The notes under the pieces are model-generated. The model had not been told where the DNA came from and did not search any database. It saw only the letters and a list, made by a program, of their open reading frames with translations. From Dehalococcoidia bacterium (GTDB lineage Bacteria > Chloroflexota > Dehalococcoidia > DSTF01 > JACRBR01), in the NCBI GenBank assembly GCA_021731085.1, contig JAKFYB010000013.1, positions 88,125 through 152,124 on the forward strand: a stretch of DNA of 64,000 bases. The letters run 5' to 3'. Positions 1 to 64,000 of the stretch are shown one piece after another. Both the position numbers and the translations under genes were made by a program. Within the stretch, counting starts at the first letter, position 1. The number at the start of each line of letters is the position of its first letter.

Positions 1-864
1 AGAGATAGTCGTACCGGGCACGCGTTCCGCTGTGGCCGCCCACGGCCAGGATTCGGAGGTCGGCGCCAGATCGTCGACGCGTCCCCGGACGATGGCGTCC
101 GTCATCGCCCCTGCCCGCGCGTTGCCGAGCACGTCGTGTACACGCACGAAATCTGCGCCGCCCGCGATGGCCAAAGCCGTGACCGCGGCCGTGGCTTCAT
201 CACGCTCACTCGCGTTCAGCCCCGTCGCGCTGCCGACGAAGTGCTTGCGCGAAGCGGCCACGAGCACAGGTAGACCGACCTCCTGAAACTCGCCTAGACG
301 CCGCACCACTTCGATGTCCTCCGCATGCGACTTGCCGAACGCGATCCCCGGATCGATGATCAGCGATTCGTCAGCGACGCCGAGCGTGCGTGCGAGGCTC
401 GCCTGTTCGCGCAGGAATGCGATGTGTTGGGCGATCAGGTCGTCGTATTGTGGAGGGGTCGCGGGCCGAACCTTCGGCCGCTCCAACGTGTAGTTGATCA
501 CCAGCGCCGCACCATAGCGTGCTGCAACCTCAGCCGTCGCCGTGTCATGCAGTAGCCCGCCAATGTCGTTGATCATGTGCGCGCCCGCCTGAACCGCCGC
601 CTCAGCGACCACCCCCTTGTACGTGTCAGCAGACACAACAAGATCGGTCTCCGCGAGCACTCGCTCGACCGCGGCGGCCACCTGGGCGGCCTCATCGCCA
701 GCATCACGCACGGGGACGTCGGCTCGCGCGCTCTCCCCGCCGATATCAACGATGTCCGCCCCGTCGGCCTGCGCCTGCACCGCGCGCCGCACCGCCGCGT
801 CGAGATCAGCGCCAACACCGTCGCCCGAGAAAGAGTCGCTCGTCAGGTTGAGAATCGCCATCAT
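1..864 (-). CDS. folP: dihydropteroate synthase, partial (open frame runs off the window start)
   Basis: Minus-strand frame open from ATG at 864/861 to position 1. Translation MMAILNLTSDSFSGDG..DIGGES..INDIGG..DPGIAFGKS..SRKHFVG carries the DHPS signature motifs. Absent from the ORF track because no stop is reached in-window. Confidence 0.8.
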   Translation of the reverse strand, partial: MMAILNLTSDSFSGDGVGADLDAAVRRAVQAQADGADIVDIGGESARADVPVRDAGDEAAQVAAAVERVLAETDLVVSADTYKGVVAEAAVQAGAHMINDIGGLLHDTATAEVAARYGAALVINYTLERPKVRPATPPQYDDLIAQHIAFLREQASLARTLGVADESLIIDPGIAFGKSHAEDIEVVRRLGEFQEVGLPVLVAASRKHFVGSATGLNASERDEATAAVTALAIAGGADFVRVHDVLGNARAGAMTDAIVRGRVDDLAPTSESWPWAATAERVPGTTIS

Positions 865-929
865 GTACGTCTTGCGGCCGAGCGGGAGCACGCGGTCGCG
901 CGCGCGCAGAAATCTCGGCGGGTCTCCGC

Positions 930-1775
930 TCACGCCGGCGCCGAGCCTTCGAGCGACGGCATCGAGCGTAACACCAGCGCTGCCAGCTCTTCGTCCGGCA
1001 TCGTCTTGCGCATCGCGCCCAGCGCCTCAGCGTCCTTACCGACGAGATAGTGCCGCTTCGGCGATGGCTCGGTCGCGGCCGCCACGATCGCGTCGATCAC
1101 CGGCGTCGGCTCCGCGCGCTGCGAACCGCCGGGCGTCGAGCCTTTCTCATACTGCTCCAGCAGCGGCGCGTAGTCGGAGGTCCCTTGTCGGCGCGTTGGC
1201 ATCCGCTTGTCGCCGATCGATGTCTCGAAGAACCCGGGCTCGATGTTGGCGACGTGGATGTTCCACGGGTGAAGCTCGTAGTACAGCGCCTCGCTGATCG
1301 ACGACAGTGCGGCCTTGGTCGCGGAGTAGATGCCGCGGAAGTGAGATGGGACAACGCCCGACAGCGAACCTACGTTGATGATGCGCCCCGAACCCTGCTT
1401 GCGCATCTGCGGCAGCGCTGCACGCGCGACGCGTATCGGTCCGAACACGTTCGTGTCGAATACGCGCAGCACTTCGTCGTCATCAAAGTCCTCGACCGCT
1501 GCGACAGCCCCGATGCCCGCGTTGTTCACGAGAACATCGATGCGCCGCGCCTTCGCGATCACATTCGCAACCGCCGCATCCACCGACGCCTTATCGACGA
1601 CGTCGAGTCGTACGACCTCGATCTCCACGCCAGCGGCCTGTGCTTCGGCGCGTAGCGGCCCCGCGCCGTCGAGATTGCGCATCGTCGCAAACACGGAATC
1701 GCCGCGCTTCGCAAACGCGATCGCCGCAAGCTTGCCGAATCCAGAGCTACAACCAGTGATGAGAACAACTGCCAT
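930..1775 (-). CDS. short-chain dehydrogenase/reductase (SDR) family oxidoreductase
   Basis: N-terminal TGCSSGFG Rossmann motif, NNAG, catalytic YxxxK (YSATK); 281 aa. Confidence 0.85.
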   Translation of the reverse strand: MAVVLITGCSSGFGKLAAIAFAKRGDSVFATMRNLDGAGPLRAEAQAAGVEIEVVRLDVVDKASVDAAVANVIAKARRIDVLVNNAGIGAVAAVEDFDDDEVLRVFDTNVFGPIRVARAALPQMRKQGSGRIINVGSLSGVVPSHFRGIYSATKAALSSISEALYYELHPWNIHVANIEPGFFETSIGDKRMPTRRQGTSDYAPLLEQYEKGSTPGGSQRAEPTPVIDAIVAAATEPSPKRHYLVGKDAEALGAMRKTMPDEELAALVLRSMPSLEGSAPA

Positions 1776-1790
1776 GGTGGGGGTTCCTTG

Positions 1791-2459
1791 CTAGTCGGCT
1801 GGCCCATACTCGGGCAGGCCCTTCAGTGTGTCGCTATCGACATCGATACGGACGATACCCGCCACCACCTCGACGATAAGCCGCACAGGCAGGACGACTT
1901 CCTTCGAGAAGAAGTGTCCGCGCTTGATCACGAGATCCTGCACGGTGCCCGTCGCAGTGTCGAACAGGACGCGTTCGACTTCTCCCACCTTTTCGTGTGG
2001 ATTCAATCGCCACACTGGCGCGTCCTTCGGGATCTCGACATCGCCAGGTGCAATCGAGCGCTGTTCGAGCATGATGTACGGCCCCGGCTCGCCCGGCAGC
2101 GATGCCGATATGCGCGCCAAATCGCTGACATCCAAAGACCCGCGCTCGGCGTCCGGAATGTTCGCGAAGTACTCCTGCTCGTAGTCGACGGAGTGGTCGC
2201 GAAAGTCGTCGGCGAGCATCGACAACGTGATGCGCTCAGACGTCGCCGCAGTAACAGCGCCGAGCGGCAGCACACGATCGTGCGAGAGGCCCCAGCCACC
2301 CTTCCACAGTGGCTCCCCGCTCCGCAGAATGCCCGTATCGACGACAATGTGCGTGAGTTGAAGGCCGTCCTCGCGGATGACGAACTTGCTCAACGTCCCC
2401 AGCTTGTGGCCTTCCTGGCTGACGACATCGGTACCAATACGAAGATCTTCAAGGTTCAT
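1791..2459 (-). CDS. PRC-barrel domain protein
   Basis: 222 aa; two PRC-barrel-like segments (..LGTLSKFVIREDG.. and ..IKRGHFFSKEVVLPV..); 16 bp downstream of the SDR gene. Confidence 0.55.
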   Translation of the reverse strand: MNLEDLRIGTDVVSQEGHKLGTLSKFVIREDGLQLTHIVVDTGILRSGEPLWKGGWGLSHDRVLPLGAVTAATSERITLSMLADDFRDHSVDYEQEYFANIPDAERGSLDVSDLARISASLPGEPGPYIMLEQRSIAPGDVEIPKDAPVWRLNPHEKVGEVERVLFDTATGTVQDLVIKRGHFFSKEVVLPVRLIVEVVAGIVRIDVDSDTLKGLPEYGPAD

Positions 2460-2719
2460 GCAGCCATGCTATCGAACCCGCGCCGCAAGTGCCCCAGAGG
2501 GTTACGGGGGCTTTCAGCCCGCGTGGTCGAACGCTGCGCGGTCGTAGCGACGGCGCCACCAACTGCCTGGCTGTCATTCTCAGCGCAAGCGAAGAATCTA
2601 CACCGTCCAAGGCGCAGCAGTAGCGGCAGCGCCACGCGGCGCCGCACGGACATTCATCTGTAGCGCGGGCCCTCAGCCCGCACGGCTTCGCGTTGATTTC
2701 CCTGAGAGGGAGTCGAGCC

Positions 2720-3460
2720 TTACGCAGCCTGCGACGTCGACGAACTCACAGAAATGCTCGCCGCAATCTGCCGACGCTCGCCCTTCGTGCTGATCAAATA
2801 AATCCCTGAAACCGCTGCAATCAACGCCGCCTCAAGCAACGTCAGCGCCCCCATGATGAACACTGTATCCCGCCAGAACGCCTCCGGGAACATCTGGATT
2901 AGATGATCTGTCCGCGGATTCAGCAGCCAGTTGTCATTCGTAAAGGCGATCTCGTGGAACCGCTCCCACGCCGCCTCGAACCCCACCGCCGCGAATGCGC
3001 CGATCGCGCCAACAACGAGGCCACCGATCAGTAGCGATGCAAGGCTCTGTCCGGCCAGCTCACGTAGGCTCCCCTCCTTCGACCAGACAAAGAAGAGAAC
3101 GCCGTACGCGACAACGAACATGACCGTGATCACCTGAAGTAGGTTCACCCACGTCACGAGCCCCTTCACGTCCTCCATGTGCTGCGTCTCCTTAGCCGAG
3201 AAGATCGGCGCTGGAAGGCCATTCTCGGTGACCGTGCAGTAGTACGTGGGCTCGCCGTTGTTGAAGTAGCGCCGCAACTCCGCAGCGCACGTATCCAGAT
3301 CGGAGCGGGACAACCCGGTGGACGCCGTCGCGTCGTAGCGGTCGAAGGCATAGTCGTAAACGACAGGCGCGTTCATCAGCAGACGCACGTTCGTCGTGAT
3401 GATCGCGATAGGCAACGCGACGATAAAGAGGATCGTGGCGAGCGAGCGAGCGAAGCCCAT
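2720..3460 (-). CDS. integral membrane protein, TIGR01906/DUF1461 (Lit-like) family
   Basis: Multi-TM protein. Start chosen at ATG 3460, preceded by GGGGGAG RBS. The track ORF extends to 3667, but upstream M codons lack an RBS. Confidence 0.55.
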   Translation of the reverse strand: MGFARSLATILFIVALPIAIITTNVRLLMNAPVVYDYAFDRYDATASTGLSRSDLDTCAAELRRYFNNGEPTYYCTVTENGLPAPIFSAKETQHMEDVKGLVTWVNLLQVITVMFVVAYGVLFFVWSKEGSLRELAGQSLASLLIGGLVVGAIGAFAAVGFEAAWERFHEIAFTNDNWLLNPRTDHLIQMFPEAFWRDTVFIMGALTLLEAALIAAVSGIYLISTKGERRQIAASISVSSSTSQAA

Positions 3461-3969
3461 GTGGGTCTCCCCCTGCCGCCCCGCCACCGCGACTTGGTTA
3501 TTGTCAACGGGCGGATCTGCCTTGTCAAGCGGCGCTGCGCCCACCGCCAATTCAGGATCACTCATCACAGAAATGGTATCGCACCTGCTTTGCATCACGC
3601 CGCGGGCGCGTGCTCCGGCCCGAGGGCCATCGGCCGCTAGGACATCCCAGGCCATTGGAAGCATCATCCCCGCGGAGGCATCCCACGAACTGCGACGTCA
3701 GCGCAAGCACCGAGGAAAGACGCCACATTGATCGTTTCCACAACCCAGACAACCAATTCAATCAAACCGCAGCTTCAGCCCGCGCCCGCAGCCACGACAC
3801 CCCCGGTCGCACCAGATTCAAAACGACCTCGCATCCGGAATACACGCGAAAACAACTAAACAATCAAAGGCCTCGGAGCCAGAGTGGAAACAGCAAAACT
3901 GCCAAACGAATTCCCGCCCGTCCTCTATGCTCCATCGTCCGTCTTCCATCCTCACGTCATACTGCGACC

Positions 3970-5340
3970 ATGCCAGCAATAACGATCATAGGACTCGGTC
4001 CCGGTGACGCCTCGCTCCTCACCGTCGAAGCGCGCGACACCCTCGCCACAGCTTCGGAAGTCTGGCTGCGCACCAGCCGGCACCCAACTGTGGCTGGCCT
4101 CCCCACCGGCCCAAAGTACAACTCCTTCGATGAGATATACGAGCGCGAACCCACCTTCGATGCTGTCTACGCAGCCATCGTCGAGCGCGTCCTCGAACTG
4201 GCAACGAGGCCGGAAGGCGTCGCCTATGCCGTCCCCGGCCACCCGATGTTCGGCGAGTCAACCGTACGCGCCATCCTCCTGCAGGCCACCGAACGCAGCC
4301 TCGACGTGCGCATCATCGCCGGCGTCAGCTTCCTTGACACCATCGCCTCCGCCCTCGGCGTCGACCCCCTCACCGACGGCCTCCTGGTGCTCGACGCGCT
4401 CGCGCTCGGCGACCGCAGCCGCATGCTCGTCCCGCAACGCCCTACCGTCATCGCCCAAGTGTACGACCAGAACGCCGCATCGCTGGCAAAGCTCGCCCTG
4501 CTGGAGGCCTATCCGCCGGAACATCCGGTGCGCGTCGTGACAGCGACCGGCACGAACGACCAGCGCATCATCGCAACAAAAATCGCCGTCCTCGACCACG
4601 ACGCAGCCGCCTTCGACCACCTCGCCACGCTGTACGTCCCGCCACTCGCCCTCATCGACGACACGCGTTCGTTCGAAGGCCTGCGGCGCGTCGTCGCCCA
4701 GCTCCGCAACCCCGACGGTGGCTGTCCGTGGGATCTCGAACAGACCCACGAGACGTTGAAGCGCTACCTCCTCGAAGAGGCCTACGAAGCGCTCGACGCT
4801 CTCGACAGCGGCGACCCGCACAAGCTCGCCGAAGAGCTCGGCGACCTGACGATGCAGGTCCTGCTGCACGCGCAGGTTGCCGAGGACAACGACGAGTTCG
4901 TTATCGAAGACGTACTGCGCGAAATCTCAACAAAGCTCATCCGCCGTCACCCCCACGTCTTCGCCGACACGCGGGTCGAAGGCGCAGACGAAGTCCTCCG
5001 CAACTGGGAGGCCCTCAAGAAAGCCGAGCGCGCGGGCAACCAAGAGTCGCCGCTAGACCACGTCCCCAAAGCGATGCCCGCGCTCGCGCAAGCACAGTCG
5101 CTCCAGTCCCGAGCGTCGAAAGCGAACCTCGGGCCAACACCGCTTGCCGCCGACGCCCTAACCCGCGCCCTCGCAGACCTAACATCAACAACCGACGCCC
5201 CGACAGCCGAAGCCCTCGGCGACCTCCTCTTCGGCATCGTCGCCCTCGCCCGCACCCACAGCCTCGACGCAGAAGAAGCCCTCCGCATGACGATCCGGCG
5301 GTTCAGGGATGCGGTTGAAGGGGAAGAAGCGCACTTGTAG
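3970..5340 (+). CDS. mazG: YabN-like fusion: tetrapyrrole-methylase-like domain + MazG nucleoside triphosphate pyrophosphohydrolase
   Basis: N-terminal ITIIGLGPGD methylase-fold motif. C-terminal MazG EEAYEALDA..ELGDL..RRHPHVF motifs. ATG at 3970 is in-frame inside the longer track ORF. Confidence 0.8.
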   Translation: MPAITIIGLGPGDASLLTVEARDTLATASEVWLRTSRHPTVAGLPTGPKYNSFDEIYEREPTFDAVYAAIVERVLELATRPEGVAYAVPGHPMFGESTVRAILLQATERSLDVRIIAGVSFLDTIASALGVDPLTDGLLVLDALALGDRSRMLVPQRPTVIAQVYDQNAASLAKLALLEAYPPEHPVRVVTATGTNDQRIIATKIAVLDHDAAAFDHLATLYVPPLALIDDTRSFEGLRRVVAQLRNPDGGCPWDLEQTHETLKRYLLEEAYEALDALDSGDPHKLAEELGDLTMQVLLHAQVAEDNDEFVIEDVLREISTKLIRRHPHVFADTRVEGADEVLRNWEALKKAERAGNQESPLDHVPKAMPALAQAQSLQSRASKANLGPTPLAADALTRALADLTSTTDAPTAEALGDLLFGIVALARTHSLDAEEALRMTIRRFRDAVEGEEAHL

Positions 5341-5435
5341 GGGCCGCCGCTCTGCTGCGCCCTCGTCGGACGGGACGATCCACCACTATCGCCGAGGTTG
5401 TGGAGCACTCGGAGCGTTCGGGTTGAAAATGAGTC

Positions 5436-5837
5436 TTATTCTTCGATCTCAGACGGTGCGGCCGCCGCAACATGCGCCTCCACCAACGGCAACCACTCGC
5501 GCTCCTCGTGCTCCGCGAAGTCCCACCACACCTGCTCGCCCTTGTTCGTCACGACGCACAGACACTGGTTCAACGATGAACGCCCCATCGGCGCATGATG
5601 CCAGCGATGCAGCCCGACCTCCCGCATCTCGTCGTACGGCACGACCATCCAGCGCGCCTCGCCCTTTGCGGCCTCGAACATCAGCCGCCGGTTCGTCATG
5701 AACAGCGACCCCGCGATCTTGTCGGTCCCGTACAGCAGCGATGCCTTCAACGATCGCTCGACCGTCTCGCCAGCCTGCAAATCCACAGGCGGCGCAACTT
5801 GCTCTACAGGCTTAGGTTTGCGCTTGAACAACGGCAC
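5436..5837 (-). CDS. hypothetical protein with PH/GRAM-like fold
   Basis: 133 aa; pattern GSLFMTNRRLMFE..VVPYDEMREV resembles bacterial PH/GRAM domains. Convergent with mazG. Confidence 0.4.
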   Translation of the reverse strand: MPLFKRKPKPVEQVAPPVDLQAGETVERSLKASLLYGTDKIAGSLFMTNRRLMFEAAKGEARWMVVPYDEMREVGLHRWHHAPMGRSSLNQCLCVVTNKGEQVWWDFAEHEEREWLPLVEAHVAAAAPSEIEE

Positions 5838-5885
5838 CGCGCGCTCCTACTACGAACTACGAACTACAGTCCACAAACGACGAAC

Positions 5886-6872
5886 TCACCGCAGCGACGT
5901 TGCGTACTTCATCGCTGGCCGCAGATCGTCGACGTGGGTGCGCTCGTGCATCCAGAACCACTGGATGTACTCGATCATCGGGCGCTCGTGCGGCTCGGGC
6001 ATCCAGGGCATGAACAACACTTCGCGCACATGCTTGGGCTTGAGTTCCGCCAGCAGCAGCATCGTCCCGTGCCGCATCGATAGATACTCCTCGATCAGCG
6101 CGTTGACAGTTGAGACTTTGCGTTCCGCGAGCCGTTCGGCGTTTCCCGCATGTACGTCGGGCCACTGCGCCACCTTGCCCGTCTCGACCAGGCTCCGCAG
6201 ATGCCTCTGGAACACCCAGTCACCCGTCGCGATGTGCGCCAGCAAGTCGCGATGCGTCCACCCCTGCGTCAATGAAGGCAGCTCCCACATGACGGGGTCA
6301 ACGCTATGGACCACGTACAGCACGTTGTCCGGAGACAACTGCTCGACGGCGGGCTCCAGCTCTGGCAAGAACTTGAGCTTCGGCGCCGCCCAGTTCATCC
6401 GCAGCGCGCGCTTCACATCCGCCGCATGCAGTCGGTCGTGGTACCCGAGCCAGATCCGCTGACGCACAGAGTTGTGCTCGTCGCCATACGCCGGGAGGCC
6501 GAGAGCGAGGTGCCGCTTTTCGAGCAGCTCGTACAGCCCCAGCAGAAGCTTCCGCCGGCTCACCATTTCTGCGCGTAGCTCCGGGACCGGCCGTCCGCGT
6601 CCGCGCTCGATGGCACGCTTTCGGGCCGCTTTCGCCTCCTCAGGCGACACCGGCTTCTTCGCTGCTTCCGACTCGCCCTTCAGCAGCCCTTGCGCCGCGA
6701 CAGCCCACGCCTGGTCGGCGCCGGCGACGTGCGCGAGCAGTTCGTGCAGCGTGCGATCGCCATACGGGATCTGCCGTTCCCACTGCTCCGAATCGACCGC
6801 ATCCAGCGCTGCCTCAAACTCATCGCGAGCATGGTGCATGTCGAGCACGGCGTCGTGGACATAGGCTTCCAT
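5886..6872 (-). CDS. DinB/YfiT-like (maleylpyruvate isomerase N-terminal domain-like) metalloprotein
   Basis: 328 aa with His-containing helix motifs (LLAHVAGADQAW, LLAHIATGDWVFQRH) typical of the DinB_2 superfamily. Confidence 0.5.
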   Translation of the reverse strand: MEAYVHDAVLDMHHARDEFEAALDAVDSEQWERQIPYGDRTLHELLAHVAGADQAWAVAAQGLLKGESEAAKKPVSPEEAKAARKRAIERGRGRPVPELRAEMVSRRKLLLGLYELLEKRHLALGLPAYGDEHNSVRQRIWLGYHDRLHAADVKRALRMNWAAPKLKFLPELEPAVEQLSPDNVLYVVHSVDPVMWELPSLTQGWTHRDLLAHIATGDWVFQRHLRSLVETGKVAQWPDVHAGNAERLAERKVSTVNALIEEYLSMRHGTMLLLAELKPKHVREVLFMPWMPEPHERPMIEYIQWFWMHERTHVDDLRPAMKYATSLR

Positions 6873-7005
6873 TTCACCAGTGTAGACCGCTCACACGGTT
6901 CAGACTTCAAGATCGGCGTTGGGCCAGCGCTAGACAAGAAAGCGGCCGACGCGTTGTCGTGGCGGTGGCATATTGCTATCAATAGGACAGAGGAAGGATC
7001 CCCAT

Positions 7006-7242
7006 ATGAGCCCGACGGATCAGCAGCTTCAAGACGGCCTACAGGCCTTCATCAACAACGCCGTCGCCCCCTCCGCTGGCGAAGTAGCCGTCGCCGTCGA
7101 TCACGGAGTCGTCACGCTCACCGGCCGCGTGTCAACAAACACGCAGCGAACGGCCATCCGCGACCTCGTCGGCGCAACGCGCGGCGTCCAGCACGTCTTC
7201 TACGCGATCGAGGTCGGTATCGTCACGCAGATTCACGCCTAG
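7006..7242 (+). CDS. BON domain protein (OsmY-like)
   Basis: VAVDHGVVTLTGRVSTNTQRTAIRDLVGATRGVQHV matches the BON domain. ATG 7006 preceded by AGGAAGGA RBS; the track ORF starts at TTG 6973. Confidence 0.6.
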   Translation: MSPTDQQLQDGLQAFINNAVAPSAGEVAVAVDHGVVTLTGRVSTNTQRTAIRDLVGATRGVQHVFYAIEVGIVTQIHA

Positions 7243-7380
7243 GATCGAATTGTCCGCCTGAGGCCGATCTTACGTTCCGCGTGGTTCATTCGTCTCATAG
7301 CCCATACCCCACATCTGTGATACCAATCTGCCCGTAGATGCCAATCTACGCAAACCCCTATCGGGTACGGAGATACAGGC

Positions 7381-8928
7381 TTGTTCAAGAAGATCCTTGT
7401 CGCCAACCGCGGCGAAATCGCGCTGCGCGTCATGCGCACCTGCCGCGAGATGGGCATCAAAACCGTCGCCGTCTACTCGACGGTCGACCGGAACATGCTG
7501 CACGTCCGCTTCGCCGACGAGGCATACCTCATCGGCGAAGGTCCGCCGCTCGAAAGCTACCTGAACTACCAGAAGATCCTCGAGGTCGCAAAGAAGGCCG
7601 GCGTTGATGCCGTCCACCCCGGCTACGGCTTCCTCAGTGAGCGCACGGAGTTCGCGGAAGCATGCGAGGCCGCTGGTATCACCTTTATCGGCCCCAAGCC
7701 CGAAGCCGTCATTCACCTCGGCGACAAGGTCAATGCCCGCCGCACGATGATCGCCGCCGGCGTCCCCGTGGTGCCCGGCACAGAAGGCCGCGTCGAAGCC
7801 GACGAAGCCGTCCGCCAGGCGCCCAACATCGGCTTCCCGTTGATGATCAAGGCGTCGGCCGGAGGCGGCGGCAAGGGCATCCGGCTCGTCAAGTCGGCCG
7901 ATGAAATCGAGAATGCCGTGAAGGTCGCCTCCAGCGAAGCGCTCTCGTCGTTCGGCGATGGCGGCGTCTTTCTCGAGCGCTATCTCTCGCCTGTCCGCCA
8001 CGTCGAGATCCAGGTGCTCGGCGACAAGCATGGCAACGTCGTCGCGCTCGGCGAGCGCGAGTGCTCCGTCCAGCGCCGCCATCAGAAGCTGCTCGAGGAA
8101 TCGCCATCGCCCGTCCTCAAGCCTGAAACGCGGACGAAGATGATGGAGGCCGGCGTCGCCGCGGCGAAGGCGTCCGGCTACTACAACGCTGGCACTGTCG
8201 AGTTCCTGCTTGACCCAACGACGCAGGAGTTCTTCTTCCTCGAGGTGAACACTCGTTTGCAGGTGGAACACCCAGTGACGGAGTGGATCACTGGCCGCGA
8301 CCTTGTCCGCGATCAGATCCGCATCGCAGCGGGCGAGCCGTTGGGCTTCACGCAGGACGACGTGCAGTTCCGCGGCCACGCGATCGAGTGTCGCATCGCC
8401 GCCGAGGATCCGTACAACAACTATCTGCCGTCGCTCGGCCGTATCGACTTCGTACAGGAGCCGCTCGGCCCCGGCGTGCGCATCGACAGCAGCATCTTCA
8501 GCGGCATCGAGATCCCGTACTACTACGACCCGATGCTCGCCAAGCTTATCTGCTGGGCGGAGGACCGCACCGCCGCGATCGCCCGCATGAAGCGCGCCCT
8601 TCGGGAGTACGTAATCCTCGGCGTGAAGACGAACATTCCGTTCCACCTTCAGCTGCTCGACGACGAGCGCTTCATCAATGGCGAAGTGCATACAGGCTTC
8701 CTAGACAGCGACTTCAAGATGGTCGAACCGGAGCACAATCCAACAACCGATGAGATCGCCTTGCTCGTCGCGGCGGTCATGTCGCACGAGCGGCGCCAGC
8801 GTAATGGTGCGCAACCTGCCGTCATCGTCGGACCATCACAACAGTGGCGTGAGGCCGGCCGCGACCGGCAGATCGCCAGCCACACGGGTAAGTCACAGGG
8901 GAACCAATGGCGGCGAAGTACCGGCTGA
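7381..8928 (+). CDS. accC: biotin carboxylase (acetyl/acyl-CoA carboxylase subunit)
   Basis: KILVANRGEIALRV..., ATP-grasp motifs, EMNTRLQVEHPVTE; TTG start with GGAGA RBS. Confidence 0.85.
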   Translation: MFKKILVANRGEIALRVMRTCREMGIKTVAVYSTVDRNMLHVRFADEAYLIGEGPPLESYLNYQKILEVAKKAGVDAVHPGYGFLSERTEFAEACEAAGITFIGPKPEAVIHLGDKVNARRTMIAAGVPVVPGTEGRVEADEAVRQAPNIGFPLMIKASAGGGGKGIRLVKSADEIENAVKVASSEALSSFGDGGVFLERYLSPVRHVEIQVLGDKHGNVVALGERECSVQRRHQKLLEESPSPVLKPETRTKMMEAGVAAAKASGYYNAGTVEFLLDPTTQEFFFLEVNTRLQVEHPVTEWITGRDLVRDQIRIAAGEPLGFTQDDVQFRGHAIECRIAAEDPYNNYLPSLGRIDFVQEPLGPGVRIDSSIFSGIEIPYYYDPMLAKLICWAEDRTAAIARMKRALREYVILGVKTNIPFHLQLLDDERFINGEVHTGFLDSDFKMVEPEHNPTTDEIALLVAAVMSHERRQRNGAQPAVIVGPSQQWREAGRDRQIASHTGKSQGNQWRRSTG

Positions 8929-9419
8929 GGCTCGGCGACGAGCTCCACGAGATCGAAATAGAGCCGGATCACGCCGGAGGCCTGCGCGTGAAGATCGGCG
9001 ATGCCGAAGCACACACGGTCAGTCTTGAACGCATCAACGAAGGCGCGCGCTATTCGTTGATTGTCGACGGGCGACCGTACGACATCTTCGCCGAAGAAGG
9101 CCCGACCGACTACCACATTCTCGTCGATGGCGAGCGCGTAGTCATCGGAACGCAGACGGGCGCGAAGGGCAAGGGCGGCGCCGACTTCGACCTCGATGCG
9201 GGCGGCGAGTGGGTGCTCAAGTCGCCGATGGCCGGCGTCGTCCGCGAAGTGCGCGTTGCGGCCGACGATGAGGTCGAGGAGGGCGCAACGCTCGTCGTCG
9301 TCGAGGCGATGAAGATGCAGAACGAACTCCACGCCCGCCGCGCTGGCCAGGTAAAGGCCGTCTACGTCACCGTCGGCCAACGCGTCGACCAGGGCACGCC
9401 GTTGCTGGTGCTGGTGTAG
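8907..9419 (+). CDS. biotin carboxyl carrier / biotinyl-domain protein
   Basis: C-terminal EAMKMQNEL biotinyl-lysine motif; start overlaps the accC 3' end. Confidence 0.75.
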   Translation: MAAKYRLRLGDELHEIEIEPDHAGGLRVKIGDAEAHTVSLERINEGARYSLIVDGRPYDIFAEEGPTDYHILVDGERVVIGTQTGAKGKGGADFDLDAGGEWVLKSPMAGVVREVRVAADDEVEEGATLVVVEAMKMQNELHARRAGQVKAVYVTVGQRVDQGTPLLVLV

Positions 9420-9450
9420 GCGCCGGGCGACCATCTGCCACACTGCCCCG

Positions 9451-10131
9451 ATGAACATCACCCGCGGCCGCACGGCCGACACGCTCACGCGCGACGAACT
9501 GCGCGCGCTCGCTGCGCCATACGCGGGCGTTACTCTCGACATCGGCGCGGGCGATGGTGCGTGGGCGTACCGGTACGGTGGCGCGCATCCCGATCGCTTC
9601 GTAATCGCGCTCGATCCGGTTCGCGAGAATATGCGCGAGTGGTCGGCGAAAGCAGCGAAGAAGCCCGACAAGGGTGGCCTGCCGAACGCACTCTTCGTCG
9701 TCGCGAGCGTCGAATCGCCGCCGGAGGAACTGCGAGGCGTCGCCGACGAGGTCTTCGTCACGCTGCCGTGGGGGTCGCTGATGCGCGGCCTGATTCTGGG
9801 CGACGGTGGCATGCTTGCGGCGATCGCGTCGTTCGCGAAAGGCGGCGCATCGATCCGCATCGTGCTGAACACGCGCATCTTCGACGACCCGGTGCCGATA
9901 GACGTGCGAGATTTGCCCGAAGTCACGCCCGAGTACGTCGTCACGACGCTCGTCCCGCTGTTCGAAGAGCACGGCATCCGTGTGGAAAACAGCCGCTGGA
10001 TGGACGCCGACGAGGTCGCGGCGATCGGCACCAGGTGGGCGAAACGCCTCTCCCATCGCGCCCCACCGCGCTCGGTTTTGATTGAGGCTAGGGTTCGATC
10101 CATTGAGGACGACAGCGGTGCCGAAAGCTGA
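9451..10131 (+). CDS. KamB/NpmA-family 16S rRNA (adenine1408-N1)-methyltransferase homologue
   Basis: 226 aa. Colinear similarity to NpmA/KamB as recalled: LDIGAGDG SAM motif, IALDPVRENM, SAKAAKKPDKGGLPNALFVVASVES, TLPWGSLM, TRWAKRL. Both A1408-stacking Trp of NpmA (FPWG, SLWAKRL) are conserved. Confidence 0.7.
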   Translation: MNITRGRTADTLTRDELRALAAPYAGVTLDIGAGDGAWAYRYGGAHPDRFVIALDPVRENMREWSAKAAKKPDKGGLPNALFVVASVESPPEELRGVADEVFVTLPWGSLMRGLILGDGGMLAAIASFAKGGASIRIVLNTRIFDDPVPIDVRDLPEVTPEYVVTTLVPLFEEHGIRVENSRWMDADEVAAIGTRWAKRLSHRAPPRSVLIEARVRSIEDDSGAES

Positions 10132-10920
10132 TTGGCTGATACCCTTCGATTGATGCTCACCGAACTCCCTCCCGGCCAGCGCGAGATTCTTCGTCCGCTG
10201 TACGCGAACTTTGGGCTGCGGCTGCATGGCCTGATCGAAGCTGTGTTCTCCGGCGAGTTCGGGCGCGCCTGGGTCGATGACCTCGCGCATCCATCGATCG
10301 CGCTGGCGAACATCGACTTCTGGCTCGTCGGCGGCAATCCGATCGCCTCGCTGGCCGACGACGCGCTGCGGTTCGTGCCGAAGGGCACGATCGTGACCGA
10401 TGGCTCGCAGGCGTGGCCTGCCCTGGTGCGCACCACGCTTTCGGGCCGCATCGTCGAGCGCACCCGCACCGGCTTCGCGACGCCACCACCGGAGGCGTGG
10501 AACCGTGATCGTCTCCGAGGGATGGCCGCCGCCCTCCCAAAGGGCTTTGAAATCCGCCGGATCGACCGCACGAACATCGCGTCGTTCCTTGTTGTCGCCG
10601 AAGACTTCGCTTCGAACTGGCGGAGCGTCGATGCGTTTCTTGAGCACGGGCTTGGGTTTGGCGTGTTTGATGCGACGCATTGTGTGTCCGGGTGCTCGTC
10701 GTTCTCGTCCGCCAACGGCAAGCTCGAGATCGAGATCGACACTGACCCGGCGTATCTGCGATACGGTCTCGCGCGCGCCGTGGCCGCCCATCTCATCGAC
10801 CACTGCCTCGACAACGGCATCGAGCCGTGCTGGGACGCGCACAATCCGGAGTCGGCAGCGCTGGCGCAACAGCTCGGGTTCACGAAGCCGTACCCGTACA
10901 CGGTGTTCGTCGTGAGCTAG
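10132..10920 (+). CDS. GNAT family N-acetyltransferase (PF12746-like C-terminal GNAT)
   Basis: C-terminal CVSGCSSFS..EIEIDTDPAYLRYGLA..CWDAHNPESAALAQQLGF. Starts at TTG immediately after the stop of the upstream gene (or ATG 10150). Confidence 0.6.
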   Translation: MADTLRLMLTELPPGQREILRPLYANFGLRLHGLIEAVFSGEFGRAWVDDLAHPSIALANIDFWLVGGNPIASLADDALRFVPKGTIVTDGSQAWPALVRTTLSGRIVERTRTGFATPPPEAWNRDRLRGMAAALPKGFEIRRIDRTNIASFLVVAEDFASNWRSVDAFLEHGLGFGVFDATHCVSGCSSFSSANGKLEIEIDTDPAYLRYGLARAVAAHLIDHCLDNGIEPCWDAHNPESAALAQQLGFTKPYPYTVFVVS

Positions 10921-11024
10921 CTCTCTTCTAGTTTCTGTCGACGTGACTCTGTAGAATCCCTCTGTTATGGACACGCAACATTCCGCAGCCGAACCAACGA
11001 CGGTTTCAGCACCGGAGGATTCGC

Positions 11025-11507
11025 GTGACCATTTCGATTCGCCCACTCAACTTCACTGACGACGCTGCGGCATGCGACTCCGTGCTCGCATCGCTTCCCT
11101 ACTTCTTCGGCGACTCTGACGGACAGCGTGACTGTGCGGTCGCCGTGCGTTCGCAGGCGGGATTCGTCGCCACCGTCGATGGCACGGTCGCCGGGTTCAT
11201 CACGCTGCTGCTGCATCTGCCTGACATCGGCGGCTCGACGGAGATCACGTGGATGGCCGTCCGCGCCGACCATCGCCGTCACGGACTCGGCACCATGCTC
11301 ATCGATGCGGCGGTGCAGCGCTGCCGCGAGGATGGCGTGCCGATGCTCAGCGTCCTGACGCTCGGTCCAAGCGTGTCGGAAGAGGCCGCTGACAACTATG
11401 AAGGCACGCGGGCGTTCTATCGCCGGATGGGCTTCGTGCCGCTGCGCGAGTTGGGCCTGCGAGATTGGAACGACGCTTCGGCGCTGATTCTCGCGCGAGC
11501 GGTCTAG
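11025..11507 (+). CDS. GNAT family N-acetyltransferase
   Basis: WMAVRADHRRHGLGTMLIDAAV acetyl-CoA binding motif; GTG start. Confidence 0.7.
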   Translation: MTISIRPLNFTDDAAACDSVLASLPYFFGDSDGQRDCAVAVRSQAGFVATVDGTVAGFITLLLHLPDIGGSTEITWMAVRADHRRHGLGTMLIDAAVQRCREDGVPMLSVLTLGPSVSEEAADNYEGTRAFYRRMGFVPLRELGLRDWNDASALILARAV

Positions 11508-11510
11508 CTT

Positions 11511-11852
11511 TCAGTGGAGCATGGGGTCGTGGCCCCAATTCATGAGGGAGTACCGCCAACGGCTCGCGCGGAAGTCGCCGCGCGGGCGCTGCGCCAGGTG
11601 CCGTCGCGCGTACGCGATGACCTTCCGCATGTGCGCAAGGTCGTCGTCCGTGTGGTCGACGCCCTTTGTGCGCAACAGCTTGACGATTCGGCGACCCGAA
11701 CGGTGGCCGACCGACTCGCCAGCCGCGTCCCTCCCCCAGCCGACGCTCCACGACTCGTCGGTCTCGAGCCAGCGCTCCAGTCGCGACGCCCGCATGTTGA
11801 CGACGGCCCGGAACTCGGCCACGATGTCTCGCTCGGCCCTGCGTTTTGCCAT
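11511..11852 (-). CDS. DUF3140-like small protein
   Basis: ~113 aa basic protein; start ATG 11852 (alternative GTG 11867). Confidence 0.4.
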   Translation of the reverse strand: MAKRRAERDIVAEFRAVVNMRASRLERWLETDESWSVGWGRDAAGESVGHRSGRRIVKLLRTKGVDHTDDDLAHMRKVIAYARRHLAQRPRGDFRASRWRYSLMNWGHDPMLH

Positions 11853-12004
11853 TGCCGACAACCTCACGGAGATCTACGCGCATCAGTCAGTTCGAGATCA
11901 AAGCCGCCAGTCACATCCGGTCCAGAAGCGATAGCTTACAAAGCTCAGAGCGCGCGCCCGTCCATCGTGAGAGAATGGTGCCAGGCAGCGATAGGAGAAA
12001 TGCG

Positions 12005-12352
12005 ATGGCGAAGATCACCGGACTCCAGTACATCATCCCGGTGCGCGACCTCGAGCGGGCGGTGAAATTCTACGCCGACGCGTTCGGCGTGGAGGAGATC
12101 TTTCGCGCGGAGCAGATCGTGTTTATGGCGGCGCCAGGCGGCGACTCGTCGTTCGGGCTGCTGGTCGACGCCGAGCACGCGGGTGGCGGGCCGATGAACG
12201 TCGGTCTCCACGTCGACCACGCGATCGAGCCCGATGACGCCGTCCGCGATGTCGAGGCAGCCGGCGGCACGATCATCGAACGCGGCGAGCACGCGCCGGG
12301 CGTGCCGTTCGCGCGCATCGCGGATCCGGACGGGAATGTCCTGGAGATCTGA
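12005..12352 (+). CDS. VOC/glyoxalase-bleomycin resistance family protein
   Basis: MAKITGLQYIIPVRDLERAVKFYADAFG.. typical VOC N-terminus; GGAGA RBS 7 nt upstream of ATG 12005. Confidence 0.7.
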   Translation: MAKITGLQYIIPVRDLERAVKFYADAFGVEEIFRAEQIVFMAAPGGDSSFGLLVDAEHAGGGPMNVGLHVDHAIEPDDAVRDVEAAGGTIIERGEHAPGVPFARIADPDGNVLEI

Positions 12353-12384
12353 TCGAGGTTGACTTCGGCTGCTACGATCGTCGC

Positions 12385-12975
12385 ATGGACGCGACCGAGA
12401 ATCTTCCCGACTGCGACCTGAATCACACGGCGCGCCAACGTTGCAGTTCTTGGCAACCCGACGAGCCAACCGACTATGGCGTCGAAGAGGCAACTCCAAA
12501 GGGTTCGAGCCGACGCTTCAGAGGATGCATCTTCGTCCCTCTCGCGGTACTTGGTGTTCTGGTGATGCTGGTGACATTCGTACCTCTCGCCTTATGGGCC
12601 GGGGACTTGGCTGGTTTAGACATCTTTCCAAGCGCACCTCAACTGCCAGCCTACGCGCATCCGCCAAGTGTCGAAAAAGAGGATGAAGTCTCAAGTCCCT
12701 GTAACCTTGACGGCCGAGAGCTCTGCCGTCACGTGTACTTCCATCTGCCAGAAGATTGGGCGACGATTCGCGACGATGTCGCGCAGAACCTTACGGATCG
12801 GGGTTGGACGATCCGCGTGCTACCTCGTGCTAGTGAGGACTACCTGTCTGCTAGTTCGCCAACTGGCGAGACCTGCCTCCGGTACTCCGCGCTGGAACCT
12901 GGCCCCTTCGCCGACCGCCCTCTGACGTACAAGCAAATCCTAGCCGTGGTCGTCAGCCCTTGCTCCTTTGACTAA
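12385..12975 (+). CDS. hypothetical membrane-anchored protein
   Basis: 196 aa, one TM helix (VPLAVLGVLVMLVTFVPLALWAG), no recognisable domain; locally lower G+C than neighbours. Confidence 0.35.
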   Translation: MDATENLPDCDLNHTARQRCSSWQPDEPTDYGVEEATPKGSSRRFRGCIFVPLAVLGVLVMLVTFVPLALWAGDLAGLDIFPSAPQLPAYAHPPSVEKEDEVSSPCNLDGRELCRHVYFHLPEDWATIRDDVAQNLTDRGWTIRVLPRASEDYLSASSPTGETCLRYSALEPGPFADRPLTYKQILAVVVSPCSFD

Positions 12976-13027
12976 GGCCCACTCCTGACATCCGACGTCA
13001 GTACGCCATCGACGGCGCGAACACCCG

Positions 13028-13036
13028 TGCTAGAAT
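13028..13036 (+). promoter_or_regulatory. extended -10-like element gTGcTAGAAT upstream of uvrA
   Basis: TGnTAGAAT ~95 bp upstream of the uvrA ATG; pattern only. Confidence 0.25.
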
Positions 13037-13129
13037 GGCGTTCCGACTGCGATAGCGCGCACTCTCGCGGCCGGCGAGGGCGCGGCGAGCAGCGCCCCGA
13101 CACGAACCTCTACTCAGGAGCCGATACTG

Positions 13130-16100
13130 ATGCCTCTCGACGCGATCGTCGTCAAGGGCGCCCGCGAGCATAACCTCAAGGACATCGACGTTACGATCCC
13201 GCGCGACAAGCTCGTCGTGATCACGGGGCTGTCGGGGTCGGGGAAGTCGTCGCTCGCCTTCGACACGATCTACGCCGAGGGTCAGCGCCGATACGTCGAG
13301 TCGCTCTCAGCGTATGCTCGCCAGTTCCTGGGGCAGATGGAGAAGCCCGACGTCGACTACATCGAGGGTCTTTCGCCCGCGATCTCGATCGACCAGAAGG
13401 GCGCAAGCCACAACCCGCGCTCGACCGTTGGCACCGTAACGGAGATCTACGACTACCTACGGCTGCTGTACGCGCGCGCCGGCACGCCGCACTGCCCCAC
13501 CTGCGGGCGCCCGATCGAGCGGCAGACAGTGCAACAGATCGTCGATGCGATCCTGGGTATCGAGGCCGGCAATCGGCTGATGCTGCTTGCGCCGATCATC
13601 AAGGATCGCAAAGGCGAGCACCTGCACGTCTTCGAGGACGCGCGGCGGGCGGGCTTTGTGCGCGTGCGCGTCGATGGGCGCATCCGCGATCTCGAAGAGG
13701 AGATCAACCTCAACAAGAAGACCAAGCACTCGATCGAGGTCGTCGTCGACCGCCTGATCACCGAAGGTCCCGATGGCGCAGCGGACGGTAGCGCATCGAG
13801 TGCGAGCCGCCTCGCCGAGAGCGTCGAGCAGGCGCTGAAGTTGGGCACGGGTACGGTGCTTGTGGTCATCGAGCCGCCCGTCGAGGCGCAACCGCAGCGA
13901 TCGAAGGCGAAGCAGATCGCGCCCGCCGTCGAAGAACGGCTGTATTCGGAGCACTACTCCTGCGCGTTCGACGGCACGTCGATCGGGGAGCTGGCGCCTC
14001 GGAACTTCAGCTTTAACTCGCCGCACGGCGCATGTCCCGACTGCACCGGGCTCGGCCTGAAGATGCAGCTCGACCCGGCGCTCGTGATCCCGAACCACAG
14101 CCTCTCGATCAAGGACGGCGCGATCGCGCCCTGGCAGCGCGCGGCGGCGACGAACACCTGGTACTTCCGGATGGTCGAGGCGGTGGCGAAGAAGCACGGC
14201 TTCAAGCTCAATGTCCCGATCAAGGACATGAAGAAGGCCGACCTCGACATCATCCTCTACGGCGACGAAGGCAAGATCGAACTCAAGTACCAGACGTCGG
14301 GCGGGCACACGAACCGCTGGGACACGAAGTTCGAGGGCGTGCTCACGAACATGGAGCGGCGCTACCGCGAGACCGACAGCGACTACGTCCGCGGCGAGAT
14401 CGAGCGCTACATGGCGGCGGTACCGTGTTCGACCTGCGGCGGCGCGCGGTTGCGACCGGAGACGCTCGGCGTAACGGTGGCGGACAAGAACATCGCCACC
14501 TTCACGCGCATGGACGTGCGCGAGGCGCTGGCATGGATCGAAGAACTGGCGGGGCCGAAGACAAAGCTCAGCGAGCGCGAGCAGATCATCGCGAAGCAGA
14601 TCATCAAGGAAATCCGCGAGCGCCTGACGTTCATGAACGATGTCGGCCTCGACTACCTGACGCTCGACCGCGCGGCCGGCACGCTGTCCGGCGGCGAGGC
14701 GCAGCGCATTCGGCTGGCGACGCAGATCGGTTCGAGCCTGATGGGCGTGTTGTACGTCTGCGACGAGCCGAGCATCGGCTTGCATCCCGCTGATGACGAG
14801 CGCCTGATCAAGACGCTCATCCGCCTGCGCGACATCGGCAACACCGTGATCATCGTCGAGCACGACGAGTCGATGATGCGCGCCGCCGACCACATCGTCG
14901 ACATGGGGCCGGGCGCGGGCGAACACGGCGGCCATGTCGTTGCGCAGGGCACGATCGACGACATCATGGCGAGCGAGGGCTCGATGACGGGCGCGTATCT
15001 CTCGGGCCGGAAGCAGGTGCCGCTTCCGGAAATGCGCCGACCTGGCAACGGCAAGTTCATCGAGATACGCGGCGCGCGCGAGAACAACCTCAAGAACGTT
15101 GATGTCGATATCCCGCTCGGCGAGTTCGTCGTGATCACGGGCGTTTCGGGGTCGGGGAAGTCGTCGCTGATCAACGAGATCCTCTACAAGAAGCTGGCGC
15201 AAGACCTCAACGGCTCGCGCGACAAGCCGGGCGCTGTGGACTCCGTACGCGGGATGATCTTCATCGACAAGGTCGTCGACATCGACCAGTCGCCCATCGG
15301 GCGCACGCCGCGCTCGAATCCGGCGACGTATACGGGCGTCTTCACGCCGATCCGGGAGATGTTCGCGAACGTCCCCGAAGCGCGGCTGCGTGGGTATACA
15401 GCGGGGCGCTTCTCTTTCAACGTGAAGGGCGGCCGCTGCGAGAACTGCGCGGGCGACGGCTACATCGAGATCGAGATGCACTTCCTGCCGGACGTAACCG
15501 TGCCGTGCGAGGTGTGCAGGGGCAGACGTTACAACCGCGAGGCGCTCGAGATCCTCTGGAAGGGAAAGAGCATCGCCGACGTGCTCGATATGACGGTGAG
15601 CGAGGCGTGCGCGTTCTTCGACGCGATCCCGCAGCTCAAGCGGAAGCTCGAGACGCTGCGCGACGTCGGCCTCGGGTACATCCGCATGGGCCAGCCGGCG
15701 ACGACGCTTTCGGGCGGCGAGGCGCAGCGCGTGAAGCTGTCGACGGAGCTTTCGAAGCGCAGCACGGGCAAGACGCTGTACATCCTCGACGAGCCGACGA
15801 CGGGCCTCTCGTTCGAAGACACGCGCAAGCTGATGGAAGTGTTGCAGCAGCTCGTCGACGGCGGTAACACCGTCGTCGTTATCGAGCATCACATGGACGT
15901 CGTGAAGAACGCCGACCACATCATCGACCTCGGGCCCGCCGGCGGCGACCGTGGCGGGCGGTTGATTGCGACCGGCACGCCGGAGGAGGTCGCGCTCGTC
16001 GATGAAAGCGCGACGGCGGAGTACCTGCGAAGGATTCTCCCAAAGGTGCGCATCGCGGCGGTCAAGAAGAATGGGCGGAAGCCAGCGACAACGGTCGCTT

Positions 16101-16210
16101 CGACGAATGGCGCGAAGGCAACGGCATCGAAGAACGGCGCTTCGGCGAACGGGGCGAAGCCGAAGGTCGCTGTGAAGAAGAAGGCCGTCGCTGCGCGATC
16201 GAAGCGCTGA
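13130..16210 (+). CDS. uvrA: excinuclease ABC subunit A
   Basis: Two ABC ATPase modules (GLSGSGKSS.., GVSGSGKSS..), Zn-finger Cys pairs. 1026 aa with a Lys/Ala-rich C-terminal tail. Confidence 0.95.
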
Positions 16211-16231
16211 CTTAGCGAACGCGAATCGACG

Positions 16232-16729
16232 ATGACCAAGGATGATCTCCTCGCGGCGATCCACGATGATCGAGCAAGGCTCGAAGCAGTGCTCGCGCCC
16301 TTGACCGACGCGCAGCTGGAAGCGCCGGGTCCCGGTGGTGGTTGGGGCGTGAAGGGGCATCTGTCGCACATCGCGGCGTGGGAGCGCATGATCGGCGCGC
16401 ATCTCGACGACCGTTCTGCGCATACCTACGCGTGCATGACGCCGGCGCAGTACGTTGATGCGTCGCTCGATGAGTTGAACGCGCGGCTGCATGAATTGCA
16501 TGCCGATGATGCCTTGGTCGACGTGAAGCGAGAGTTCGCGGACGCGCATGCGGCGATCGTGGCGTTCTTGGAGGCGATACCAGAGTCTCGGTTGTCGGAG
16601 TTGTACTGGGGCGATGATGCGGCGCGGCGGACGGTGCTGGAGAAGGTGTCGGGTGATACGTATCTGCACTATCGTGAGCACGCCACGTGGATCAGGGAGC
16701 TAGAAGCTCGACAAGGCCTGCCAAGATGA
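16232..16729 (+). CDS. ClbS/DfsB-family (DUF1706) four-helix-bundle protein
   Basis: HLSHIAAWERM..YLHYREH motifs of the ClbS/DfsB family. Confidence 0.6.
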   Translation: MTKDDLLAAIHDDRARLEAVLAPLTDAQLEAPGPGGGWGVKGHLSHIAAWERMIGAHLDDRSAHTYACMTPAQYVDASLDELNARLHELHADDALVDVKREFADAHAAIVAFLEAIPESRLSELYWGDDAARRTVLEKVSGDTYLHYREHATWIRELEARQGLPR

Positions 16730-17121
16730 GGGTGAAGTGCCTCAGAACATATCCAACCGAAGATGAGATCGCCGCGATGGACGGATTCTATCGCGACCAA
16801 CAATTCAGTGTACGGCGCGGCGAAGTCTATACCGTGTTCGCAATCAGCTTCGACATCAAGTCGAAACTATTCGGGACGTGTACTGTGCTCTTGCTTCCGG
16901 GAGAGTTCGACCGCTTGATGATGGTTCCGCTCGGTATGTTCGAAGTAGTCGACGCCAGGATATCACCGACCTGGCGCATCAAGTCTTTTTCGGACGGCGG
17001 CGTGTTGCTGGGCGCGCCGGAGTATCTAGCCAACGAGTGCTTTGGAGACGACCTTTTCGAGCGAGTGGGTGACGTACACACGATTTATCTTCGCATACTG
17101 GAGCGACTCGATGCTGAGTAG
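16726..17121 (+). CDS. hypothetical protein
   Basis: ATG overlaps the stop of the upstream gene (ATGA). 131 aa, no recognised domain, lower G+C than flanks. Confidence 0.4.
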   Translation: MRVKCLRTYPTEDEIAAMDGFYRDQQFSVRRGEVYTVFAISFDIKSKLFGTCTVLLLPGEFDRLMMVPLGMFEVVDARISPTWRIKSFSDGGVLLGAPEYLANECFGDDLFERVGDVHTIYLRILERLDAE

Positions 17122-17145
17122 GAGAGCGATCAGGAAGTCGAGCGA

Positions 17146-17625
17146 TTGAAGCACATGAAAAAGGCCGCGCTCCTCGAATCGATACGGCGGGAACGGGCGG
17201 AGCTGAACGCGATCATCGCGCGCGTCGGCGAGCCGGGGATGGTGGAGCCTGCGCTCGACGATGATTGGTCGATCAAGGACGTCATCGCGCACATCACGGC
17301 GTGGGAGCAGTTGTGCCTGGTGTGGGTGAGGACGGAGCATCGAGGCGAGGGGCCGTTCACGCCAAAGTCCCTCGACGCGCTGAACGCGAAGCTGCACGAC
17401 GAGAACCAGACGCGCTCGCTGGAGGACGTGCTTGCGGATGCCCGCCGGTCGTACGAGGAGTTCGTCGCGATGGTGGAGGAGCAGACGGATGAGACGCTGG
17501 CCACGCCGCCGTCGTGGGCGGATCCGCCGCTGGGGCAGGTGATAAGCTCGAACAGCGACGACCACTATCGCGAGCACATCGATCAGCTGATGCGGTTGCT
17601 GAAGCCGCCGCAGACAATCGACTGA
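17146..17625 (+). CDS. ClbS/DfsB-family (DUF1706) protein, paralogue
   Basis: VIAHITAWEQL..HYREHIDQL. Start TTG 17146 or ATG 17155. Confidence 0.6.
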   Translation: MKHMKKAALLESIRRERAELNAIIARVGEPGMVEPALDDDWSIKDVIAHITAWEQLCLVWVRTEHRGEGPFTPKSLDALNAKLHDENQTRSLEDVLADARRSYEEFVAMVEEQTDETLATPPSWADPPLGQVISSNSDDHYREHIDQLMRLLKPPQTID

Positions 17626-17639
17626 CGGGAGGTTCATCA

Positions 17640-18092
17640 ATGGACGAAGCAGCAATCGCCTTCCTCGAGAAGAACCACCAGGCCGCGATGACCACGCTCA
17701 AGCGCGACGGTACGCCGCACTCGGTGCGCATCGGCGTCGCGATGGTCGACGGCAAGATCTGGTCGTCGTCCACGCTGGATCGCGGGCGGACGAAGCACCT
17801 GCGCCGCGATCCACGCTCGACGCTGTTCGTGTTTGACAGCGGCTATGCGTACCTGGGGCTGGAGTGCCGCGTGACGATCCTCGACGGGCCTGACGTGCCA
17901 GACCAGAGCGTGCGGATGTTCGAGGTAATGCAGCGGGAGATGCCCGGATACACGCCCGGGACGCTCAACTGGTACGGCAAGCAGACGACGATCGATGAGT
18001 TCAAGAAGCTGATGGTAGACGAAGGTCGCATCATCTACGAGTTCGATGTCCAGAAGTTCTATGGGCTCTATACGGGCGTGCCGACGCGATGA
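17640..18092 (+). CDS. PPOX-class F420-dependent / pyridoxamine 5'-phosphate oxidase family protein
   Basis: MDEAAIAFLEKNHQAAMTTLKRDGTPH..TLFVFD.. PNPOx-like split-barrel; GGGAGG RBS. Confidence 0.65.
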   Translation: MDEAAIAFLEKNHQAAMTTLKRDGTPHSVRIGVAMVDGKIWSSSTLDRGRTKHLRRDPRSTLFVFDSGYAYLGLECRVTILDGPDVPDQSVRMFEVMQREMPGYTPGTLNWYGKQTTIDEFKKLMVDEGRIIYEFDVQKFYGLYTGVPTR

Positions 18093-18808
18093 CGGCCAGC
18101 GCTTCGCCAAAGGCGATCTTCTTCGATATGGACGGTACGATCCTCGACTGGACCACGGGGATGGAAGAGTCGTGGCTGGAGTCGTGCGAGAGGCACCATA
18201 TCGCCGACTGGCCACACAGTCCTGCTGACGTGCATGCGGCGATTCGCAAGAGACGGTTGTGGTTTTGGGATGGTCAAGAACGCGCCAAACGTGGACGGAT
18301 GGATCTCGACGGCTCTAGCCGCGAGATCGTGCGCATGGCCTTCGAAGACCTCTCTCTGCCGCATGAAGACGTTGCGCACGATCTCGCAGATTTCTACCGG
18401 GCGCTGCGCGCTACGCGCATCGTGCCGTACGACGGCGCGATCGAGACGCTTGCGCACTTCCACCAGCGTGGCATCCCTATGGCCCTTATCACAAACGGCG
18501 AGGCTCGCAACCAGCGCCGCAGCGTCACGACTCACGCCCTCGAACAATACTTCCACTGCGTTGTGATCGAAGGAGAGTTCGGCGTCGGCAAGCCGGACAA
18601 GCGCGTATTCCGCCACGCGCTGTCGGAAATTGGTTGCGAGCCGTCGGATGTGTGGATGGTCGGCGACAGCCTCGAAGCCGACATCGCGCCGGCCGTCGCG
18701 CTCGGCATGCATGCGGTGTGGGTGGATGAGACGGGCGATGGGTTGCCTCGGCGCGCGCCCGTAAAGCCGCACCGCATCGTCCGTGTGATTTCGGAGCTCG
18801 TCGAGTAG
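18089..18808 (+). CDS. HAD-superfamily hydrolase (subfamily IA)
   Basis: IFFDMDGTILD motif I, VGDS..D motif; ATGA overlap with upstream gene. Confidence 0.8.
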   Translation: MTASASPKAIFFDMDGTILDWTTGMEESWLESCERHHIADWPHSPADVHAAIRKRRLWFWDGQERAKRGRMDLDGSSREIVRMAFEDLSLPHEDVAHDLADFYRALRATRIVPYDGAIETLAHFHQRGIPMALITNGEARNQRRSVTTHALEQYFHCVVIEGEFGVGKPDKRVFRHALSEIGCEPSDVWMVGDSLEADIAPAVALGMHAVWVDETGDGLPRRAPVKPHRIVRVISELVE

Positions 18809-18840
18809 GCTGCAGACCGAGTCGAAGAAGGAGCACGCCG

Positions 18841-19239
18841 TTGAGTGAGGTCAATCGAGAGCTGGTCGAGCGTTTTACCGCGGCGCTGCGGGACGGAAAC
18901 TCCGCCGACGCAGCGCGGTGCTTTCACCGTGAGTACCGGTCGAACTCCTGGGGAGGCGACCTCGCGGAGACCTGGAAGCAGATGCAGGCCTGGTCGGCAG
19001 CGACTGCGATATCTGATCAGGAGGTAACGGCCCGCCACATCGTCTCAGAGGGCGACTACGTCGTCGCGCACGTTGCGTTCTCGGCCACGCACACCGGTGA
19101 GTTGCTCGGGGTTTCCGCCACAGGGCGTCGTTTCGAGTTCCACTCGCTCGAGATGTGGCGCGTGCAGGACGGCAAGCTCATCGAACACTGGGGCGGGACT
19201 CGTGAAGCCGCGCGTCTCCACGAGCAACTCACTCGGTAG
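18841..19239 (+). CDS. SnoaL-like / ester cyclase (NTF2-like) protein
   Basis: 132 aa; ..EMWRVQDGKLIEHWG.. typical SnoaL-like C-terminus; TTG start. Confidence 0.6.
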   Translation: MSEVNRELVERFTAALRDGNSADAARCFHREYRSNSWGGDLAETWKQMQAWSAATAISDQEVTARHIVSEGDYVVAHVAFSATHTGELLGVSATGRRFEFHSLEMWRVQDGKLIEHWGGTREAARLHEQLTR

Positions 19240-19279
19240 CACCGATCTCGACTCAAGCTTCCTGCCCTGACCGCAGCGA

Positions 19280-20380
19280 TTAGGCTGGCATACATTCGGC
19301 GCAGTCGAGATCCTCCATCGCTGCGCCGCGACGCCTGATCCACGCCTTCTGCAGCGCGACGCCGCGCTCGTTCGCGGCATCCATCGAACCGACGGCAATC
19401 ACGGTGTAGACGTTGCAGTACAGGATCGCCTTGCGGTAGTCGTACAGCGCTTCGTCGAAGCTGTAGTTCTTAGCGCCGCCGTCGACGATGATGTCGTGCC
19501 AGTTCTGCAGCAGACTCATTTCGTTCGCCTTGCGGACATCAGGTTCCAGCGAGCTGATGATGAAATACGCCACGTCGAAGATGCCGCGACCGCGCGACGA
19601 GATCTGCCAGTCGATGGCCGCAACCGGTGAGCCGTCCTTGTGGTCGAAGAAGAGGTTGTCGAGGCGGTAATCGCCGTGGATGATCGTTCGGGGCTTCGGT
19701 TCGTAGTGGTTCAGCAGGTCGATGATCTTGTCCTGCATGCGCTCGCCAGCGCTGTGCTGGTACGGCGACAGCGCGCCGCCGAAGAACTCGCAGTACGGTC
19801 CCCACGCCTGCTGGTAGGAGTTCTGTGCCGACTGATGCACGGGAGCATTGACGAACGGCATCCAGTCGAGCTTGTCAAGCTTTGGACTCTCCCACCACGC
19901 CGCGTGGTGCTTCGCCAACACCGCGATCGCCGCTTCGGCCTGCGCGATCGTGCAGCCAGCCACTTCGTCTCCTGGCGTCGCGCCGAGCGACATGTCCTCA
20001 AGCAGCAACAGGTGCTCGTCGTTGGCGACATCCATCACACGGTAGTAGCACCTCGGCACACGAATCTCGATCGACGACGCGATCTCCTCGTAGAAACGAG
20101 CCTCGCGTTCGTAGAATTGGAACAGGTTGCCGATCTCGCGATTGCCATCGTTGGTCGTCGGCATTTTCACGACCATCGAGGGAGGTGCGCTCGGAGCGCC
20201 GTCGTACTTGAGTTGAAGGCGAGCAAGCTGTCCGAACAGCCCCGCGCCAGCGCCAATACCCTGCGGCGTCACCGCAGTCACGCGGCCGCCGCCGAGCACA
20301 CCACTCTCAGCAAGCGCGCTTGTCAGCCACTCGGACGTGATCTCTTCGGGACTTCGCGGAACATTCGAACCCATGGTCAC
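19280..20380 (-). CDS. phosphotransferase-family kinase (APH/CHK/EcKL-like)
   Basis: 366 aa; Brenner-like HGDYRLDNLFF and DWQ motifs; AGGAG RBS. Confidence 0.75.
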   Translation of the reverse strand: MTMGSNVPRSPEEITSEWLTSALAESGVLGGGRVTAVTPQGIGAGAGLFGQLARLQLKYDGAPSAPPSMVVKMPTTNDGNREIGNLFQFYEREARFYEEIASSIEIRVPRCYYRVMDVANDEHLLLLEDMSLGATPGDEVAGCTIAQAEAAIAVLAKHHAAWWESPKLDKLDWMPFVNAPVHQSAQNSYQQAWGPYCEFFGGALSPYQHSAGERMQDKIIDLLNHYEPKPRTIIHGDYRLDNLFFDHKDGSPVAAIDWQISSRGRGIFDVAYFIISSLEPDVRKANEMSLLQNWHDIIVDGGAKNYSFDEALYDYRKAILYCNVYTVIAVGSMDAANERGVALQKAWIRRRGAAMEDLDCAECMPA

Positions 20381-20387
20381 TCCTGCA

Positions 20388-21485
20388 CTATGCGGGCATC
20401 ATTTCGATCGCGTTCAGCTCTTCGACGGCCGCGGCACCACGCTGCAGCCACGCTGTCCATAGCGCCATCCCTCGCTCATTCGCGGCGTCTAGCGTTCCGA
20501 CTGCGATGACGATGTACACGAACTGGAACAGAGCTCCGAGACGGTAGTCGTCCCAACACTGCTCGAATGCATAGCCCGTCACGCCATTCGTCACCAGTGT
20601 GTCGTGATAGAGCCGCACCAGCTCGCGTTCATGCTCGCGCCGCAGTTCAGACGGTAGGCCGCCACACAGCAGGTACGCGATGTCGAACGTCCCTCGGCCG
20701 AGCGTGGAAATCTGCCAGTCCGCGACGGACAACCGCAGCTCGCCGCCCTCGTCCGAGAAGAACAGGTTGTCGACCCGGAAGTCGCCGTGGCTGATCGTAA
20801 GTGGCGGCTGTGCAAACGCCGTTTGTATCTTTACGACGTTTTCGCCGATGCGCTCGCATGCGGATTTTGCTTCAGGCGATAGCGTCTCGCCGAACATATC
20901 GAGAAACGGCCGCCAAGCCTGCGCATACGCACCGGCCGCAACCTGCTGGACGGGCGCGTTGATGGCGGGCATCCATTCGCCAATCTTCGCGAGGCGCGGG
21001 CTCTCCCACCATGTGGCGTGAAACCGCGCGATGTCCTCCACCGCGACGCGAGCCTGCGCGACGGAGCATCCCGCCGCCTGATCGCCGACGCACGCGGGGG
21101 CGAGATCTTCGATCAGCAGGATGTACTGCTGCTTTTCTTGATCCATATCGCTGTAGTAGTGGCGCGGCGCGCGCAGTTCGACGTCATGCGCTATCTCGCG
21201 ATAAAAGCGAATCTCACGATGATAGAAGTCGAACAGGTTCCCGATCTGCCGCCCGCCCTCGGACGCGCCGGGCATCTTCGCGATGATCGATGAAGGCGCG
21301 CCGACCTCCGCGCGGTCGTACGTGGGCCGGATCTGCGCAAGCTGTCCGATGAAGCCCGAGCCTTCGCCGATCGTGCACACATCAATCGACGTGACCGTTG
21401 CGTGCTTGAGCACCCCACTACTCTTAAGGGCAGTCGTCAGCCATGCGGCTGTAAGTTCGCCCGGATTCTGAGGCATCGCACCCAT
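20388..21485 (-). CDS. phosphotransferase-family kinase (APH/CHK/EcKL-like), tandem paralogue
   Basis: 366 aa from ATG 21485 (GAGGAG RBS); HGDFRVDNLFF..DWQ; colinear with the downstream paralogue. The track ORF extends upstream into Gly/Arg-rich non-coding-looking sequence. Confidence 0.75.
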   Translation of the reverse strand: MGAMPQNPGELTAAWLTTALKSSGVLKHATVTSIDVCTIGEGSGFIGQLAQIRPTYDRAEVGAPSSIIAKMPGASEGGRQIGNLFDFYHREIRFYREIAHDVELRAPRHYYSDMDQEKQQYILLIEDLAPACVGDQAAGCSVAQARVAVEDIARFHATWWESPRLAKIGEWMPAINAPVQQVAAGAYAQAWRPFLDMFGETLSPEAKSACERIGENVVKIQTAFAQPPLTISHGDFRVDNLFFSDEGGELRLSVADWQISTLGRGTFDIAYLLCGGLPSELRREHERELVRLYHDTLVTNGVTGYAFEQCWDDYRLGALFQFVYIVIAVGTLDAANERGMALWTAWLQRGAAAVEELNAIEMMPA

Positions 21486-21502
21486 AGCAACTCCTCTGAC
21501 TG

Positions 21503-22744
21503 CTAGAACATGTTCGGGCAGAACGGCGCGTACTCCGTCCGCCACATTGCATCCCACAACTTCAGATCCGCGTCCGGCGACGCCTCGGCGCGACCATACC
21601 GGGCGGCGTTTGTCGGCGACACCTGCCCGTAGAACAGCTGCGCCAGCGCCGAAATGTCGAGGGAGAGCGACGCCGCCTCGCTCGTACGCGACACGATGCT
21701 TCCTTCCGGCCCCGCCTCCAGCGCCCAGCGTCCGGCGTTCCACGGACACATCGCGTCCGTCACTTCGAAGACAACGCGGCCTTCGGCGCCATACGGGCGC
21801 AGGGGCAACAGCCGTTCGAGGTCGATGATGCGTCCGTGCAGCCAGTCACGGTGCTGGGCATTGAGTTCGCGGGGGTCGACCATCACGTGGAACGCTGGAT
21901 CATCCGTCGGCGCTGCGTCGATGACGATGCGTGATGCCAGGTCGAATCGCTTGAGGTACTCCCAGATCGCGCGGTATGCGGAGGGCGTGTTGTAGACGTA
22001 GTCGCGCACATAGATGCGCTGCCCCGGCCCACCTGCATCCGATGGCGACGACGACGCGTACTTGGGCACCCAGGAGATGTAGCCCTGCGGCTCACCGTGC
22101 TCTTCGTAAACAGCGAGCAGACTTGGCCCCGGCTTGAGTCCGTCGTATGTGTCGCCGTTGTGTACCTGCCAGTCCCACATTGCCTGCGCTCGCCGGAGGT
22201 AGCCATTGCGGGGCTCGATGAACCCGTCGTACATCTCCTGCAGGAGCGGCTGTTGTTCCTTCGTGACCTCCCGCCAGGTGCCAGTCGTAGGCGCCATCGA
22301 CGGTACGAAGTTCACCCAGCGGGGATCAATGTTGAAGCGCACGGCCGTTGATACGCAGGCGTAGCCGTAACGCTGGTAGATGCCGGCGATCGAAGCGAGC
22401 AAGATGGCCAAAGGCTCGAGGCGCTCTTCGTAACGGCGCTTGAAGTCCGTCTCCATGATCTTGCGCAGATGGCCGCGCCGCCGGAAGTGCGGCAGCGTGC
22501 CGACGACGGTTACGCCGGCGGCTCGCGTGACGCCGCCGTTGATACGCTGCTGGAAAGGAAAGGCGCCGTACGTCGTCGCAAGCTCGCCGTCCTCGAAGGC
22601 GCACATAGACCATTCGGGGCGCAGGATGAACTCGGCGCGTTCGGGGTCGCGGGGCTTGCCGGTGTAGTTGCCAAAGACGATCGACGGCACGCGGTAGAAC
22701 GCCTCCGTCTCCTCCTCGCGAAAGGGCCTGATTTCGAGTGCCAC
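21503..22744 (-). CDS. Eis-like GNAT acetyltransferase (GNAT + SCP2-like, C-terminal Phe)
   Basis: GVTVVGTLPHFRRRGHLRKIM..LASIAGIYQRYGY matches the Eis N-terminal GNAT. ~413 aa ending ...CPNMF. GTG start at 22744 with GGGAGG RBS. Confidence 0.7.
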   Translation of the reverse strand: MALEIRPFREEETEAFYRVPSIVFGNYTGKPRDPERAEFILRPEWSMCAFEDGELATTYGAFPFQQRINGGVTRAAGVTVVGTLPHFRRRGHLRKIMETDFKRRYEERLEPLAILLASIAGIYQRYGYACVSTAVRFNIDPRWVNFVPSMAPTTGTWREVTKEQQPLLQEMYDGFIEPRNGYLRRAQAMWDWQVHNGDTYDGLKPGPSLLAVYEEHGEPQGYISWVPKYASSSPSDAGGPGQRIYVRDYVYNTPSAYRAIWEYLKRFDLASRIVIDAAPTDDPAFHVMVDPRELNAQHRDWLHGRIIDLERLLPLRPYGAEGRVVFEVTDAMCPWNAGRWALEAGPEGSIVSRTSEAASLSLDISALAQLFYGQVSPTNAARYGRAEASPDADLKLWDAMWRTEYAPFCPNMF

Positions 22745-22824
22745 ACATACCTCCCACGGGCGTGCGCGGATTCTACCAGCCGTCTGCGATGCGCGGCAGG
22801 CTAGCGCCGCGTACAGTACCGCCC

Positions 22825-23622
22825 ATGCGCGCTCCTGCATTCTTCGATGGCCTGCTATCGACCGCGTTCGACGTCGAGTTTGATTCTCGACCGGCCGCCG
22901 ATCGCCGCTTCGACTGGACGGTCGCCGCCATCCTCATCATCGGCGCGATCATCATCGTCAGCTACTCAAGCTTCGGGAAGGTGGAGTTCTTCGACGACCA
23001 CTTCTCTTCGCATTTCGACGGGCACCCGTGGCACGAGATGTACGGCTACCTGTACTGGTTCTTGTCGAGCCTTCTCTGGCTGTTCGCGCTACCAATCCTG
23101 GTCATCGTGCTCCTGCCGGGCCAGCGGCTGCGCGACTTCGGTCTTGGTCTCGGTGACTGGCGCTACGGGCTCCGCGCGGCGCTCTGCCTGTACGGGATTA
23201 TGGTGCCGCTGCTGGCCCTCGCGTCCTTCCGCCCGAACTTCGTGGAGTACTACCCAATGAGCGACTGGGTGCGGGACGAGGTCGCTTTGTTCGCGGATGG
23301 TGGCGGCACGTCACATCTCTGGCCGTTCATCGTGTACGAGGTCGCCTATGCGTTGTACTTCGTCGGCTGGGAGTTCTTCCACCGCGGCTTCTTGACCGTC
23401 GGGCTGTCACGGGTCTTTGGCTGGTACGCGATCTTTGTCGTGACGGTCCCGTTCGCGATCCTGCATCTGAACAAGCCGATGCCGGAGGCCTACGGGGCGA
23501 TTGTCGCCAGCGTCGTGCTGGGATGGCTGGCCATCCGCACAAGGTCGTCGTGGTGGGGCTTCGGTGTGCACGCCAGCGTCGCCGTCACGATGGATGTCTT
23601 CGCTGTGCTGCACCAGATCTAG
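22825..23622 (+). CDS. CPBP-family intramembrane metalloprotease (CAAX protease/Abi-like)
   Basis: Multi-TM; WEFFHRGF (EExxxR-like) and FAILHLN (HxxxN) motifs. Start ATG 22825 (alternative 22789). Confidence 0.65.
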   Translation: MRAPAFFDGLLSTAFDVEFDSRPAADRRFDWTVAAILIIGAIIIVSYSSFGKVEFFDDHFSSHFDGHPWHEMYGYLYWFLSSLLWLFALPILVIVLLPGQRLRDFGLGLGDWRYGLRAALCLYGIMVPLLALASFRPNFVEYYPMSDWVRDEVALFADGGGTSHLWPFIVYEVAYALYFVGWEFFHRGFLTVGLSRVFGWYAIFVVTVPFAILHLNKPMPEAYGAIVASVVLGWLAIRTRSSWWGFGVHASVAVTMDVFAVLHQI

Positions 23623-23632
23623 GCCACAGCGA

Positions 23633-23881
23633 TTACAGTGAGCGCTTGATGGCGGCGAGCAGTGCGCGTCGGTCAGCCGCTGTCGTAGCGGGAAAGCGCT
23701 GCCACTCCGAACCTGTCCGCACGTCGGCGAAGAAGCCCGTCGGATCCTCATGGAAGTGCAGGAACGCCTGCGACTTCCGGTAGAAGATGCCGCGCCTCTT
23801 TTCCGTCAGGCCCTCGACGAGGCGGATCTTCTCGATCACCGGTTCGAGCACGTCGAGTGCGATGGGCGTGGCGTGCTTCAT
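23633..23881 (-). CDS. hypothetical small protein
   Basis: 82 aa. Last gene of a 4-gene minus-strand operon; start overlaps the stop of the upstream ORF. Confidence 0.35.
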   Translation of the reverse strand: MKHATPIALDVLEPVIEKIRLVEGLTEKRRGIFYRKSQAFLHFHEDPTGFFADVRTGSEWQRFPATTAADRRALLAAIKRSL

Positions 23882-24162
23882 ACAGGCCCCGTGCGCTCAC
23901 AGGCAGCGCAAACCTGATACCCGTCACCTTCTGGGCCGTGGTTGATTCTCAGCCAGGCGATCAACTCTGCCTTATCGCGACTGCACGCCTTGGCAACGCT
24001 GGTGAGTCTCTCGTACCGATCACTTCCCAGGAATGGGCAATCAGTTCGATGCAGACGAATCCAGTCCGTTCCCATGTTCAAACCGTTCGCGACATACGCG
24101 AGGCCGCTTTTGCGATACGCGGCGTACTCCGCTTCCTGGTCGTGGAAATTCGCGACGGCCAT
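23878..24162 (-). CDS. hypothetical small Cys-containing protein
   Basis: 94 aa with CPFL...C...CAAC spacing, possibly Zn-binding. Confidence 0.35.
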   Translation of the reverse strand: MAVANFHDQEAEYAAYRKSGLAYVANGLNMGTDWIRLHRTDCPFLGSDRYERLTSVAKACSRDKAELIAWLRINHGPEGDGYQVCAACERTGPV

Positions 24163-24165
24163 GCG

Positions 24166-24480
24166 TCACCCCAACTTCACGGCCGTGCCCGACGCCGTCA
24201 CCATCAGCATCGCGCCACCGACCGTCTCATAGTCGATATCGACGCCGACAACGGCATCGGCACCTAGCTCCGCTGCAGCCTGCTCCATCTCTTCGAGCGC
24301 CGTTTCGCGGCCTTTGCGCAACTCCTTCTCATAGCCGCCGGAACGGCCGCCAGTGATGTTGCGGAACTGCGCGCCGATATCGCGAAAGACGTTGGCGCCG
24401 AGCACTGTCTCGCCGGCGACGACGCCCAGATACTCGCGGACGGGCCGTCCTTCGACGACGGTTGTTGTGGTGACGATCAT
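24166..24480 (-). CDS. YbjQ/UPF0145 (DUF74) family protein
   Basis: [46 protein letters not shown].. Start ATG 24480 with GGAGGAGG RBS. Confidence 0.7.
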
Positions 24481-24496
24481 GCTGCCTCCTCCGCGG

Positions 24497-25009
24497 CTAT
24501 GGCGTTGAGGACAAAGTATCGGCCCGTGCCGCATCGATGTCCACCACCGATGCCAGCGGCGGGGGAAACAGGCGGTCGATGACGGCGGCCCGATAGTTCA
24601 GGATTTGGGCCAACTGTCGTCGCACCACGAGGGCGTGCGCGGCACCGCCGAGTGGCCCGAGCGGCATGTCGTAGACGACGCGGTCGGTCATGTGTGTTAT
24701 GTCGTCGCTCACACGCTCGAAGCGATGCTCGTGCCACCACCGTTTGTAGGGACCACGCTTCTGCTCATCAACGAACCGAGCGTTACGCTCGTACTCGGTG
24801 ATCACGGTCGTCCACCGGATGCGTACGCGGAGCCAGCGGATGGTGTAGTCGATCTCGCAGCCGTTGAAGATCTCGTCACCGGGCATGCGCTCGACGCTGA
24901 AGCGCATCCATGCTGGAGTCAGCGCGGCCAGATTGCGCGGGTCGCTGAAGTAATCGAAAGCCTTCCCGATTGATGCGTATACGATCTGTGTTCGCTCTAG
25001 CTCGTTCAC
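24497..25009 (-). CDS. SRPBCC (START/Bet v1-like, polyketide cyclase-like) family protein
   Basis: 170 aa; GTG start with AGGAG RBS. Confidence 0.55.
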
Positions 25010-25311
25010 GCGCTACTCCTGGTTCCGTGCCCACCTACCGTCGATAGAACAAACTGATGGCATCCAACCCCGCGCCACCGAGTAACCCTGTTATTCCTGT
25101 TAAGAACGCCGCTTCTTACCAATAATTGTCGATTATGTCGGCCTTCAGGTCTGCCGCCCGGCCGCCTGCCGCGATAAAATGGCCTTGGTTCGCGCGCCCC
25201 CCGTGAGGGCCACCCTTCCTCGGGCTCACGCCTTGGAAGGGGCAGCAATCTCACCGTTTTAGACACGAATCCGGCGCTCTGGCGGCGGATTCACCAGTAC
25301 TACGAGGCAAC

Positions 25312-25884
25312 GTGGTCAATCGATCGCTCAATGGCGAAGGCTACATGCTCCCACTCGGCGGGCCGGAGTTCTGGCTGCAGGCCGAACTGCAGGACGCAAT
25401 GGATCGCCTGATCAAAACGCACTTCCGCGATGTGCTCGCGATGCCGCGCGCGCCGTATCCGACGCTCGAACTGAGCGCGCGCATGACATCGAGCGCCGGC
25501 CGCTGTTATCCGGACAGTGGCGAGATAAAGCTGGCGACGTTGTACCACCGCGACCACGGCCTTGATGAAACGCTGATGGTACTCAAGCATGAGCTCGCGC
25601 ACTGGGGCGCGCGCTGGCGCTACGGGCGTCGCATCGCGCCGCATGGCCGCGAGTTCCGTGCTGTCGCGCACGAGCTGGACCCGCGCATCACCATCTACTG
25701 CCCGCCCTTCGCCGCAAAGGAGCGCGCGCAGCGTAAGACGTGGAAGATGCAGTGCCCGCGCTGCCGCAAGCACTACACCCGTGGGCGCCGCGATAAAGTG
25801 GCGTGCCGCTCCTGCTGTGACACGTACGCGGGCGGCAACTACGACCGCCGCTTCAAGCTCGCCGTCGTTTCTCGTGGCGACTGA
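25312..25884 (+). CDS. SprT-like zinc metallopeptidase family protein
   Basis: HELAHW (HExxH) motif, C-terminal Cys-rich Zn ribbon CPRCRKHY..CRSCC; GTG start. Confidence 0.6.
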   Translation: MVNRSLNGEGYMLPLGGPEFWLQAELQDAMDRLIKTHFRDVLAMPRAPYPTLELSARMTSSAGRCYPDSGEIKLATLYHRDHGLDETLMVLKHELAHWGARWRYGRRIAPHGREFRAVAHELDPRITIYCPPFAAKERAQRKTWKMQCPRCRKHYTRGRRDKVACRSCCDTYAGGNYDRRFKLAVVSRGD

Positions 25885-26548
25885 CGCCACGCTCATCGCT
25901 ACGCCTTCAGTCGCCGTTCTCTTCGACCTCGATGGCGTCATCGTCGATAGCCGCCACTTTCACATGCTGGCGTGGGAGCAATGGGCCCGCGACCAAAGCG
26001 TCGAGCACGCGGCGGACTACTTTCACGCGATGTTCGGCCGCCGCAACGACGCCATCATCGGCGGTCTCCTGCCCGGCATCACTCCCGAGGAGTTCAAGCG
26101 CCTCGCCGACGCGAAAGAGCAGCTGTTCCGGGACGGAGCACGCGGCAATATCACCGCCCTTCCAGGGGCCATGGCGCTGCTCGACGCGCTGGACGCGCAC
26201 GACCTCCCGCGTGCGATCGTCACTTCCACGCCTCGGGCCAATCTGGCGCTGATTCTAGAGTCACTCCGCTGTGAGCACCGGTTTGGGGCGCTGGTCGCCG
26301 AGGAGGATGCGTCGCGCGGGAAGCCGGATCCGGAGGGCTTCCTGATCGCAGCCCAGCGCCTCGATGCTGCTGCGGAGGTCTGTGTGGTCATCGAGGACGC
26401 CCCGGCCGGGCTGGCGGCGGCGAAGGCCGGCGGGATGCGGGCAATCGGCGTAACGACAACGCATCCAGCCGCAGCGCTCCACGATGCGGACATCGTGGTC
26501 GATACGCTCGACGATCCGTTGGTCCTGCAGTTCATCACTGGTAGCTGA
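25874..26548 (+). CDS. HAD-superfamily hydrolase (beta-phosphoglucomutase-like)
   Basis: VLFDLDGVIVDS motif I..GKPDPE..IEDAPAG. GTG start overlapping the SprT stop. The longer track ORF (from 25589) is Ala/Ser/Arg-rich upstream and overlaps SprT. Confidence 0.7.
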   Translation: MATDATLIATPSVAVLFDLDGVIVDSRHFHMLAWEQWARDQSVEHAADYFHAMFGRRNDAIIGGLLPGITPEEFKRLADAKEQLFRDGARGNITALPGAMALLDALDAHDLPRAIVTSTPRANLALILESLRCEHRFGALVAEEDASRGKPDPEGFLIAAQRLDAAAEVCVVIEDAPAGLAAAKAGGMRAIGVTTTHPAAALHDADIVVDTLDDPLVLQFITGS

Positions 26549-26712
26549 TCGACGCGTTCGCGTATACGGCTTGTATCCCTCCACACGAGCGACCACCGCG
26601 AATGACCTCAAATGTCAGTCAAATAACAGATCTTTAATGGTGATCCATGGGAACCTTCCGCGTACCGTAGGCGTTGTACAGCCACACCAGCGAGCACGCG
26701 AAAGGAACTTCG

Positions 26713-28206
26713 ATGCCGCGCTCGCGGACGACACTGCTTTGGGGGCTCTTCGCGATGGCCGCGATCGCTGCGATCGTTGGCGGCGCGCTGCTGCTCGTGC
26801 GCGCGTTCGACTCATCGACGACGACAACGGGGGCGACACTGCCGCACGACGCGCCACCGGCCGCCATCGACGCGCGCGTGCTCTGCTCGCTGTCGAACGA
26901 CGATGCGCTCGCGGCGCTGGTCACCGGCGCGGACGGCGGCACTTCAGTCGTTGTCGGTAACAAGACGTGGTGGCTGTTCGGCGACACGATCTTTCGTGGA
27001 GATTCCGGCAAGCAGATCGAGGCGAACTCCATCGCCGTATCGACGGAACGCCGCCCGGACGGGTGCCCGCGGCTCGAATACCACGCAGAGAACGGGATTT
27101 CGGTGCCGTTCATCGAGAAGGATGGTTCCCTCACGGTCTGGCCGACGGGCGGCTTCGCGGGCGGCAATGACATGCTCAACGTCTACACCGCCTACGTCTA
27201 CGGCAACGGTCCTTACAGCTATTCGGTCGATGAAGTCGGCGCCGTGCGCCTCGACACTGACACGATGCAGACGGAGGTACTGAACCGGCGGCTCTGGGAC
27301 GAGAACTCCGGTTTTCCCAGCCGCGTCATCCTTGCACAGCCAATCGAGATGGATGAAGGCGACGAACTGCTGCACGTCGTCCTCCACGCACAGGACACAT
27401 CGAAGTACCTCGCGCGCGTTGAGCCGGATCGCTTCGCGGACTCCACCGCGTACGAGTTCTGGGACGGCGCAGGGTGGTCGGAGTCCGCGGCGGATGTCAG
27501 CGCCCTGTGGTCGCTGCCCACCGTCGTCGATCCGGTCGAGCAGCTCCTGAACTTCGAGAACGGGGCGTCGGTGACGTGGAACCCTGCCCTGAACAAGTAC
27601 GTGGCGCTCGTGAATGCCGGCTTCGACGGCATCGGCGCGCGCGTGGCGGATCGGATTGAAGGCCCGTGGTCCGAACCCGTGCGCTGGCTCGACTGCCTGG
27701 CGTTCGCGAACGCCCGCGTGCCGACGTGCTACAGCCCACAGCAACATGCCTCCTACGCCAGCGAAGATGGCCGCCGCATCTACGCCACGATCAGCGCCAT
27801 CGAACCGTACGAGACGCAGTTTGTCGAGATCACGCTCGGCGATGCGATCCACGAATGGCGCGATGGCGACCGCATCATGTACGCACCCGCGGTCTCGAGC
27901 GACCAGTGGGAGGATCAGGGCGTCGCGTTCTATGCATCCGCCGTCGAGCACCCCGGCTTCGTGCCCGTGTTCGAGTGGACACGCGGTGGCGAGTCGCAGT
28001 TCGCACCCGCATCCCCCGCCGACGGCTGGTCTTCGTCGGGTGCCGTCTTCTACGTTACGACGACGGCGCAATCGCAGGACGGCCTCATTCACTACCGCCC
28101 GGTGTACGACTGGGCAAACGGCGACTCACACATCCTTTCGCCACTGGAGACAGGGCTCGAGGAGTATGGATACAAGCGAGGACTTGCTATGTTCTACGCC
28201 CCGTAG
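26713..28206 (+). CDS. DUF4185-domain protein, N-terminally membrane-anchored
   Basis: N-terminal TM (LLWGLFAMAAIAAIVGGALLLV), WWLFGDT motif characteristic of DUF4185. Confidence 0.5.
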   Translation: MPRSRTTLLWGLFAMAAIAAIVGGALLLVRAFDSSTTTTGATLPHDAPPAAIDARVLCSLSNDDALAALVTGADGGTSVVVGNKTWWLFGDTIFRGDSGKQIEANSIAVSTERRPDGCPRLEYHAENGISVPFIEKDGSLTVWPTGGFAGGNDMLNVYTAYVYGNGPYSYSVDEVGAVRLDTDTMQTEVLNRRLWDENSGFPSRVILAQPIEMDEGDELLHVVLHAQDTSKYLARVEPDRFADSTAYEFWDGAGWSESAADVSALWSLPTVVDPVEQLLNFENGASVTWNPALNKYVALVNAGFDGIGARVADRIEGPWSEPVRWLDCLAFANARVPTCYSPQQHASYASEDGRRIYATISAIEPYETQFVEITLGDAIHEWRDGDRIMYAPAVSSDQWEDQGVAFYASAVEHPGFVPVFEWTRGGESQFAPASPADGWSSSGAVFYVTTTAQSQDGLIHYRPVYDWANGDSHILSPLETGLEEYGYKRGLAMFYAP

Positions 28207-28313
28207 TACTTGGCGGCCGCGTGCGGCTGCGCACACCACAGGAAAGAAGGCGCTGCGAGGCTGACGCGACGCCCAGGTCAGGTCATGCGGACAGAAGTCC
28301 GCGGGAGGACGAC

Positions 28314-30977
28314 ATGAACCGGGTATCCACGCTGATCATCGGAGCGCTCTTCGCCATCGCAGCGATCGAGTTCGGCCTGCTGGGCGCGAGCGCGGCGGGG
28401 CTGACTGGCGGCAAGGATGGCGGGCTGCCACCTGTCAGCGAACGGGTGGGCGTCGTCGCCACGCCTACGCCACTACCCGCGCTGGAAATCTCGCTGTCAG
28501 CGCCACCGTACATCGGCTGCAACCCAAATCACGGTGAATTCGTGGACGCGTTTATCACGACGGCGGGAGGCCAAATCGTGGCCGACGGCACAGAGGTTGC
28601 GTTCTCGGTGCTTCCTCAGGGCACCGCCAATCCCGCTATCGCAACGACCGTCGCAGGCACCGCTACCTCGTGGGTTCTCCCTGACGTGCCCAGCGGCGGC
28701 GGCATCACTGTTTTCGCAACGTCCGGCTTCGCGGAGGCATCCGTCTTCATTCCATGTGGGTTTGCGACGCCGACCATGCCGGTCTTCGTAACCGTCACGC
28801 CAACGCCATCACCTACTCCGTGCGACGGACCGTGTCCGCCGACATTCACCGCGACAACAACATGGACGCCTGGCCCTCAGGGGACAAACACGCCCTGTGC
28901 GCTATGCCCGACAGCTACGCCCCCGCCGCTCTCCCCGCCGCCGTGCGATCCGGAGGAGCAGTTCTGTTCGCCGGCCACGCCGGAGCCTCCGCCCTCGCCG
29001 CCTTCGGTCGATGCCACGGGCATCGATATCCGAGCCAACCCGTTAACCATCGAGTGCAATGGCAGCGACCGTTCGGTCGTGACGGTGCGACTATTCGATG
29101 CGAACGGCGATCCTGTGCCGGACGGGACGTGGGTGTACTTCAGCCCGTACAACGGCTATGCCGATCCCTGGTCGGCGCAGACAACAAACGGCTACGCGAA
29201 AACGCAGGTCTCCTTCTACGGCGACATCTTCCCGTACGGTCCTAACCTGATCGTCGAGTCAGGACTGCTGCAAGCGGGCATCCGCATCCGCTGCAATCCG
29301 CAGTCCGATCCAACACCGTACCCGTGCAACCCCTCGCCGGGGAGCGACCCGCTGAGTCCGCCATGCGAACCGGAGCCGCCGTGCTCCGTCTCGCCACCGT
29401 CGGTGAGCCCGCCGTGCGAGGAACCACCGCAATCGCCGCCGACCGCCTTTGAACTCAGGCTGGATTGCGACACGGACACGTTCGGAATTCAGACGTACTG
29501 CTTCGCGTCGCCATCCGTATCCCAGGACGTCGCGGTCGTGATTACGAACCAATCTGGCAGCGGCAGCGAGATAGCTGGATTCAACTTCATACTGAACAAT
29601 GCGGACATCTCGATCATCGAGCCGCTGCCGGGAGTCGATACGACGCCACCGAATCACAACAACAATCCCGACTTCAACGAGGCAGAGATCAGCGCATCGG
29701 GCTGGGAGTGCGGACCGGTCAATCCTGACCAGACTCCCGGCGGTCCGTCAAGTGAGTCGCTGCTGTCGTGCTTCAACGGCCAGGGTTCCGTTTCTATCGC
29801 GGACGGTGCCTCGCTAGTCCTGGGCGTGGTCCATTACCGCACCGGGGTTCATGCAGGATCGACGCCGATCTTCATCGACTTTGCTGCGTTCTACGACTCT
29901 TCATTCCTCGAGTTGGGATCATGCCAGCCGACGATTGAGACCGAGATGAACTGCCACGGCGCAGTCGTTGAAATGCAGCCGCCATCACCGCCAGTCGGGA
30001 CACCTACACCTTCAAACACGGCATTCGAGATGGCGATCGACTGCGATTCCGCAAGTGAGGGTATTCAGAGCGAGTGTACTATCGAGCCCGGTCAGGCCGT
30101 TGACGCGCCGATCGTGGTGACGAACCGCACCTCGATTGACGAGAGGCTCGGCGCTCTTGGCTTCTACCTTGACAATGACGACACGAGCGTGCTCGCACCG
30201 AACGCAAGCGATGGCAACCCGCCAACGGGTCGCGATGGAAACCCGGATTTCAACGAGGGCGGACTCACATCCCCCAACTGGCTTTGCGCGCCGCCAACAC
30301 CGAGTCCCGACGTCACGCCGGGAGGACCGACGAGCGAATCGTTCATTGGCTGCTTCAACGGCTACCCGGCGACGGCACAGCTGATTGCAGCGGGCGAGTC
30401 GATCGTGATCGCGACCGTGCGCTTGACGGCCTCTTCCAATGGCGAAGCACACCTGGCGATTCGCGATGGCAACTTGTACAGCGCGAACTTCGGCGAGCTT
30501 GGTACATGCAACGGGTTCGTCAATATCGCGATGGCTTGTCCTGGCGCAACGATCACCGTCGACTCAGGCCCCACGACAGGCCCGATCACGACGCCGACCA
30601 GCATTGCGACGAACACACCGGTTTCGACCAATACGCCACTGCCGACAAACACCGCGCCGCCAACTCCTACCAACGTGCCAACGCAAACGCCGGCACCGCC
30701 ACCAGCGACACTTGCTCCGCCCAGCCCGACGCGGCCAGCTCGCACAGCGACAACCGTCGCGCGCACCGCCACCGTCGAGCCGACGCGCACACCCTCGCGC
30801 GGCAACCGATGCGCCGACGTGAACGACGACGGACGAGTGACGCGCGCCGACATCCGCGACATCGTGCGGCGTGTGCAGCGCGGGCCGTACATCGCCAAGT
30901 ACGACATCAACCGCAACGGCAGGCTCGGGTCTGGTGACGTGGTTGCGGCGATACGACAGCTCGGCCGCAGGTGCTAG
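28314..30977 (+). CDS. secreted repeat protein with two cohesin-like ~190-aa repeats and a C-terminal dockerin
   Basis: Signal/TM N-terminus, Pro/Thr-rich linkers. Repeats begin TAFELRLDCDTD (~29442) and TAFEMAIDCDSA (~30018). C-terminal duplicated Ca-binding DVNDDGRVTRAD / DINRNGRLGSGD dockerin loops. GGGAGG RBS. Confidence 0.6.
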   Translation: MNRVSTLIIGALFAIAAIEFGLLGASAAGLTGGKDGGLPPVSERVGVVATPTPLPALEISLSAPPYIGCNPNHGEFVDAFITTAGGQIVADGTEVAFSVLPQGTANPAIATTVAGTATSWVLPDVPSGGGITVFATSGFAEASVFIPCGFATPTMPVFVTVTPTPSPTPCDGPCPPTFTATTTWTPGPQGTNTPCALCPTATPPPLSPPPCDPEEQFCSPATPEPPPSPPSVDATGIDIRANPLTIECNGSDRSVVTVRLFDANGDPVPDGTWVYFSPYNGYADPWSAQTTNGYAKTQVSFYGDIFPYGPNLIVESGLLQAGIRIRCNPQSDPTPYPCNPSPGSDPLSPPCEPEPPCSVSPPSVSPPCEEPPQSPPTAFELRLDCDTDTFGIQTYCFASPSVSQDVAVVITNQSGSGSEIAGFNFILNNADISIIEPLPGVDTTPPNHNNNPDFNEAEISASGWECGPVNPDQTPGGPSSESLLSCFNGQGSVSIADGASLVLGVVHYRTGVHAGSTPIFIDFAAFYDSSFLELGSCQPTIETEMNCHGAVVEMQPPSPPVGTPTPSNTAFEMAIDCDSASEGIQSECTIEPGQAVDAPIVVTNRTSIDERLGALGFYLDNDDTSVLAPNASDGNPPTGRDGNPDFNEGGLTSPNWLCAPPTPSPDVTPGGPTSESFIGCFNGYPATAQLIAAGESIVIATVRLTASSNGEAHLAIRDGNLYSANFGELGTCNGFVNIAMACPGATITVDSGPTTGPITTPTSIATNTPVSTNTPLPTNTAPPTPTNVPTQTPAPPPATLAPPSPTRPARTATTVARTATVEPTRTPSRGNRCADVNDDGRVTRADIRDIVRRVQRGPYIAKYDINRNGRLGSGDVVAAIRQLGRRC

Positions 30978-30986
30978 GTACGAACG

Positions 30987-31018
30987 GCGGGGGAGGTCGA
31001 GTTGACCTCCCCCGCGCC
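30987..31018. terminator. GC-rich hairpin (bidirectional terminator candidate) between convergent genes
   Basis: ggcgggggaggtc-gagtt-gacctcccccgc: 12-13 bp perfect stem, 5-nt loop, directly after the cohesin/dockerin gene stop. Confidence 0.5.
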
Positions 31019-31057
31019 TGCTTCGAAGTTGGTCGGTGATCCTCTTAGGCGAAATGC

Positions 31058-31303
31058 CTACTCCGCCCGGTCGATGCGGTCCACGACGCCCAGCACCGAC
31101 GTGATCAGCACGCGGTCGCCTGCTGCTGGCGCGTCGTACACCATGTCCGCTGACAGCCGCGCCTCTCGCGTTCGGTCGTCATCGCCGTCGAGACGGTAGA
31201 GCACGGCCCAGTACGGCGTGCCGTGAAGCTCGAACGCGCGCAAGTCAACGATCGCGCCGGGGAAGGGCTTCGGACGCTCGCCGCCGCGCACCCATTTCGT
31301 CAC
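31058..31303 (-). CDS. small hypothetical protein (OB-fold-like, possible degenerate DUF35 C-terminal copy)
   Basis: GTG at 31303 overlaps the TGA stop of the DUF35 gene (GTGA). ..HGTPYWAVLYRLDGDDDR..GDRVLITSV resembles the OB-fold part of DUF35. Confidence 0.25.
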   Translation of the reverse strand: MTKWVRGGERPKPFPGAIVDLRAFELHGTPYWAVLYRLDGDDDRTREARLSADMVYDAPAAGDRVLITSVLGVVDRIDRAE

Positions 31304-31749
31304 GACTGGGCTGGCTGGAAGCGGATGAGGGTTGTGTCGTCGGCGACGTCGTCGTAGTAGGCGACGAGAGGCATGTCGACCTTGAGGTCCTCGTTCGCGA
31401 CGGCGACGATGTTCGAGACGATGCGCGGGCCTTCTTCGAGCTCGACGACGGCGTAGTTGTACGGAACGTCGTCGGCGAAGCCGGGGAACTTCTGGTGCAT
31501 GATGCCGAACGAGTACAGCGTCCCGCGCCCGCTGGCCTTCGCCCACTCGGATTCGGTCGAGAGGCAGTCCGGGCAGCGCGGCCGCGACGGCAATCTCCAC
31601 GCGAGGCACGAAAGGCAGCGCATCAGCATCAACTCGTGACGGCGCGTGCCTTCGTAGAACTCGCGCGACTCCTCGTCGGCCTGGGGCAGGGGTTTGGTGT
31701 AGGTTTCGCTCATCAGGCCATCCAGCGGTGAGTTGTTGAACCCGCGCAT
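31300..31749 (-). CDS. Zn-ribbon + OB-fold protein (DUF35 family)
   Basis: RCLSC..CPDC zinc ribbon, then OB-fold ..GRGTLYSFGIMHQ..PYNYAVVELEEGPR... Start ATG 31749 (alternatives GTG 31764, ATG 31713). Confidence 0.6.
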   Translation of the reverse strand: MRGFNNSPLDGLMSETYTKPLPQADEESREFYEGTRRHELMLMRCLSCLAWRLPSRPRCPDCLSTESEWAKASGRGTLYSFGIMHQKFPGFADDVPYNYAVVELEEGPRIVSNIVAVANEDLKVDMPLVAYYDDVADDTTLIRFQPAQS

Positions 31750-31794
31750 TGTAAACGACGGCACAACGCACTCGAGGCTGGAGTGGCTGTCGGA

Positions 31795-31965
31795 TTACTT
31801 GCCTTTCGCGTGGCCCTTTTCGTTGTGGTGCTTATTGACCGTCGCCGCGGCGATGGCCTTTGCTCGCTTGGTTGAGCGGCCCTGTTCAAGCTCGCTCTCC
31901 TTAACGCGCTCGTACATGCGCTGTTCCTTGTCGCTGACGCTGGGAAGATGCTGTTTCTTTGGCAT
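31795..31965 (-). CDS. small basic hypothetical protein (56 aa)
   Basis: ATG 31965 preceded by GGAGG RBS: MPKKQHLPSVSDKEQRMYERVKESELEQGRSTKRAKAIAAATVNKHHNEKGHAKGK. The rest of the long track ORF upstream is Arg-rich antisense of the PHP gene. Confidence 0.45.
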   Translation of the reverse strand: MPKKQHLPSVSDKEQRMYERVKESELEQGRSTKRAKAIAAATVNKHHNEKGHAKGK

Positions 31966-32088
31966 GATGGTCGCCTCCTGATCCCACGTTAGAGCCAACT
32001 GGCTGAACAAGGCATAGACGAACGGCGTTGACGCTTGCGGTTTCATCACACGGGCCCGATCGGTGCGGGCCCACCTTGACGCCGTACA

Positions 32089-32958
32089 ATGGCCGCGATG
32101 GGCTACGCCGACCTCCACATTCACACGCGGTACGGCGACGGAATGGCCACGGTTCCGGAGTTGCTGGCGCACGTCGAGCGCGAAACCGTGCTGGATGTAC
32201 TCGCCGTTACTGAGCACGACACACTGCGCGCGGCGGAAGACGCGCGCGAGCTTCATGCCCGAGGCGCGTTTCGCTTCGAGGTTGTCGGCGGGATGGAAGT
32301 CACCACGCTGGACGGGCATCTGCTGGCGCTGTTTGTGGATGAGCCGATCGCGAGCTTCCAGCGGATGGAGCCGACGCTTGAGGCGATCCACCGTCAGGGT
32401 GGACTCGCAATCGCGCCGCATCCGTTGTCGTGGCTGACACGCAGCGTGAAGGCGCCGGTATTCGAGCGCGTCGCGGCCTACGGCGGCACTGACGGCGTGT
32501 ACTTCGATGCGATCGAGGAGTACAACATGAGTCCGGCCGGGCGGGCGACATCCGAGAAAGCGCGTCGGCTTAACCGCGACCGGTTGCATCTGGCGGCGGT
32601 CGGGTGCAGCGACGCGCACTTTCTGCAGGCGGTCGGCAGTGGGCGCACGGTTTTCGAGGGGACGACCGCGGCTGAACTGCGTACGGCGATCGAGGAGAAG
32701 ACGAGCGTGGGCGAAGCGTTGCGCGCGCCCACGATGTCGGAGCTGGGGTACGGCAACGTTGCGCTGCAGTCGTGGCGCGGGCTGATGGCGACGCCGCGCA
32801 ACATGGGATGGGGCGCGACGATTCGGAGCTTTGTTATAAGTCACCGGCGTGGGCCTGACGTGAAATCAGGCGTCGGCGCTGGCACTTCGCCTCACCCCCC
32901 GGCCCCCTCTCCGCGTCGTGGAGAGGGGGAGCACTCAGCCGGGGATGGTGGGCTATGA
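32089..32958 (+). CDS. PHP-domain (polymerase/histidinol phosphatase-like) metal-dependent phosphoesterase
   Basis: YADLHIHTRYGDG..HP..DAH PHP motifs. Stop overlaps the start of the downstream GT4 gene (ATGA). Confidence 0.75.
   Translation: MAAMGYADLHIHTRYGDGMATVPELLAHVERETVLDVLAVTEHDTLRAAEDARELHARGAFRFEVVGGMEVTTLDGHLLALFVDEPIASFQRMEPTLEAIHRQGGLAIAPHPLSWLTRSVKAPVFERVAAYGGTDGVYFDAIEEYNMSPAGRATSEKARRLNRDRLHLAAVGCSDAHFLQAVGSGRTVFEGTTAAELRTAIEEKTSVGEALRAPTMSELGYGNVALQSWRGLMATPRNMGWGATIRSFVISHRRGPDVKSGVGAGTSPHPPAPSPRRGEGEHSAGDGGL
32903..32929. other. perfect 10-bp-stem hairpin inside the PHP 3' end, 26 nt upstream of the GT4 start
   Basis: ccccctctcc-gcgtcgt-ggagaggggg. Confidence 0.35.
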
Positions 32959-34079
32959 AAATCGCGATTGTTTCGCCGTATGACTGGGCGGCTACGGGCG
33001 GTGTGAACAACCACATCTCGCATCTGGCGGAGCAGTTTGTCGAGATGGGGCACGCGCCCCACATCATCGCGCCGGGTGTGGGGAAGATGGCGAACACGCC
33101 GTGCCCGGTGACGGTCATCGGGCGTCCGATTCCGCTGCGAGTCAGCGGATCTGTCGCGCGCATCACGTTGTCGCTGCGGACGGCGGGCAAGGTGCAGGAA
33201 GTCTTGGAGGAGGGCTTCGACATCGTGCACGTGCACGAGCCCTTCATGCCGCAGCTGCCGATCCAGTTCTTGCGGTACTCGACGGCGGTGAACGTCGGGA
33301 CGTGGCACGCCGCGCGCGAGTCCAACTTCTTCTATCTCTACGGACGGCGGCTGATCAAGCGCTGGCAGACGAAGCTCGATGGCAAGATCGCCGTGTCGAA
33401 TGCGGCCGTGAAGCACATCGAGCAGTACTTTCCCGGGTACTACAACATCATCCCGAACGGCGTCGACGTCGAGCACTTCACGCAAGAGGCGGAGCCGCTG
33501 CCGGAGTTTATGGACGGCAAGAAGAATGTGCTGTTCGTCGGACGGCCGGAGAAGCGGAAGGGATTGAAGTACCTGATACGGGCGTTCGTCGGCGTGCAGC
33601 GTGCGATTCCCGATAGCAGGCTGATCGTCGTCGGCGCCGGGAAGTTCGACCGGTACGAGGCGGCGGTGCGGAAGGCGAAGCTGCACGATGTGGTGTTCCG
33701 CAGTTTCGTCCCGTTCAACGAACTGCCGCGATACCACAAGAGCGCGCACGTCTTCTGCGCGCCCAACACCGGGTTCGAGAGCCAGGGCATCGTGCTGCTG
33801 GAGGCAATGGCGGCGGGGCTACCGATTGTTGCGTCGAACATCGACGGGTTTGCGGGCGTGCTGACCCACGGCGTCGAAGGGCTGTTGGTCAAGCCGGAGG
33901 ACCCGCCAGCACTGGCGGAGGCGCTGATCGATTTACTGCGTGACCCTGTGAAGTCTGCGCGCATGGTGGTGCGGGGCGCGGATCGCGTCGAGCATTTCCG
34001 CTGGGATCGCGTATCGCAGCAGGTGTTGTCGTACTACGAGCGGTTGATTTACGAACGACGGTTGGTGGAGAAGGGCTGA
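32955..34079 (+). CDS. GT4-family glycosyltransferase (group 1)
   Basis: GT-B fold; E(x7)E motif region GIVLLEAMAAGLPIVASNIDGFAGVLTHGVEG. Confidence 0.85.
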   Translation: MKIAIVSPYDWAATGGVNNHISHLAEQFVEMGHAPHIIAPGVGKMANTPCPVTVIGRPIPLRVSGSVARITLSLRTAGKVQEVLEEGFDIVHVHEPFMPQLPIQFLRYSTAVNVGTWHAARESNFFYLYGRRLIKRWQTKLDGKIAVSNAAVKHIEQYFPGYYNIIPNGVDVEHFTQEAEPLPEFMDGKKNVLFVGRPEKRKGLKYLIRAFVGVQRAIPDSRLIVVGAGKFDRYEAAVRKAKLHDVVFRSFVPFNELPRYHKSAHVFCAPNTGFESQGIVLLEAMAAGLPIVASNIDGFAGVLTHGVEGLLVKPEDPPALAEALIDLLRDPVKSARMVVRGADRVEHFRWDRVSQQVLSYYERLIYERRLVEKG

Positions 34080-34145
34080 GCGCCGGATCGTCGTAGCCAC
34101 GCGGCGGAACAGTCTCAAGACCTGTCTCTACGACGGCCCAACACG

Positions 34146-35108
<963 letters not shown>

Positions 35109-35295
35109 CGGTCACAGACTAGCGCGTAGGCGGGCTGAGCCATAGGGGAATTGCCGTATGCCTGTGCATCGATGCGTCGGCCACATCGCGCGCCAGCGGC
35201 GACCGCGCAGGCTGAAGGCCCGCGCTACGGTGAGGTTCGAGGCGGCTCCACGATCTCGCTACGTTCAACGCGACACGCTCCTGTAGTCTACGAGC

Positions 35296-36483
35296 GTGGC
35301 GAGTGAACCATCGACCCCCGACTATCGGCTGCTGCATGCGGCTGCGTTCGCTTCAATCTTCTGTCTTGGAATCTCGGCTGCGGCCATCGGGCCGGTGCTG
35401 CCGTTTTTAGCCGAGGATGTTGGCGTATCGCTGGACACCGCCGGACTGCTCCTGACGGCGTTCTTCATCGGTTCGATCAGCACGTCGGCGCTGGTGGCCG
35501 TACGCCTCCACGGGTTCGACACACGGCTGCTGTGCCTGGCAGGACTGGTCTTCCAGGCCATCGGCACGACGATGCTGGCGGTAGCCCCCACCTTCGAGGT
35601 GGTGCTGGCGGCGGGCGTCGTGATCGGAATCGGCGATGGCCTGGTCGTGGCTGCGACGCACATCCTGCTGCAGATGACGTCGGATGACATTCCCAAGGGT
35701 CTGAACTGGCTGAACATCTACTTTGCCATCGGGGCTGTGATTGGTCCGTTGTGGGCGGGCGCGATGCTCGCTCTAACGGAAGATCGCGTCACGGTGTACG
35801 CAGGCATCGTCGTTGCGATTGTCGCCGCCATCGCCTTGACTGCGATCGCTGATGTCACGGTCCATCGAGCGGTGCCTGCGCCTGACGACGACTTCAAGCT
35901 ACCCGTCACGAGCACGGCTTGGATCATGGGCGGCGTACTGTTTTTGTATGTTGGCGCGGAGTTTGGCCTGGGGGCGTGGGTTTCCACGTTCGCGCGCGAG
36001 ACGGCGGACGCGGGGGTGTTTGGGTCGGCCGTGATCGCGTCCGGCTACTGGGCCGCGCTCGCTGTTGGTCGATTCGCGACGGCCTGGTATTTCAATAGAC
36101 AAGGTGATGCCGTCCGCCTGCTGCTGATCTCGTGCGCGGGCGCTGGCATCTCGTCGACGATCCTCGCGTTGTCTTCCGGGAACGTCGGACTTGCGGCGGC
36201 GGCGGCGCTTGCGTCCGGGTTCTTTCTCGGACCGGTGTGGCCGGCAGTCACCGCGATCGCCGCAGAAGGCGCTGACTCCGGCGCGATGGCGACGACGGTG
36301 ACGCTCGGGAACGCGGGTGGTGTGGCGCTGCCATGGCTTCAGGGGAAACTGCTTGTCGGATCAGGCGGAGCGCAGGGCGTCGGTATGACGGCGGTGCTAT
36401 GTGGAATGATGTTCGCCGTCATGCTCGGATTCCGCGGACGGCGGCGCGTCGTGAGCGATGCCGAGCGGCAGATCAGGATCTGA
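35296..36483 (+). CDS. MFS transporter
   Basis: ~12 predicted TM helices; GTG start. Confidence 0.7.
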   Translation: MASEPSTPDYRLLHAAAFASIFCLGISAAAIGPVLPFLAEDVGVSLDTAGLLLTAFFIGSISTSALVAVRLHGFDTRLLCLAGLVFQAIGTTMLAVAPTFEVVLAAGVVIGIGDGLVVAATHILLQMTSDDIPKGLNWLNIYFAIGAVIGPLWAGAMLALTEDRVTVYAGIVVAIVAAIALTAIADVTVHRAVPAPDDDFKLPVTSTAWIMGGVLFLYVGAEFGLGAWVSTFARETADAGVFGSAVIASGYWAALAVGRFATAWYFNRQGDAVRLLLISCAGAGISSTILALSSGNVGLAAAAALASGFFLGPVWPAVTAIAAEGADSGAMATTVTLGNAGGVALPWLQGKLLVGSGGAQGVGMTAVLCGMMFAVMLGFRGRRRVVSDAERQIRI

Positions 36484-37959
36484 GACGGCCGCGTCGGACT
36501 CGGCCCAGTACGTAGAGAGCACGTCGAGACGGCGGGTGGGCGCCTGACCACCGAACTTCACGGACAGCCAGACGAGGAGTATCGCGGCCACGAGCAGCAC
36601 GAACGGCGCCGCGATGAGTACTGCGCGCACGCCGAAGATCGTGGCGGCGGCACCGAGCGTGAGCAGCGGCACGATGGCGACGGCGTTCTTGAGGACGCTC
36701 TGTAGCGCGAAGGCACGACCCTGGTATGTCAGCGGTACACGGCGGTTCAGGTACGTCTGGACGGCGACGGCGGTGAGCGCGAGCCCGAAGCCAAGGCCAA
36801 CGGCAAGCAGCCCAGCAGTGCGCAGTTCAGGCGACAGTTCGATACCGACGATGCTCAGCAGACGCAGCGGGTTGAGTGAATCGACAACTTCGGCGATCTG
36901 TTCGACGAAGCCGAGCCCGAACAGAACGAACGTCACAATCACGAACCCGGTGAGCGCGACGACGCGCTCACCCCACACACGGACGGCCTCCGGGGCGGCC
37001 GCCATCGCGACGAGCAGGCCAATGGTGGACGGCGCGAAGACGTACACCGCGTCGGCGGCATCGACGTTGAGGACGCTCTGTACGTAGCGCGGCGCGAGGG
37101 TCAGGACGACGATGCTTGCGGTGCCTGCGAGCACGGCGACGAACATCATCGTCGCGACGGCGCGCTCGTGCCCGAGCCAGCGGGTGGTCTGGCGGACGTT
37201 CGCCTGAGGGCGCTTGCTGAAGTCGAACTTTCGGTCCGGTTCGCCGGTCGGAAGATCGAAGGCCCGGCTGGCAGCGAGAATGAGCATGATGCCACCGGCG
37301 ACGAATACGGCTTCCACCCCGTAGGCTTTCACGAGGATCGGGGCGAGGATGGCCGTACCAAACGCTGTGCCGAAGTTCGAGGCCAGTCCAACGAGCGATG
37401 CCGCCGTCGCTAATTGTTCTTTCGATGTCACGAGTGGAAGCACGGCTGACTCGCTCGGGCCGGAAACTTGACCGAGGAGATTGACGGTGAAGATGAGGAA
37501 GAGGACGGCGCTGAGGTCGGTGCCGAACGCGATCGGCACGACGAAGCAGAGGCCTGCCTGCAGTGCGTAGAACAATGCAAGCGCGACACGCTTCGGCAGT
37601 TGGTCGGCAATTACGCCGCCGTAGAGCCCGAAGAGCGCGGGAGGCAGGATCGCCGCGCAGCCGATGAGCGCCGACTCGAACGCGGTGCCACCGTCGCGGA
37701 CAACGGCGATGATCGCGCCGTATGTGAGGGCCTGCTGGCCAGCGTCGGAGAAAAACCGTGAGGCGAGCACCTGCTCGACGCGCGGGTCGCGGACGATGGA
37801 TGTGTCGGGCAGGAATATCCAGAGGAAGCGAAAGACGCGCCGCTGGCCGTGGTCGAGGATGCTGTCGGCCCGGAGAATGGCGCCGCGCATCGCGCCGCGA
37901 GCGGTCGGACGTTCGCCTGGGGCCGGCTCTGGTACGGGTCGGCGCTCATCGTGCGGCAT
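36397..37959 (-). CDS. MFS transporter
   Basis: Multi-TM; start ATG 37959. 3' end overlaps the convergent MFS gene by 87 bp. Confidence 0.65.
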   Translation of the reverse strand: MPHDERRPVPEPAPGERPTARGAMRGAILRADSILDHGQRRVFRFLWIFLPDTSIVRDPRVEQVLASRFFSDAGQQALTYGAIIAVVRDGGTAFESALIGCAAILPPALFGLYGGVIADQLPKRVALALFYALQAGLCFVVPIAFGTDLSAVLFLIFTVNLLGQVSGPSESAVLPLVTSKEQLATAASLVGLASNFGTAFGTAILAPILVKAYGVEAVFVAGGIMLILAASRAFDLPTGEPDRKFDFSKRPQANVRQTTRWLGHERAVATMMFVAVLAGTASIVVLTLAPRYVQSVLNVDAADAVYVFAPSTIGLLVAMAAAPEAVRVWGERVVALTGFVIVTFVLFGLGFVEQIAEVVDSLNPLRLLSIVGIELSPELRTAGLLAVGLGFGLALTAVAVQTYLNRRVPLTYQGRAFALQSVLKNAVAIVPLLTLGAAATIFGVRAVLIAAPFVLLVAAILLVWLSVKFGGQAPTRRLDVLSTYWAESDAAVSDPDLPLGIAHDAPPSAESEHDGEHHST

Positions 37960-38211
37960 GGCGCGATTGTAGCCAAGATGTGGATGGCTCCACGTTGACA
38001 CGCGCTTCGACTGAGGATTTCGCAACGTCAGCGCTCGCAGGCAACAGAAGCTGCAATTCTCGCTTGAGCCAGCGATGGCCGTGGCGGATGATTCAAACGC
38101 GCGTCGCTCCGAGCGTCACGCTCCTTGACCTGACCGCCGGTAGCAAGCGACAGGCATCAACCGAAGCCAGCGGACAGGTCTGAAGACCTGCCCATGCGGA
38201 AGGAAGACCAC

Positions 38212-39159
38212 ATGGCTGACATCACGCATCGCACAATCAAGACCAACGGGATCAACCTGCACATCGCGGAGGCGGGTACGGGGCCGCTGGTGCTGATGAT
38301 CCACGGGTGGCCGGAGTCCTGGTACTCGTGGCGACACCAGTTGGTCGCGCTGGCGGACGCGGGGTATCACGCCGTCGCGCCGGATGTGCGCGGATACGGA
38401 CAGAGCGACTGCCCACCTAATATCGAAGACTACAGCCTGAAGAACATGCTGCCCGACTTCACGGGCATCCTCGACGACATCGGCGAGCAAACGGCCGTTG
38501 TCGTCGGACACGACTGGGGCTCGGCGCTGGCGTGGAACAGCGCGGCCCTGTATCCGGAGCGGTACCGCGCCGTCGTCGGGATGAGCGTGCCGCATCTTGG
38601 GCGCGGGCCGATGGCGCCGACGACGCTGTTTAAGACGGTCTTTGGGGACAACTGGTTCTACATCATGTACTTCCAGGAGCCTGGCGTGGCCGAGGCGGAG
38701 TTCGAGGCGGATCTGCGGACGACGATGCGGACCATTCTCGCGGGGGTGGCAGGGTTCGACACGCAGGCGGCGCAGGTGCAAGCAAAGAAGAAGGGCGACA
38801 AGTTTCTCACAGGCATCTCGCAACCGGAGACGCTTCCTGCGTGGCTTACGGAGGCCGACATCGACTACTTCGTGTCACAGTTCGAGAAGACGGGCTTTCG
38901 CGGTGGGCTCAACCGCTATCGGAACATGGACCGAGACTGGGAACAACTGCCTGAGCTGGGTGAGAAGAAGATCGAGCAGCCGGCGATGTTCCTCACGGGC
39001 GACAAGGATCCCGTAAAGGGGTTCGCGCCAGCCGACGGCATGAAGACGACGGTGCCCGGACTGCGGGACACGGTGGAAGTGCCGGGCGGACACTGGATTC
39101 AGCAGGAGCAACCGGAGCTGGTTAACGCGGCGCTCTTGAAGTTCTTGAAGGGTTTGTAG
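38212..39159 (+). CDS. alpha/beta-fold epoxide hydrolase
   Basis: HGWPESWYSWRHQ and GHDWG nucleophile elbow; ATG 38212 with GGAAGGAAG RBS. Confidence 0.8.
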   Translation: MADITHRTIKTNGINLHIAEAGTGPLVLMIHGWPESWYSWRHQLVALADAGYHAVAPDVRGYGQSDCPPNIEDYSLKNMLPDFTGILDDIGEQTAVVVGHDWGSALAWNSAALYPERYRAVVGMSVPHLGRGPMAPTTLFKTVFGDNWFYIMYFQEPGVAEAEFEADLRTTMRTILAGVAGFDTQAAQVQAKKKGDKFLTGISQPETLPAWLTEADIDYFVSQFEKTGFRGGLNRYRNMDRDWEQLPELGEKKIEQPAMFLTGDKDPVKGFAPADGMKTTVPGLRDTVEVPGGHWIQQEQPELVNAALLKFLKGL

Positions 39160-39212
39160 GACGACAAGGAGGCGCCGTTGCACGATGCAGCGGGCTCAAC
39201 GATGACGACTGT

Positions 39213-39230
39213 GCGGAGCTAAAGCTCCGC
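39213..39230. other. short perfect hairpin between the tandem epoxide hydrolase genes
   Basis: gcggagct-aa-agctccgc. Confidence 0.35.
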
Positions 39231-39248
39231 CGCTACTGGAGGAGTCGG

Positions 39249-40205
39249 ATGGCAGAGATCACACACCGGACGATCAGGACGAACGGGATCAATGTGCACA
39301 TCGCGGAGGCGGGGACGGGGCCACTGGTGCTGATGATCCATGGGTGGCCGGAGTCGTGGTACTCATGGCGGCACCAGATCGCGGCCCTTGCGGACGCCGG
39401 GTATCACGCAGTCGCGCCGGACGTGCGTGGCTACGGCGACAGCGACAAGCCCGACGCGATTGAGGCGTACCGGATGACGGAGATGGTCGCCGACTACGCC
39501 GGAATCGTCGAGGCGCTCGGCGAAGAAACGGCCGTCGTGATGGGTCACGACTGGGGCGCGCCGATGGCGTATCACAGCGCGCTGCTGCGGCCGGACCGTT
39601 TTCGCGCTGTTGTCGGGATGAGCGTGCCTTACACGGGTAGGTCGGGCGCGCCGCCGCTCGAGACGTTCGCGACGCTGTTCAAGGACACGTTCTTCTACAT
39701 TGACTACTTCCAGCAGGTCGGTGTCGCCGAGAAGGAGTTGGAGGCTGATCCGCGGCGTAGTCTCAAGTTGATCCTGTACTCCGCATCGGGCGATGCGCCG
39801 CCCGCGCCGGGGTTCGCTGGCAAGCCCAAGGGTGCGGGGCTGCTCGACGGGATGAACGAACCGGAGACCTTGCCCGGCTGGCTGACCGAGGCTGACGTCG
39901 ACTACTACGGCGGCGAGTTCAGGAAGGCCGGATTCCGGGGTGGGATCAACCGCTATCGCAACATGGACCGCGACTGGCACGAACTCGCACACCTCGAAGG
40001 CGCGCACATCAAGCAGCCGTGCATGTTCGTGGGCGGCGAGAAAGATGGCGTCATCGCCTTGAACCCGACTGGCATACCAACGATGCAGTCGCTCTGCGAC
40101 GACTGGCGGGGTTCGACGCTCATTCCGGGCGCGGGCCACTGGAATCAGCAAGAGCGCGCGGCGGAGACGAACGCGCCGGTGATCGAGTTCCTGAAAGGAC
40201 TGTAG
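39249..40205 (+). CDS. alpha/beta-fold epoxide hydrolase, tandem paralogue
   Basis: Same N-terminal motif set as the upstream paralogue; GGAGGAG RBS. Confidence 0.8.
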   Translation: MAEITHRTIRTNGINVHIAEAGTGPLVLMIHGWPESWYSWRHQIAALADAGYHAVAPDVRGYGDSDKPDAIEAYRMTEMVADYAGIVEALGEETAVVMGHDWGAPMAYHSALLRPDRFRAVVGMSVPYTGRSGAPPLETFATLFKDTFFYIDYFQQVGVAEKELEADPRRSLKLILYSASGDAPPAPGFAGKPKGAGLLDGMNEPETLPGWLTEADVDYYGGEFRKAGFRGGINRYRNMDRDWHELAHLEGAHIKQPCMFVGGEKDGVIALNPTGIPTMQSLCDDWRGSTLIPGAGHWNQQERAAETNAPVIEFLKGL

Positions 40206-40208
40206 GAC

Positions 40209-41132
40209 ATGAAAATCGGACTGATGCATGGCGACGCTGGAAGCTTCACCATCCAGGAGCAGATCCAGCAGATCGTCGACGAGGAGAAGGATGGGTTCGA
40301 GACGGCGTGGTGGGGTCAGATCTTCGGCGGAGACTCGATGACGGTGATCGCGCTGGCGGGACAGCGGACATCGAAGATCGAGTTGGGGACGAGCGTGATC
40401 CCGACGTACCCGCGGCATCCGTTCGTGATGGCGCAGCAGGCGATGACAGTGCAGGCCGCGTGTAACGGGCGGTTCACGCTTGGCATCGGCCCATCGCACC
40501 AGCCCGTCGTCGAAACAATGTGGGGCATGTCGTACGAAAAGCCGGCGCGCCACATCCGCGAGTACTTGGCGGTTCTTCTACCGCTGCTGCGTGAGGGCCG
40601 CGTGCAGTTTTCAGGCGAGGTGTACAAGACCATGGGTGGTATCGCGGTCGCGGGCGCGACGCCGATGCCCGTACTCATCTCGGCCCTGGCGCCGGTGATG
40701 CTCAAGCTCGCCGGGACGGTGGCCGACGGCACGATCACATGGATGACAGGCCCGAAGACGATCGAAACGCACGTCGTACCGTCGATCACCAAGGCGGCGA
40801 GCGAAGCAGGACGGCCGGCGCCACGCGTTGTCGTCGGGTTGCCGATCTGCGTCACGGACGACGCCGCAGCAGCGAAGGAAGCCGCTGGCAAGTACTTCGC
40901 GATGTACGGCGGGCTGACGAATTACCGCCGCATGCTCGACAAGGAAGGCGCGGCCGGACCCGCGGACGTCGCCGTCGTCGGGAACGAGGCCGCGGTTGAG
41001 CAGCAGATCCGCGACCTTGCGAGCGTGGGTGCTACGGACATGATCGCGCCGATCTTTCCGATCGGCGACGATCCCGCGGCATCGATCGCGCGCACGCGGG
41101 CGCTGCTGAAGAGCCTGATCGGCAAGGTGTAG
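40209..41132 (+). CDS. LLM-class (luciferase-like) F420-dependent oxidoreductase
   Basis: TIM-barrel LLM family pattern; 307 aa. Confidence 0.75.
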   Translation: MKIGLMHGDAGSFTIQEQIQQIVDEEKDGFETAWWGQIFGGDSMTVIALAGQRTSKIELGTSVIPTYPRHPFVMAQQAMTVQAACNGRFTLGIGPSHQPVVETMWGMSYEKPARHIREYLAVLLPLLREGRVQFSGEVYKTMGGIAVAGATPMPVLISALAPVMLKLAGTVADGTITWMTGPKTIETHVVPSITKAASEAGRPAPRVVVGLPICVTDDAAAAKEAAGKYFAMYGGLTNYRRMLDKEGAAGPADVAVVGNEAAVEQQIRDLASVGATDMIAPIFPIGDDPAASIARTRALLKSLIGKV

Positions 41133-41144
41133 CCGGAGGACGAC

Positions 41145-42383
41145 ATGACGACGGCGATCACCAATGCAACGCTCATCGACGGTACGGACGCTGACCCGCT
41201 ACCGAACGCGACGGTGCTCGTCGACGGCGAGCGGATTACGGCGGTCGGAGGGAATGTAGCGATCCCGCAGGATGCGGAAGTCATTGACGCTGGTGGCCGA
41301 ACGGTGATGCCGGGGCTTATTGACTGCCATGTGCATCTTTGGGGACGGGTCACGCACCTGCAGGAGCGCCTACTCACGCCGCCGACCCTTAACGCCTTCT
41401 ACGCGATGCGCAATGCGGAACGCACGCTTGATGCGGGCGTGACGACGGTGCGCGATGCGTCCGGCTCGCCTCTTGGACTGAAGATGGCAATCGAGCGGGG
41501 GCTGGTACCGGGGCCGCGGATGCGGATCTCCGTGAGCGCGCTCTCACAAACAGGCGGACACGGCGACCAGATGATGCCATCCGGCGCGAATCCTGGTGGG
41601 ATTGGCGACGGGCGCGGACCGGAATGGCCGGAGACTGTCGTCGATGGCGTAGATCAGGTGCGGCTGGCGGTGCGGAAGCTGCTGCGGGCCGGCGCCGACT
41701 TCATCAAGCTCTGTTCTACGGGCGGTGTGCTGTCGCCGACGGATGAGCCGGGGCACACGCAATTCACGCCGGACGAGATCGCGGTAATGGTGTATGAGGC
41801 GGCGACACACGGCAAGACGTGCATGGCGCACGCGCAAGGCACGCAGGGAATCAAGAACGCCGTGCTCGCCGGCGTCGAGTCGATCGAGCACGGGATCTAC
41901 GTCGACGACGAAGTCCTGGCGGAGATGAAGCGGCGCGGGACGTTCCTCGTGCCCACGCTCGTCGCGCCGGTCTGGGTGCTTCGGCATGCGGAACGGATGC
42001 CTGGGAGTATCTTGCCGCAGTCGGTGCGGAAGACGAAGGAAGTGATGGAAGACCACAAGCGCAACATCGGCGAGGCGATCCGCGCCGGCGTGAAGGTCGC
42101 CATGGGCACAGACAGCGGCGTAGGACATCACGGGTCGAACGCGGAAGAGCTGCAGCTGATGTGCGAAGCCGGCATGACGCCGATGCAGGCGATCGTCGCA
42201 AGCACGAAAACGGCGAGCGAGTGCGTGCACATGGCGAATGATGTTGGGACGCTCGAAGCGGGGAAGTACGCCGACCTGCTCATCGTCGACGGCGACCCGC
42301 TAGATGACATTCGAATTCTGCAGGACAAGGCGCGGCTGGCGCTGATCATGCAGGGCGGCAAGCGTCACAAGGGCAAACTGTAG
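41145..42383 (+). CDS. amidohydrolase-family metal-dependent hydrolase
   Basis: PGLIDCHVHL metal-binding motif..HA.G..; 412 aa. Confidence 0.8.
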   Translation: MTTAITNATLIDGTDADPLPNATVLVDGERITAVGGNVAIPQDAEVIDAGGRTVMPGLIDCHVHLWGRVTHLQERLLTPPTLNAFYAMRNAERTLDAGVTTVRDASGSPLGLKMAIERGLVPGPRMRISVSALSQTGGHGDQMMPSGANPGGIGDGRGPEWPETVVDGVDQVRLAVRKLLRAGADFIKLCSTGGVLSPTDEPGHTQFTPDEIAVMVYEAATHGKTCMAHAQGTQGIKNAVLAGVESIEHGIYVDDEVLAEMKRRGTFLVPTLVAPVWVLRHAERMPGSILPQSVRKTKEVMEDHKRNIGEAIRAGVKVAMGTDSGVGHHGSNAEELQLMCEAGMTPMQAIVASTKTASECVHMANDVGTLEAGKYADLLIVDGDPLDDIRILQDKARLALIMQGGKRHKGKL

Positions 42384-42387
42384 GCGC

Positions 42388-42768
42388 TCAACGACGGGTC
42401 GCGGCCGCAGCTCGGATCGCGTCAGTGAGCGCACGATCGATTTCGTGCTTGGCGACGAAGTCGCGGGCACCGGCGATGCGCGCGCGGGTGCGTGTGTCCA
42501 GATCGTCATGGAGGCTGAGCACGACGACGGCGCAGTCTGGTGCCTCTGCTGCAAGGCGACCCGTTGCCGTGATGCCATCCATCACGGGCATCTCGATGTC
42601 CATGAGCACGACATCCGGCGACGTGAGCCGCGCCTGAACGAGCGCCGCGCCACCATCTTCCGCCTCCGACACGATGTCCATGTCGGGCTCGAGGCCAAGG
42701 CGCATGCGCAGGCCGCGGCGAATGCTTGGCTGGTCGTCGACGATGAGGACGCGGATTCGTTCGTTCAT
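42388..42768 (-). CDS. stand-alone response-regulator receiver (CheY-like) protein
   Basis: IRVLIVDDQPSIRR..VVLMDIEMPVMDGI receiver motifs, no output domain; start ATG 42768 (weak RBS). Confidence 0.65.
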   Translation of the reverse strand: MNERIRVLIVDDQPSIRRGLRMRLGLEPDMDIVSEAEDGGAALVQARLTSPDVVLMDIEMPVMDGITATGRLAAEAPDCAVVVLSLHDDLDTRTRARIAGARDFVAKHEIDRALTDAIRAAAATRR

Positions 42769-43162
42769 CACGCTGTCATTGTCATCCGCGGAGCACTCCG
42801 GCACATCGAACGGAAGAGGCATGGGAAGGCCGACTTGCGATGGATGGCCGTCCTCCGCCTGAAGGCGGTTGTGACGTACACGAGGGTGCTGCTGGGCCAG
42901 CGGATCTGCGCCAGCCCCGTACTAATCGGCTCGACGACGCCGGCGGCAAGCGACGCTCCGTCATCTTGGCAGGAACACACACCGGTCCGAAGCTGCTGAC
43001 GGCGAACGGCTCACGGCGATCTCCGCCTAAAGACGGAGGCGGCGGAGCGGGGCGAACGCGACACTTCGACTGGAGGTGATCGATATGGGTTCTGCTACAT
43101 TGGTGCCTGAGACGCTCGCGGCGATTGGCGTCCGTCGAAGCGGACCACGGAGGCAACCGACG

Positions 43163-43801
43163 ATGCCGATTCGGATCATCATCGCCGACGACCACAGCGT
43201 CGTCCGGCAAGGCCTCAAGATGTTCCTGGGCCTCGACGAGGATCTGGAGGTCATCGGTGAGGCGGCGAACGGCGAAGAAGCCCTGAAGCTGGCGCACGAA
43301 CTGAAGCCGGACGTCGTGCTGATGGACATGCTTATGCCAGTCATGGACGGCATCACCGCCACGGGCCGCATCCGAACGGAGCTTCCGGACACCGAAGTGA
43401 TCGCCCTGACGAGCGTGCTCGAAGACAACTCAGTCGTTGGCGCGGTCAAGGCCGGGGCTATCGGCTACCTGCTGAAGGACACGGACTCCGACGAACTGCG
43501 CCGCGCCATCAAGGCCGCGGCCGCGGGCCAGGTGCAGCTCTCACCGGCGGCGGCTGCGCGGCTGGTGCGCGAAGTTCGCGCGCCGGACAGCCCACAGCAG
43601 CTCACCGAGCGCGAGGTGGACGTGCTGCGACTGCTCGCCGGCGGCAAGGCAAACAAAGAGATCGCGATGGCGCTCACGATCGGTGAGAAGACCGTCAAGA
43701 CGCACGTAAGCAACATCTTGATGAAGCTGGGTGTCCAGAGCCGCACGCAAGCGGCGCTGTATGCGGCGCAAATCGGTCTCGCACCGCTCGAGACGGCGTA
43801 G
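43163..43801 (+). CDS. NarL/LuxR-family two-component response regulator
   Basis: Receiver (IIADDHSVVRQGL..LMDMLMPVMDG) + LuxR HTH (LTEREVDVLRLLAGGKANKEIA); GGAGG RBS. Confidence 0.85.
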   Translation: MPIRIIIADDHSVVRQGLKMFLGLDEDLEVIGEAANGEEALKLAHELKPDVVLMDMLMPVMDGITATGRIRTELPDTEVIALTSVLEDNSVVGAVKAGAIGYLLKDTDSDELRRAIKAAAAGQVQLSPAAAARLVREVRAPDSPQQLTEREVDVLRLLAGGKANKEIAMALTIGEKTVKTHVSNILMKLGVQSRTQAALYAAQIGLAPLETA

Positions 43802-43806
43802 CGACC

Positions 43807-46800
43807 GTGGGCCTAATCCCCGATCGCCTCGGACCGAAACTGGGCCTCTTCCTCGTAGGAATGTTCGCCGTTCTTGGTGTCGCTACGGCGGCGCTGATCA
43901 TCTTCGGCTTCGAACGTACACGCAACGACGCCACACAGAGCAGCCGCGAGGGCCTCGAACAAGAGGGCCAGCGAACACTCCTGCGTTTTACAACGAGCCA
44001 GGCGGCATACGCCCAGTCACAAATGGAAGCAACGGCGGGCTTCGCGGAACAGGCGTCGTCGTACTTCACAAATGCGCGTGCCAACAGGCCCGCCGATCCG
44101 ATACCCGCGTCCGCACTCTCAACGACAGCGCAGGGCGTGCACTACGACGCCAATCCGGATCGCCAGTCTGATGTTGTCGTGCCGCCGGGAAGCGAACTCA
44201 CTGCGGCCGTGTTGGCCGATGTTGGTTCATCGGCGGTGCTCGATGATCTGTTCCCCACGTTGCTCGCTGGCTTCGGCGGGCAGGCGCGCAGTTCGAACTT
44301 CGAGCCCATCTCCATCTACTTCCAGAGCGTGAACAACGTCGCACGCATCTATCCGCGGGTGCCGGACATCGAAGACCTGCCGCCGGTCGGCGACCAACTC
44401 CGCGCTTCGACGCTCGCCGTCGGGCCGGACGAGAATCCACAGCGCGCGACGCTCTGGAGCCCGCCATACGCAGATGTCAGCGGCAGGGGCACAGTCATGT
44501 CGGCCACTGTGCCCGTGTACGACGGAAGCACGTTCATCGGCGCGATGGGCGTGGATTTTTCGCTGGCGAGGCTCGTCGCCCAGATCGAGGGCATCAAGCC
44601 CACGACGAATGGATTCGCCTTCTACATGGATGAGGGCGGCTCGCTTCTTCCCACGACAGCCCAGCCGCGCATCGAAGCTGAACTGGACGACGCACGAAAC
44701 ACCGAGTTCGCGGCCGTCATTCAGGCAGTCACAGACGGTCGAGCAGAGGTTGGTCGCGCTGAAGTGGACGGGCGCGACATGTTCATCGCCCACGTGCCGC
44801 TCCAAGGCGTCGGTGGAACGCTTGCGTTGGCCGCGCCGGTCGATGAAGTGACGCTGCAAGCGGCAGCAGTGGAGTCGACCATCGAGGACGGAAGCCGCCG
44901 GACGTTGTTCTTCGCGCTTTCCGGCATTGCGCTCGTCTTCCTTTTGACACTTGGTGTCGCCGGTTTGTTGAACCGGCGCCTCGTACTCCAGCCGATTTCG
45001 GAGATCGTGGACGGAACGCGCGCACTTGCTGCGGGCGATCTGTCGCAGGAGATCCCGGTGAGGTCGGGCGACGAGCTAGGCACGCTCGCGGCGTCGTTCA
45101 ACGGCATGACGGGCGTACTCCGCGAACGCACGGACGACTTGCGCGAGCGAGAGGAGCAATACCGCGCCGTCTTCGAGGCGAGCAGCGACGGTTTCGTCAT
45201 CACGCGCATCGACGACGGTGCAGTTGTCGACGTGAATCCGGCGATGTGCTCGATGCATGGCTACACGCGCGAGGAAATGCTGCGCCTCAGTCCCATGCAG
45301 TTCATCCACGAGGACGACCATCACCTCTTTGGAGACTACATGGCGACGGTCGCGGCTGGTGGTGACTATCGCTGCCGGGCGCGCGACGTGCGCAAGGACG
45401 GTTCGCTGTTCCACGTCGACGTCATGGGCACCCCGGTGACGTACAGGGGCACACGTCACATCCTCGGCATGGTGCGAGACATCACTGCGCAGGTCGAGAC
45501 AGAGCGCATTCTCGAAGAGCGCGTGGAGGATCGCACGAGCGAACTGGCGGCGTTGCTGCAGGTTTCGCAGTCTGTGGCGGCAGCATTGGATAGCAAGAGC
45601 GTCGCCTCGGCGATCCTGACTGAGCTGGCGAAGGTGAGTGACTACGCGGGCGCCACGCTGGCGATAGTCGAAGGCGACGATCTCGTGATCGTCGACTCAT
45701 GGGGACCGTTCCGGGAGGAAGTTGTAGGCGGCCCGACATCGCGGGTCCCACGGAGCGCGATTCCCGTTGAATTCTGGGACGCGATGGAGCAAGCCGCGCC
45801 CCTCGTTGTGGATGACGTGCGGGGAGATTCAGTGCTCGCCCAAACGTACAGGCGCGTGTTTCGGCCATTCCTGGAGTTGCCGTCGTTTGCGTACATCCGG
45901 TCATGGATAGCAGTGCCCCTCGTCCGACAGGGTCGCATCGCCGGCATGTTGACCGCATCTCACGGCCAAGCAGGACACTTCACTGAAGAGAACACTCGGC
46001 TGATTCTGGCCGCGGCGAGTCAGGCAGCCGTCGCGATGGAAAACGCGCGCCTTTTCGAGCAGACGCACGAACGTACTGGCGAGCTTCAGATTCTTGTCGA
46101 TGTCGCGCAGCAGCTTTCCTCGACGATCGAACTGGATCCACTACTCGCGGTTGTACTCGACCAAGTGCAAAAAGTGGCGGAGTACGACCGCGTGTCCGTG
46201 CTACTGGCGGACGAAGAAGGGACCTTGCAGGTTCATACCACGCTGCGGCGTGCCGGTGACGAGAATCTGGGCGCGCCGCCGGGAGCCAAGTTCCCGCGTT
46301 CGACGGGACCGCTGTTCTGGGCGACGTTCGAACGCGGGCAGGCGGTCGTGATCGAAGACGTCCGTGCGGATACGCCGCTCGCTGCGGAGTATCGCAGCGC
46401 TGCGGCGCCACAGACTGATGCGACGCTCGCTGCGACGCGTTCCTGGATGGGCGTGCCCATGCTTGCGAATGACCGTCTGATCGGCATTCTGGCACTAACG
46501 AGCAGCGTGGTGTCGGCATACACGGAGAGGCAAGGCCAGCTCGCGACGGCGATCGCCAGCCAAGCAGCCGTCGCAATCGAGAACGCACGCCTATTCAGTG
46601 AAGCGGAGGAACGAACGCGCGAGCTCTCGACGCTGCTCGATGTTTCGAGAAACGTCGCCTCAACGATTGAACTAGAACCCCTGCTGAACCTGATCCTCGA
46701 TCAGGTCAAGGTAGTCGCACCGTTCTATCGCTCGGCGTTCATGGTGCTTGATGGCGATGACCTGGAGGTCGTCGCTGTCGGCACGCGTCAGGGCGCCGAA

Positions 46801-49800
46801 GATCCTTCCTACGTGAACCAGCTGGGCGTTCGCGTGCAGGCAGTCGGCTCGCCGATCTGGCAGCGCATGGACGCCGGTACACCATTCGTGATCGATGATA
46901 TCCACGGAGACTCACCTGAAGCGATCGGCTACCGGATGGCGGTTGGCGCTGATGCCGATACAACGTTCGCGAACATGCGGGGGTGGATGGGCGTGCCGAT
47001 CATGTTGAAGGATCGCGCCATCGGCATGTTGGCGCTCGGCAGCGACCAGCCGAACTTCTACACAGAGCAGCATGCACGACTCGCGCGGGCCGTCACCGAT
47101 CAGGCGGCCGTCGCAATCGAGAACGCTAGGCTGTTCGAGCAAACAGGTCATCAGCACCGCGAATCTGCGGCACTGCTCCAAATCTCGAACAGCCTGACCT
47201 CGACGCTGGACCTGGAACAGCTCGTTCACGTGATCCTGGAACAGTTGCATAGTGTCGTCGAGTACACGGGGTCGTCCGTGACTATCGTGAGCGGCGGCCA
47301 GCTGGAGGTCCTTGCATCGCGTGTGCTCGATCCGCCCAACACGCCCAACATTCGTGGAGCGCGGTTCAACCTGGATCAGGATTCAGAGACATGGCGAGCC
47401 TTTCGTCGCCTGGAGACTGTCGTCATCAGCGATATCTACGACGACACGACATTCGCGAAGGAGTATCGCGGTACCGTCGGGCGCCAGACGCTGCAGACTC
47501 CAACATTCGGGAGCATCAGGTCGTGGATGGCGGTGCCGCTCGCGATCAAGGGGGAGGTTATCGGCATGCTGTCGCTCTCCCGCAACGAGATCGGCTATTT
47601 CACGCCGGAACATACGCGTGTCGCTTCGGCCGTGGGTAAGCAGGCGGCCCTCGCGATCGAAAATGCACGGCTCTATCAGCACGCGGCTGAACGCACCGAA
47701 GAACTGTCGACGCTCCTCGACGTTTCGAGCGCCGTAGCATCAACGATTGAGTTGCAGCCGCTGTTGGACGTGATCCTGGAGCAGATTCATCGCGTCGCGT
47801 CGTACGACGGCGCAACGTTCTTCATCCTGCACGGCGACAGGCTGCGTGCGGAGTCCTTCGTCACACAGGACGACCCGAACATCGACCTCACGACGATCGG
47901 CCTCGAGATTCCGGTCGCCGGCTCCCAACTGTGGGACATGGCATCGCACGGTGAGACGATGATCATCGATGATATCTACGCCGACACACCAACAGCGGCA
48001 GCTTTTCGGGCGATCGCCGGGCCCGCGCTCAAGACGCGATTCCAGCGCATTAAGTCGTGGCTCGGTATTCCGCTGATGCGTGGCGGAAAGCCGATCGGCC
48101 TGTTGGCTCTCTCCGGCCACACCCAGGGAGTGTTCGACGTCACGGATGCTCGTCTCGCGCGAGCCGTCGCAGATCGCGCCGCACTCGCGATTGAGAACGC
48201 GAGGCTCTTTACCGAAGCGTCAGATCGCACGCGCGAGCTTTCGGCGCTTCTGGACATCTCGAAGGGGATTGCGTCAACGCTGGATCGCGGACCCCTGGTC
48301 GGGGCGATTCTCGACCAGTTGAAGGAACTCGTCGACAACAACGGAGCATCCATCATGCTGCGCAATGGCGACGTTCTTGAGATCGTGGACTACGACCGAT
48401 CCGTGCCTCGAAATGCCGCGAGCGTGCAGATTCCAGCGAGCTTCCCCATTGCGAACATGGCGCCGTTGTGGGCTTCCATGCTCGCCGGAGACAGCGTGAC
48501 CGTGAGGGACATGCAAGCGAACGATGGCGCGCGTGATGTCTTCCGGCAGGCCGTCGGCGAGAGCCTGCTGACTGGCGCCCTGAGTCACGTACGAGCGATG
48601 CTCGCTGTGCCACTTATCGTCCACGACGACGTCATAGGTACGCTCACGATCTCCAACCAAGTCCCAGGGTTCTTCACGGAGGAACATGCGCGGGTGGCGC
48701 GTGCCGTCGCCGACCAGGCAGCGCTCGCCCTCGAGAACGCCCGGCTGTACGAGGAGACGAGCCGGCGAGCACGCGAGACCGAAGCACTACTACGCGCCGA
48801 TGCTGAGCTGTTCCGGTCGTTGAGCCTCGATGACGTCTTTCAGGCGCTGTGCGATGTCGCGGTCGATGTGCTTGGTGTCAGCAAGTGCATGGTGACAACG
48901 ATCCACGACACCACCGGGCGCTACACGACGCGTGCCTCCCGAGGCGTGTCGCAGACGGCGCTCGCGCAAATGGCCCGGGTCCGTGACCGGCAACCGCGCG
49001 TCGTGCTGGGGTCTATGACCACGCCAATCGTCACGCCGGACGCACGGGCGGCGCTTCCAGAGATGGCTGGCATTTTCGAGATGGAGGGCATCATCTCGAC
49101 AATGGACGTACCGATCAGGATCGAAGGCCAGGTGCGCGGAGACTTTGCGCTGGCGTACACACGGCGCCACCAACCCGGAGCCGACGAGCAACGGCTGTTT
49201 CAAGCGCTTGCCGACCGCGCGGCAATCGCGATCCAGAACGCCGAGCTGTACGAACGCTCGCAGCAGGTGGCGTCGCTCGAGGAGCGCCAGCGGCTGGCAC
49301 GCGAACTGCACGACTCCGTATCGCAGGCGTTGTACGGCATCGCACTCGGGGCACGTACGGCGCGTACGCAACTCGACCGCGATCCGGTGAAGGCAGTCGA
49401 GCCGGTGGAGTACGTGCTCCAGCTAGCGGAGGCGGGGTTGGCCGAAATGCGCGCGCTGATCTTCGAACTGCGGCCTGAGTCGCTGCAGACGGAGGGCCTG
49501 GTGGCGGCGATCGAGAAGCATGTGGCGTCAACAAAGGCGCGCTATGGCCTGGAGGTTAATGCACAACTGGGCGTCGAGCCCGACGTCCGTCTCGACGTGA
49601 AAGAGGCGCTCTATCGCGTGACGCAGGAAGCGTTGCACAACATTGTGAAGCACGCGCAGGCGCGCCACGTCGATGTGCGGCTGGCTACAGCACATGGGGA
49701 CATCACGCTGGAGGTAAGCGACGACGGTCGTGGGTTCGACCCACAGGGTTCGTATCCCGGTCACGTCGGCTTACACTCCATGCGGGAACGCGTCGAGAAG

Positions 49801-49881
49801 CTGCACGGCACGATCGGCATCGAAAGCGCGCCCGGCGCGGGATCCAAGGTGAAGGTGCGCATTCCACTCAACGGTGTTTAG
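43807..49881 (+). CDS. giant sensor histidine kinase: 2 TM + extracytoplasmic sensor, HAMP, PAS, ~9 GAF domains, HisKA_3 + HATPase_c
   Basis: 2024 aa. TM helices near 43840 and 44900. HAMP (GDLSQEIPVRSGDELGTLAASFNGM). PAS (EQYRAVFEASSDGFVI). Iterated GAF modules each ending ..AIENARLF/Y..RTxELS.LLDVS. C-terminal NarL-type kinase core (ERQRLARELHDSVSQAL). Confidence 0.85.
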   Translation: MGLIPDRLGPKLGLFLVGMFAVLGVATAALIIFGFERTRNDATQSSREGLEQEGQRTLLRFTTSQAAYAQSQMEATAGFAEQASSYFTNARANRPADPIPASALSTTAQGVHYDANPDRQSDVVVPPGSELTAAVLADVGSSAVLDDLFPTLLAGFGGQARSSNFEPISIYFQSVNNVARIYPRVPDIEDLPPVGDQLRASTLAVGPDENPQRATLWSPPYADVSGRGTVMSATVPVYDGSTFIGAMGVDFSLARLVAQIEGIKPTTNGFAFYMDEGGSLLPTTAQPRIEAELDDARNTEFAAVIQAVTDGRAEVGRAEVDGRDMFIAHVPLQGVGGTLALAAPVDEVTLQAAAVESTIEDGSRRTLFFALSGIALVFLLTLGVAGLLNRRLVLQPISEIVDGTRALAAGDLSQEIPVRSGDELGTLAASFNGMTGVLRERTDDLREREEQYRAVFEASSDGFVITRIDDGAVVDVNPAMCSMHGYTREEMLRLSPMQFIHEDDHHLFGDYMATVAAGGDYRCRARDVRKDGSLFHVDVMGTPVTYRGTRHILGMVRDITAQVETERILEERVEDRTSELAALLQVSQSVAAALDSKSVASAILTELAKVSDYAGATLAIVEGDDLVIVDSWGPFREEVVGGPTSRVPRSAIPVEFWDAMEQAAPLVVDDVRGDSVLAQTYRRVFRPFLELPSFAYIRSWIAVPLVRQGRIAGMLTASHGQAGHFTEENTRLILAAASQAAVAMENARLFEQTHERTGELQILVDVAQQLSSTIELDPLLAVVLDQVQKVAEYDRVSVLLADEEGTLQVHTTLRRAGDENLGAPPGAKFPRSTGPLFWATFERGQAVVIEDVRADTPLAAEYRSAAAPQTDATLAATRSWMGVPMLANDRLIGILALTSSVVSAYTERQGQLATAIASQAAVAIENARLFSEAEERTRELSTLLDVSRNVASTIELEPLLNLILDQVKVVAPFYRSAFMVLDGDDLEVVAVGTRQGAEDPSYVNQLGVRVQAVGSPIWQRMDAGTPFVIDDIHGDSPEAIGYRMAVGADADTTFANMRGWMGVPIMLKDRAIGMLALGSDQPNFYTEQHARLARAVTDQAAVAIENARLFEQTGHQHRESAALLQISNSLTSTLDLEQLVHVILEQLHSVVEYTGSSVTIVSGGQLEVLASRVLDPPNTPNIRGARFNLDQDSETWRAFRRLETVVISDIYDDTTFAKEYRGTVGRQTLQTPTFGSIRSWMAVPLAIKGEVIGMLSLSRNEIGYFTPEHTRVASAVGKQAALAIENARLYQHAAERTEELSTLLDVSSAVASTIELQPLLDVILEQIHRVASYDGATFFILHGDRLRAESFVTQDDPNIDLTTIGLEIPVAGSQLWDMASHGETMIIDDIYADTPTAAAFRAIAGPALKTRFQRIKSWLGIPLMRGGKPIGLLALSGHTQGVFDVTDARLARAVADRAALAIENARLFTEASDRTRELSALLDISKGIASTLDRGPLVGAILDQLKELVDNNGASIMLRNGDVLEIVDYDRSVPRNAASVQIPASFPIANMAPLWASMLAGDSVTVRDMQANDGARDVFRQAVGESLLTGALSHVRAMLAVPLIVHDDVIGTLTISNQVPGFFTEEHARVARAVADQAALALENARLYEETSRRARETEALLRADAELFRSLSLDDVFQALCDVAVDVLGVSKCMVTTIHDTTGRYTTRASRGVSQTALAQMARVRDRQPRVVLGSMTTPIVTPDARAALPEMAGIFEMEGIISTMDVPIRIEGQVRGDFALAYTRRHQPGADEQRLFQALADRAAIAIQNAELYERSQQVASLEERQRLARELHDSVSQALYGIALGARTARTQLDRDPVKAVEPVEYVLQLAEAGLAEMRALIFELRPESLQTEGLVAAIEKHVASTKARYGLEVNAQLGVEPDVRLDVKEALYRVTQEALHNIVKHAQARHVDVRLATAHGDITLEVSDDGRGFDPQGSYPGHVGLHSMRERVEKLHGTIGIESAPGAGSKVKVRIPLNGV

Positions 49882-49884
49882 CGG

Positions 49885-52200
49885 CTAGAGACCGAACATC
49901 CAGAGCGCGCGAGACAGCGCCGCGCCGCGTGTGTGGTCGAACCAGAGGCGTGGCGGCGTCATCGCGATGCGTGCGCGCCACGTTGACACCAGACTGCTCA
50001 GAAGTGAAGGAACGGCGACAGACGCTGGGCGCTCTGGCGCAGCCACCGGCGGAAGGCCGACCACGGGAGGCGCCGTATCAAGCGCGGGGTCCGGTTCGGC
50101 ACGCACATCGCCTGACGGTACCCCACCGTGTGAGGATGATTTGTTATCGACGGGTGGACCCGGGATGACGGCGACGGGTGGATCTTCTGGTGAAGCTCCG
50201 ACTTCGGGCCTGAACGTCGCTACATACACCGTGCTTGAGGTTGGCGTCGTGATCGTGTGCGTTTGGGCGCCGCCGTCAGACCACGACTGGAACGTCCACG
50301 GAACGAACGCGTAGGTCTGTGGTGAGGACGTCCCGATACTGCGCTGCATGCCATGCACGCTGCTAAAGGTGTACGGCGACGTAAACGGCTGGCCATCGAC
50401 CGTCATCTGCAGGCCACCTCGGTTCGCGCCGACGGTGATCTGCGACACGCGCGGGACAATGTCGCGCTGCATAACGTGCGTCATGTTGCCCGAGTCGCGA
50501 ACCGTGAGATAGATGCGGTACGAGACGTTCGTCGCCGTCTCGCCCGATGTTGGTATGACGAAGGAACCTGTTTTGGAGCCAGTCGTTGCGGCGACGAACG
50601 GATGCGTGTGCGAGGCGTGATGGAAGTCGACCTGCCAGGTGAACGCCGACGCAGGCAGCGTTCCATCCTGCGTGTCGGTACCGGTGCCTGAGAAGTTGAT
50701 CGTCGTACCGGCAGCGTACGTCGTGCCAGCCGTCGGCGCCGTGATTGATGCTACTGGAGCCGTGTTCGCGGTGACGGTCAGTGTCGCGGAGTTGCTGGTC
50801 GCCGTGCCAAAGCTATTCGTCGCGCGACAACGGAAGGTCGCGCCGTTGTCGCCTGTGGTTGTGGCAGAAATCGTATACGTGGTCGACGTCGCGCCGGTGA
50901 TGTTCGAGCCATTGCGCTGCCACTGATACGCAATGGTCGCGGCGCCGCTCGCTGCGCACGAGAATGACGCCGGTTGTCCGGCAGTGACGGTCGTGCTCGC
51001 CGGATGCTGCGTGATCGTAGGCGCCTGGCTGGCGGTGTAGTAGATACGACGAACGCCACCGCCCGACCGATAGAGGTAATACAGACTGCCGTCGCTCGAC
51101 ACCTGAAGATCGACGGGGGATCCGGCGTCTGTTGCGAAGCCGGCCGCCGTGTTCGTAGCCGGGTCGTACGTACGTATCCACGACGAGCAGTAGTCGGCGA
51201 AGAAGTACTTGCCGGTGTAGGTCGCAGGAAACTGCGCCGTCGGTGGATTGTAGAACGCGCCACCGGTGATCGCGCACCCGTTGACGGTGCCGCTGTGGCC
51301 GTAGACGTGCAGCGGACCGCGGAACTCCGGATCAGACGTCGCTCCTTCGGTGTCGGGCCAGCCGTAGTTAGATCCTGCGAGACCGTCGTTGATCTCTTCC
51401 CAGGCGCTCTGGCCGACGTCGTTGATGAACATGCGGCCCGTTCCCGGCTGGAACGCGAACGTAAACGGGTTGCGGAGGCCATACGCCCAGATCATGCGGT
51501 CGTTGCCGCTCAGGTCGCCGTAGTACGGATTGTCGGTTGGGATGGTGCCGTCCTTGTTGAGACGCAGCATCTTGCCATGCAGCGTGTCGAGCGCCTGGGC
51601 GTTCGCACCGTTAGCATTGTCACCGACAGCGACGTAGAGCTTGCCATCGGAGCCAAAGTGAATGGCGCCGCCGTTGTGGTTCGTCGCGCCGCTGAGCGTA
51701 TCGAGATTCAGGATCTGCACTTCCGAGCCACCAACAGCCACGTCTCCGTTCGCGGTGAATCGACTGATCCTGTTGCGCAGCGGCGCTCCTGACGTCGTGT
51801 AGTACAGGTAGACGTAGTTGTTCGACGCAAAACTTGGGTCGAACGCGATTCCGAGCAGGCCGCGCTCGCCAGACGAGTTCACGGACAGCGTCACAAACGG
51901 CGTAGCGAGCAGTGCGCCATTCTTGATCACACGCAGCGCACCTGTCTGCTCTGCGACAAACAGCCGGCCATCCGGCGCGAAGGCCATTGCCGTCGGGCTC
52001 GACATGCCAGATGCGATCGTCTGCTCAGCGAAGCCTGAGGGAAGCGTGGCCGCGATGCCGATGACGCCTTCGTCGGTATCCGGCTCACCGGCCGCGGTGC
52101 GGGAGGTGCTTGCCGAAAGGAGAACCAGGACGGTCATCGCAAGGATGCCGATGCGCAGTGTGTGTCGGCGAAGCGACTCTGCGGCTCGCGTCTGCGCCAT
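49885..52200 (-). CDS. secreted PQQ-dependent sugar dehydrogenase-like beta-propeller protein with Ig-like/PKD-like C-terminal domains
   Basis: GLLGIAFDP, YVYLYYT, HNGGAIHFGSDGKLYVAVGD, GLRNPF motifs of the soluble aldose dehydrogenase (YliI/SGDH) family. Ig-like module (TITQHPASTTVTAGQPASFSC..YQWQRNG). Start ATG 52200 with GGGGGAG RBS, then a signal peptide. Confidence 0.7.
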   Translation of the reverse strand: MAQTRAAESLRRHTLRIGILAMTVLVLLSASTSRTAAGEPDTDEGVIGIAATLPSGFAEQTIASGMSSPTAMAFAPDGRLFVAEQTGALRVIKNGALLATPFVTLSVNSSGERGLLGIAFDPSFASNNYVYLYYTTSGAPLRNRISRFTANGDVAVGGSEVQILNLDTLSGATNHNGGAIHFGSDGKLYVAVGDNANGANAQALDTLHGKMLRLNKDGTIPTDNPYYGDLSGNDRMIWAYGLRNPFTFAFQPGTGRMFINDVGQSAWEEINDGLAGSNYGWPDTEGATSDPEFRGPLHVYGHSGTVNGCAITGGAFYNPPTAQFPATYTGKYFFADYCSSWIRTYDPATNTAAGFATDAGSPVDLQVSSDGSLYYLYRSGGGVRRIYYTASQAPTITQHPASTTVTAGQPASFSCAASGAATIAYQWQRNGSNITGATSTTYTISATTTGDNGATFRCRATNSFGTATSNSATLTVTANTAPVASITAPTAGTTYAAGTTINFSGTGTDTQDGTLPASAFTWQVDFHHASHTHPFVAATTGSKTGSFVIPTSGETATNVSYRIYLTVRDSGNMTHVMQRDIVPRVSQITVGANRGGLQMTVDGQPFTSPYTFSSVHGMQRSIGTSSPQTYAFVPWTFQSWSDGGAQTHTITTPTSSTVYVATFRPEVGASPEDPPVAVIPGPPVDNKSSSHGGVPSGDVRAEPDPALDTAPPVVGLPPVAAPERPASVAVPSLLSSLVSTWRARIAMTPPRLWFDHTRGAALSRALWMFGL

Positions 52201-52404
52201 ACTCCCCCATCCGACGATCCGCCCACGCCGTGTGCGCGAGCCGAAAGACGAGCAACTCATCCGGATGCCCCAAAACCCTCCTCTAGCTATCGGCCGTGCG
52301 TGTCTCTTCCGTAGACTGGCAGGACGGGAGCAGTTGCCGCCAACTACGCTCAGATTCGTGCGCAGAATCCCTGATTTCAGATTTGCAGGCAGAGGAGTAG
52401 GATC

Positions 52405-52767
52405 ATGTCCGGCTTCGACCCGAACTCGAACCACTGCTACATCACCACGATCGGGCGCATCACCGGAAAACCGCACACCGTCGAAATCTGGTTCGCGGCG
52501 GTCGATGACACGCTGTATGTGCTCGCAGGCAGCGGTGAACGCGCAGACTTCGTGCGCAATGCTCGCAAGACGCCCGAAGTGACCGTCCGTGTTGGTGAGA
52601 GGGCAGCCATGGAGCGCAACGCAACTGCCCGCGTCGTCACCAAGCAGACGGAAGAAGCCCTCGCTCGTCGGTTATTGCTGGCGAAGTACGCCTCACACAG
52701 CGATCTGGATGAGTGGGGGAGGACGGCGCTGCCCGTTGCATTCGATCTTGCGAACGCGCATCTGTGA
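52405..52767 (+). CDS. deazaflavin (F420H2)-dependent nitroreductase-family protein (DUF385)
   Basis: 120 aa; ..ITTIGRITGKPHTVEIWF.. split-barrel; GAGGAG RBS. Confidence 0.55.
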   Translation: MSGFDPNSNHCYITTIGRITGKPHTVEIWFAAVDDTLYVLAGSGERADFVRNARKTPEVTVRVGERAAMERNATARVVTKQTEEALARRLLLAKYASHSDLDEWGRTALPVAFDLANAHL

Positions 52768-52792
52768 GGGCATCGTCGCCACGAGCAACCTT

Positions 52793-53701
52793 TTAGGCGA
52801 GCGGCGGGAAGTACTCTGCCGTCTGCAGTCGATCACCGTCAAATGTGAGGGCCCAAAGGCTGCCCTTCTTGCACGAGCGCGCGGTGGGGAGTTCCAGGCC
52901 GTCCTGCGTCGCGAGGGCCGTCAGCACCTCGGGAATCACGCCTCCCTGGCTGCACAGCACGGATGCCGCATCATCATGCGCAGAGGCCCTAATCCAATCG
53001 AGCGCTCTTTTTCGGCGCGACGGGAACGTCTCCTCGGAAATCAGCGGTTGATCCTGCACGGACAGGCCGACGGCAGCGGCGAGTGGCTCGACACTTGCAC
53101 GACACCTCGCAATAGGCGAACTGTAGATCTCCCGCACGTCCCAGCGCGTCAGGAGACGGATGAGTTCATCGGCCTGCACAACGCCGACCTCGTCTAACGG
53201 GCGCTCGGCATCGGTGCCGCTCCAGTCCGATCGGCTGCCGGCGGATGCATGGCGAAGCAGAAGGATCGTGCGGAGTTTGGTTGGAGTCATTGCGAACCGC
53301 TGGAGCAACTCGCGGTCGCGCTCGGTCGTGACGAGCGCCTCGGCTTCGTCGACCGGAAGCCACTTCAATTCATCGACTTCGCGGCCTGGCGTAAAGACGC
53401 CGCCTTCCGCACGCATTGACCAGTACCGGACGAACTTCGGACGACCCTCTTTCAGGTACGTCACCTCGCCCAGCGGGCTAACGATTATTGGACGGTATCC
53501 GGTCTCTTCAAGTACCTCGCGGACGGCACCCTCGATCTCGATCTCGCCGCTGTTGAGCTTGCCTTTCGGAATGCTCCAGTCGTCGTAGCGGGGGCGGTGG
53601 ATCACGGCGACTTCGATCGAGTCGCCCTTCGAGCCGGCGGTTGAGCGCCAGAGGATGCCACCTGCGGCGCGAATGGGATTTACGGAGACACCCTGAACCA
53701 C
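52793..53701 (-). CDS. NUDIX hydrolase fused to histidine-phosphatase (SixA-like) domain
   Basis: Nudix box GKLNSGEIEIEGAVREVLEETGY, then LLLRHASAG (RHG) phosphatase motif. Confidence 0.7.
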   Translation of the reverse strand: MVQGVSVNPIRAAGGILWRSTAGSKGDSIEVAVIHRPRYDDWSIPKGKLNSGEIEIEGAVREVLEETGYRPIIVSPLGEVTYLKEGRPKFVRYWSMRAEGGVFTPGREVDELKWLPVDEAEALVTTERDRELLQRFAMTPTKLRTILLLRHASAGSRSDWSGTDAERPLDEVGVVQADELIRLLTRWDVREIYSSPIARCRASVEPLAAAVGLSVQDQPLISEETFPSRRKRALDWIRASAHDDAASVLCSQGGVIPEVLTALATQDGLELPTARSCKKGSLWALTFDGDRLQTAEYFPPLA

Positions 53702-53837
53702 GTTGTAGAGTAGCCTTTCCCTGCCTTGTTACTGGCATCGCAGGATCCTGCACCTGCATTCGCCAAAGCGCAGCAGGCCTCGACACATTCTGCATGCAGA
53801 TCACTCTGGTGGCAAAGTCGCTGTCGATCGTTGAGCG

Positions 53838-55916
53838 CTAACTTTTCATAGCGAGTTGCATCAGCTGCAATTGAAGCGACATCGCTTCCTCTCCCTCCGC
53901 TGGCACGAGACGCGCCCACTCGCCCTCCGCCAGGAGCTCCCACGAATTGCTGCTGTCTACGAGGGCAGTGTCGAGGATATCCATGATTCGCCGCTTGAGG
54001 CGCTTCGAGTCAATCCTCACCAGTGTTTCGACGCGCCGATCGAGATTTCGATGCATCATGTCGGCGCTGCCGATGAACACCTCGCTCTTTCCAGCATTCT
54101 CGAAGAAGTACATGCGCGAGTGCTCAAGGAAGCGGCCGACGATGCTTTGCACGCGTATGTTGGAGCTGAGACCATCGACCATCGGACGCAAAGTGCAGAT
54201 TCCACGCGCAATGATGTCGACCTGAACACCTGCAGTCGACGCGGCATACAAGGCTTCGATTATCTGCTCGTCGACCAACGAGTTCAGCTTCATGATGATT
54301 CGCCCGCCCTTGCCTTCGCGGGCGTGCTGAGCTTCGCGGTCGATGAGCTTGATCATGCGCTCGCGAAGTTCATGCGGCGCTACGAGAATCGAGTCATAGC
54401 TGGCGCGGCGCGAGTATCCCGTCAAATAGTTGAACAGGTCGCCCACGTCGTGGCCCAGCTGCTTGTTCGCCGTGAGCAGGCCGATGTCCTCGTACCCACG
54501 CGCCGTCGTCGGATTGTAGTTGCCGGTGCCGATGTGCACGTAACGCCGAAGGCCTGAACGCTCCTGTCGCACAACCATGCTCAATTTGCAATGCGTCTTC
54601 AGGCCCACCAGTCCATACACGACGTGACAGCCAGCACGCTCGAGAGTTCGCGCCCAGTTGATGTTGGCGACCTCATCAAAGCGCGCCTTGATCTCGACGA
54701 GCACGACAACTTGCTTGCCCGATTCGGCCGCCTCGATTAGCGCCTCGACGATCGGACTGTCGCCTGATGTGCGGTAGAGCGTCTGCTTGATGGCAAGCAC
54801 CGTCGGATCGGCAGCAGCTTGCTCGATGAACGCCTGCACACTCGTCACGAACGACTCGTACGGATGATGGACAAGAACGTCGCGTTTGCGAATAGCTGCG
54901 AAGACATCCGGCGCGTCATCGTCCAGGACGCGAAGGTCGCTGTGCGTAACGGGCCGAAACGCGCGGAACTTCAAATCCGCGCGCGCGGTGTCGTACAGGC
55001 TCCAGAGAAACGTCACGTCCAGCGGACCAGGCAGAATGAACGCATCATCCTCCGAAAGCTGCAGCTCGCGAATCAGCATCGCCCGGACTTGCGCCGGCAT
55101 CCCTTCTTCGACTTCGAGACGGACTGCCTTGCTGATGCGTCGGCGCGTCAATTCCGATTCAAGCGCACTGAGGAGGTCCTCGGCACGGTCATCGTCCACT
55201 TCGAGTTCTGCATCACGCGTCACGCGAAATGCGTGACTCTCGACGACCTTCATGCCATGAAACAGGTCGTTCAGGTTCGCGCCGATAACATCCTCCAGCG
55301 GCACGTGACAACCGTCCCCGAGGGCGAAGAGACGCGGGAGGATCGGCGGGACCTTGATGCGTGCGAAGTGCGTCTTGTCCTCATCGCGCACAAACACAGC
55401 GAGGTTGAGCGAGCGGTTCGAGATGTATGGAAAAGGGTGGCCGGGATCAACGGCCAACGGCGTGAGGATCGGGAAGACGTGGTCGCGAAACGTCTCGCGC
55501 ATTCTCTTTCGTTGATCGCGATCCAGATCCGCCCACCTGAGAATCTTGATTCCCTCAGCGTGCAACTCGGGCGTGACATCTTCGGCGAACGTCTGGCTGA
55601 GACGCGTCATCTGCTCTGTGACTTGCGACGAGATCAATGAGAGCTGGGCGTCGGGCGTAAGGCCGTCAGCCGATAGCTCCTGCAGGCCGGCGGCCTGCTG
55701 ACGCTTCAAGCCAGCGACGCGAACCATATAGAACTCATCGAGATTGCCCGCAACGATCGCGAGAAAGCGCGCGCGCTCTAGTAGGGGTGTGGCTGGATCC
55801 TCCGCCAGTTGCAGGACGCGATCATTGAACTGAAGGTATGACACTTCGCGGTTCAAGTAGCGGGATTCGGCGTTCGAATCCGCGTGGACGACATGTTCTT
55901 GTATCGAGACCACCAT
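53838..55916 (-). CDS. ppk: polyphosphate kinase 1
   Basis: N-terminal RYLNREVSYLQFNDRVL, two PLD-like HKD regions; 692 aa. Confidence 0.9.
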   Translation of the reverse strand: MVVSIQEHVVHADSNAESRYLNREVSYLQFNDRVLQLAEDPATPLLERARFLAIVAGNLDEFYMVRVAGLKRQQAAGLQELSADGLTPDAQLSLISSQVTEQMTRLSQTFAEDVTPELHAEGIKILRWADLDRDQRKRMRETFRDHVFPILTPLAVDPGHPFPYISNRSLNLAVFVRDEDKTHFARIKVPPILPRLFALGDGCHVPLEDVIGANLNDLFHGMKVVESHAFRVTRDAELEVDDDRAEDLLSALESELTRRRISKAVRLEVEEGMPAQVRAMLIRELQLSEDDAFILPGPLDVTFLWSLYDTARADLKFRAFRPVTHSDLRVLDDDAPDVFAAIRKRDVLVHHPYESFVTSVQAFIEQAAADPTVLAIKQTLYRTSGDSPIVEALIEAAESGKQVVVLVEIKARFDEVANINWARTLERAGCHVVYGLVGLKTHCKLSMVVRQERSGLRRYVHIGTGNYNPTTARGYEDIGLLTANKQLGHDVGDLFNYLTGYSRRASYDSILVAPHELRERMIKLIDREAQHAREGKGGRIIMKLNSLVDEQIIEALYAASTAGVQVDIIARGICTLRPMVDGLSSNIRVQSIVGRFLEHSRMYFFENAGKSEVFIGSADMMHRNLDRRVETLVRIDSKRLKRRIMDILDTALVDSSNSWELLAEGEWARLVPAEGEEAMSLQLQLMQLAMKS

Positions 55917-56201
55917 CGGTCTAGCTTACTCCCTGCCTGCCGGCCGGATCGGCACGAATGAAGACCCGAACGCCAGCAGGATCCGCGGCTCCGCACCCAG
56001 AGGCGACGCGGTCTTACACTCAGACTATCGGAGGCTGGGTCTCCACACTGCAGGCCACTGTTCACAAGCAATCGCGCGTTGATCAGCGTCGAGCTTCGGG
56101 AAGCGGTCGACGTACGTGGATCCCAGACACAGGAAGGTGCCAGCGAAGCCGGCTGGGCCTAATCCACAGCCACGACAAATCTGCTTGTTGGCCACGTTGC
56201 C

Positions 56202-56570
56202 TCAGGCAAGCACCTGCAGATAGCCACGGTCACCATCAACAGAGACCTGTTGGCCGTCGCGGATCAAGGCGGTGGCGCCGGACGCTATCACCACCGGGAT
56301 CCCATACTCCCTTGCGAGCGTCGCCGCGTTCGAAAGCGCGCCACCGGATTCCAGTACCAGCGCACCAGCGTTCGCCAATAGCTGTGAAAGTCTCGGCTGT
56401 GGCAGGCGGCAAATCAACACATCGCCCGGCTGCACTAGCTCCAGCGGATGCATCGCGGAGATCACCCGCGCAGAACCAACCACGCATCCTCGCGACCCCG
56501 GAGTCCCCTGGATCACGGGACTCGCGTGCGCGTTCACGATTGCAACATCCGACGCTGGAGCTCGCATCAA
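56202..56570 (-). CDS. PEP-utilising-enzyme mobile-domain protein (stand-alone, degenerate)
   Basis: Matches the PEP-utilizers swivel domain (..VLESGGALSNAATLAREYGIPVV..), but the phospho-His position reads Asn. Confidence 0.45.
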   Translation of the reverse strand: MMRAPASDVAIVNAHASPVIQGTPGSRGCVVGSARVISAMHPLELVQPGDVLICRLPQPRLSQLLANAGALVLESGGALSNAATLAREYGIPVVIASGATALIRDGQQVSVDGDRGYLQVLA

Positions 56571-56611
56571 GCAGAAGCTACAGCCGCGAGATTAACGCTA
56601 CGTCATCCGAG

Positions 56612-56628
56612 GTTAACGCGCGGTTAAC
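56612..56628. promoter_or_regulatory. palindromic operator-like site GTTAACGCGCGGTTAAC
   Basis: Near-perfect palindrome in the 225-bp intergenic region. An extra half-site TTAACGC lies at 56592. Confidence 0.4.
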
Positions 56629-56689
56629 GGGCCTTAGGGTGGTCTTCTCAATCGACCAATTGTTACATGGACATCGGCACCAAGGCCTC

Positions 56690-56705
56690 GTTAACGCGCG
56701 TTAAC
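56690..56705. promoter_or_regulatory. perfect 16-bp palindrome GTTAACGCGCGTTAAC
   Basis: Second copy ~78 bp from the first, upstream of the PEP-utiliser gene and downstream of the LuxR-HTH gene. Confidence 0.4.
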
Positions 56706-56795
56706 CAAGCGTAAACCGACCCCGCTTACGATCACAGACGTTGGAACCACAGTGCTCTAGGTGGCGGAAACTACGCAGTTCAGCCGAGGCGGTCA

Positions 56796-57137
56796 TCAAT
56801 CCGCGCGTAGCAGGCCACGTCCAACGCCTTCGAGGTCGCCACGGTTGTGCGCACCAATCTTGCGGTAGATGTTGCTGATGTGGCGCTCAACCGTCCGTTC
56901 GCTGAGAGCGAGGCGCATGCCGATCTCGCAGCAGCTGCTAACTGCCACTAGCAGCAGCCGAAGAATCTCCATCTCCCGCGGCGTTAAGTCCGAGTCGACA
57001 TGGGCTGCGTCGCTCGGCAGTATCGAGCCAATGATTGAGTCGTTCGTTCCACGCAGAGAAGTGTCATGTCCCGCGGCGAGAAGGCAGGCCAGCGCGTCAA
57101 GTCGGAGCTGTGGCAGCCACCGTATTGAGCGGCGCAC
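56796..57137 (-). CDS. small LuxR-type HTH DNA-binding protein
   Basis: C-terminal LTPREMEILRLL..ERTVERHISNIYRKIG; N-terminal part unrelated to receivers. Confidence 0.45.
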   Translation of the reverse strand: MRRSIRWLPQLRLDALACLLAAGHDTSLRGTNDSIIGSILPSDAAHVDSDLTPREMEILRLLLVAVSSCCEIGMRLALSERTVERHISNIYRKIGAHNRGDLEGVGRGLLRAD

Positions 57138-57244
57138 CAGTCAAAATGAGTGGCACCCAGGTTAGTGAGGTTGACCGTGAGCGAGCACTCCACAGGGGGT
57201 GTGAACGGCTCTTCACAGATCGAGAACGTGCGTCTAAGTGAAAA

Positions 57245-57321
57245 ATGGTCGGGGCGACAGGATTCGAACCTGCGACCTCCTGACCCCCAGTCAGGTGCGC
57301 TACCGGGCTGCGCCACACCCC
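57245..57321 (-). tRNA. tRNA-Pro (anticodon GGG)
   Basis: 77-nt cloverleaf on the minus strand: acceptor CGGGGTG/CGCCCCG, T-loop TTCGAAT, anticodon stem CCTGA/TCAGG with loop CTGGGGG (U33, GGG, G37), encoded CCA. Confidence 0.85.
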
Positions 57322-57322
57322 G
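57283..57322. repeat. attL-side 40-bp direct repeat (tRNA-Pro 5' half through anticodon loop)
   Basis: cccccagtcaggtgcgctaccgggctgcgccacaccccga, identical to 63890..63929. Confidence 0.9.
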
Positions 57323-57430
57323 ACTCTTGAATCTGGAAACAGCACCTGACCTGAAATCTCTTGTAGCATAGAGCTCGAATCCCATATAACTTCTTGGTTC
57401 CCCTGGGGGTGAAACCGGAAGGATTCGACC

Positions 57431-58372
57431 ATGCCACGCACTGTCTCCGAGCCCATTACAACACAGGGCGATATCCACGACAACATCGTTTCCTTCCGAC
57501 GTCACCTTCGGGCACGTGCCAGATCACCGCGCACCATCGAGACATACATGGAAGCATGCAACCAGCTGGCGCGATTTCTCTCTGAGCACGGCATGCCTAC
57601 GGACGTTGCAAAGATTCATCGCGAGCACGTCGAGGCGTACATCATAGAGCTCGTAGAGAAGTGGAAACCGGCGACCGCGAACAATCGGTTTAAGAGCTTG
57701 CAGGCCTTCTTCAAGTGGCTCGCCGAGGATGGCGAAATCAAGTCATCGCCCATGGAGAAGATGAAGCCGCCGAAGAACGAACCACAGCCGGTGCCGGTAT
57801 TCACCGACGGCCAGCTAATGGCACTGCTCGCGACCGCCGAGAAGCCTGACACCTTCGAAAACCGGCGCGACCTGGCGATACTCCGCGTATTCATTGATAC
57901 CGGCGCTCGCCGCGCCGAGGTCGTGGGCCTGCGCTACACGGCAGATGAAGACAACGACATCGACCTAGAGAATGGGTTGCTGCGCGTGATGGGCAAAGGT
58001 GGGCGCGGGCGCGTGGTTCCGATTGGGAACAAGACAGTCAAGGCGCTCGACCGCTACCTTCGGAAGCGCAAGCAGCATCCAGCACACTCCCTGCAGAACC
58101 TTTGGCTCGGTCGTAAGGGGCCGTTCGCCGAGAGCGGCGTTGCACAAATGATCAAAGATCGGGGCCGTCGCGCTGGCCTTGGTGAGATACATCCGCACCA
58201 GCTGCGGCATACGTTCGCCCATAGCTGGCTGTCAAATGGCGGGCTAGAGGGTGACTTGATGCGCTTGGCTGGGTGGCGGTCTCGATCTATGCTCGATCGA
58301 TACGCAGCTACAACAGCTTCCAAGCGAGCTCAAGACGCCCACCGCAAACTGTCGCCTGGAGACAGAATCTAA
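57431..58372 (+). CDS. int: tyrosine-type site-specific integrase
   Basis: N-terminal SAM-like domain. Catalytic [22 protein letters not shown] (R-H-R-Y). Adjacent to the tRNA; GGAAGGA RBS. Confidence 0.9.
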
Positions 58373-58399
58373 TCTCACAGCGCCATACGCTAGGGACCC

Positions 58400-60871
58400 A
58401 TGCCTGAGATTGGTTTGCAAACCGCGCTAGAAATGATCGTCCAGTCCCACGATTCGGGCCGAAGGCATTGCTTCGTTGTGGGTTCGGGCCTCTCAGCTCC
58501 TATCGTTCCCGGAGCGCGCACGATTATCGATGAGTGTGGGCGGAGGGCACCGGTTTCCGACGAGACCACAATTCCGAGCGACCCGATGGAGCAATACTCC
58601 TTCTGGATGCGCAGGGCATTTCCAAGTCCCGCCTTGCGCGGGGAATACCTCGCTGAACTCATCCGTGGAAAGCCCATCTCGGCTGCTAACCTTCGACTCG
58701 CGCACCTTGTCACTGGATCCGACTTCGGCAGAATCGTGATCACGCCAAACTTCGACGACTTTTTCACGCGCGCCGTCGCGCTATTCGGGGGCCAGCCAAT
58801 TGTGTGTGACCATCCCTTCACCACGGGACGGGTTTCAATGGCCTTGTCGTCGACAGAGATTCAAGTAGTTCATGTGCACGGGACCCATTGGTTCTACGAC
58901 GCGTGCAACCTCGACCATGAAATCGTAGCTCGCGGGACTTGGGACGCCCAGACTCCGACCATGCTCGACCTTCTGCAAAACATCTTCCGGGAGCGTGCTC
59001 CTCTTGTCATAGGTTACAGCGGGTGGGAAAGTGACGTCGTCATGAAAGCCCTACGACACCAACTCAGCGTCAGGGGTTTCCCGGACAACTGTTACTGGTT
59101 CTGTCACAATCGAGATGACCGCGCCCGCCTTCCAGATTGGCTAACGAGCGATCCGAATGTTTATCTGGTACTGCCCGATAGAGAGGTTTCGAAGTCCTCC
59201 CGAACTGACTCTTCTCTTCCACCAGCAGCAGCAGCTACAGCTCCAGCGGCCCTAGTCGACGGGTCAGGTGGAGAGTCTGTTGACGAAGACGAGTCAGCTT
59301 CCTCGGTGCTCGACGATGTCGACTCCGGAGCCAAGCCGACACTAAGCGCTCAGGCAGTGTTGGATGGACTGCTACAGAGTCTCTCTGTACCGATTCCTCG
59401 GTTGCTCGACGATCCGATCGCCGCCTTAGCAGACCGGCTGGCGAATGAACTAGCGCCCTCCGAGTCGCCGATCGACGACCTATATCGAATTTCATCCGTC
59501 GTTGAGAAGATCCGATCGGCGGCGGCGTGCTATGACCAGCCCGGCGGCGACTCCGACCCACTGGAGCCAATACGAGCCTCGCTCAGGAGTCTCGACTACT
59601 CAGGCGTGATTCAATCGATTTCGAACCTCGAACGCAACGATCTAACCCAAGAACAAAAGAGGGAGATTGTCGAGATAGCCCTCGCTGCCAGCAGGGCAAT
59701 TTCGGGCCCTTCTGAAAGCGAGTTACCCGGCTATGATCTCGTGGTCTCCTACGGCGATGAGATCGCCAAAGACGATCCGACGGTTCAAGACCGCGTTGCT
59801 ACCGCCATTTACCTGAAAGGCCTGGCGTTGTCTTTGTTGGATCGTGACGACGAAGCACTCCAGACACTTGATGATTTCCTAGAACGCTACAGCACCGTCC
59901 CGGCTCAGGCCCGTTCCACAGCCGTCGCAATGAACGTAAAGGCGGGTATTGTTCAGTCACTAGGTGAACCCGAGGAGGCGCTGCGTATCGTCGATGACAT
60001 CGTCGAGCGCTTCGGGGGTACGTCCGACCCGGGTGTGCTTGCCCACGTCGCCCACGCCATGAGCGCCCGAGCCCGCTATCTCGGCTCGAACCAACTGGAT
60101 CAGGCACTAGAGGCCTTTGCCGCATTGGACGAGCGTTTCGGCTCGTCGGAAGAAACGGAAATACGGATTGAGGTCGCCCGTGCTCTCGTCGCAAAGGCCT
60201 ACTTACTTTCATCCTCTGGACAGCTAGAAAGCGCGATCGAAGTCTGTGACCGTGTAATCGCGGACTTTTCACAGGATCGAGACGAAAAATTGCGCGCTGC
60301 GGTTGCAACGGCGGGATATCGAAAAGGAGCAAGCCTCGGAGGCCTATCCCGCAATGAGGAGGCCGTCGCCGCGTACGAGTGGGTCATTACCCATTTTGGC
60401 GAGGACACGAACGAAGAAATCGTCGAGAGTGTAGCCGCTGCACTCTTTGGCAAGGCGTATCGCCTTAGTCGCCTCAAAAAATCCGAGGCTGCAGTCGAAA
60501 CCTACGACGAACTCGTGGACCGCTATGGCGAGACATCTGACGAGACCATTCTCGTGATTGTCTCCAAAGCACTTGGTAACAAGGGGAGCCAGCTCCAGAA
60601 GCTTGGCGACGAGGAGGCGGCTCTCGATTCATACGGCCTTGTGGTCGAGCGCTTTCTGAATAGCGCACACAGCAATTTGCGCAGTCACGCGGCAAAGATT
60701 TCAAATCGCCGGGCTGCATTACTGAACAAGATGGGGCGCCCGCTGGAGGCGGCCACGCAATACAGTCTGGTCGCCAACTTGGATGAGGACAGATCCCCCA
60801 GAACGATGAAGGCCGAGATTGCTAAAGCGCGCTTGGAGCTGGAAGAAATCGACAGCGCTGACGAAGAGTGA
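58400..60871 (+). CDS. SIR2-domain protein with C-terminal TPR-like helical repeats (DSR-like candidate anti-phage protein)
   Basis: N-terminal SIR2-like motifs FVVGSGLS, ITPNFDDFF (catalytic Asn), VVHVHGTHW (His). Acidic linker. ~7 degenerate ~40-aa helical repeats (..EEAL..YD.VV.RFG..D..I..VA.AL..KG..). No P-loop. 27 bp after int. Confidence 0.65.
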   Translation: MPEIGLQTALEMIVQSHDSGRRHCFVVGSGLSAPIVPGARTIIDECGRRAPVSDETTIPSDPMEQYSFWMRRAFPSPALRGEYLAELIRGKPISAANLRLAHLVTGSDFGRIVITPNFDDFFTRAVALFGGQPIVCDHPFTTGRVSMALSSTEIQVVHVHGTHWFYDACNLDHEIVARGTWDAQTPTMLDLLQNIFRERAPLVIGYSGWESDVVMKALRHQLSVRGFPDNCYWFCHNRDDRARLPDWLTSDPNVYLVLPDREVSKSSRTDSSLPPAAAATAPAALVDGSGGESVDEDESASSVLDDVDSGAKPTLSAQAVLDGLLQSLSVPIPRLLDDPIAALADRLANELAPSESPIDDLYRISSVVEKIRSAAACYDQPGGDSDPLEPIRASLRSLDYSGVIQSISNLERNDLTQEQKREIVEIALAASRAISGPSESELPGYDLVVSYGDEIAKDDPTVQDRVATAIYLKGLALSLLDRDDEALQTLDDFLERYSTVPAQARSTAVAMNVKAGIVQSLGEPEEALRIVDDIVERFGGTSDPGVLAHVAHAMSARARYLGSNQLDQALEAFAALDERFGSSEETEIRIEVARALVAKAYLLSSSGQLESAIEVCDRVIADFSQDRDEKLRAAVATAGYRKGASLGGLSRNEEAVAAYEWVITHFGEDTNEEIVESVAAALFGKAYRLSRLKKSEAAVETYDELVDRYGETSDETILVIVSKALGNKGSQLQKLGDEEAALDSYGLVVERFLNSAHSNLRSHAAKISNRRAALLNKMGRPLEAATQYSLVANLDEDRSPRTMKAEIAKARLELEEIDSADEE

Positions 60872-60925
60872 GTAACCTACCAACCTCACGCAGGGTGGAC
60901 CACTAGGAATATTTCGTCCTCTAAG

Positions 60926-60954
60926 GGGGTTGCGCGAAAGAATCGCACAACCCC
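60926..60954. terminator. hairpin downstream of the SIR2 gene
   Basis: gggggttgcgcg-aaagaat-cgcacaacccc, ~10-bp imperfect stem; no T-run, as expected in a high-GC genome. Confidence 0.35.
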
Positions 60955-60983
60955 GTCGTCTCAGGGTCTGGTCTTGGAACCCG

Positions 60984-61062
60984 CTGTCAAGAGGTATCCG
61001 TTACGGTGCTCCGCCCCCGTCCCACCGCACCGCTCCGCCGTAACAAACCCTCCCCTTGACAG
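60984..61062. other. long imperfect inverted repeat between the convergent SIR2 gene and the hypothetical gene
   Basis: Outer arms ctgtcaagagg / cctccccttgacag, inner arms ccgttacgg / ccgtaac. Confidence 0.3.
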
Positions 61063-61386
61063 CTAGTCTTTGAAGCCCGAAGGAAAGTCTTTGGTAGGCA
61101 CTGGATCGCCAGGTCGCCCTAATCGAACGACCATCTCGAAGTCTGGAGGGTAGCGGCGCCGGACTCCCGGCCCGTTGGTCGTAATTCGACAGCTCCCACA
61201 ACGTGAGCAACGATAGACGAACAAGGCGCGGTCAAACGGCTCTAGTTCCATCCAGTCGTAGAACAGGTTTAGAGCCCCTATGGCGTCCTCGCGGGACAAC
61301 ATATTCCAGTTGTGTTTGTCATCGCCCTTCATTCGACTCGGTGGAGCTCCTAAACAGCCCGCATCCTTCGTCCATGGTTCAAACAT
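61063..61386 (-). CDS. hypothetical protein (Cys-containing)
   Basis: 107 aa, CSRCGSC motif; codon usage consistent with the island. Confidence 0.3.
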   Translation of the reverse strand: MFEPWTKDAGCLGAPPSRMKGDDKHNWNMLSREDAIGALNLFYDWMELEPFDRALFVYRCSRCGSCRITTNGPGVRRRYPPDFEMVVRLGRPGDPVPTKDFPSGFKD

Positions 61387-61548
61387 CTACTCGCTCCCTC
61401 CCTCGCGTCGTTTTGCGGTCTGTCTCCTGACCCAATCATCAAACTCGCGCCACGGTTCATCCATCCCCACAGCGATCGCGGTACCACCCCCGTACTCCCA
61501 AGGCGATATCGAGACGTGCGACGGTGAGCCGCTCACCGAGAGCACCAG

Positions 61549-62277
61549 CTACGTGCCTCCCGGCCACCTTCCCAAGAAGGGATGCCAGAACCTCAGGTCG
61601 CGCCAGTGCTTGGAACACGACCATACACGCCGACCGCTAGGCCAAAGCTCGGAGTCCTTAAGCATGTACTTTGCAAAATATGCACAACCTCCGCTAATGT
61701 TGCGGAGCCTTCGAACATCCACGATCTTCCCGAAGCCGGCTTGGACGGCCAATCGGCGCAAGACAGCGACAGGAAGCCACTCAAGACCCGCGATCGCGTT
61801 GTGATAGTGGATTGCCCCGCGTGACTGGAGCTCACCGACGCGAAAGAACTCGATCCTTGCTGCCGGGTATTTGCGTCGGAGAAGCGTGATGAAGTGGTTC
61901 CACCTTTTCGCTGCGCCGACGTTCCATGCCTCGATGGCCTCAGCGGTCGTCAACCCCCCGCCAGTGCCAGGTGCCGTAAGCGTGACGAATAGCACCGAAT
62001 TGGGACGAGCCTTCAACCCGGCAAGCAGTGATGCCTTCGTGCGCTTGAGCCAGTGATTTGGCCCGCAATGCGGGCATCGGCGGCGCTTGCACGGGAGCAC
62101 TAACTCGTCCCCGACACTCGAACCAGCGGGCCGCATGGTAATCGGCACTGCATACTGTGCCGCGAGAGCCATCGCCTTACGATTGCGGCGGGCGTTCAAC
62201 ACTCGTCTCATCCGAATCGGCGTAGGACAAGCACCAGACCCGTCAAACCCGCTGTGGAGTTGTTCTACCGGTATCAA
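61549..62277 (-). CDS. rolling-circle replication initiator (HUH endonuclease, RepSA/Rep_trans-like)
   Basis: HUH motif GAIHYHNAI; catalytic Tyr motif AYFAKYMLK; TTG start. Confidence 0.55.
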   Translation of the reverse strand: MIPVEQLHSGFDGSGACPTPIRMRRVLNARRNRKAMALAAQYAVPITMRPAGSSVGDELVLPCKRRRCPHCGPNHWLKRTKASLLAGLKARPNSVLFVTLTAPGTGGGLTTAEAIEAWNVGAAKRWNHFITLLRRKYPAARIEFFRVGELQSRGAIHYHNAIAGLEWLPVAVLRRLAVQAGFGKIVDVRRLRNISGGCAYFAKYMLKDSELWPSGRRVWSCSKHWRDLRFWHPFLGRWPGGT

Positions 62278-62564
62278 GGGAAGCCTCGATCCGGCCCGCG
62301 CTTCCGCGCACGCGCCTGCGCCGACTTGAGCGCCAAACGCGCATAGAACGCCTTGCGCGCCGAGGCGGCACGCTGCGCCCGCTCCGCGGGAGGCAGCGTG
62401 CCATCCGGATCGACCTCGCGTTCGAAGCGTGAGTCTGCGGCGGCGCGTGCGGCAGCGGTTGCGGCTGAGCGGTCAGAAGTGAACGCCCACTTTGTGTGCG
62501 CGGCTAGACGAGCTTGGAGGGATCGAAGGTTTGGGGACGCGGACGACACACAGCACCTGTGCAT
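62274..62564 (-). CDS. small Ala/Arg-rich ORF translationally coupled to rep
   Basis: Its stop TGA overlaps the rep TTG start. Composition is low-complexity, so weak. Confidence 0.25.
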   Translation of the reverse strand: MHRCCVSSASPNLRSLQARLAAHTKWAFTSDRSAATAAARAAADSRFEREVDPDGTLPPAERAQRAASARKAFYARLALKSAQARARKRGPDRGFP

Positions 62565-62709
62565 TCGTCCGCAGTGATGGTTCAGCGGTAAGGTGGACGC
62601 CGTCGCTTAGTTACCTAATCCGATCGTCGTGACGCACACCCTATTCGTTTCGGGTACGCTACCACATCGAACATAGGTTCGCAAATGGCAATTTGGAGCA
62701 AACAAGAAA

Positions 62710-63804
62710 ATGAAATGGAAATTCTGGGAAAGGGAGCCGGTCCCGAGTCCTCTTGTATCTGCTGAGAATATCGACCTACGGGATCTAATCTACTTCGACG
62801 TAGAGCGCGTGGCGTCTATTTACAGTCAGCTACGCGGCGGCCTTGTCAGGGAAATACAGGACGCTGTCGAATCCACGGGAGAACTTCGCGGTAGCCTGAC
62901 GGTTGATGCCAAGCTTCTCAAGACGGAACACGGCTCAACCGTAGCCGAAAGAGTGTCCCGCCTTGAATCCAAAGTGTTTCATCATGACCTTCTCGTCCGC
63001 GTTGAAGACGACCTTTCCGCCCGCGGGTTATTGCTCGACCTGCATGAATCGATGGTCCCTGACAACGCAGATCAGGCGCGACACAGGATTACCGCCAGGC
63101 CATATGTCAGATCGGAGGGGCTGGTTGTCATTGATGACTACTCTGGTCTCCAGTCGATCGCGCGAAACTTCAATTCTCTCGCAGCATTCATTCAACGCTG
63201 CGGCCTCAGCAACTTCGAGCAGTCGGATGCGTATCGAGAACTGACGGAAATCGTCAGTTCTCTTGAGCGCAACGCATCGACCGCAAAGGGACCCGAGCGA
63301 CAACAAGCGAGGGATGAGCTCCGAGCGAACCAGGAAGCACTAGCCGCGCTTCGGCAGGCGGCTGCACCACTCAACACAGTCGATCAGTGGCTAATTGATG
63401 GCATCATCGCTTGGATCGATGCGTTTCTCACCGATCACATCGCACTCCGCGTCTTTCCCTTTGAAGAGCTACCAGAATTTTCTATCTTCGCAAAGCTCAA
63501 GCGTGACTGTTTCACTGATGACGGACTATCGAGCGCACGATATGCCTACGGCTCGCGCCCAAACGTTAAGTTGACCGTCCTCGGATTGGTCACCTCGCTA
63601 CCGCCCGTGGCGCCGATGGATCGAGATCCCCGCTCGACCGCTCCGACTAGCGACGTACTCACCGAACAACAGACATTCGGCAAAGCGTTCGAGAGCATAT
63701 TCGATGCACTGGATGGGCTGGAGCAATTTTCCCGCTGGTCAGACCACTATCCAAATGCAGGAATCTATCCACTCGCGGTTTATCGAAGCATTCGTCGTCA
63801 ATAG
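62710..63804 (+). CDS. hypothetical protein (364 aa), island cargo of unknown function
   Basis: Clean ORF with visibly lower G+C than the chromosome. No domain recognised by inspection. Last gene before the right-end repeat. Confidence 0.5.
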   Translation: MKWKFWEREPVPSPLVSAENIDLRDLIYFDVERVASIYSQLRGGLVREIQDAVESTGELRGSLTVDAKLLKTEHGSTVAERVSRLESKVFHHDLLVRVEDDLSARGLLLDLHESMVPDNADQARHRITARPYVRSEGLVVIDDYSGLQSIARNFNSLAAFIQRCGLSNFEQSDAYRELTEIVSSLERNASTAKGPERQQARDELRANQEALAALRQAAAPLNTVDQWLIDGIIAWIDAFLTDHIALRVFPFEELPEFSIFAKLKRDCFTDDGLSSARYAYGSRPNVKLTVLGLVTSLPPVAPMDRDPRSTAPTSDVLTEQQTFGKAFESIFDALDGLEQFSRWSDHYPNAGIYPLAVYRSIRRQ

Positions 63805-63847
63805 CCCGTACTGGTACAGAATCGCAGATAACTTCGGGTTTTTCGCT

Positions 63848-63878
63848 ACATAGCGCAGAAGTGGGAGCACTGCGCTAG
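63848..63878. repeat. inverted repeat TAGCGCAG-N11-CTGCGCTA next to attR
   Basis: Perfect 8-bp arms; candidate integrase/excisionase binding site. Confidence 0.3.
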
Positions 63879-63889
63879 CGCTGGAGTAG

Positions 63890-63929
63890 CCCCCAGTCAG
63901 GTGCGCTACCGGGCTGCGCCACACCCCGA
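63890..63929. repeat. attR-side 40-bp direct repeat (displaced partial tRNA-Pro 5' half)
   Basis: Identical 40-mer; diverges immediately on both sides. Confidence 0.9.
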
Positions 63930-64000
63930 ACCGACCACGATCATATCACGGGCCGGGGGTCGGTCGTTAGTCGTTGAGGATTGGGCCCTGAGCCCCTTAG

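Follow-up and report, generated by a model that had tools for sequence, protein, structure and literature searches.

The window, i.e., the whole 64-kb stretch of DNA that was analysed, carries on its + strand a string of genes for biotin carboxylase (AccC), biotin carboxyl carrier protein (BCCP), a homologue of the Kam/NpmA-family 16S rRNA methyltransferases, here called Kam, and two GNAT acetyltransferases (GNAT1 and GNAT2), with UvrA further downstream (Table 1); the other neighbours of Kam in the window are DUF3140, glyoxalase, DinB, HAD and kinase genes, and an Rfam survey of the window detected neither an rRNA nor a riboswitch. The order accC-BCCP-Kam-GNAT is the one given in a first-pass annotation of this DNA. 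BCCP overlaps accC by 22 nt, and its stop codon TAG ends at 9419, so that the 31 nt placed by that annotation between BCCP and the start of Kam are exact.

Table 1. Coordinates of Kam and of the genes flanking it in the window
Feature	Positions	Strand	Basis
accC, biotin carboxylase (context)	7381..8928	+	TIGR00514, 644.5 bits vs cutoff 626.5; Pfam Biotin_carb_N/CPSase_L_D2/Biotin_carb_C
Biotin carboxyl carrier protein, BCCP (context)	8907..9419	+	Pfam Biotin_lipoyl, 3.6e-18
BCCP-Kam spacer, 31 nt	9420..9450	+	sequence
Kam/NpmA-family 16S rRNA (adenine1408-N1) methyltransferase homologue, 226 aa	9451..10131	+	PF24675, PDB matches, AF2 model
GNAT1, PamZ/ZmaR/3G3S-type tandem-GNAT N-acetyltransferase	10153..10920	+	PF12746
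GNAT2, small GNAT acetyltransferase with a single domain, frequently third in the block	11025..11507	+	Pfam Acetyltransf_1/7/10
uvrA, conserved anchor on the downstream side of the Kam block	13130..16210	+	position in related loci

Regarding the gene boundaries, the Kam ORF opens with ATG and closes with TGA at 10129-10131; this start is supported by the conservation of M1, which is at least 90% in 36 aligned homologues, whose consensus start is MIxVRGK. The coding strand is the + strand, because the Pfam matches of the region fall on it. A 750-aa antisense ORF (8649-10901, - strand) that covers the Kam region was rejected as a high-GC artefact; gene picking based on GC3 had chosen this ORF in preference to Kam. 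As for GNAT1, its mechanical ORF can start as early as TTG 10132, and for this ORF the earlier statement that the GNAT gene follows Kam with no gap is correct; it fails for the likely start, ATG 10153, from which the three closest homologues, all of 255 aa, align. The true gap between Kam and GNAT1 is thus probably 21 nt, still an operon-like spacing. A consensus scan of 6800-13300 found no promoter- or terminator-like sites on the + strand between 7967 and 13008; it did no better than on shuffled sequences and is uninformative for this phylum, and a TG-TAGAAT-like element that precedes GNAT2 and uvrA lacked significance.

Kam matched the Pfam profile PF24675 (NpmA) with 234 bits (gathering cutoff 60, E = 1.5e-69), its residues 4-213 aligning on positions 3-212 of the 214 of the model, and phmmer gave full-length matches to every solved Kam enzyme, from 1.6e-43 to 4e-24; CacKam (1.6e-43), Kmr (3e-40), KamB (2e-36), NpmB1 (5e-33) and NpmA (1e-30) are among these PDB matches, and identity to the characterised enzymes of the family is 30-39%. 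The AF2 model had a pLDDT of 91.5 and a pTM of 0.88, with predicted N-terminal strands E2-5 and E8-11, and it displays the fold of the family: a class I SAM-methyltransferase with an N-terminal β-hairpin and extended β5/6 and β6/7 linkers. With Foldseek, its best 19 matches were all Kam structures (TM 0.73-0.88), including KamB (TM 0.88/0.93, rmsd 1.9 Å) and NpmA (TM 0.88/0.91), and generic class I methyltransferases came only after them, with TM ~0.5 and E ~1e-9. The KamB/NpmA-family assignment made at first pass is hence backed by sequence, profile and predicted-fold evidence, and the protein encoded at 9451-10131 belongs over its full length to the Kam/NpmA 16S rRNA (m1A1408) methyltransferase family. 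Orthology to a named allele was rejected, because Kam scores far under all the allele-level cutoffs of NCBIfam: 166 against 350 for KamB, 122 against 305 for WarA, 115 against 460 for NpmB, and 104 against 470 for NpmA. Judged by its sequence, Kam adds a new member to an already known resistance family and does not represent a new type of system, and its finding leaves the understanding of how such enzymes work unchanged.

The motifs that the first-pass annotation had named as shared with NpmA and KamB are found in Kam at nearly the same residue numbers as in NpmA (D30, D55, E88, P106, W107, R153, R207), in agreement with the colinearity that it had noted. The GxGDG SAM motif corresponds to G32-A-G-D-G36, and the KKPxKGGLxN block to K70-K-P-D-K-G-G-L-P-N79 (KKPSKGGLSN in NpmA); the first Trp occurs in L-P106-W107-G-S, and the second in T194-R-W196-A-K-R-L200, the counterpart of SLWAKRL in NpmA. 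W107 of NpmA is one of the two Trp residues that position the flipped A1408 in the NpmA-30S structure (PDB 4OX9).

The residues found by experiment to be important in NpmA, KamB and CacKam are all in Kam, with the exception of position 66, which is Ala, and they are 89-100% conserved among its 120 closest homologues; present and conserved are D30, G32xGDG36, D55, K67/K70/K71/K74, E88, P106-W107, D146 and R153, along with T194, W196, K198-R199, R203 and R207 in the β6/7 region. Passages of PMC4705659 on the family give SAM-binding roles to D30, GxGxG, D55, E88 and the β6/7 Ser/Thr (S195 in NpmA, T191 in KamB); when Kam and these homologues are counted together (121 sequences), D30 is kept in 120, G32, G34, D35, G36 and E88 in 121 each, T194 in 119, and D55 in 109, with Glu in 11 others. 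The same passages state that W197 of NpmA positions the flipped A1408, and the A1408-positioning Trp residues are nearly invariant, with W107 in 121/121 and W196 in 120/121. Of the β2/3-linker lysines with which NpmA docks on the 16S rRNA, K66, K67, K70 and K71, Kam retains three, plus K74, and K67, K70, K71 and K74 are Lys or Arg in every homologue; position 66 is Ala in Kam and in 114/121 sequences. Finally, the flipped A1408 is stabilised by R207 of NpmA, by two β6/7-linker arginines in KamB, and by E146 and R153 in the β5/6 linker of NpmA, according to the mechanistic passages of PMC4705659; R199, R203, R207, D146 and R153 of Kam are conserved, in a variable linker where one-to-one equivalence with NpmA or KamB cannot be fixed by alignment and varies from member to member of the family. 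As described in that source, in the parts on mechanism, members of the Kam family differ from each other in how they work, and for this reason the level and spectrum of any resistance conferred by Kam cannot be predicted.

Comparison with related loci, drawn from MAGs of groundwater and other environmental metagenomes, revealed a backbone shared by many MAGs, accC-BCCP-[infC-rpmI-rplT]-Kam-[GNAT1-GNAT2]-...-uvrA. In 14 related loci uvrA follows Kam at ~0.8-3.2 kb, and infC and/or rplT, from the infC-rpmI-rplT operon, are immediately upstream of Kam and on the same strand in 11 of the 27 Kam loci, at gaps of ~140-900 nt by tblastn estimates; the infC operon is absent from the 64-kb window. In the relatives, either infC-rpmI-rplT or other genes stand between BCCP and Kam, or the two are on different contigs; in assembly GCA_038914035.1, one contig carries the accC-BCCP block and another the Kam-GNAT1...UvrA block. 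On both counts, the adjacency of accC-BCCP to Kam is incidental and has no functional meaning, so that from the gene string first proposed the GNAT stands as a meaningful neighbour and the biotin genes do not. Most Kam loci were located via Kam itself, which entails an ascertainment bias; a metagenome scan anchored on BCCP, independent of Kam, yielded 80 loci, of which only 3 were close relatives, and a Kam-independent sample of genomes was then taken from BCCP homologues on long contigs (the L106 assembly was traced to L110). Kam was present in 3 of the 4 genomes that were sampled independently of it.

The meaningful recurrent neighbour of Kam is GNAT1, not accC-BCCP. GNAT1 matched PF12746 at 1.1e-53 (182.8 bits, cutoff 26), and the PDB sequences 3G3S (2.7e-28) and PamZ (7B3A, 2e-11); its AF2 model (pLDDT 95.4) was matched by Foldseek to 3G3S with TM 0.84 and to PamZ with TM 0.81, the next structures being at or below 0.6. 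GNAT1 thus combines the PF12746 match with the predicted tandem fold, a pseudo-GNAT plus a GNAT domain, that marks the PamZ/ZmaR type. PamZ and ZmaR N-acetylate cationic antibiotics and thereby inactivate them; paenilamicin inhibits the ribosome (PMC9054821). Besides the window, GNAT1 is beside or near Kam in 8 loci, directly adjacent in 7 and at 1.3 kb in the other, with spacings in the relatives from an 11-nt overlap to ~145 nt (gene calls and tblastn estimates). Both loci found via GNAT1 itself (L111 and L112) have Kam too, and at least 9 of 36 GNAT1 matches are on contigs equal in size to Kam-carrying contigs, 8 of these from the Kam match list and one being L004; the pair is not obligatory, since 18 of the 27 Kam loci are without GNAT1. 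GNAT2, whose similarity to RimI is only sub-threshold, comes after Kam or GNAT1 in L004, L005, L008, L108, L109, L111 and L112. A Kam-GNAT fusion protein, P0245, also exists, as a singleton on a contig of 2.2 kb; neither GNAT1 nor GNAT2 is specifically similar to its GNAT domain (E 1.1 and 3.7), and the fusion supports the Kam-GNAT link at the superfamily level only.

Regarding inheritance, Kam has a dN/dS of 0.16-0.18 against its closest orthologues and resembles its neighbours in composition (GC 0.661, GC3 0.80, codon-usage cosine 0.92); across the relatives its identity correlates with that of AccC (rho 0.86, p 0.0015) and of BCCP (rho 0.85, p 0.0009), with Kam 57-78% identical where AccC is 78-90%, i.e., evolving much faster than its housekeeping neighbours. 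Purifying selection acts on Kam, its synteny is conserved, and it diverges in step with the flanking genes. Given these traits and its neighbour-like composition, it is a chromosomal gene native to an environmental Chloroflexota clade and inherited vertically in it. The suggestion of an intrinsic modification or of self-protection in this organism therefore divides: composition, selection, synteny and co-divergence uphold the intrinsic part, and protection of a producer from its own product is not supported: in the 64 kb, a Pfam survey of selected ORFs detected no biosynthesis genes for aminoglycosides and none of the NRPS or PKS type, and neither a 2-deoxy-scyllo-inosose synthase nor an aminotransferase/glycosyltransferase set was found. 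The same type of survey found no transposase or recombinase near Kam; the only mobile-element gene found in the window is an integrase at 57.4 kb, ~47 kb from Kam. This integrase adjoins a tRNA-Pro gene, in a segment of lower GC.

Taken together, the data are probably best explained by an active m1A1408 methyltransferase which, with the GNAT, would form an intrinsic resistance module of target methylation and drug acetylation in a non-producer; we infer the catalytic activity of Kam, its A1408 target, the resistance phenotype, the co-transcription, and the GNAT substrate as follows. Kam would methylate N1 of A1408, in helix 44 of the 16S rRNA, in the assembled 30S subunit and with S-adenosylmethionine, the latter held by D30, G32xGDG36, D55, E88 and T194. 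On the model of the NpmA-30S complex, the basic β2/3 linker (K67, K70, K71, K74) would dock on the tertiary surface of the 16S rRNA, and A1408 would be flipped out and held by R199, R203 and R207 of the β6/7 linker, with the support of D146 and R153 of the β5/6 linker; the flipped base would be placed between W107 and W196. The m1A1408 so formed is expected to block the binding of aminoglycosides of the kanamycin, neomycin and apramycin types. Kam is probably co-transcribed with GNAT1, and often also with GNAT2, and Kam and GNAT1 may act as a two-layer defence against cationic ribosome-targeting antibiotics from other environmental microbes. Kam would have come to lie directly behind accC-BCCP incidentally, when a local rearrangement took infC-rpmI-rplT out of this site.

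A different role, in which m1A1408 or a nearby methylation is constitutive and tunes decoding as the Rsm enzymes do, resistance being only a side effect, is unlikely. It would fit the loci in which Kam comes right after infC and/or rplT, the vertical inheritance and purifying selection of the gene, and its presence in most of the genomes sampled independently of it; however, its rate of evolution exceeds that of the true housekeeping neighbours, the infC operon is missing from the window, and upon rearrangement (L110) Kam moves with genes of the antibiotic-acetyltransferase type and not with the translation genes. To our knowledge, there is no endogenous m1A1408 outside resistance contexts. 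KamB is reported to raise translational accuracy in E. coli (PMC12406665), which speaks for such a housekeeping role, but endogenous m1A1408 is unmentioned among the housekeeping decoding-centre modifications that the same paper lists. As for a producer that makes an aminoglycoside-like or polycationic compound and protects itself, as Streptoalloteichus tenebrarius does with KamB, there is the precedent that Kam enzymes were first discovered in producers (passages of PMC4705659 and PMC12406665 on their origin) and that PamZ and ZmaR, the relatives of GNAT1, are self-resistance genes within biosynthetic clusters (PMC9054821); this is very unlikely here, with no such cluster genes within the 64 kb and the same housekeeping context repeated across many MAGs.

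The divergence of Kam, at most 39% identical to any tested enzyme and under all allele-level cutoffs, together with the Ala at position 66 and with the extra domains (DUF371, GNAT) that hint at functional diversity in some family members, could also point to a paralogue that kept the fold and took another nucleotide or substrate, or lost its activity. This is highly improbable in light of the catalytic, SAM-binding and base-stacking residues, all conserved in a clade under purifying selection, and of the family-specific N-terminal extension and β5/6 and β6/7 linkers, kept in a confident model; furthermore, every tested family member of similar divergence targets A1408, as far as the passages of PMC4705659 and PMC12406665 on these enzymes go. 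Recent acquisition on a mobile element, like that of npmA on plasmids and ICEs, is effectively refuted: the one integrase that could suggest it, beside the tRNA-Pro gene, is 47 kb off in the lower-GC segment, transposases and recombinases were not found nearby, and the GC, GC3 and codon usage of Kam are native; its synteny is conserved, and it diverges together with the flanking genes.

Returning to the intrinsic methylation and acetylation module, m1A1408 gives very high-level resistance to many clinical aminoglycosides and to apramycin. Few enzymes that form it have been characterised, and eleven unique members of the m1A1408-enzyme family were counted in 2015 in a passage of PMC4705659; here, more than 120 clusters at the 90% identity level are at least 60% identical to Kam, and 626 clusters at the 50% identity level, from all taxa, match it at E <= 1e-10. 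Kam belongs to a large Chloroflexota clade that is uncharacterised, where it is a stable chromosomal trait, neither a mobile nor a producer gene; Kam enzymes of Chloroflexota did not come up in the literature searched. Should Kam prove active, it would provide a case of intrinsic protection of the decoding centre in an abundant, uncultured environmental phylum, enlarge the environmental reservoir of pan-aminoglycoside resistance, and provide a natural pair of target methylation and a drug acetyltransferase of the PamZ/ZmaR type. A bolder version, which we hold to be possible though rather doubtful, is that Kam-GNAT1 is an ancient, vertically inherited, two-enzyme ribosome-defence operon once attached to infC-rpmI-rplT, with constitutive m1A1408 directed at a broader or different set of cationic decoding-centre antibiotics; the clade might then be a large environmental reservoir that has gone unrecognised, and possibly an evolutionary source, of pan-aminoglycoside resistance of the NpmA type.

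Among the known systems, the best sequence matches are CacKam from Catenulispora acidiphila (PDB 4X1O) and Kmr from Sorangium cellulosum (PDB 4RWZ), with 37-39% identity; they have the same fold as Kam (TM 0.80-0.85), a common SAM pocket and the conserved β6/7 Trp, and like Kam they are chromosomal, in environmental bacteria outside the classical producers. They differ in phylum and by ~60% in sequence, and in CacKam the N-terminus is extended, as is the β6/7 linker, which sequesters W203; the passages of PMC4705659 on the two enzymes describe no context with the infC operon, uvrA or a PamZ-type GNAT. KamB from Streptoalloteichus tenebrarius (PDB 3MQ2), a self-resistance enzyme of a producer, is the top NCBIfam model and the closest predicted fold, and its T191 and W193 correspond to T194 and W196 of Kam; unlike KamB, whose cutoff Kam does not reach, Kam has no biosynthetic cluster near it. 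NpmA (PDB 3MTE and 4OX9), an acquired enzyme found on pARS3 of E. coli and on an ICE of C. difficile, is colinear with Kam at ~30% identity and shares the KKPxKGGLxN and WAKRL blocks and the fold, with K66 replaced by Ala in Kam; npmA is a mobile gene whose composition is foreign to that of its hosts (PMC12271512), whereas Kam is native and vertical. The closest precedent in concept is WarA of Nocardia wallacei, a remote homologue of NpmA and KamB and a Kam enzyme of a non-producer behind broad aminoglycoside resistance; Kam stays under the cutoff of its model, and WarA is actinobacterial and from one species, as described in the parts of PMC12406665 on it, whereas Kam occurs in a whole uncultured Chloroflexota clade together with a PamZ-type GNAT partner.

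As for this partner, PamZ from Paenibacillus larvae (PDB 7B3A) and ZmaR from Bacillus cereus belong to PF12746 like GNAT1, and the tandem pseudo-GNAT plus GNAT arrangement is common to PamZ and the predicted GNAT1 fold; the invariant acidic strand E192-I-E194 of GNAT1 aligns with the 'hEisvE' strand of PamZ, with an overall identity of only 21%. Unlike PamZ and ZmaR, GNAT1 is outside any biosynthetic cluster, and its pairing is with an rRNA methyltransferase instead of a prodrug or export system (PMC9054821).

The 226-residue protein Kam belongs to the Kam/NpmA family of 16S rRNA m1A1408 methyltransferases, as the first-pass annotation had proposed, and its ORF lies exactly where it had been placed. 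Pfam PF24675 (NpmA; 16S rRNA adenine(1408)-N1-methyltransferase) matches it end to end with 234 bits, where the cutoff is 60, and the solved members all match full-length: CacKam (1.6e-43), Kmr (3e-40), KamB (2e-36), NpmB1 (5e-33), NpmA (1e-30) and UncKam (4e-24); beyond this family, further PDB sequences match only at E > 0.1. The AlphaFold2 model (pLDDT 91.5, pTM 0.88) agrees: its 19 top PDB fold matches are Kam enzymes without exception, with TM 0.88/0.93 and rmsd 1.9 Å to KamB and TM 0.88/0.91 to NpmA, while generic class I methyltransferases, named in the annotation as possible better matches, come next at TM ~0.5. Identity to the characterised enzymes is 25-39%; judged by its NCBIfam scores, all below the allele cutoffs (KamB 166/350, WarA 122/305, NpmB 115/460, NpmA 104/470), Kam is not orthologous to any named allele.

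Regarding its functional residues, the GxGDG, KKPxKGGLxN, PWG and RWAKRL motifs cited in its support are all found (G32-A-G-D-G36; K70-KPDKGGLPN79; LP106-W107-GS; T194-R-W196-AKRL200). Mapping onto NpmA, with a sequence 100% identical to PDB 3P2E/3MTE as the numbered reference, gives a SAM-pocket set of D30, GxGxG, D55, E88 and the β6/7 Ser/Thr, T194; P106-W107 and the base-positioning Trp of the β6/7 linker (W196) are both kept, as are three of the four docking lysines of NpmA (K67, K70, K71), joined by K74. The β5/6 pair is D146/R153, the NpmA counterpart being E146/R153, and the β6/7 linker holds R199, R203 and R207; the roles of these positions follow Witek and Conn 2016 (PMC4705659). The mapped positions are 89-100% conserved among the 120 closest homologues and fall among the 43 invariant columns of a 36-sequence alignment. 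Kam would dock on the 30S subunit through its basic β2/3 linker, in an NpmA-like manner, flip out A1408, position this base with a Trp on either side and methylate it at N1 in a SAM-dependent reaction.

Features of the window discussed in the text
Feature	Coordinates	Strand	Remarks
TP_methylase-MazG fusion	3610-5340	+	tetrapyrrole-methylase-like; nucleotide pyrophosphohydrolase
accC	7381-8928	+	
BCCP	8907-9419	+	
Antisense ORF	8649-10901	-	750 aa, GC3 0.78
Kam	9451-10131	+	226 aa; ATG 9451, TGA 10129-10131
GNAT1	10153-10920	+	PF12746, 1.1e-53
Extended -10-like element	10950-10957		TG-TAGAAT, before GNAT2
GNAT2	11025-11507	+	small single-domain GNAT
Extended -10-like element	13028-13036		TGCTAGAAT, before uvrA
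uvrA	13130-16210	+	
EcKL/APH-family kinase	19280-20380	-	
EcKL/APH-family kinase	20388-21749	-	adjoins the preceding gene
Eis-type acetyltransferase	21503-22840	-	three domains: Acetyltransf_9 + Acetyltransf_17 + SCP2_2
Alpha/beta hydrolase (Pfam)	38194-39159	+	first of tandem pair
Second gene of tandem pair	39249-40205	+	
LuxR-type response regulator	43076-43801	+	
Sensor histidine kinase	to 49881	+	2,024 aa
tRNA-Pro(GGG)	57246-57322	-	
Tyrosine recombinase/phage-type integrase	57431-58372	+	follows tRNA-Pro(GGG)

BCCP ends at 9419, so that the spacer to Kam is the 31 nt claimed. The junction with GNAT1, described as gapless, is so for an ORF with a TTG start at 10132 abutting the Kam stop, but not for the likely ATG start: the three closest GNAT1 homologues are each 255 aa and their alignment begins at ATG 10153, so the true gap is probably 21 nt. 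As for the coding strand, a GC3-based gene picker prefers the antisense ORF opposite BCCP, Kam and GNAT1 to the real genes; it was rejected as a high-GC artefact.

Kam matches 2,397 proteins at E ≤ 1e-5 and, in a set of 1.84 billion cluster representatives, 626 clusters at 50% identity (E ≤ 1e-10); databases automatically label relatives as 16S rRNA (adenine(1408)-N(1))-methyltransferase. Its close relatives all derive from MAGs assigned to Chloroflexi, Chloroflexota or Dehalococcoidia, which came from metagenomes of groundwater and other environments. The gene is under purifying selection (dN/dS 0.16-0.18 against its two closest orthologues) and has the composition of its neighbours (GC 0.661, GC3 0.80, codon-usage cosine 0.92). 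Across loci, its identity follows that of AccC (Spearman 0.86, p 0.0015) and BCCP (Spearman 0.85, p 0.0009), which fits vertical co-inheritance with the flanking genes. Elsewhere in the family, five proteins of 357-374 aa (P0264, P0267, P0271, P0326, P0338) carry a full Kam domain followed by a C-terminal DUF371; such fusions span five separate 50%-identity clusters, one with 130 members that include the Dehalococcoidia protein HIM59801.1, and may offer a lead to a DUF371 function, possibly related to the ribosome or RNA.

The gene neighbourhood was compared in 27 Kam loci with at least 52% identity, window included, most reached via Kam and some via BCCP or GNAT1. The recurring backbone is (MazG-DinB-BON)-accC-BCCP-[infC-rpmI-rplT(-grx)]-Kam-[GNAT1][GNAT2]-(DUF3140, glyoxalase)-uvrA-DinB-HAD, and it is fullest in L108 (infC-rpmI-rplT-grx-Kam-GNAT1-GNAT2-uvrA, grx being glutaredoxin). 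Kam directly follows infC and/or rplT in 11 loci (L005-L008, L011, L012, L014, L016, L025, L026, L108), and in those that include BCCP, infC-rpmI-rplT separates it from Kam; Kam sits right behind BCCP in the window, L010 and L015. Neither infC nor rplT was found anywhere in the 64-kb window, so this core translation operon would have been relocated elsewhere in the source genome. Of four loci sampled by BCCP, independent of Kam (L026, L106, L107 and L108), L026 and L108 have Kam at the site, and L106 (AccC 89% identical) is rearranged behind BCCP; in its assembly, GCA_038914035.1, Kam-GNAT1...uvrA-DinB-HAD lies on a separate contig (L110). The accC-BCCP embedding, taken at first for a telling context, is therefore incidental; the breakpoint lies just 5' of Kam, whereas Kam and the genes 3' of it form a stable unit. 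The TP_methylase-MazG fusion is conserved 5' of accC in L023, L026, L106 and L107. Intergenic extended -10-like elements hint at own promoters for GNAT2 and uvrA, a pattern that is not significant (at least one match in 30 of 100 shuffles).

GNAT1 has as nearest solved relatives the uncharacterised 3G3S (2.7e-28) and PamZ (PDB 7B3A, 2e-11); its model (pLDDT 95.4) matches them with TM 0.84 and 0.81, after which fold matches drop to TM ≤0.6 and E ~1e-9. PamZ inactivates paenilamicin, a cationic ribosome inhibitor, by N-acetylation, and the related ZmaR acetylates zwittermicin A; these two resistance enzymes each combine a pseudo-GNAT and a GNAT domain in tandem and bind their substrate in an acidic groove (PMC9054821). 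GNAT1 itself belongs to a narrow subfamily (36 matches at E ≤ 1e-10), and at least nine of these are on contigs equal in size to Kam-bearing ones (eight from the Kam match list, one from L004). Besides the window, eight loci have GNAT1 near Kam, directly adjacent in seven and ~1.3 kb apart in L112, and 18 of the 27 lack it; both loci reached through GNAT1 (L111, where GNAT1 is only 44% identical, and L112, within the eight) also carry Kam. By gene calls, Kam-GNAT1 spacing ranges from an 11-nt overlap to ~145 nt. GNAT2 is a frequent third gene of the block. A natural fusion of Kam with a GNAT domain (Acetyltransf_3) occurs in P0245, a 369-aa singleton cluster on a 2.2 kb metagenome contig; it is 46% identical to the Kam of the window, and no specific similarity of its GNAT domain to GNAT1 or GNAT2 was found.

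Some 9-13 kb 3' of Kam lie two EcKL/APH kinases and an Eis-type acetyltransferase (NCBIfam PRK01346.1-4, 266 bits against a cutoff of 259); both L023 and L025 likewise have a kinase of this kind behind uvrA, joined in L025 by the Eis-type gene. Because Eis acetylates aminoglycosides in mycobacteria, these may be further resistance-type genes, the APH/EcKL family being very broad. Farther on, the tandem genes have near-identical N-termini, with a luciferase-like monooxygenase gene and an amidohydrolase gene next in line; behind the LuxR-type regulator comes the sensor kinase, which combines dCache, HAMP, PAS, seven GAF and HisKA_3/HATPase_c domains.

By analogy with characterised enzymes, Kam is likely an active m1A1408 methyltransferase that serves a non-producer as an intrinsic chromosomal resistance determinant, probably co-transcribed with the PamZ/ZmaR-type GNAT1; co-transcription would combine target protection with drug inactivation. 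A housekeeping modification of the decoding centre is in keeping with the linkage to the infC operon, but is unlikely, given that Kam evolves faster and travels with acetyltransferases. A neofunctionalised Kam is very improbable, with every key residue retained.

The first-pass annotation had suggested intrinsic modification or self-protection: native composition, synteny and co-divergence uphold the former, whereas a Pfam survey of ORFs selected from the whole 64 kb turned up ordinary genes of metabolism, repair, transport and signalling but none for aminoglycoside, NRPS or PKS biosynthesis, and makes self-protection of a producer improbable, if slightly less so than neofunctionalisation. The window also has no rRNA genes. 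Its sole mobile-element gene is the integrase beside tRNA-Pro (57.2-58.4 kb), in a tail where GC drops from ~0.64 to 0.56-0.60 from ~53 kb to the window end, probably an integrated element; with its distance of about 47 kb from Kam, the native composition and the co-divergence with AccC/BCCP, recent horizontal acquisition of Kam was rejected as the least probable reading.

In conclusion, chromosomal Kam enzymes outside classical producers were known before (Kmr, CacKam, UncKam and WarA), so that such a gene is not in itself surprising. In the literature searched, no report of the Kam family in Chloroflexota was found, only a mention in passing of uncharacterised Chloroflexi homologues of the other family, m7G1405. 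To these known systems, the present analysis adds how large the clade is, that it inherits the gene vertically, that the gene was ancestrally attached to the infC operon, and that it is paired with a GNAT of PamZ/ZmaR type.

Follow-up and report, generated by a model that had tools for sequence, protein, structure and literature searches.

Gene A and gene B are neighbors in the genome of an uncultured, Dehalococcoidia-type bacterium of the Chloroflexota from soil or groundwater. Gene A encodes a DUF4185 protein, and gene B encodes a surface protein that a preliminary description read as carrying two cohesin-like repeats and its own dockerin. Are these modules genuine, and could they assemble proteins outside classical cellulosomes? 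We addressed this question in a 64-kb window of DNA, the whole stretch analyzed, and in related proteins and loci.

Layout of the locus

Both genes start with ATG, are preceded by AGGA-type ribosome-binding sites, and lie on the same strand with a spacing of 107 nt (Table 1). Gene B ends with a TAG codon at 30975-30977. An ORF check upheld the coordinates and reading frames given earlier for both. A single hydrophobic segment is present in each protein, at the N terminus. The window-wide search found no dockerin or cohesin in the 64 kb besides those of gene B.

A hairpin begins 10 nt past the gene B stop, and a 66-nt stretch there folds at -33.7 kcal/mol (z = -3.45). The GC-rich hairpin reported earlier is therefore present, but its designation as a terminator is not confirmed, because it has no U-tract and the terminator scan makes no call at 30987-31015.

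Table 1. Features of the gene A-gene B locus, with positions in the window
Feature	Position	Strand	Basis
Gene A, 497-aa membrane-anchored DUF4185 (GH183-like) protein	26713..28206	+	ORF; Pfam DUF4185
Gene A N-terminal hydrophobic segment, residues 5-34	26725..26814	+	Sole Kyte-Doolittle window >=1.6
DUF4185 domain, residues 68-368, with invariant WWLFGD91T motif	26914..27816	+	Pfam envelope; invariant columns of alignment A4
Gene A C-terminal extension, ~130 aa, with repeated aromatic FYA / YRPVYDW motifs	27817..28203	+	
Gene B, 887-aa surface protein, two cohesin-like modules and dockerin	28314..30977	+	ORF; homologue family
Gene B signal peptide or membrane anchor, residues 3-31	28320..28406	+	Single hydrophobic segment of the protein
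Ig-like domain 1, residues 57-150	28482..28763	+	35% identical to Ig-like domain 2
Pro/Thr/Cys-rich linker 1, 6 Cys	28764..29006	+	Composition; Cys positions
Ig-like domain 2, residues 232-329, Big_1/invasin D3-like	29007..29300	+	Pfam below cut-off; PDB invasin
Pro/Cys-rich linker 2, 4 Cys	29301..29438	+	Alignment A2 consensus; Cys positions
Cohesin-like module 1, residues 376-556, six-Cys/NPD subtype	29439..29981	+	AF2 model; Foldseek; alignment A1
Cohesin-like module 2, residues 568-751	30015..30566	+	Identity to module 1; six Cys and NPD in common
Pro/Thr-rich linker 3, residues 752-832	30567..30809	+	Composition
C-terminal dockerin, residues 833-887, bracketed by invariant Cys833 and Cys887	30810..30974	+	Pfam; AF2; Foldseek
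Perfect 12-bp G+C-rich hairpin between convergent genes	30987..31015	.	RNA fold; terminator scan

The repeats of gene B have a predicted cohesin fold

The strings TAFELRLDCD and TAFEMAIDCD quoted earlier are present, at residues 377 and 569, respectively. The two repeats are 36% identical (BLASTP E value of 2e-38), which is far beyond chance. They are thus homologous, as first described, but are about 180 aa long rather than about 190. The repeats belong to a subtype with six Cys and an invariant Asn-Pro-Asp (NPD) motif within an insertion of ~40 residues (alignment A1). The six Cys presumably form three disulfides, and the NPD insertion could change or block the dockerin-binding sheet.

Structure prediction, which had been suggested as a check on the repeats, returned a cohesin fold with high confidence (AF2; pLDDT of 93.3, pTM of 0.89). 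In a Foldseek search of the PDB with this model, ranks 1 to 22 were all cohesins (probability of 1.0, E values of 1e-8 to 1e-6), including 3kcp, 1g1k, 6kgf, 2vn5, and the non-cellulosomal Archaeoglobus fulgidus 2xdh. The TM score was 0.6 to 0.76 when normalized to the target but just 0.5 to 0.62 when normalized to the query, and the latter values are low because of the ~40-residue insertion. The modeled beta-sandwich (jelly-roll) is superposable on solved cohesins. Integrin and glycosidase beta-sandwiches appeared lower in the list, at ranks 23, 41, and 42.

Direct sequence searches did not detect a cohesin. The suggested search with Pfam Cohesin (PF00963) found nothing in gene B at E <=1 and nothing in 32 repeat copies even at E <=10, and a PDB sequence-profile search with the repeat found no cohesin. 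However, bridging sequences score above the Pfam Cohesin threshold. The alignment A1 profile finds residues 43-214 of a protein termed P0068 (E value of 3e-45), and within that region residues 58-191 pass the Pfam Cohesin cut-off of 24.1 bits with a score of 37.4. A second protein, P0150, reaches 64.2 bits. These two were the matches among 16 family members scanned singly; a joint scan of 97 gave one match. The cohesin-like reading is therefore borne out by predicted fold and bridging sequences, and the repeats appear homologous to recognized cohesins through such intermediates.

Four paralogues (P0020, P0021, P0023, and P0024) have the same N-terminal layout, with a Pfam-Cohesin-like domain in place of the gene B repeats. 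When the profile of the repeat (A1) was compared with that of this paralogue domain (A5), the match was not significant (probability of 4%, just 29 columns aligned).

The C terminus has a predicted dockerin fold

The duplicated Ca-binding dockerin assigned to the C terminus was supported by its loops, its predicted fold, and its orthologues. The loops are DVNDDGRVTRAD at residue 835 and DINRNGRLGSGD at residue 864, and helices at model residues 18-30 and 47-55 each follow a loop (AF2; pLDDT of 92). Two 12-residue Ca-binding loops, each with a trailing helix, constitute the dockerin F-hand layout. Loop positions D1, N3, D/N5, and D12 are conserved, and D9, D20, D38, and D49 are invariant in alignment A3. 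In the second loop, positions 5 and 9 are Asn and Gly, respectively.

When the model was compared with the PDB, ranks 1 to 28 were all dockerins (TM score of 0.6 to 0.76, rmsd of 1.6 to 3.5 Å). Because of the small size of the domain (61 residues), the E values are only modest, at 0.04 and above. The predicted fold is superposable on solved dockerins. In the Dockerin_1 (PF00404) search proposed earlier, the orthologue dockerins scored above the cut-off at 34 to 44 bits (24 to 44 bits for aligned orthologues and paralogues together), but the copy in the window, at 19.7 bits (E value of 0.001), fell slightly under the 22.9-bit cut-off.

Cys833 and Cys887 are invariant in the alignments and coincide in position with the "clasp" described for dockerins. 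In Ruminococcus flavefaciens ScaA, the clasp Trp is at position -1 of the first loop (PMC3821032), the same site as the Cys of the gene B dockerin.

N-terminal region and linkers of gene B

What had been described as a single N-terminal domain is really two Big_1/invasin-like Ig domains (35% identity, E value of 9e-7). Ig-like domain 2 matches Pfam Invasin_D3 (E value of 1e-4) and Big_1 (5e-4), neither reaching the cut-off, and PDB invasin 5n40 (6e-4). The N-terminal segment that precedes them, AIEFGLLGAxAAG, is unusually conserved, with many invariant columns in alignment A2. The linkers have the Pro/Thr/Ser-rich composition noted before (a fraction of 0.66 in linker 3) and are Cys-rich as well. 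The linker 2 motif YPCNPSPGSxPLSPPC...SPPSVSPPC is conserved across the family (alignment A2 consensus).

Gene A is a GH183-like protein

Gene A exceeds the gathering score of Pfam DUF4185 (70.7 bits against 39.5, E value of 1.6e-19), matching profile positions 10-305 of 309. The counterpart of DUF4185 in CAZy is family GH183. With its single N-terminal hydrophobic segment, the protein agrees with the earlier reading of a membrane-anchored DUF4185 protein. Direct reading of the sequence found no Ala-x-Ala site after this segment, which is likely an uncleaved signal-anchor. The C-terminal extension is kept in 7/7 orthologues (alignment A4) and matches DUF5648 weakly, below the cut-off (E value of 0.0035).

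The gene A family profile finds the solved endo-alpha-D-arabinanase 8hhv/8ic1 (Microbacterium EndoMA1) in the PDB (E value of 1.8e-6); the match to 8hhv covers the C-terminal blades only, with the N-terminal catalytic region outside it. The GH183 nucleophile and acid/base are an Asp pair 17 to 18 residues apart, D33/D51 in EndoMA1 and D39/D56 in Rv3707c (PMC10115798, PMC10509167). Like the GH183 endo-D-arabinofuranases Rv3707c, DgGH4185a/b, and EndoMA1 (PMC10115798, PMC10509167), gene A has an invariant "FGD" Asp near the domain start, D91. Unlike the characterized enzymes, it has no Asp at the acid/base site: positions +17 and +18 are A108 and V109 (alignment A4). The invariant D97 and E103 are candidate catalytic partners near D91. 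Gene A also differs from known GH183 enzymes in its membrane anchor, its Chloroflexota host, and its pairing with a cohesin-dockerin gene.

Judged by its sequence, gene A is a membrane-anchored, putative GH183-like glycosidase co-operonic with gene B. Its substrate would most likely be a furanoside-containing surface glycan or glycans on the Pro/Thr linkers. Chloroflexota are not known as producers of D-arabinan. A Pfam search found no dockerin in gene A, and docking therefore does not explain the operon link. Gene A probably works alongside the proposed protein network and is not docked into it.

The family and its neighborhood

The six-Cys, NPD-motif repeat defines a subfamily of cohesins, for which clustering at 50% identity gives at least 517 clusters. 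Its members usually carry dockerin fusions: Dockerin_1 is found in 32/97 further family representatives, and 81 of 157 repeat-bearing proteins have a dockerin-type loop in the last 90 residues. Members with one to four cohesin modules each retain a single dockerin. All named hosts are Dehalococcoidia/Chloroflexota MAGs.

A DUF4185 gene lies directly upstream of the cohesin-dockerin gene in 6/7 distinct related loci. At locus L009, the two genes overlap by 4 nt and the flanking genes differ. This pairing was seen in just one lineage with shared synteny and therefore may partly reflect shared ancestry. The dockerin-tagged proteins of related MAGs are a lipase-like/beta-helix giant, a lectin-like protein, and further cohesin-dockerin proteins, with no cellulases among them.

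Comparison with known systems

A cohesin and a dockerin on one chain is the standard scaffoldin/adaptor design (PMC12484212), and it is already recognized beyond cellulosomes (PMC9012536, citing Peer 2009 and Bayer 1999). Their co-occurrence is therefore less unusual than the preliminary description implied. Like the scaffoldins Clostridium thermocellum CipA, A. cellulolyticus ScaA/ScaB, and R. flavefaciens ScaA, gene B combines several cohesins with one C-terminal dockerin. It shares with them a secreted chain, Pro/Thr-rich linkers, and matching folds, and shares with cellulosome dockerins the two Ca-binding loop-helix repeats and the N-to-C clasp position (PMC12484212, PMC3821032).

However, gene B is not a cellulosome scaffoldin by the usual features. 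The Pfam search found no CBM, SLH, X-module, or sortase/LPXTG signal in gene B, and no dockerin-tagged glycoside hydrolase was seen in the window or among the dockerin proteins of related MAGs. A cellulosome system combines a scaffoldin that has a CBM and/or an SLH or sortase anchor with hydrolases of the plant cell wall that carry dockerins. Gene B differs from cellulosome scaffoldins also in its Chloroflexota MAG host, N-terminal hydrophobic anchor, and Ig-like domains, and its modules differ from cellulosomal cohesins in their six Cys, their ~40-residue NPD insertion, and their escape from Pfam Cohesin. Its putative clasp would be a covalent disulfide, whereas that of cellulosome dockerins is a stacking or ionic contact.

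A second comparison is with non-cellulosomal cohesin/dockerin proteins such as the A. fulgidus cohesin (2xdh) and those of ANME archaea, whose hosts are not cellulose degraders. Archaeal cohesin-dockerin pairs have been shown by experiment to bind specifically (PMC9012536, citing Bayer 1999, Haimovitz 2008, and Peer 2009). In our fold search 2xdh was rank 12, with ~10% sequence identity. Unlike the archaeal proteins, the gene B family is bacterial and Cys-rich, has up to four cohesins, and is part of a conserved pair with the DUF4185 gene.

A possible extracellular protein network

We consider it reasonably likely that gene B is a cell-surface scaffoldin-like protein of a non-cellulosomal cohesin-dockerin system that forms a network. 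We infer the binding, the self-assembly or scaffolding, and the role of DUF4185. After export, the dockerin would fold around two Ca2+ ions, and a Cys833-Cys887 disulfide would lock the fold. The dockerin would then plug into a cohesin module on another chain, either another copy of gene B, which would give head-to-tail chains, or another cohesin-bearing surface protein. The two cohesin modules of gene B would in turn capture dockerin-tagged proteins. In this way the cell, which has none of the anchors usual in cellulosomes, may build an extracellular network of proteins hardened by disulfides.

A less probable but serious alternative is that the cohesin-fold repeats no longer bind dockerins and have a structural, adhesive, or glycan-binding role as beta-sandwich modules of the surface protein. 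The dockerin would then tether gene B to a canonical cohesin elsewhere or serve as a Ca-binding stabilizer. The repeats have diverged so far that both Pfam Cohesin and the PDB sequence profile miss them; their large insertion, invariant NPD, and extra disulfides create a new surface that could suit a different binding partner, and the more canonical A5-type domains of the same genomes are possible true dockerin receptors. However, hundreds of clusters show a strong association between the repeat and dockerins, proteins that are otherwise built alike have the Pfam-like cohesin domain in the place of the repeat, and all top fold matches of the repeat are dockerin-binding cohesins.

It is improbable that the dockerin instead folds back on a cohesin module of its own chain, making gene B an auto-inhibited or "capped" monomeric surface spacer with no network. 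The flexible Pro/Thr linker of ~80 residues between module 2 and the dockerin is long enough for this, and most family members have both modules on the same chain. However, known scaffoldins with both modules escape self-binding by differing specificities (PMC12484212), and a single dockerin in members with one to four cohesins fits intermolecular use better.

Unrelated Ig/CARDB folds for the repeats are contradicted by the fold-search ranks, and a C terminus without Ca-binding loop geometry by the loop-helix layout. The view that unrelated Ig/CARDB-type beta-sandwiches and a generic EF-hand pair only resemble a cohesin-dockerin system is largely refuted and very improbable: the missing direct Pfam Cohesin match, weak Pfam EF-hand family matches overlapping the C terminus, and the few integrin/glycosidase folds would favor it, but the 22 leading cohesin matches, the bridging homologues, the above-cut-off orthologue dockerins, and the 28 leading dockerin matches, with calmodulin-type EF-hands at an rmsd of ~10 Å and a probability of <0.1, argue against it.

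The scaffoldin-like reading of gene B is thus the one we favor, as a real but only moderately new version of an assembly system already described.

Gene organization of the locus

The two open reading frames, gene A (encoding a DUF4185 protein) and gene B (encoding a protein with two repeats and a dockerin), lie exactly where the preliminary description had placed them, on one strand with a gap of 107 nt. All of the peptide strings quoted there for gene B are found in its translation. AGGA-type ribosome-binding sequences precede both starts, and the neighboring genes are housekeeping genes. A GC-rich hairpin terminator had also been proposed downstream of gene B. The hairpin is present, and the 66 nt around it have a folding energy of -33.7 kcal/mol (z = -3.45 versus shuffles). 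It is without a U-tract, and a consensus terminator scan made no call there, so the hairpin part of the claim stands and the terminator part is not confirmed. In this genome, with a G+C content of 63%, the hairpin may still end transcription.

Features of the locus, of the wider window, and of related loci (window coordinates unless a locus is named)
Feature	Location	Strand	Description
Gene A	ATG 26713 to stop 28206	+	ORF, 497 aa
Gene A, C-terminal ~130 residues (369-497)	27817-28203		Conserved aromatic repeats GVAFYAS..., YRPVYDW..., MFYAP
Gene B	ATG 28314 to TAG 30975-30977	+	ORF, 887 aa
Gene B linkers with Cys	29301-29438 (residues 330-375) and 28764-29006		Together 10 of the 28 Cys of gene B
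Hairpin	30987-31015		Perfect 12 bp, G+C rich; 10 nt past the gene B stop, between convergent genes
Sensor histidine kinase	43807-49881	+	2024 aa; dCache, HAMP, PAS, seven GAF domains, HisKA_3, HATPase_c
GSDH + Ig protein	49885-52476	-	863 aa; glucose/sorbosone dehydrogenase (GSDH) beta-propeller, then Ig domain
tRNA-Pro(GGG)	57246-57322	-	Adjoins the SIR2_2 + TPR gene
SIR2_2 + TPR protein	58400-60871	+	823 aa
Gene A orthologues	L001:5094-7934 and L003:4974-7907		946-977 aa
Cys-clasped-dockerin protein	L013:52-6408		2118 aa; Dehalococcoidia MAG JBBDXE010000032.1
Cys-bracketed-dockerin protein	L026:6276-7307		343 aa; gammaproteobacterial MAG CAYHXX010000003.1; C-terminal dockerin VCADVNGDGKVNSTD...FNRRC

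Elsewhere in the window, the G+C content drops from ~0.64 to ~0.58 in the part that holds the SIR2_2 + TPR gene. This region could be an island with a defense-type gene. The GSDH + Ig protein is probably another secreted protein.

The gene B repeats have a predicted cohesin fold

The two gene B repeats (residues 376 to 556 and 568 to 751) align over their full length with 36% identity and a BLASTP E value of 2e-38. Therefore, the duplication reported in the preliminary description is real and not a chance similarity. Those repeats had been described as cohesin-like. Scans with Pfam and NCBIfam gave no Cohesin match to them, and the same libraries returned nothing for 32 aligned repeat copies from homologues, even at E <= 10. 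A sequence-profile search of the PDB with the repeat alignment retrieved no cohesin, the only match being YncM at chance level (E 0.87).

However, the predicted fold and bridging homologues agree with the cohesin assignment. An AlphaFold model of repeat 1, made with the 32-sequence alignment (A1), is all-beta, with a pLDDT of 93.3 and a pTM of 0.89. In a Foldseek search of the PDB with this model, ranks 1 to 22 are all cohesins, among them cellulosomal types I, II, and III and the non-cellulosomal Archaeoglobus fulgidus 2xdh, with a probability of 1.0, E values of 1e-8 to 1e-6, and target-normalized TM scores of up to 0.76. This result argues strongly against unrelated Ig- or CARDB-like domains. 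The query-normalized TM scores are 0.5 to 0.62, because the repeat exceeds a cohesin in length by about 40 residues. This additional stretch, at approximately residues 60 to 105 of the repeat, contains an invariant Asn-Pro-Asp (NPD) motif and two of the six invariant cysteines.

The bridge in sequence is provided by the homologue P0068, which matches the A1 profile at residues 43 to 214 (E 3e-45) and Pfam Cohesin at residues 58 to 191 (37.4 bits; cut-off, 24.1). Pfam Cohesin also matches P0150 (64 bits) and one more member of the repeat family among the 97 scanned as a set. Four paralogues (P0020, P0021, P0023, and P0024) have the N-terminal layout of gene B and, at the position of the repeats, another domain that matches Pfam Cohesin weakly (best E, 7e-4). 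An hhalign comparison of A1 with the alignment of the Pfam-Cohesin-like paralogue domain was not significant (probability 4%, 29 columns). Because of the predicted fold, the transitive sequence homology, and the shared architecture of the paralogues, we infer that the gene B repeats represent a divergent branch of the cohesins, a subfamily with no model in current family libraries.

A large six-cysteine cohesin subfamily

When 1.84 billion cluster representatives were scanned in full with the A1 profile by HMMER, 517 proteins were found at E <= 1e-3, 345 at E <= 1e-10, and 130 at E <= 1e-30. Clustered at 50% identity, the subfamily thus has 517 clusters or more, and neither Pfam nor NCBIfam has an annotation for it. 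Its members carry one to four repeat copies. The most frequent companion domain is Dockerin_1 (32 of 97 representatives), followed by TSP3 Ca-binding repeats. All six cysteines are present in 165 of 176 full-length copies, and the NPD motif is present in 144. In four copies the first two cysteines are missing together, implying that C1 and C2 (C385 and C396 in gene B) form a disulfide. Adjacency suggests C3-C4 and C5-C6 as the remaining disulfides; the pairs predicted for gene B are C466-C486 and C537-C547.

The gene B dockerin is predicted to have a disulfide clasp

The C terminus of gene B scores 19.7 bits against Dockerin_1 (E 0.001), below the cut-off of 22.9. The aligned orthologues and paralogues score 24 to 44 bits. 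D1, N3, D/N5, and D12 are kept in both 12-residue loops, and an AlphaFold model of residues 827 to 887 (pLDDT 92) places a helix after each loop. PDB ranks 1 to 28 for this model are all dockerins (TM 0.6 to 0.76; rmsd, 1.6 to 3.5 Å), whereas calmodulin-type EF-hands superimpose with an rmsd of ~10 Å and a probability of < 0.1. Loop residues, orthologue scores, and predicted fold therefore agree on the duplicated Ca-binding dockerin claimed earlier and argue against a C terminus devoid of Ca-binding loop geometry.

Two cysteines of this domain, C833 and C887, are invariant in the gene B family. C833 is at position -1 of the first loop, the exact place of the clasp Trp in the Ruminococcus flavefaciens ScaA dockerin, and C887, the last residue of the protein, matches the clasp partner near the C terminus. 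In ScaA, both the fold of the dockerin and its binding to cohesin are stabilized by the N-to-C-terminal clasp (PMC3821032). We infer that C833 and C887 form a covalent disulfide clasp. A literature search of incomplete coverage found nothing on disulfide-clasped dockerins or on dockerins of Dehalococcoidia.

Putative export signal, Ig-like domains, and linkers of gene B

The single hydrophobic segment of gene B (residues 3 to 31) is unusually conserved among homologues (AIEFGLLGAxAAG). It may be a signal peptide, for which an Ala-Ser-Ala site is present, or an anchor that is retained. It is followed by two Ig-like domains (residues 57 to 150 and 232 to 329) that share 35% identity (E 9e-7). 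The second has sub-threshold matches to Big_1 and Invasin_D3 and matches the invasin structure 5n40 in the PDB (E 6e-4).

Besides being rich in Pro, Thr, and Ser, the linkers contain Cys. They are not free-evolving: a Cys/Pro motif (YPCNPSPGSxPLSPPC...SPPSVSPPC) is kept across the family. This motif may give rise to small disulfide knots or to cross-links between chains. By analogy with cellulosomal linkers, the Pro/Thr linkers could plausibly be O-glycosylated. Every segment of gene B has an even number of cysteines, 28 in all, which fits an extracellular and fully disulfide-bonded protein.

Gene A is a putative membrane-anchored GH183-like protein

Gene A matches Pfam DUF4185 at residues 68 to 368 (70.7 bits; cut-off, 39.5) and has one hydrophobic segment, residues 5 to 34, in keeping with its earlier description as a membrane-anchored DUF4185 protein. 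Because no signal-peptidase-like site follows this segment, its sequence suggests an uncleaved signal-anchor. In CAZy, DUF4185 is family GH183. The profile A4, built from gene A with six orthologues, matches the solved EndoMA1 structures 8hhv/8ic1 (E 1.8e-6) over the C-terminal blades alone, and a phmmer search retrieved no GH183 structure. In GH183 enzymes, the nucleophile and the acid/base are both Asp and lie 17 to 18 residues apart (PMC10115798; PMC10509167). The gene A motif WWLFGD91T is invariant in A4 and looks like the GH183 nucleophile motif. Neither +17 nor +18 from D91 is an Asp; D97 and an invariant E103 are nearby.

The C-terminal ~130 residues of gene A, whose sole match is a weak one to DUF5648, may form a small module of carbohydrate-binding or lectin-like type. 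In L001 and L003, two loci of related genomes, DUF4185 is joined in one protein to a polytopic membrane domain of ~450 residues, whose matches to PMT_2/PMT/DUF6541 (GT-C glycosyltransferase-like) are sub-threshold. This fusion of GT-C-like and GH183-like parts hints at surface glycan synthesis coupled with trimming.

Distribution, gene pairing, and candidate partners

All of the named gene B homologues are from Dehalococcoidia or Chloroflexota MAGs, as are 15 of the 16 loci in related genomes. The exception, L026, is from a gammaproteobacterial MAG and matches through its Cys-clasped dockerin alone. Therefore, this dockerin type is not confined to Chloroflexota. By eye, the L026 protein looks like an SGNH/GDSL-type hydrolase.

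The window and the related loci share the order YbjQ - SRPBCC - SprT-like - HAD - DUF4185 - cohesin/dockerin - ... - ChsH2-OB. In six of seven distinct loci, the DUF4185 gene is immediately 5' of the cohesin/dockerin gene; L010 is the only one with no DUF4185 gene. In L009, which has different upstream neighbors, there is a 4-nt overlap between the two genes, and in L008 the partner of the DUF4185 gene bears the other cohesin type. This arrangement supports an operon. Since all of the loci belong to one lineage, inherited synteny may explain part of the pairing.

We found no further dockerin or cohesin-like repeat in the 64-kb window. Related MAGs encode several other proteins that end in the same Cys-clasped dockerin, including a Laminin_G_3 lectin-like protein and several in which the dockerin is combined with cohesin-like modules. 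The large L013 protein has an RCC1 repeat, an alpha/beta-hydrolase (lipase/LCAT-like) region, and long beta-helix (PMP-like) repeats, and is a candidate cargo of the cohesin-dockerin system.

Discussion

The locus is real, and the preliminary interpretation is supported at the domain level. With several cohesins and one dockerin per chain, gene B resembles an adaptor scaffoldin (PMC12484212). Unlike cellulosome components, it has no CBM, SLH domain, or sortase signal, and we saw no dockerin-tagged cellulase; a cellulosome is therefore rejected. Non-cellulosomal cohesin/dockerin proteins occur in archaea and many bacteria according to PMC9012536, which cites Bayer 1999, Haimovitz 2008, and Peer 2009, and gene B belongs with them. 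It differs from the known ones in its disulfide-rich, insertion-bearing cohesin subtype missed by Pfam, its Cys-clasped dockerin, its lineage, and its conserved GH183-like partner.

We observed the architecture, the predicted folds, the family-wide cohesin-dockerin coupling, the dockerin-tagged proteins of relatives, and the DUF4185 pairing, and we propose binding, self-assembly, and a role for DUF4185 as follows. Gene B would be exported and then either anchored at its N terminus or released. Its dockerin would take up Ca2+ and be locked by the disulfide. The dockerin would then plug into a cohesin of another chain, and the two cohesins would capture other dockerins, giving a protein network on the cell surface. 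The partners may be gene B itself, forming chains, or other proteins only, in a hierarchical scaffold. Because the DUF4185 protein has no dockerin, the likely target of gene A is a glycan associated with the gene B layer.

A joint reading goes further, and we think it improbable. The six-Cys/NPD cohesins and Cys-clasped dockerins would be a Chloroflexota-wide, disulfide-hardened self-assembly system, in which gene B-like chains polymerize head to tail into an outer proteinaceous layer or matrix, and the GH183-like membrane enzyme, GT-C-fused in some relatives, builds and trims its glycan coat. If true, this would be a cohesin-dockerin-based cell envelope and not an enzyme-display device.

The locus reveals a sizeable unannotated cohesin subfamily with presumed extra disulfides and an apparently covalently clasped dockerin. 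Its value is in annotation and in possible new connector modules, although a specialist in cellulosomes would find it unsurprising. Few known non-covalent protein connectors are stronger than cohesin-dockerin pairs, which are common in synthetic biology. If the pairs described here bind, they would be new, orthogonal, and possibly more robust connectors. The GH183-like pairing gives a broader context to a glycosidase family that has until now been linked with mycobacterial D-arabinan. Binding would also give a first handle on the surface organization of the uncultured, poorly known Dehalococcoidia-type Chloroflexota.

Follow-up and report, generated by a model that had tools for sequence, protein, structure and literature searches.

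The right-hand end of the window (the whole stretch of 64,000 nt analysed here, from Dehalococcoidia bacterium, assembly GCA_021731085.1, contig JAKFYB010000013.1, positions 88,125-152,124, forward strand) probably contains a 6.6-kb integrative element whose own integrase put it into the tRNA-Pro(GGG) gene of the chromosome, in a reaction that would have supplied the 5' half of the tRNA, and that carries a SIR2-TPR protein and a DUF6414 protein as cargo. That the island is an integrated element of the family to which this integrase belongs is very likely. The island and its boundaries comprise the following features:

57246..57322, minus strand: intact tRNA-Pro(GGG), 77 nt, CCA encoded (ARAGORN; Rfam RF00005, 64 bits)
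57284..57323: attL core, the left-hand copy of a perfect 40-bp direct repeat that spans tRNA nt 39 to 1 and the single base upstream
57324..57430: left arm, the 107-bp intergenic region of int and the tRNA gene, between the attL core and int
57431..58372, plus strand: int, Xer-like tyrosine integrase, 313 aa (PF00589, E 2e-24; PF13495, E 3.5e-13)
58400..60871, plus strand: SIR2-TPR protein, 823 aa, SIR2_2 and TPR (Pfam)
60872..61062: intergenic region between converging genes, with a pair of strong hairpins (DNA fold -34.9 kcal/mol, z -1.96)
61063..61386, minus strand: 107-aa ORF downstream of the Rep frame, no Pfam, PHROG or PADLOC match
61387..62277, minus strand: HUH rolling-circle Rep frame (61549-62277 up to the stop; PF23343, E 2e-10)
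62274..62564, minus strand: 96-aa basic protein, partner of the integrase family (phrog_2842, E 3e-8)
62710..63804, plus strand: DUF6414 protein, 364 aa (PF19952, E 1.8e-14)
63819..63835, plus strand: the second of two copies of a 17-bp arm motif (GAATCGCAGATAACTTC), 54 bp from the attR core on the island side
63890..63929: attR core, consisting of the displaced 5' half of tRNA-Pro (nt 1-39, in minus sense, at 63890-63928) and one base upstream of it
63930..64000: chromosomal flank, putative native upstream region of the tRNA gene, similar to the flanks on the distal side in L081 and L089 (alignment A4)

The tyrosine integrase beside the tRNA gene, the HUH Rep and the 823-aa SIR2 protein named in a preliminary description of this DNA are all found. 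The remaining ORFs were considered unannotatable there, which holds for the 107-aa ORF, whereas 62710-63804 encodes a DUF6414 protein and 62274-62564 the conserved integrase partner.

The tRNA-Pro(GGG) gene is the sole tRNA gene detected in the window by ARAGORN, and an Rfam scan yielded nothing besides it. Nucleotides 1-39 of the intact tRNA fall within the attL core, and one boundary of the repeat coincides exactly with the 3' end of the 7-nt anticodon loop. The two copies are spaced 6,606 bp start to start, with 6,566 bp between them; an exact 40-nt repeat within 64 kb is far beyond chance. The preliminary description had correctly reported an exact 40-mer direct repeat within the tRNA 5' half and no similarity outside it (the sequences flanking the two copies are indeed unrelated), but its first copy, given as 57283..57322, is one base off, and the extent of the repeat is nt 1-39 plus one base 5' of nt 1 rather than nt 1-38. 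Likewise, the lower G+C content claimed for the island stands, against a chromosome at about 64% and not about 68%: the island, at 57.65%, is clearly below positions 1-53700 of the window (63.8%), over which 6.6-kb windows show a standard deviation of 0.7 and a minimum of 62.3. The ppk region to the left of the tRNA gene is also G+C-poor (59.7%).

This arrangement corresponds to the 5'-fragment subclass of the Islander collection, which accounts for 159 of 3,919 islands (Hudson, Lau and Williams 2015, PMC4383910); the earlier claim that the repeat lies at the 5' half and not at the more usual 3' end is correct, and islands of this type are a known minority. As in that subclass, an intact tDNA is accompanied by a displaced cognate end fragment in the same orientation on its upstream side, with a tyrosine integrase between the two, an att site centred on the anticodon loop, tandem arrays at one tDNA and a length (6,606 bp) within the 2-200 kb range. 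Unlike in Islander at large, the 5' orientation is fixed across a whole clade of Xer-like integrases, and this clade is common to Rep elements of 1.6-6.6 kb and phages. A literature phrase search on 5'-end tRNA integration found nothing.

The integrase combines a catalytic domain with an N-terminal SAM-like domain; no arm-binding domain was detected. The complete tyrosine recombinase set R-K-H-R-(H/W)-Y is present (R160, K189, H256, R259, W282 and Y291) and is invariant among 30 relatives. Assignment to housekeeping XerC or XerD was rejected: at 155 bits for XerC (cut-off 335) and 140 bits for XerD (cut-off 330), the scores are below the NCBIfam equivalog thresholds, and the genomic contexts are variable and mobile. 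The left arm contains TTGTAG (57361-57366) and TATAAC (57385-57390) separated by an 18-nt spacer and oriented toward int; the TTG and TATAA columns are invariant in 7 elements with differing tRNA targets (alignment A3). It also contains the 17-bp arm motif GAATCCCATATAACTTC (57377-57393), which occurs just twice in the window, the other copy being that near the attR core. Within the right-end copy, AGATAACTT is shared without change by 4 related right ends (alignment A4), and the motifs are conserved at 53-54 bp from each core.

All relatives of the integrase with at least 59% identity and readable flanks lie close to the 5' end of a tRNA gene, at a distance of about 100-120 bp. The targets of the 59-87%-identical integrases are tRNA-Pro(GGG), Gly(TCC), Gly(CCC) and Ala(TGC), and wherever enough downstream sequence is available (six lineages), a displaced 37-40-nt copy of the tRNA 5' half is found 1.6-5.9 kb downstream. 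These loci, with repeat distances given start to start, are:

L081-L087: integrase 87%, tRNA-Pro(GGG), gap of 106 bp; 5' half repeated at +5.9 kb and again +1.66 kb beyond
L089-L091: integrase 81%, Pro(GGG); 5' half repeated at +4.9 kb
L191: integrase 87%, Pro(GGG); 5' half repeated at +4.5 kb and again +0.6 kb beyond
L093: integrase 63%, Gly(TCC); copy at +5.7 kb
L095-L098: integrase 61%, Ala(TGC); copy at +1.6 kb
L101: integrase 59%, Gly(CCC); contig too short for the repeat

Loci L107 and L108 contain int together with a 39-nt 5' fragment of tRNA-Gly(CCC), placed between phage portal/MuF genes and protease/capsid genes, and lack the full tRNA; this is the free attP, with the 5' half alone, in a phage genome fragment. 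The integrase family comprises more than 6,000 homologs. A more distant relative (L120, 47% identity) shows the usual 3'-half repeat (nt 32-75), suggesting that the orientation with respect to the tRNA halves is clade-specific. Cargo varies among sister elements and includes a Na+/H+ exchanger, Schlafen/AlbA_2 and Mrr_cat proteins, and the length of the array is polymorphic between strains that are 99.98% identical (L088 and L083). A metagenome scan with the integrase returned 8 short loci only. The sequence comparison shows that these relatives form a real element family, and the description of the region as a site-specifically integrated mobile island gains support from the related loci with displaced 5'-half copies, free attP and varying cargo and array length.

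Under the proposed mechanism, attP of the element would bear a copy of the tRNA 5' half (nt 1-39), and a crossover presumably at or near the anticodon loop would therefore leave an intact tRNA at the left end. The 3' half of this tRNA would be chromosomal, its 5' half and the upstream DNA would come from the island, and the original 5' half with the native upstream region would have been moved to the right end. The predicted attB junction consists of the tRNA 3' half, the core and ACCGACCACG, or, written out, GCGACCTCCTGA + CCCCCAGTCAGGTGCGCTACCGGGCTGCGCCACACCCCGA + ACCGACCACGATC; the predicted attP junction consists of GCTGGAGTAG, the core and CTCTTGAATC, or, written out, GCGCTGGAGTAG + the same core (CCCCCAGTCAGGTGCGCTACCGGGCTGCGCCACACCCCGA) + CTCTTGAATCTGG. 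An empty site would show tRNA-Pro(GGG) directly continued by ACCGACCACGATCATATCAC. No empty tRNA-Pro site was found: a contig scan using ppk recovered relatives (62-77% identical ppk) that, at no more than 77% identity, share ppk-NUDIX synteny with the window and are without tRNA-Pro beside ppk. The fact that neither an empty site nor an excision junction is seen for the island would also fit a repeat that arose by local partial duplication of the tRNA gene or as an assembly artefact, with no integration at all. This explanation is hardly credible, given that this arrangement is repeated, at four different tRNA genes, in no fewer than six independent lineages, that free attP is present in phage and that the arm motifs keep their distance from each core.

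Because of the geometry of the insertion, the upstream region of the intact tRNA is island DNA, and the tRNA is presumably run from an island promoter. To that extent the earlier statement that the tRNA promoter is now island-derived agrees with our results, but a promoter and terminator scan of the att arms gave nothing useful and, in particular, no sigma-70-like tRNA promoter in the island arm. The chromosomal flank at the right end contains a TATGAT box (63940-63945, minus strand) 11 nt from nt 1 of the displaced tRNA half, which might be the native tRNA promoter.

Once integration is accepted, the state of the element has to be considered. The excised circle would be copied by the HUH Rep, which scores 41.2 bits against PF23343 (cut-off 27.8) and also resembles RepSA (PF20199; E 5e-7, 29.7 bits, under the cut-off of 34). 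As a correction to the preliminary description, the Rep frame is broken by an in-frame TAG (61549-61551, codon 243 of about 297) at a position occupied by Tyr in its closest relative (P0246, 304 aa, 74% identity), and this copy may therefore be partly disabled. The stop might mean that element replication is lost. Such a loss is central to the possibility that the island integrated as proposed and is now a grounded remnant, decaying and fixed, that has kept host-useful cargo (SIR2-TPR and DUF6414) and lost replication and transfer. Besides the stop, this possibility is favoured by the absence from the island of the 184-215-aa ORF that comes next after int in all close relatives, and by the abundance of decayed members at the site, among them L191 with a truncated int and a Rep_trans fragment, the int-only 1.6-kb L095 and L081 with its 1.66-kb remnant. 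Against it, the att cores of the island are 100% identical whereas those of relatives are 92-98% identical, and the integrase is full length with complete catalytic residues. Moreover, motif I, the HUH motif and the YxxxY motif of Rep are all present (FVTLTAPG, HYHNAI and YFAKYMLK) and precede the TAG, and the 53 codons after it are still homologous to P0246, so that the mutation would be recent or a sequencing error. We regard a grounded remnant as possible, though less likely than not.

The 96-aa protein encoded next to Rep is matched by tblastn at 42-66% identity in over 50 integrase loci, some of them in phages and others not; it has no Pfam match, and a PDB profile search was empty. The integrase and its 96-aa partner form the core of the family that small rolling-circle-Rep elements and phages have in common, and the partner might be a recombination directionality factor or a regulator. 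The two hairpins in the convergent intergenic region may be terminators or a single-strand origin. Two other candidates in this part of the island were discarded, namely a weak tblastx match of L001 to the Rep region, judged spurious, and a 174-aa ORF (61280-61804, plus strand) that is antisense to Rep and has no matches.

Among known mobile elements, those of the pSAM2-type AICE class are similar in the tRNA-Pro target, the combination of a tyrosine integrase with a RepSA-related HUH Rep, the small size and the high-G+C host. However, pSAM2 regenerates the 3' half of the tRNA, its integrase is of the lambda type and is accompanied by Xis, and its transfer genes encode FtsK-like Tra and Spd, whereas the island has an Xer-like integrase, supplies the 5' half and matches RepSA below the Pfam cut-off. 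FtsK-like Tra or Spd transfer domains were found in none of the island ORFs, which places the island outside the AICE class.

The remaining genes of the island would be cargo, i.e., the single-gene SIR2-TPR and an orphan DUF6414 protein of the DolA type. The SIR2-TPR gene starts 28 bp past int. In its product a SIR2_2 domain (approximately residues 1-260) is joined by an acidic, disordered linker (263-310) to a helical/TPR solenoid (approximately 315-823); the AlphaFold2 model (pLDDT 86) shows a SIR2 fold followed by at least 20 helices of the TPR solenoid. The GxGxS motif, T115/N117/D119 and H160 are invariant in 39 homologs, and the protein contains neither a Walker A motif (P-loop) nor a CxxC motif or sirtuin zinc module. 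The family has about 70 members across scattered phyla, all of those inspected being stand-alone genes, one of them on a Priestia plasmid; the phage collection gave no matches, and the single plasmid match is a stand-alone gene. A literature phrase search for 'SIR2-TPR' found nothing.

The protein shares with DSR2 the organization of a single polypeptide with an N-terminal NADase-type SIR2 domain, including the catalytic Asn and His, and a long C-terminal alpha-solenoid. DSR2 is also the top full-length Foldseek match (8w56_B, E 9e-7), at a TM of only 0.26, a match of the model that is helped by generic repeat similarity. The solenoid of DSR2 captures the phage tail-tube protein, which switches on the NADase (PMC11850899). 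By analogy, the TPR solenoid of the island protein would sense a phage or invader protein, the SIR2 domain would hydrolyse NAD+ and the infection would be aborted. In contrast to DSR2, the repeats are TPR and not HEAT-like, a 48-residue disordered linker takes the place of a defined MID domain, and DSR models match neither the protein nor 38 homologs in PADLOC at E values up to 10. The nearest SIR2 domain by sequence is that of SPARSA SIR2-APAZ: the PADLOC Aga_SIR2 models match at 1e-14, over residues 60-240 only, PDB 8in8 matches at 2e-5, and pAgo-associated SIR2 models match all 39 homologs (best E 8e-25). The protein differs from SPARSA in that it has no APAZ domain, and there is no pAgo gene in the island or the homolog neighbourhoods. 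Two further systems were ruled out: Thoeris, with no SLOG or TIR match (Pfam, PADLOC) in any island ORF, and Avs5 (SIR2-STAND-TPR), with no Walker A, no NTPase Pfam match and residues 263-310 disordered.

A PADLOC search, proposed as a check in the preliminary description, thus fitted SIR2-TPR to no known defence-system model (none of DSR, Thoeris, SIR2-HerA or Avs). The description of the gene as a defence candidate is nevertheless a fair one on the strength of the catalytic residues, the DSR2-like layout and the pAgo-type SIR2 domain, whereas the protein belongs neither to Thoeris nor to a recognised DSR system. We lean slightly towards an anti-phage NADase. The protein could instead be a deacylase, an ADP-ribosyltransferase or a scaffold involved in host regulation, or could serve an addiction or exclusion function of the element itself, consistent with the match to validated defence models at the level of the SIR2 domain only, with the proximity to int, which would permit co-transcription with the element machinery, and with the two homolog neighbourhoods examined, which contain housekeeping, toxin-antitoxin and efflux genes and are not defence islands. 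These functions are rather unlikely in view of the absence of the zinc module of true sirtuins, the closeness of the SIR2 domain to the NADase SIR2 of short-pAgo systems, the sparse cross-phylum distribution with some members on mobile DNA, and the defence-type cargo (Mrr_cat and SLFN/AlbA_2) in the same slot of sister elements.

The DUF6414 protein has 54 homologs with a patchy distribution. According to one survey, DUF6414 is the Pfam family of DolA, a component of the Dodola defence system (bioRxiv 10.1101/2024.10.26.620412). The island protein resembles Dodola (DolA DUF6414 plus ClpB-like DolB) in the 364-aa DUF6414 component and differs in that no ClpB-like partner is present in the island; PADLOC gave no DolA or DolB match for it (E up to 10) or for 44 homologs. 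Its fold matched nothing in the PDB or viral structure sets, and the phage collection contained no matches. One homolog is encoded in a prophage, between Mu-type portal and capsid genes. This context, along with the presence of the integrase clade and its 96-aa partner in phage genomes, could be taken to indicate that the island is a phage satellite or hitchhiker that has its integrase module in common with helper phages and is packaged by these phages, DUF6414 having a role in capsid assembly. Such a role is highly improbable, since the island contains no capsid, small terminase, packaging-site or primase features, the prophage context is a single one, and sister elements carry non-phage cargo.

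Combining the integration reading with the cargo reading, we tentatively propose a broader scheme, which as a whole is rather doubtful. A clade of Xer-like integrases, spread over phages and 1.6-6.6-kb rolling-circle elements of Chloroflexota-like and related soil bacteria, would systematically replace the 5' half and promoter of host tRNA genes, placing the tRNA under the control of the element; the displaced native promoter would fire into the distal cargo slot, a defence hot spot; and the pAgo-type SIR2-TPR protein would be a new abortive-infection system in its own right, acting by NAD+ depletion and recognising a phage protein through its TPR solenoid.

These results extend known themes and do not overturn the current understanding. 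They add a clean, comparison-based example of tRNA islands of the rare 5'-fragment class and link the 5' orientation to a single integrase clade that has a conserved 96-aa partner and conserved arm motifs; which tRNA half an element carries appears to depend on the lineage of its integrase. They also show that tiny integrase-plus-Rep elements shuttle single defence-type genes in little-studied soil phyla. The SIR2-TPR family is nominated as a candidate one-gene NADase immunity protein, with the orphan DUF6414 as a second candidate.

The island between the two repeat copies at tRNA-Pro(GGG) is very probably a small element that has integrated site-specifically. The tRNA gene (57246-57322, minus strand), confirmed by Rfam, is the only one called by ARAGORN in the window. 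A repeat search of the window identified a mismatch-free direct repeat of 40 nt (57284-57323 and 63890-63929), which on inspection consists of tRNA-Pro nucleotides 1-39 and the one base immediately 5' of nucleotide 1. The identity breaks off precisely where the 7-nt anticodon loop finishes on its 3' side and, in the other direction, one base past the tRNA, and the sequences flanking the two copies are unrelated to each other. The preliminary description had reported this exact repeat on the tRNA 5' half, correctly without similarity outside it, but had placed the first copy one base off.

The 6,566 bp that separate the copies have a G+C content of 57.65%, compared to 63.8% in the first 53.7 kb of the window (6.6-kb windows: sd 0.7, minimum 62.3), so that the island is compositionally distinct; its lower G+C had been noticed previously, although against a chromosomal value of ~68% that is in fact close to 64%. 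Low G+C extends beyond the island given that the segment to the left of the tRNA (53838-57245), which encompasses ppk, a 248-aa ORF without matches and a LuxR/GerE regulator, has 59.7%. Synteny with relatives stops at the ppk start; the ppk product shares 77% identity with its counterpart in a soil Dehalococcoidia/Chloroflexota MAG and 62-66% with those in other Chloroflexota MAGs. When an empty site was sought in the loci of these relatives (62-77%), ppk-NUDIX synteny was shared and tRNA-Pro was absent nearby; the search yielded neither an empty site nor an excised form of this island. Further upstream, a 2,024-aa ORF occupies 43807-49881 (plus strand).

Features of the island
Between the tRNA/core and the integrase gene: left arm, 107 bp
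57431-58372, plus strand: tyrosine integrase, 313 aa, SAM-like and catalytic domains
58400-60871, plus strand: SIR2_2 and TPR protein, 823 aa, starting 28 bp after the integrase gene
Between the SIR2-TPR gene and the 107-aa ORF: convergent spacer rich in hairpins
61063-61386, minus strand: 107-aa ORF
61387-62277, minus strand: HUH Rep frame
62274-62564, minus strand: basic 96-aa ORF, conserved beside the integrase family
62710-63804, plus strand: DUF6414 protein, 364 aa

A 174-aa plus-strand ORF that overlaps Rep has no matches and is probably spurious. The ORFs initially regarded as unannotatable include the DUF6414 protein and the 96-aa partner of the integrase family; the 107-aa ORF has no match in Pfam, PHROG or PADLOC.

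The integrase has all the residues R160, K189, H256, R259, W282 and Y291 intact and scores far under the XerC/XerD equivalog cut-offs. Among more than 6,000 homologues (E < 1e-20), the best 120 share 58-89% identity with it and measure 300-334 aa, with the exception of one truncated copy of 255 aa. We fetched the contexts of the best homologues and subjected each to ARAGORN and repeat searches. All loci whose integrase is at least 59% identical and whose upstream DNA is long enough have either a tRNA gene or (loci L107 and L108) a bare 5'-half fragment next to the integrase gene. A complete tRNA gene is always encoded on the other strand, 101-120 bp separating its 5' end from the integrase start, and a 37-40-nt copy of its 5' half recurs wherever the downstream sequence is long enough.

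Loci of close integrase relatives (integrase identity; tRNA; repeated part; start-to-start distance between 5'-half copies)
L081-L087: 87%; Pro(GGG); nt 1-39, repeated twice; +5.9 kb and, beyond this, +1.66 kb
L089-L091: 81%; Pro(GGG); nt 2-39; +4.9 kb
L191: 87%, truncated; Pro(GGG); repeated twice; +4.5 kb and, beyond this, +0.6 kb
L093: 63%; Gly(TCC); nt 1-37; +5.7 kb
L095-L098: 61%; Ala(TGC); nt 3-40; +1.6 kb, integrase-only element
L101: 59%; Gly(CCC); contig too short for the repeat test

Both repeat orientations are found among the more distant relatives (36-52% identity), including a classical 3'-half repeat of tRNA-Val (nt 32-75) in L120 (47%), which indicates that supply of the 5' half is a property of the sub-clade of the island integrase. 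In the Islander collection, a displaced 5' fragment is present in 159 islands vs 3,760 with a 3' fragment, so the 5' type is known but rare, and sites centred on the anticodon loop are common (PMC4383910).

Several of these loci show additional rearrangements. The decayed member in a 3.6-Mb contig (L191:9643-14811) encodes the 255-aa integrase and a 155-aa Rep_trans fragment, and its three tRNA-Pro 5'-half cores are each 92% identical to the window core. In L095 and L096 (both 8515-10951), a P4-type integrase (Arm-DNA-bind_3) adjoins the 3' side of tRNA-Ala(TGC) and the Xer-like integrase its 5' side, with the 5'-half repeat 1.6 kb off; both halves of this gene act as attachment sites. Type I-E cas genes are located a few kb beyond. 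In L093, a 45-nt copy of the tRNA-Gly(TCC) 3' half (nt 31-75, 98% identity; 7590-7634 and 9820-9864) recurs 2.2 kb off on the 3' side of the tRNA, with a housekeeping-looking bipA/typA gene between the copies, and may have been left behind by a 3'-type island since lost.

The integrated nature of the island, as originally proposed, is supported by this recurrent architecture and by free attP sites. L107 and L108 are IMG/VR phage fragments that encode an integrase 61% identical to that of the island and carry a 39-nt 5' fragment of tRNA-Gly(CCC), with no full tRNA called by ARAGORN at the cassette. The cassette (L107:6950-8075; L108:1930-3050) lies between portal/MuF genes and ClpP-protease/major-capsid genes and is an unintegrated attP arrangement carrying the tRNA 5' half inside a head-morphogenesis module. 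In L113 and L124, the D-arm-like tRNA motifs CTCTACCACTGAGCTA and CTCTACCAGCTGAGCCA, at which no tRNA was called, are located 130-250 bp upstream of the integrase gene (51% and 43% identical) and may represent additional viral-contig examples of attP-type 5' fragments. Relatives also show the repeat variability whose absence would have spoken against mobility: L088 is 99.98% identical to L083 (L083:2121-9700 vs L088:1-6047) and passes from the first distal core directly into the chromosomal flank, while an additional 1.66-kb core-bounded segment is present in L083, indicating that such segments are gained or lost within one population.

The attachment arms are conserved as well. Across seven elements that use four tRNA species, the left arms contain invariant TTG and TATAA, separated by a spacer of ~18 nt and facing the integrase gene, and in the right arms of four Pro-targeting ends, AGATAACTT is invariant ~55 bp inside the distal core. 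The 17-bp GAATCSCAKATAACTTC has exactly two copies in the window, both in plus-strand orientation and lying 53 and 54 bp inward of the two cores; this pattern was derived post hoc, with independent support from the cross-locus conservation. Because no arm-binding domain was detected in the integrase, the 96-aa partner may be what binds to these motifs. This partner (phrog_2842), which had no match in Pfam and PDB searches, is kept at 42-66% identity near integrases of the family in over 50 of the loci fetched, from phages and small elements alike, and is a candidate excision or regulatory factor.

By the geometry of insertion, the DNA upstream of the intact tRNA is now that of the island, on which the tRNA therefore depends. 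The suggestion that its promoter is island-derived holds to this extent, but a promoter scan of the island arm yielded no convincing sigma-70 promoter for it. The chromosomal flank to the right of attR, the distal core, is similar to the flanks at the distal ends of L081 and L089 and has, on the tRNA strand, a TATGAT/TACGAT box placed 11 nt ahead of tRNA nucleotide 1, consistent with displacement of the native promoter to this side.

The close relatives share a module of the integrase, a 184-215-aa ORF, a 80-96-aa ORF, a Rep_trans Rep and small ORFs, followed by variable cargo (Na+/H+ exchanger, SLFN/AlbA_2 or Mrr_cat). The window island retains the integrase and the 96-aa ORF but lacks the 184-215-aa ORF and has a Rep of a different family on the opposite strand; among the family members found, it alone carries SIR2-TPR or DUF6414 cargo. 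Its Rep contains motif I (FVTLTAPG), the HUH motif (HYHNAI) and the two-tyrosine motif (YFAKY), and passes the cut-off of PF23343 and not that of RepSA; phmmer identified 750 relatives, mostly 200-340 aa long. Comparison with the closest of these (304 aa, 74% identity) reveals an in-frame stop at 61549-61551 (PGGT*LVL vs PPGTYVV) that cuts off the C-terminal 18%. The 53 in-frame codons past the stop still align (VSISPWEY..., PWREFDDWVRR), suggesting that the stop arose recently as a nonsense mutation or reflects a sequencing error, and the window copy of the element is possibly replication-defective. Elements with an integrase and a rolling-circle Rep at tRNA-Pro recall AICEs of the pSAM2 type; in contrast to these, the island has no transfer genes, its integrase is Xer-like and the opposite tRNA half is used.

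NAD+ depletion through SIR2 is a well-established defence theme. The ~70 homologues of the SIR2-TPR protein (24-37% identity) are scattered among Acidobacteriota, Cyanobacteria, Myxococcota, Bacillota, Planctomycetota and a methanogen. Those whose surroundings were inspected stand alone, no neighbouring gene being conserved, and one homologue lies on a Priestia megaterium plasmid. Invariant positions include G28xG30xS32, T115/N117/D119 and H160-G161; neither a CxxC zinc module nor a Walker A motif is present. The AlphaFold2 model (pLDDT 86, pTM 0.78) consists of a SIR2 fold (1-260), a disordered linker (263-310) and a long TPR solenoid. The SIR2 part is nearest by sequence to SIR2-APAZ proteins of short-pAgo systems (PDB 8in8 at 2e-5), and the PADLOC Aga_SIR2 models match 39/39 homologues (best 8e-25). 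The gene had been likened to Thoeris/DSR effectors: the best PDB match in Foldseek is indeed DSR2 (8w56_B, E 9e-7, TM 0.26), followed by generic TPR proteins, but no DSR, Thoeris, SIR2-HerA or Avs model of PADLOC matches. In DSR2, the solenoid captures the phage tail-tube protein, which activates the NADase (PMC11850899). By analogy, the TPR solenoid would bind a trigger and the SIR2 domain would then hydrolyse NAD+; an anti-phage NADase role is slightly more likely than not. The combination of a pAgo-type SIR2 with TPRs is absent from PADLOC, and a literature search found no paper on it.

The DUF6414 protein (AlphaFold2 pLDDT 83; no meaningful neighbour among PDB or viral structures) has 54 patchy homologues at 28-43% identity, and PADLOC recognizes neither it nor these. 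According to one survey, the Dodola system combines a DUF6414 protein with a ClpB-related protein (bioRxiv 10.1101/2024.10.26.620412); the island has the former and lacks a ClpB-like partner. One homologue (37%; L189:6667-13295, L190:6841-13295) is encoded in a prophage right after a Mu-type portal gene and ahead of that for the major capsid protein, an unusual place to find a putative defence-family member.

Taken together, the analysis yields a clade-level rule of tRNA 5'-half targeting, accompanied by conservation of the partner protein and the arm motifs, along with a SIR2-TPR candidate immunity gene and an orphan DUF6414 candidate.
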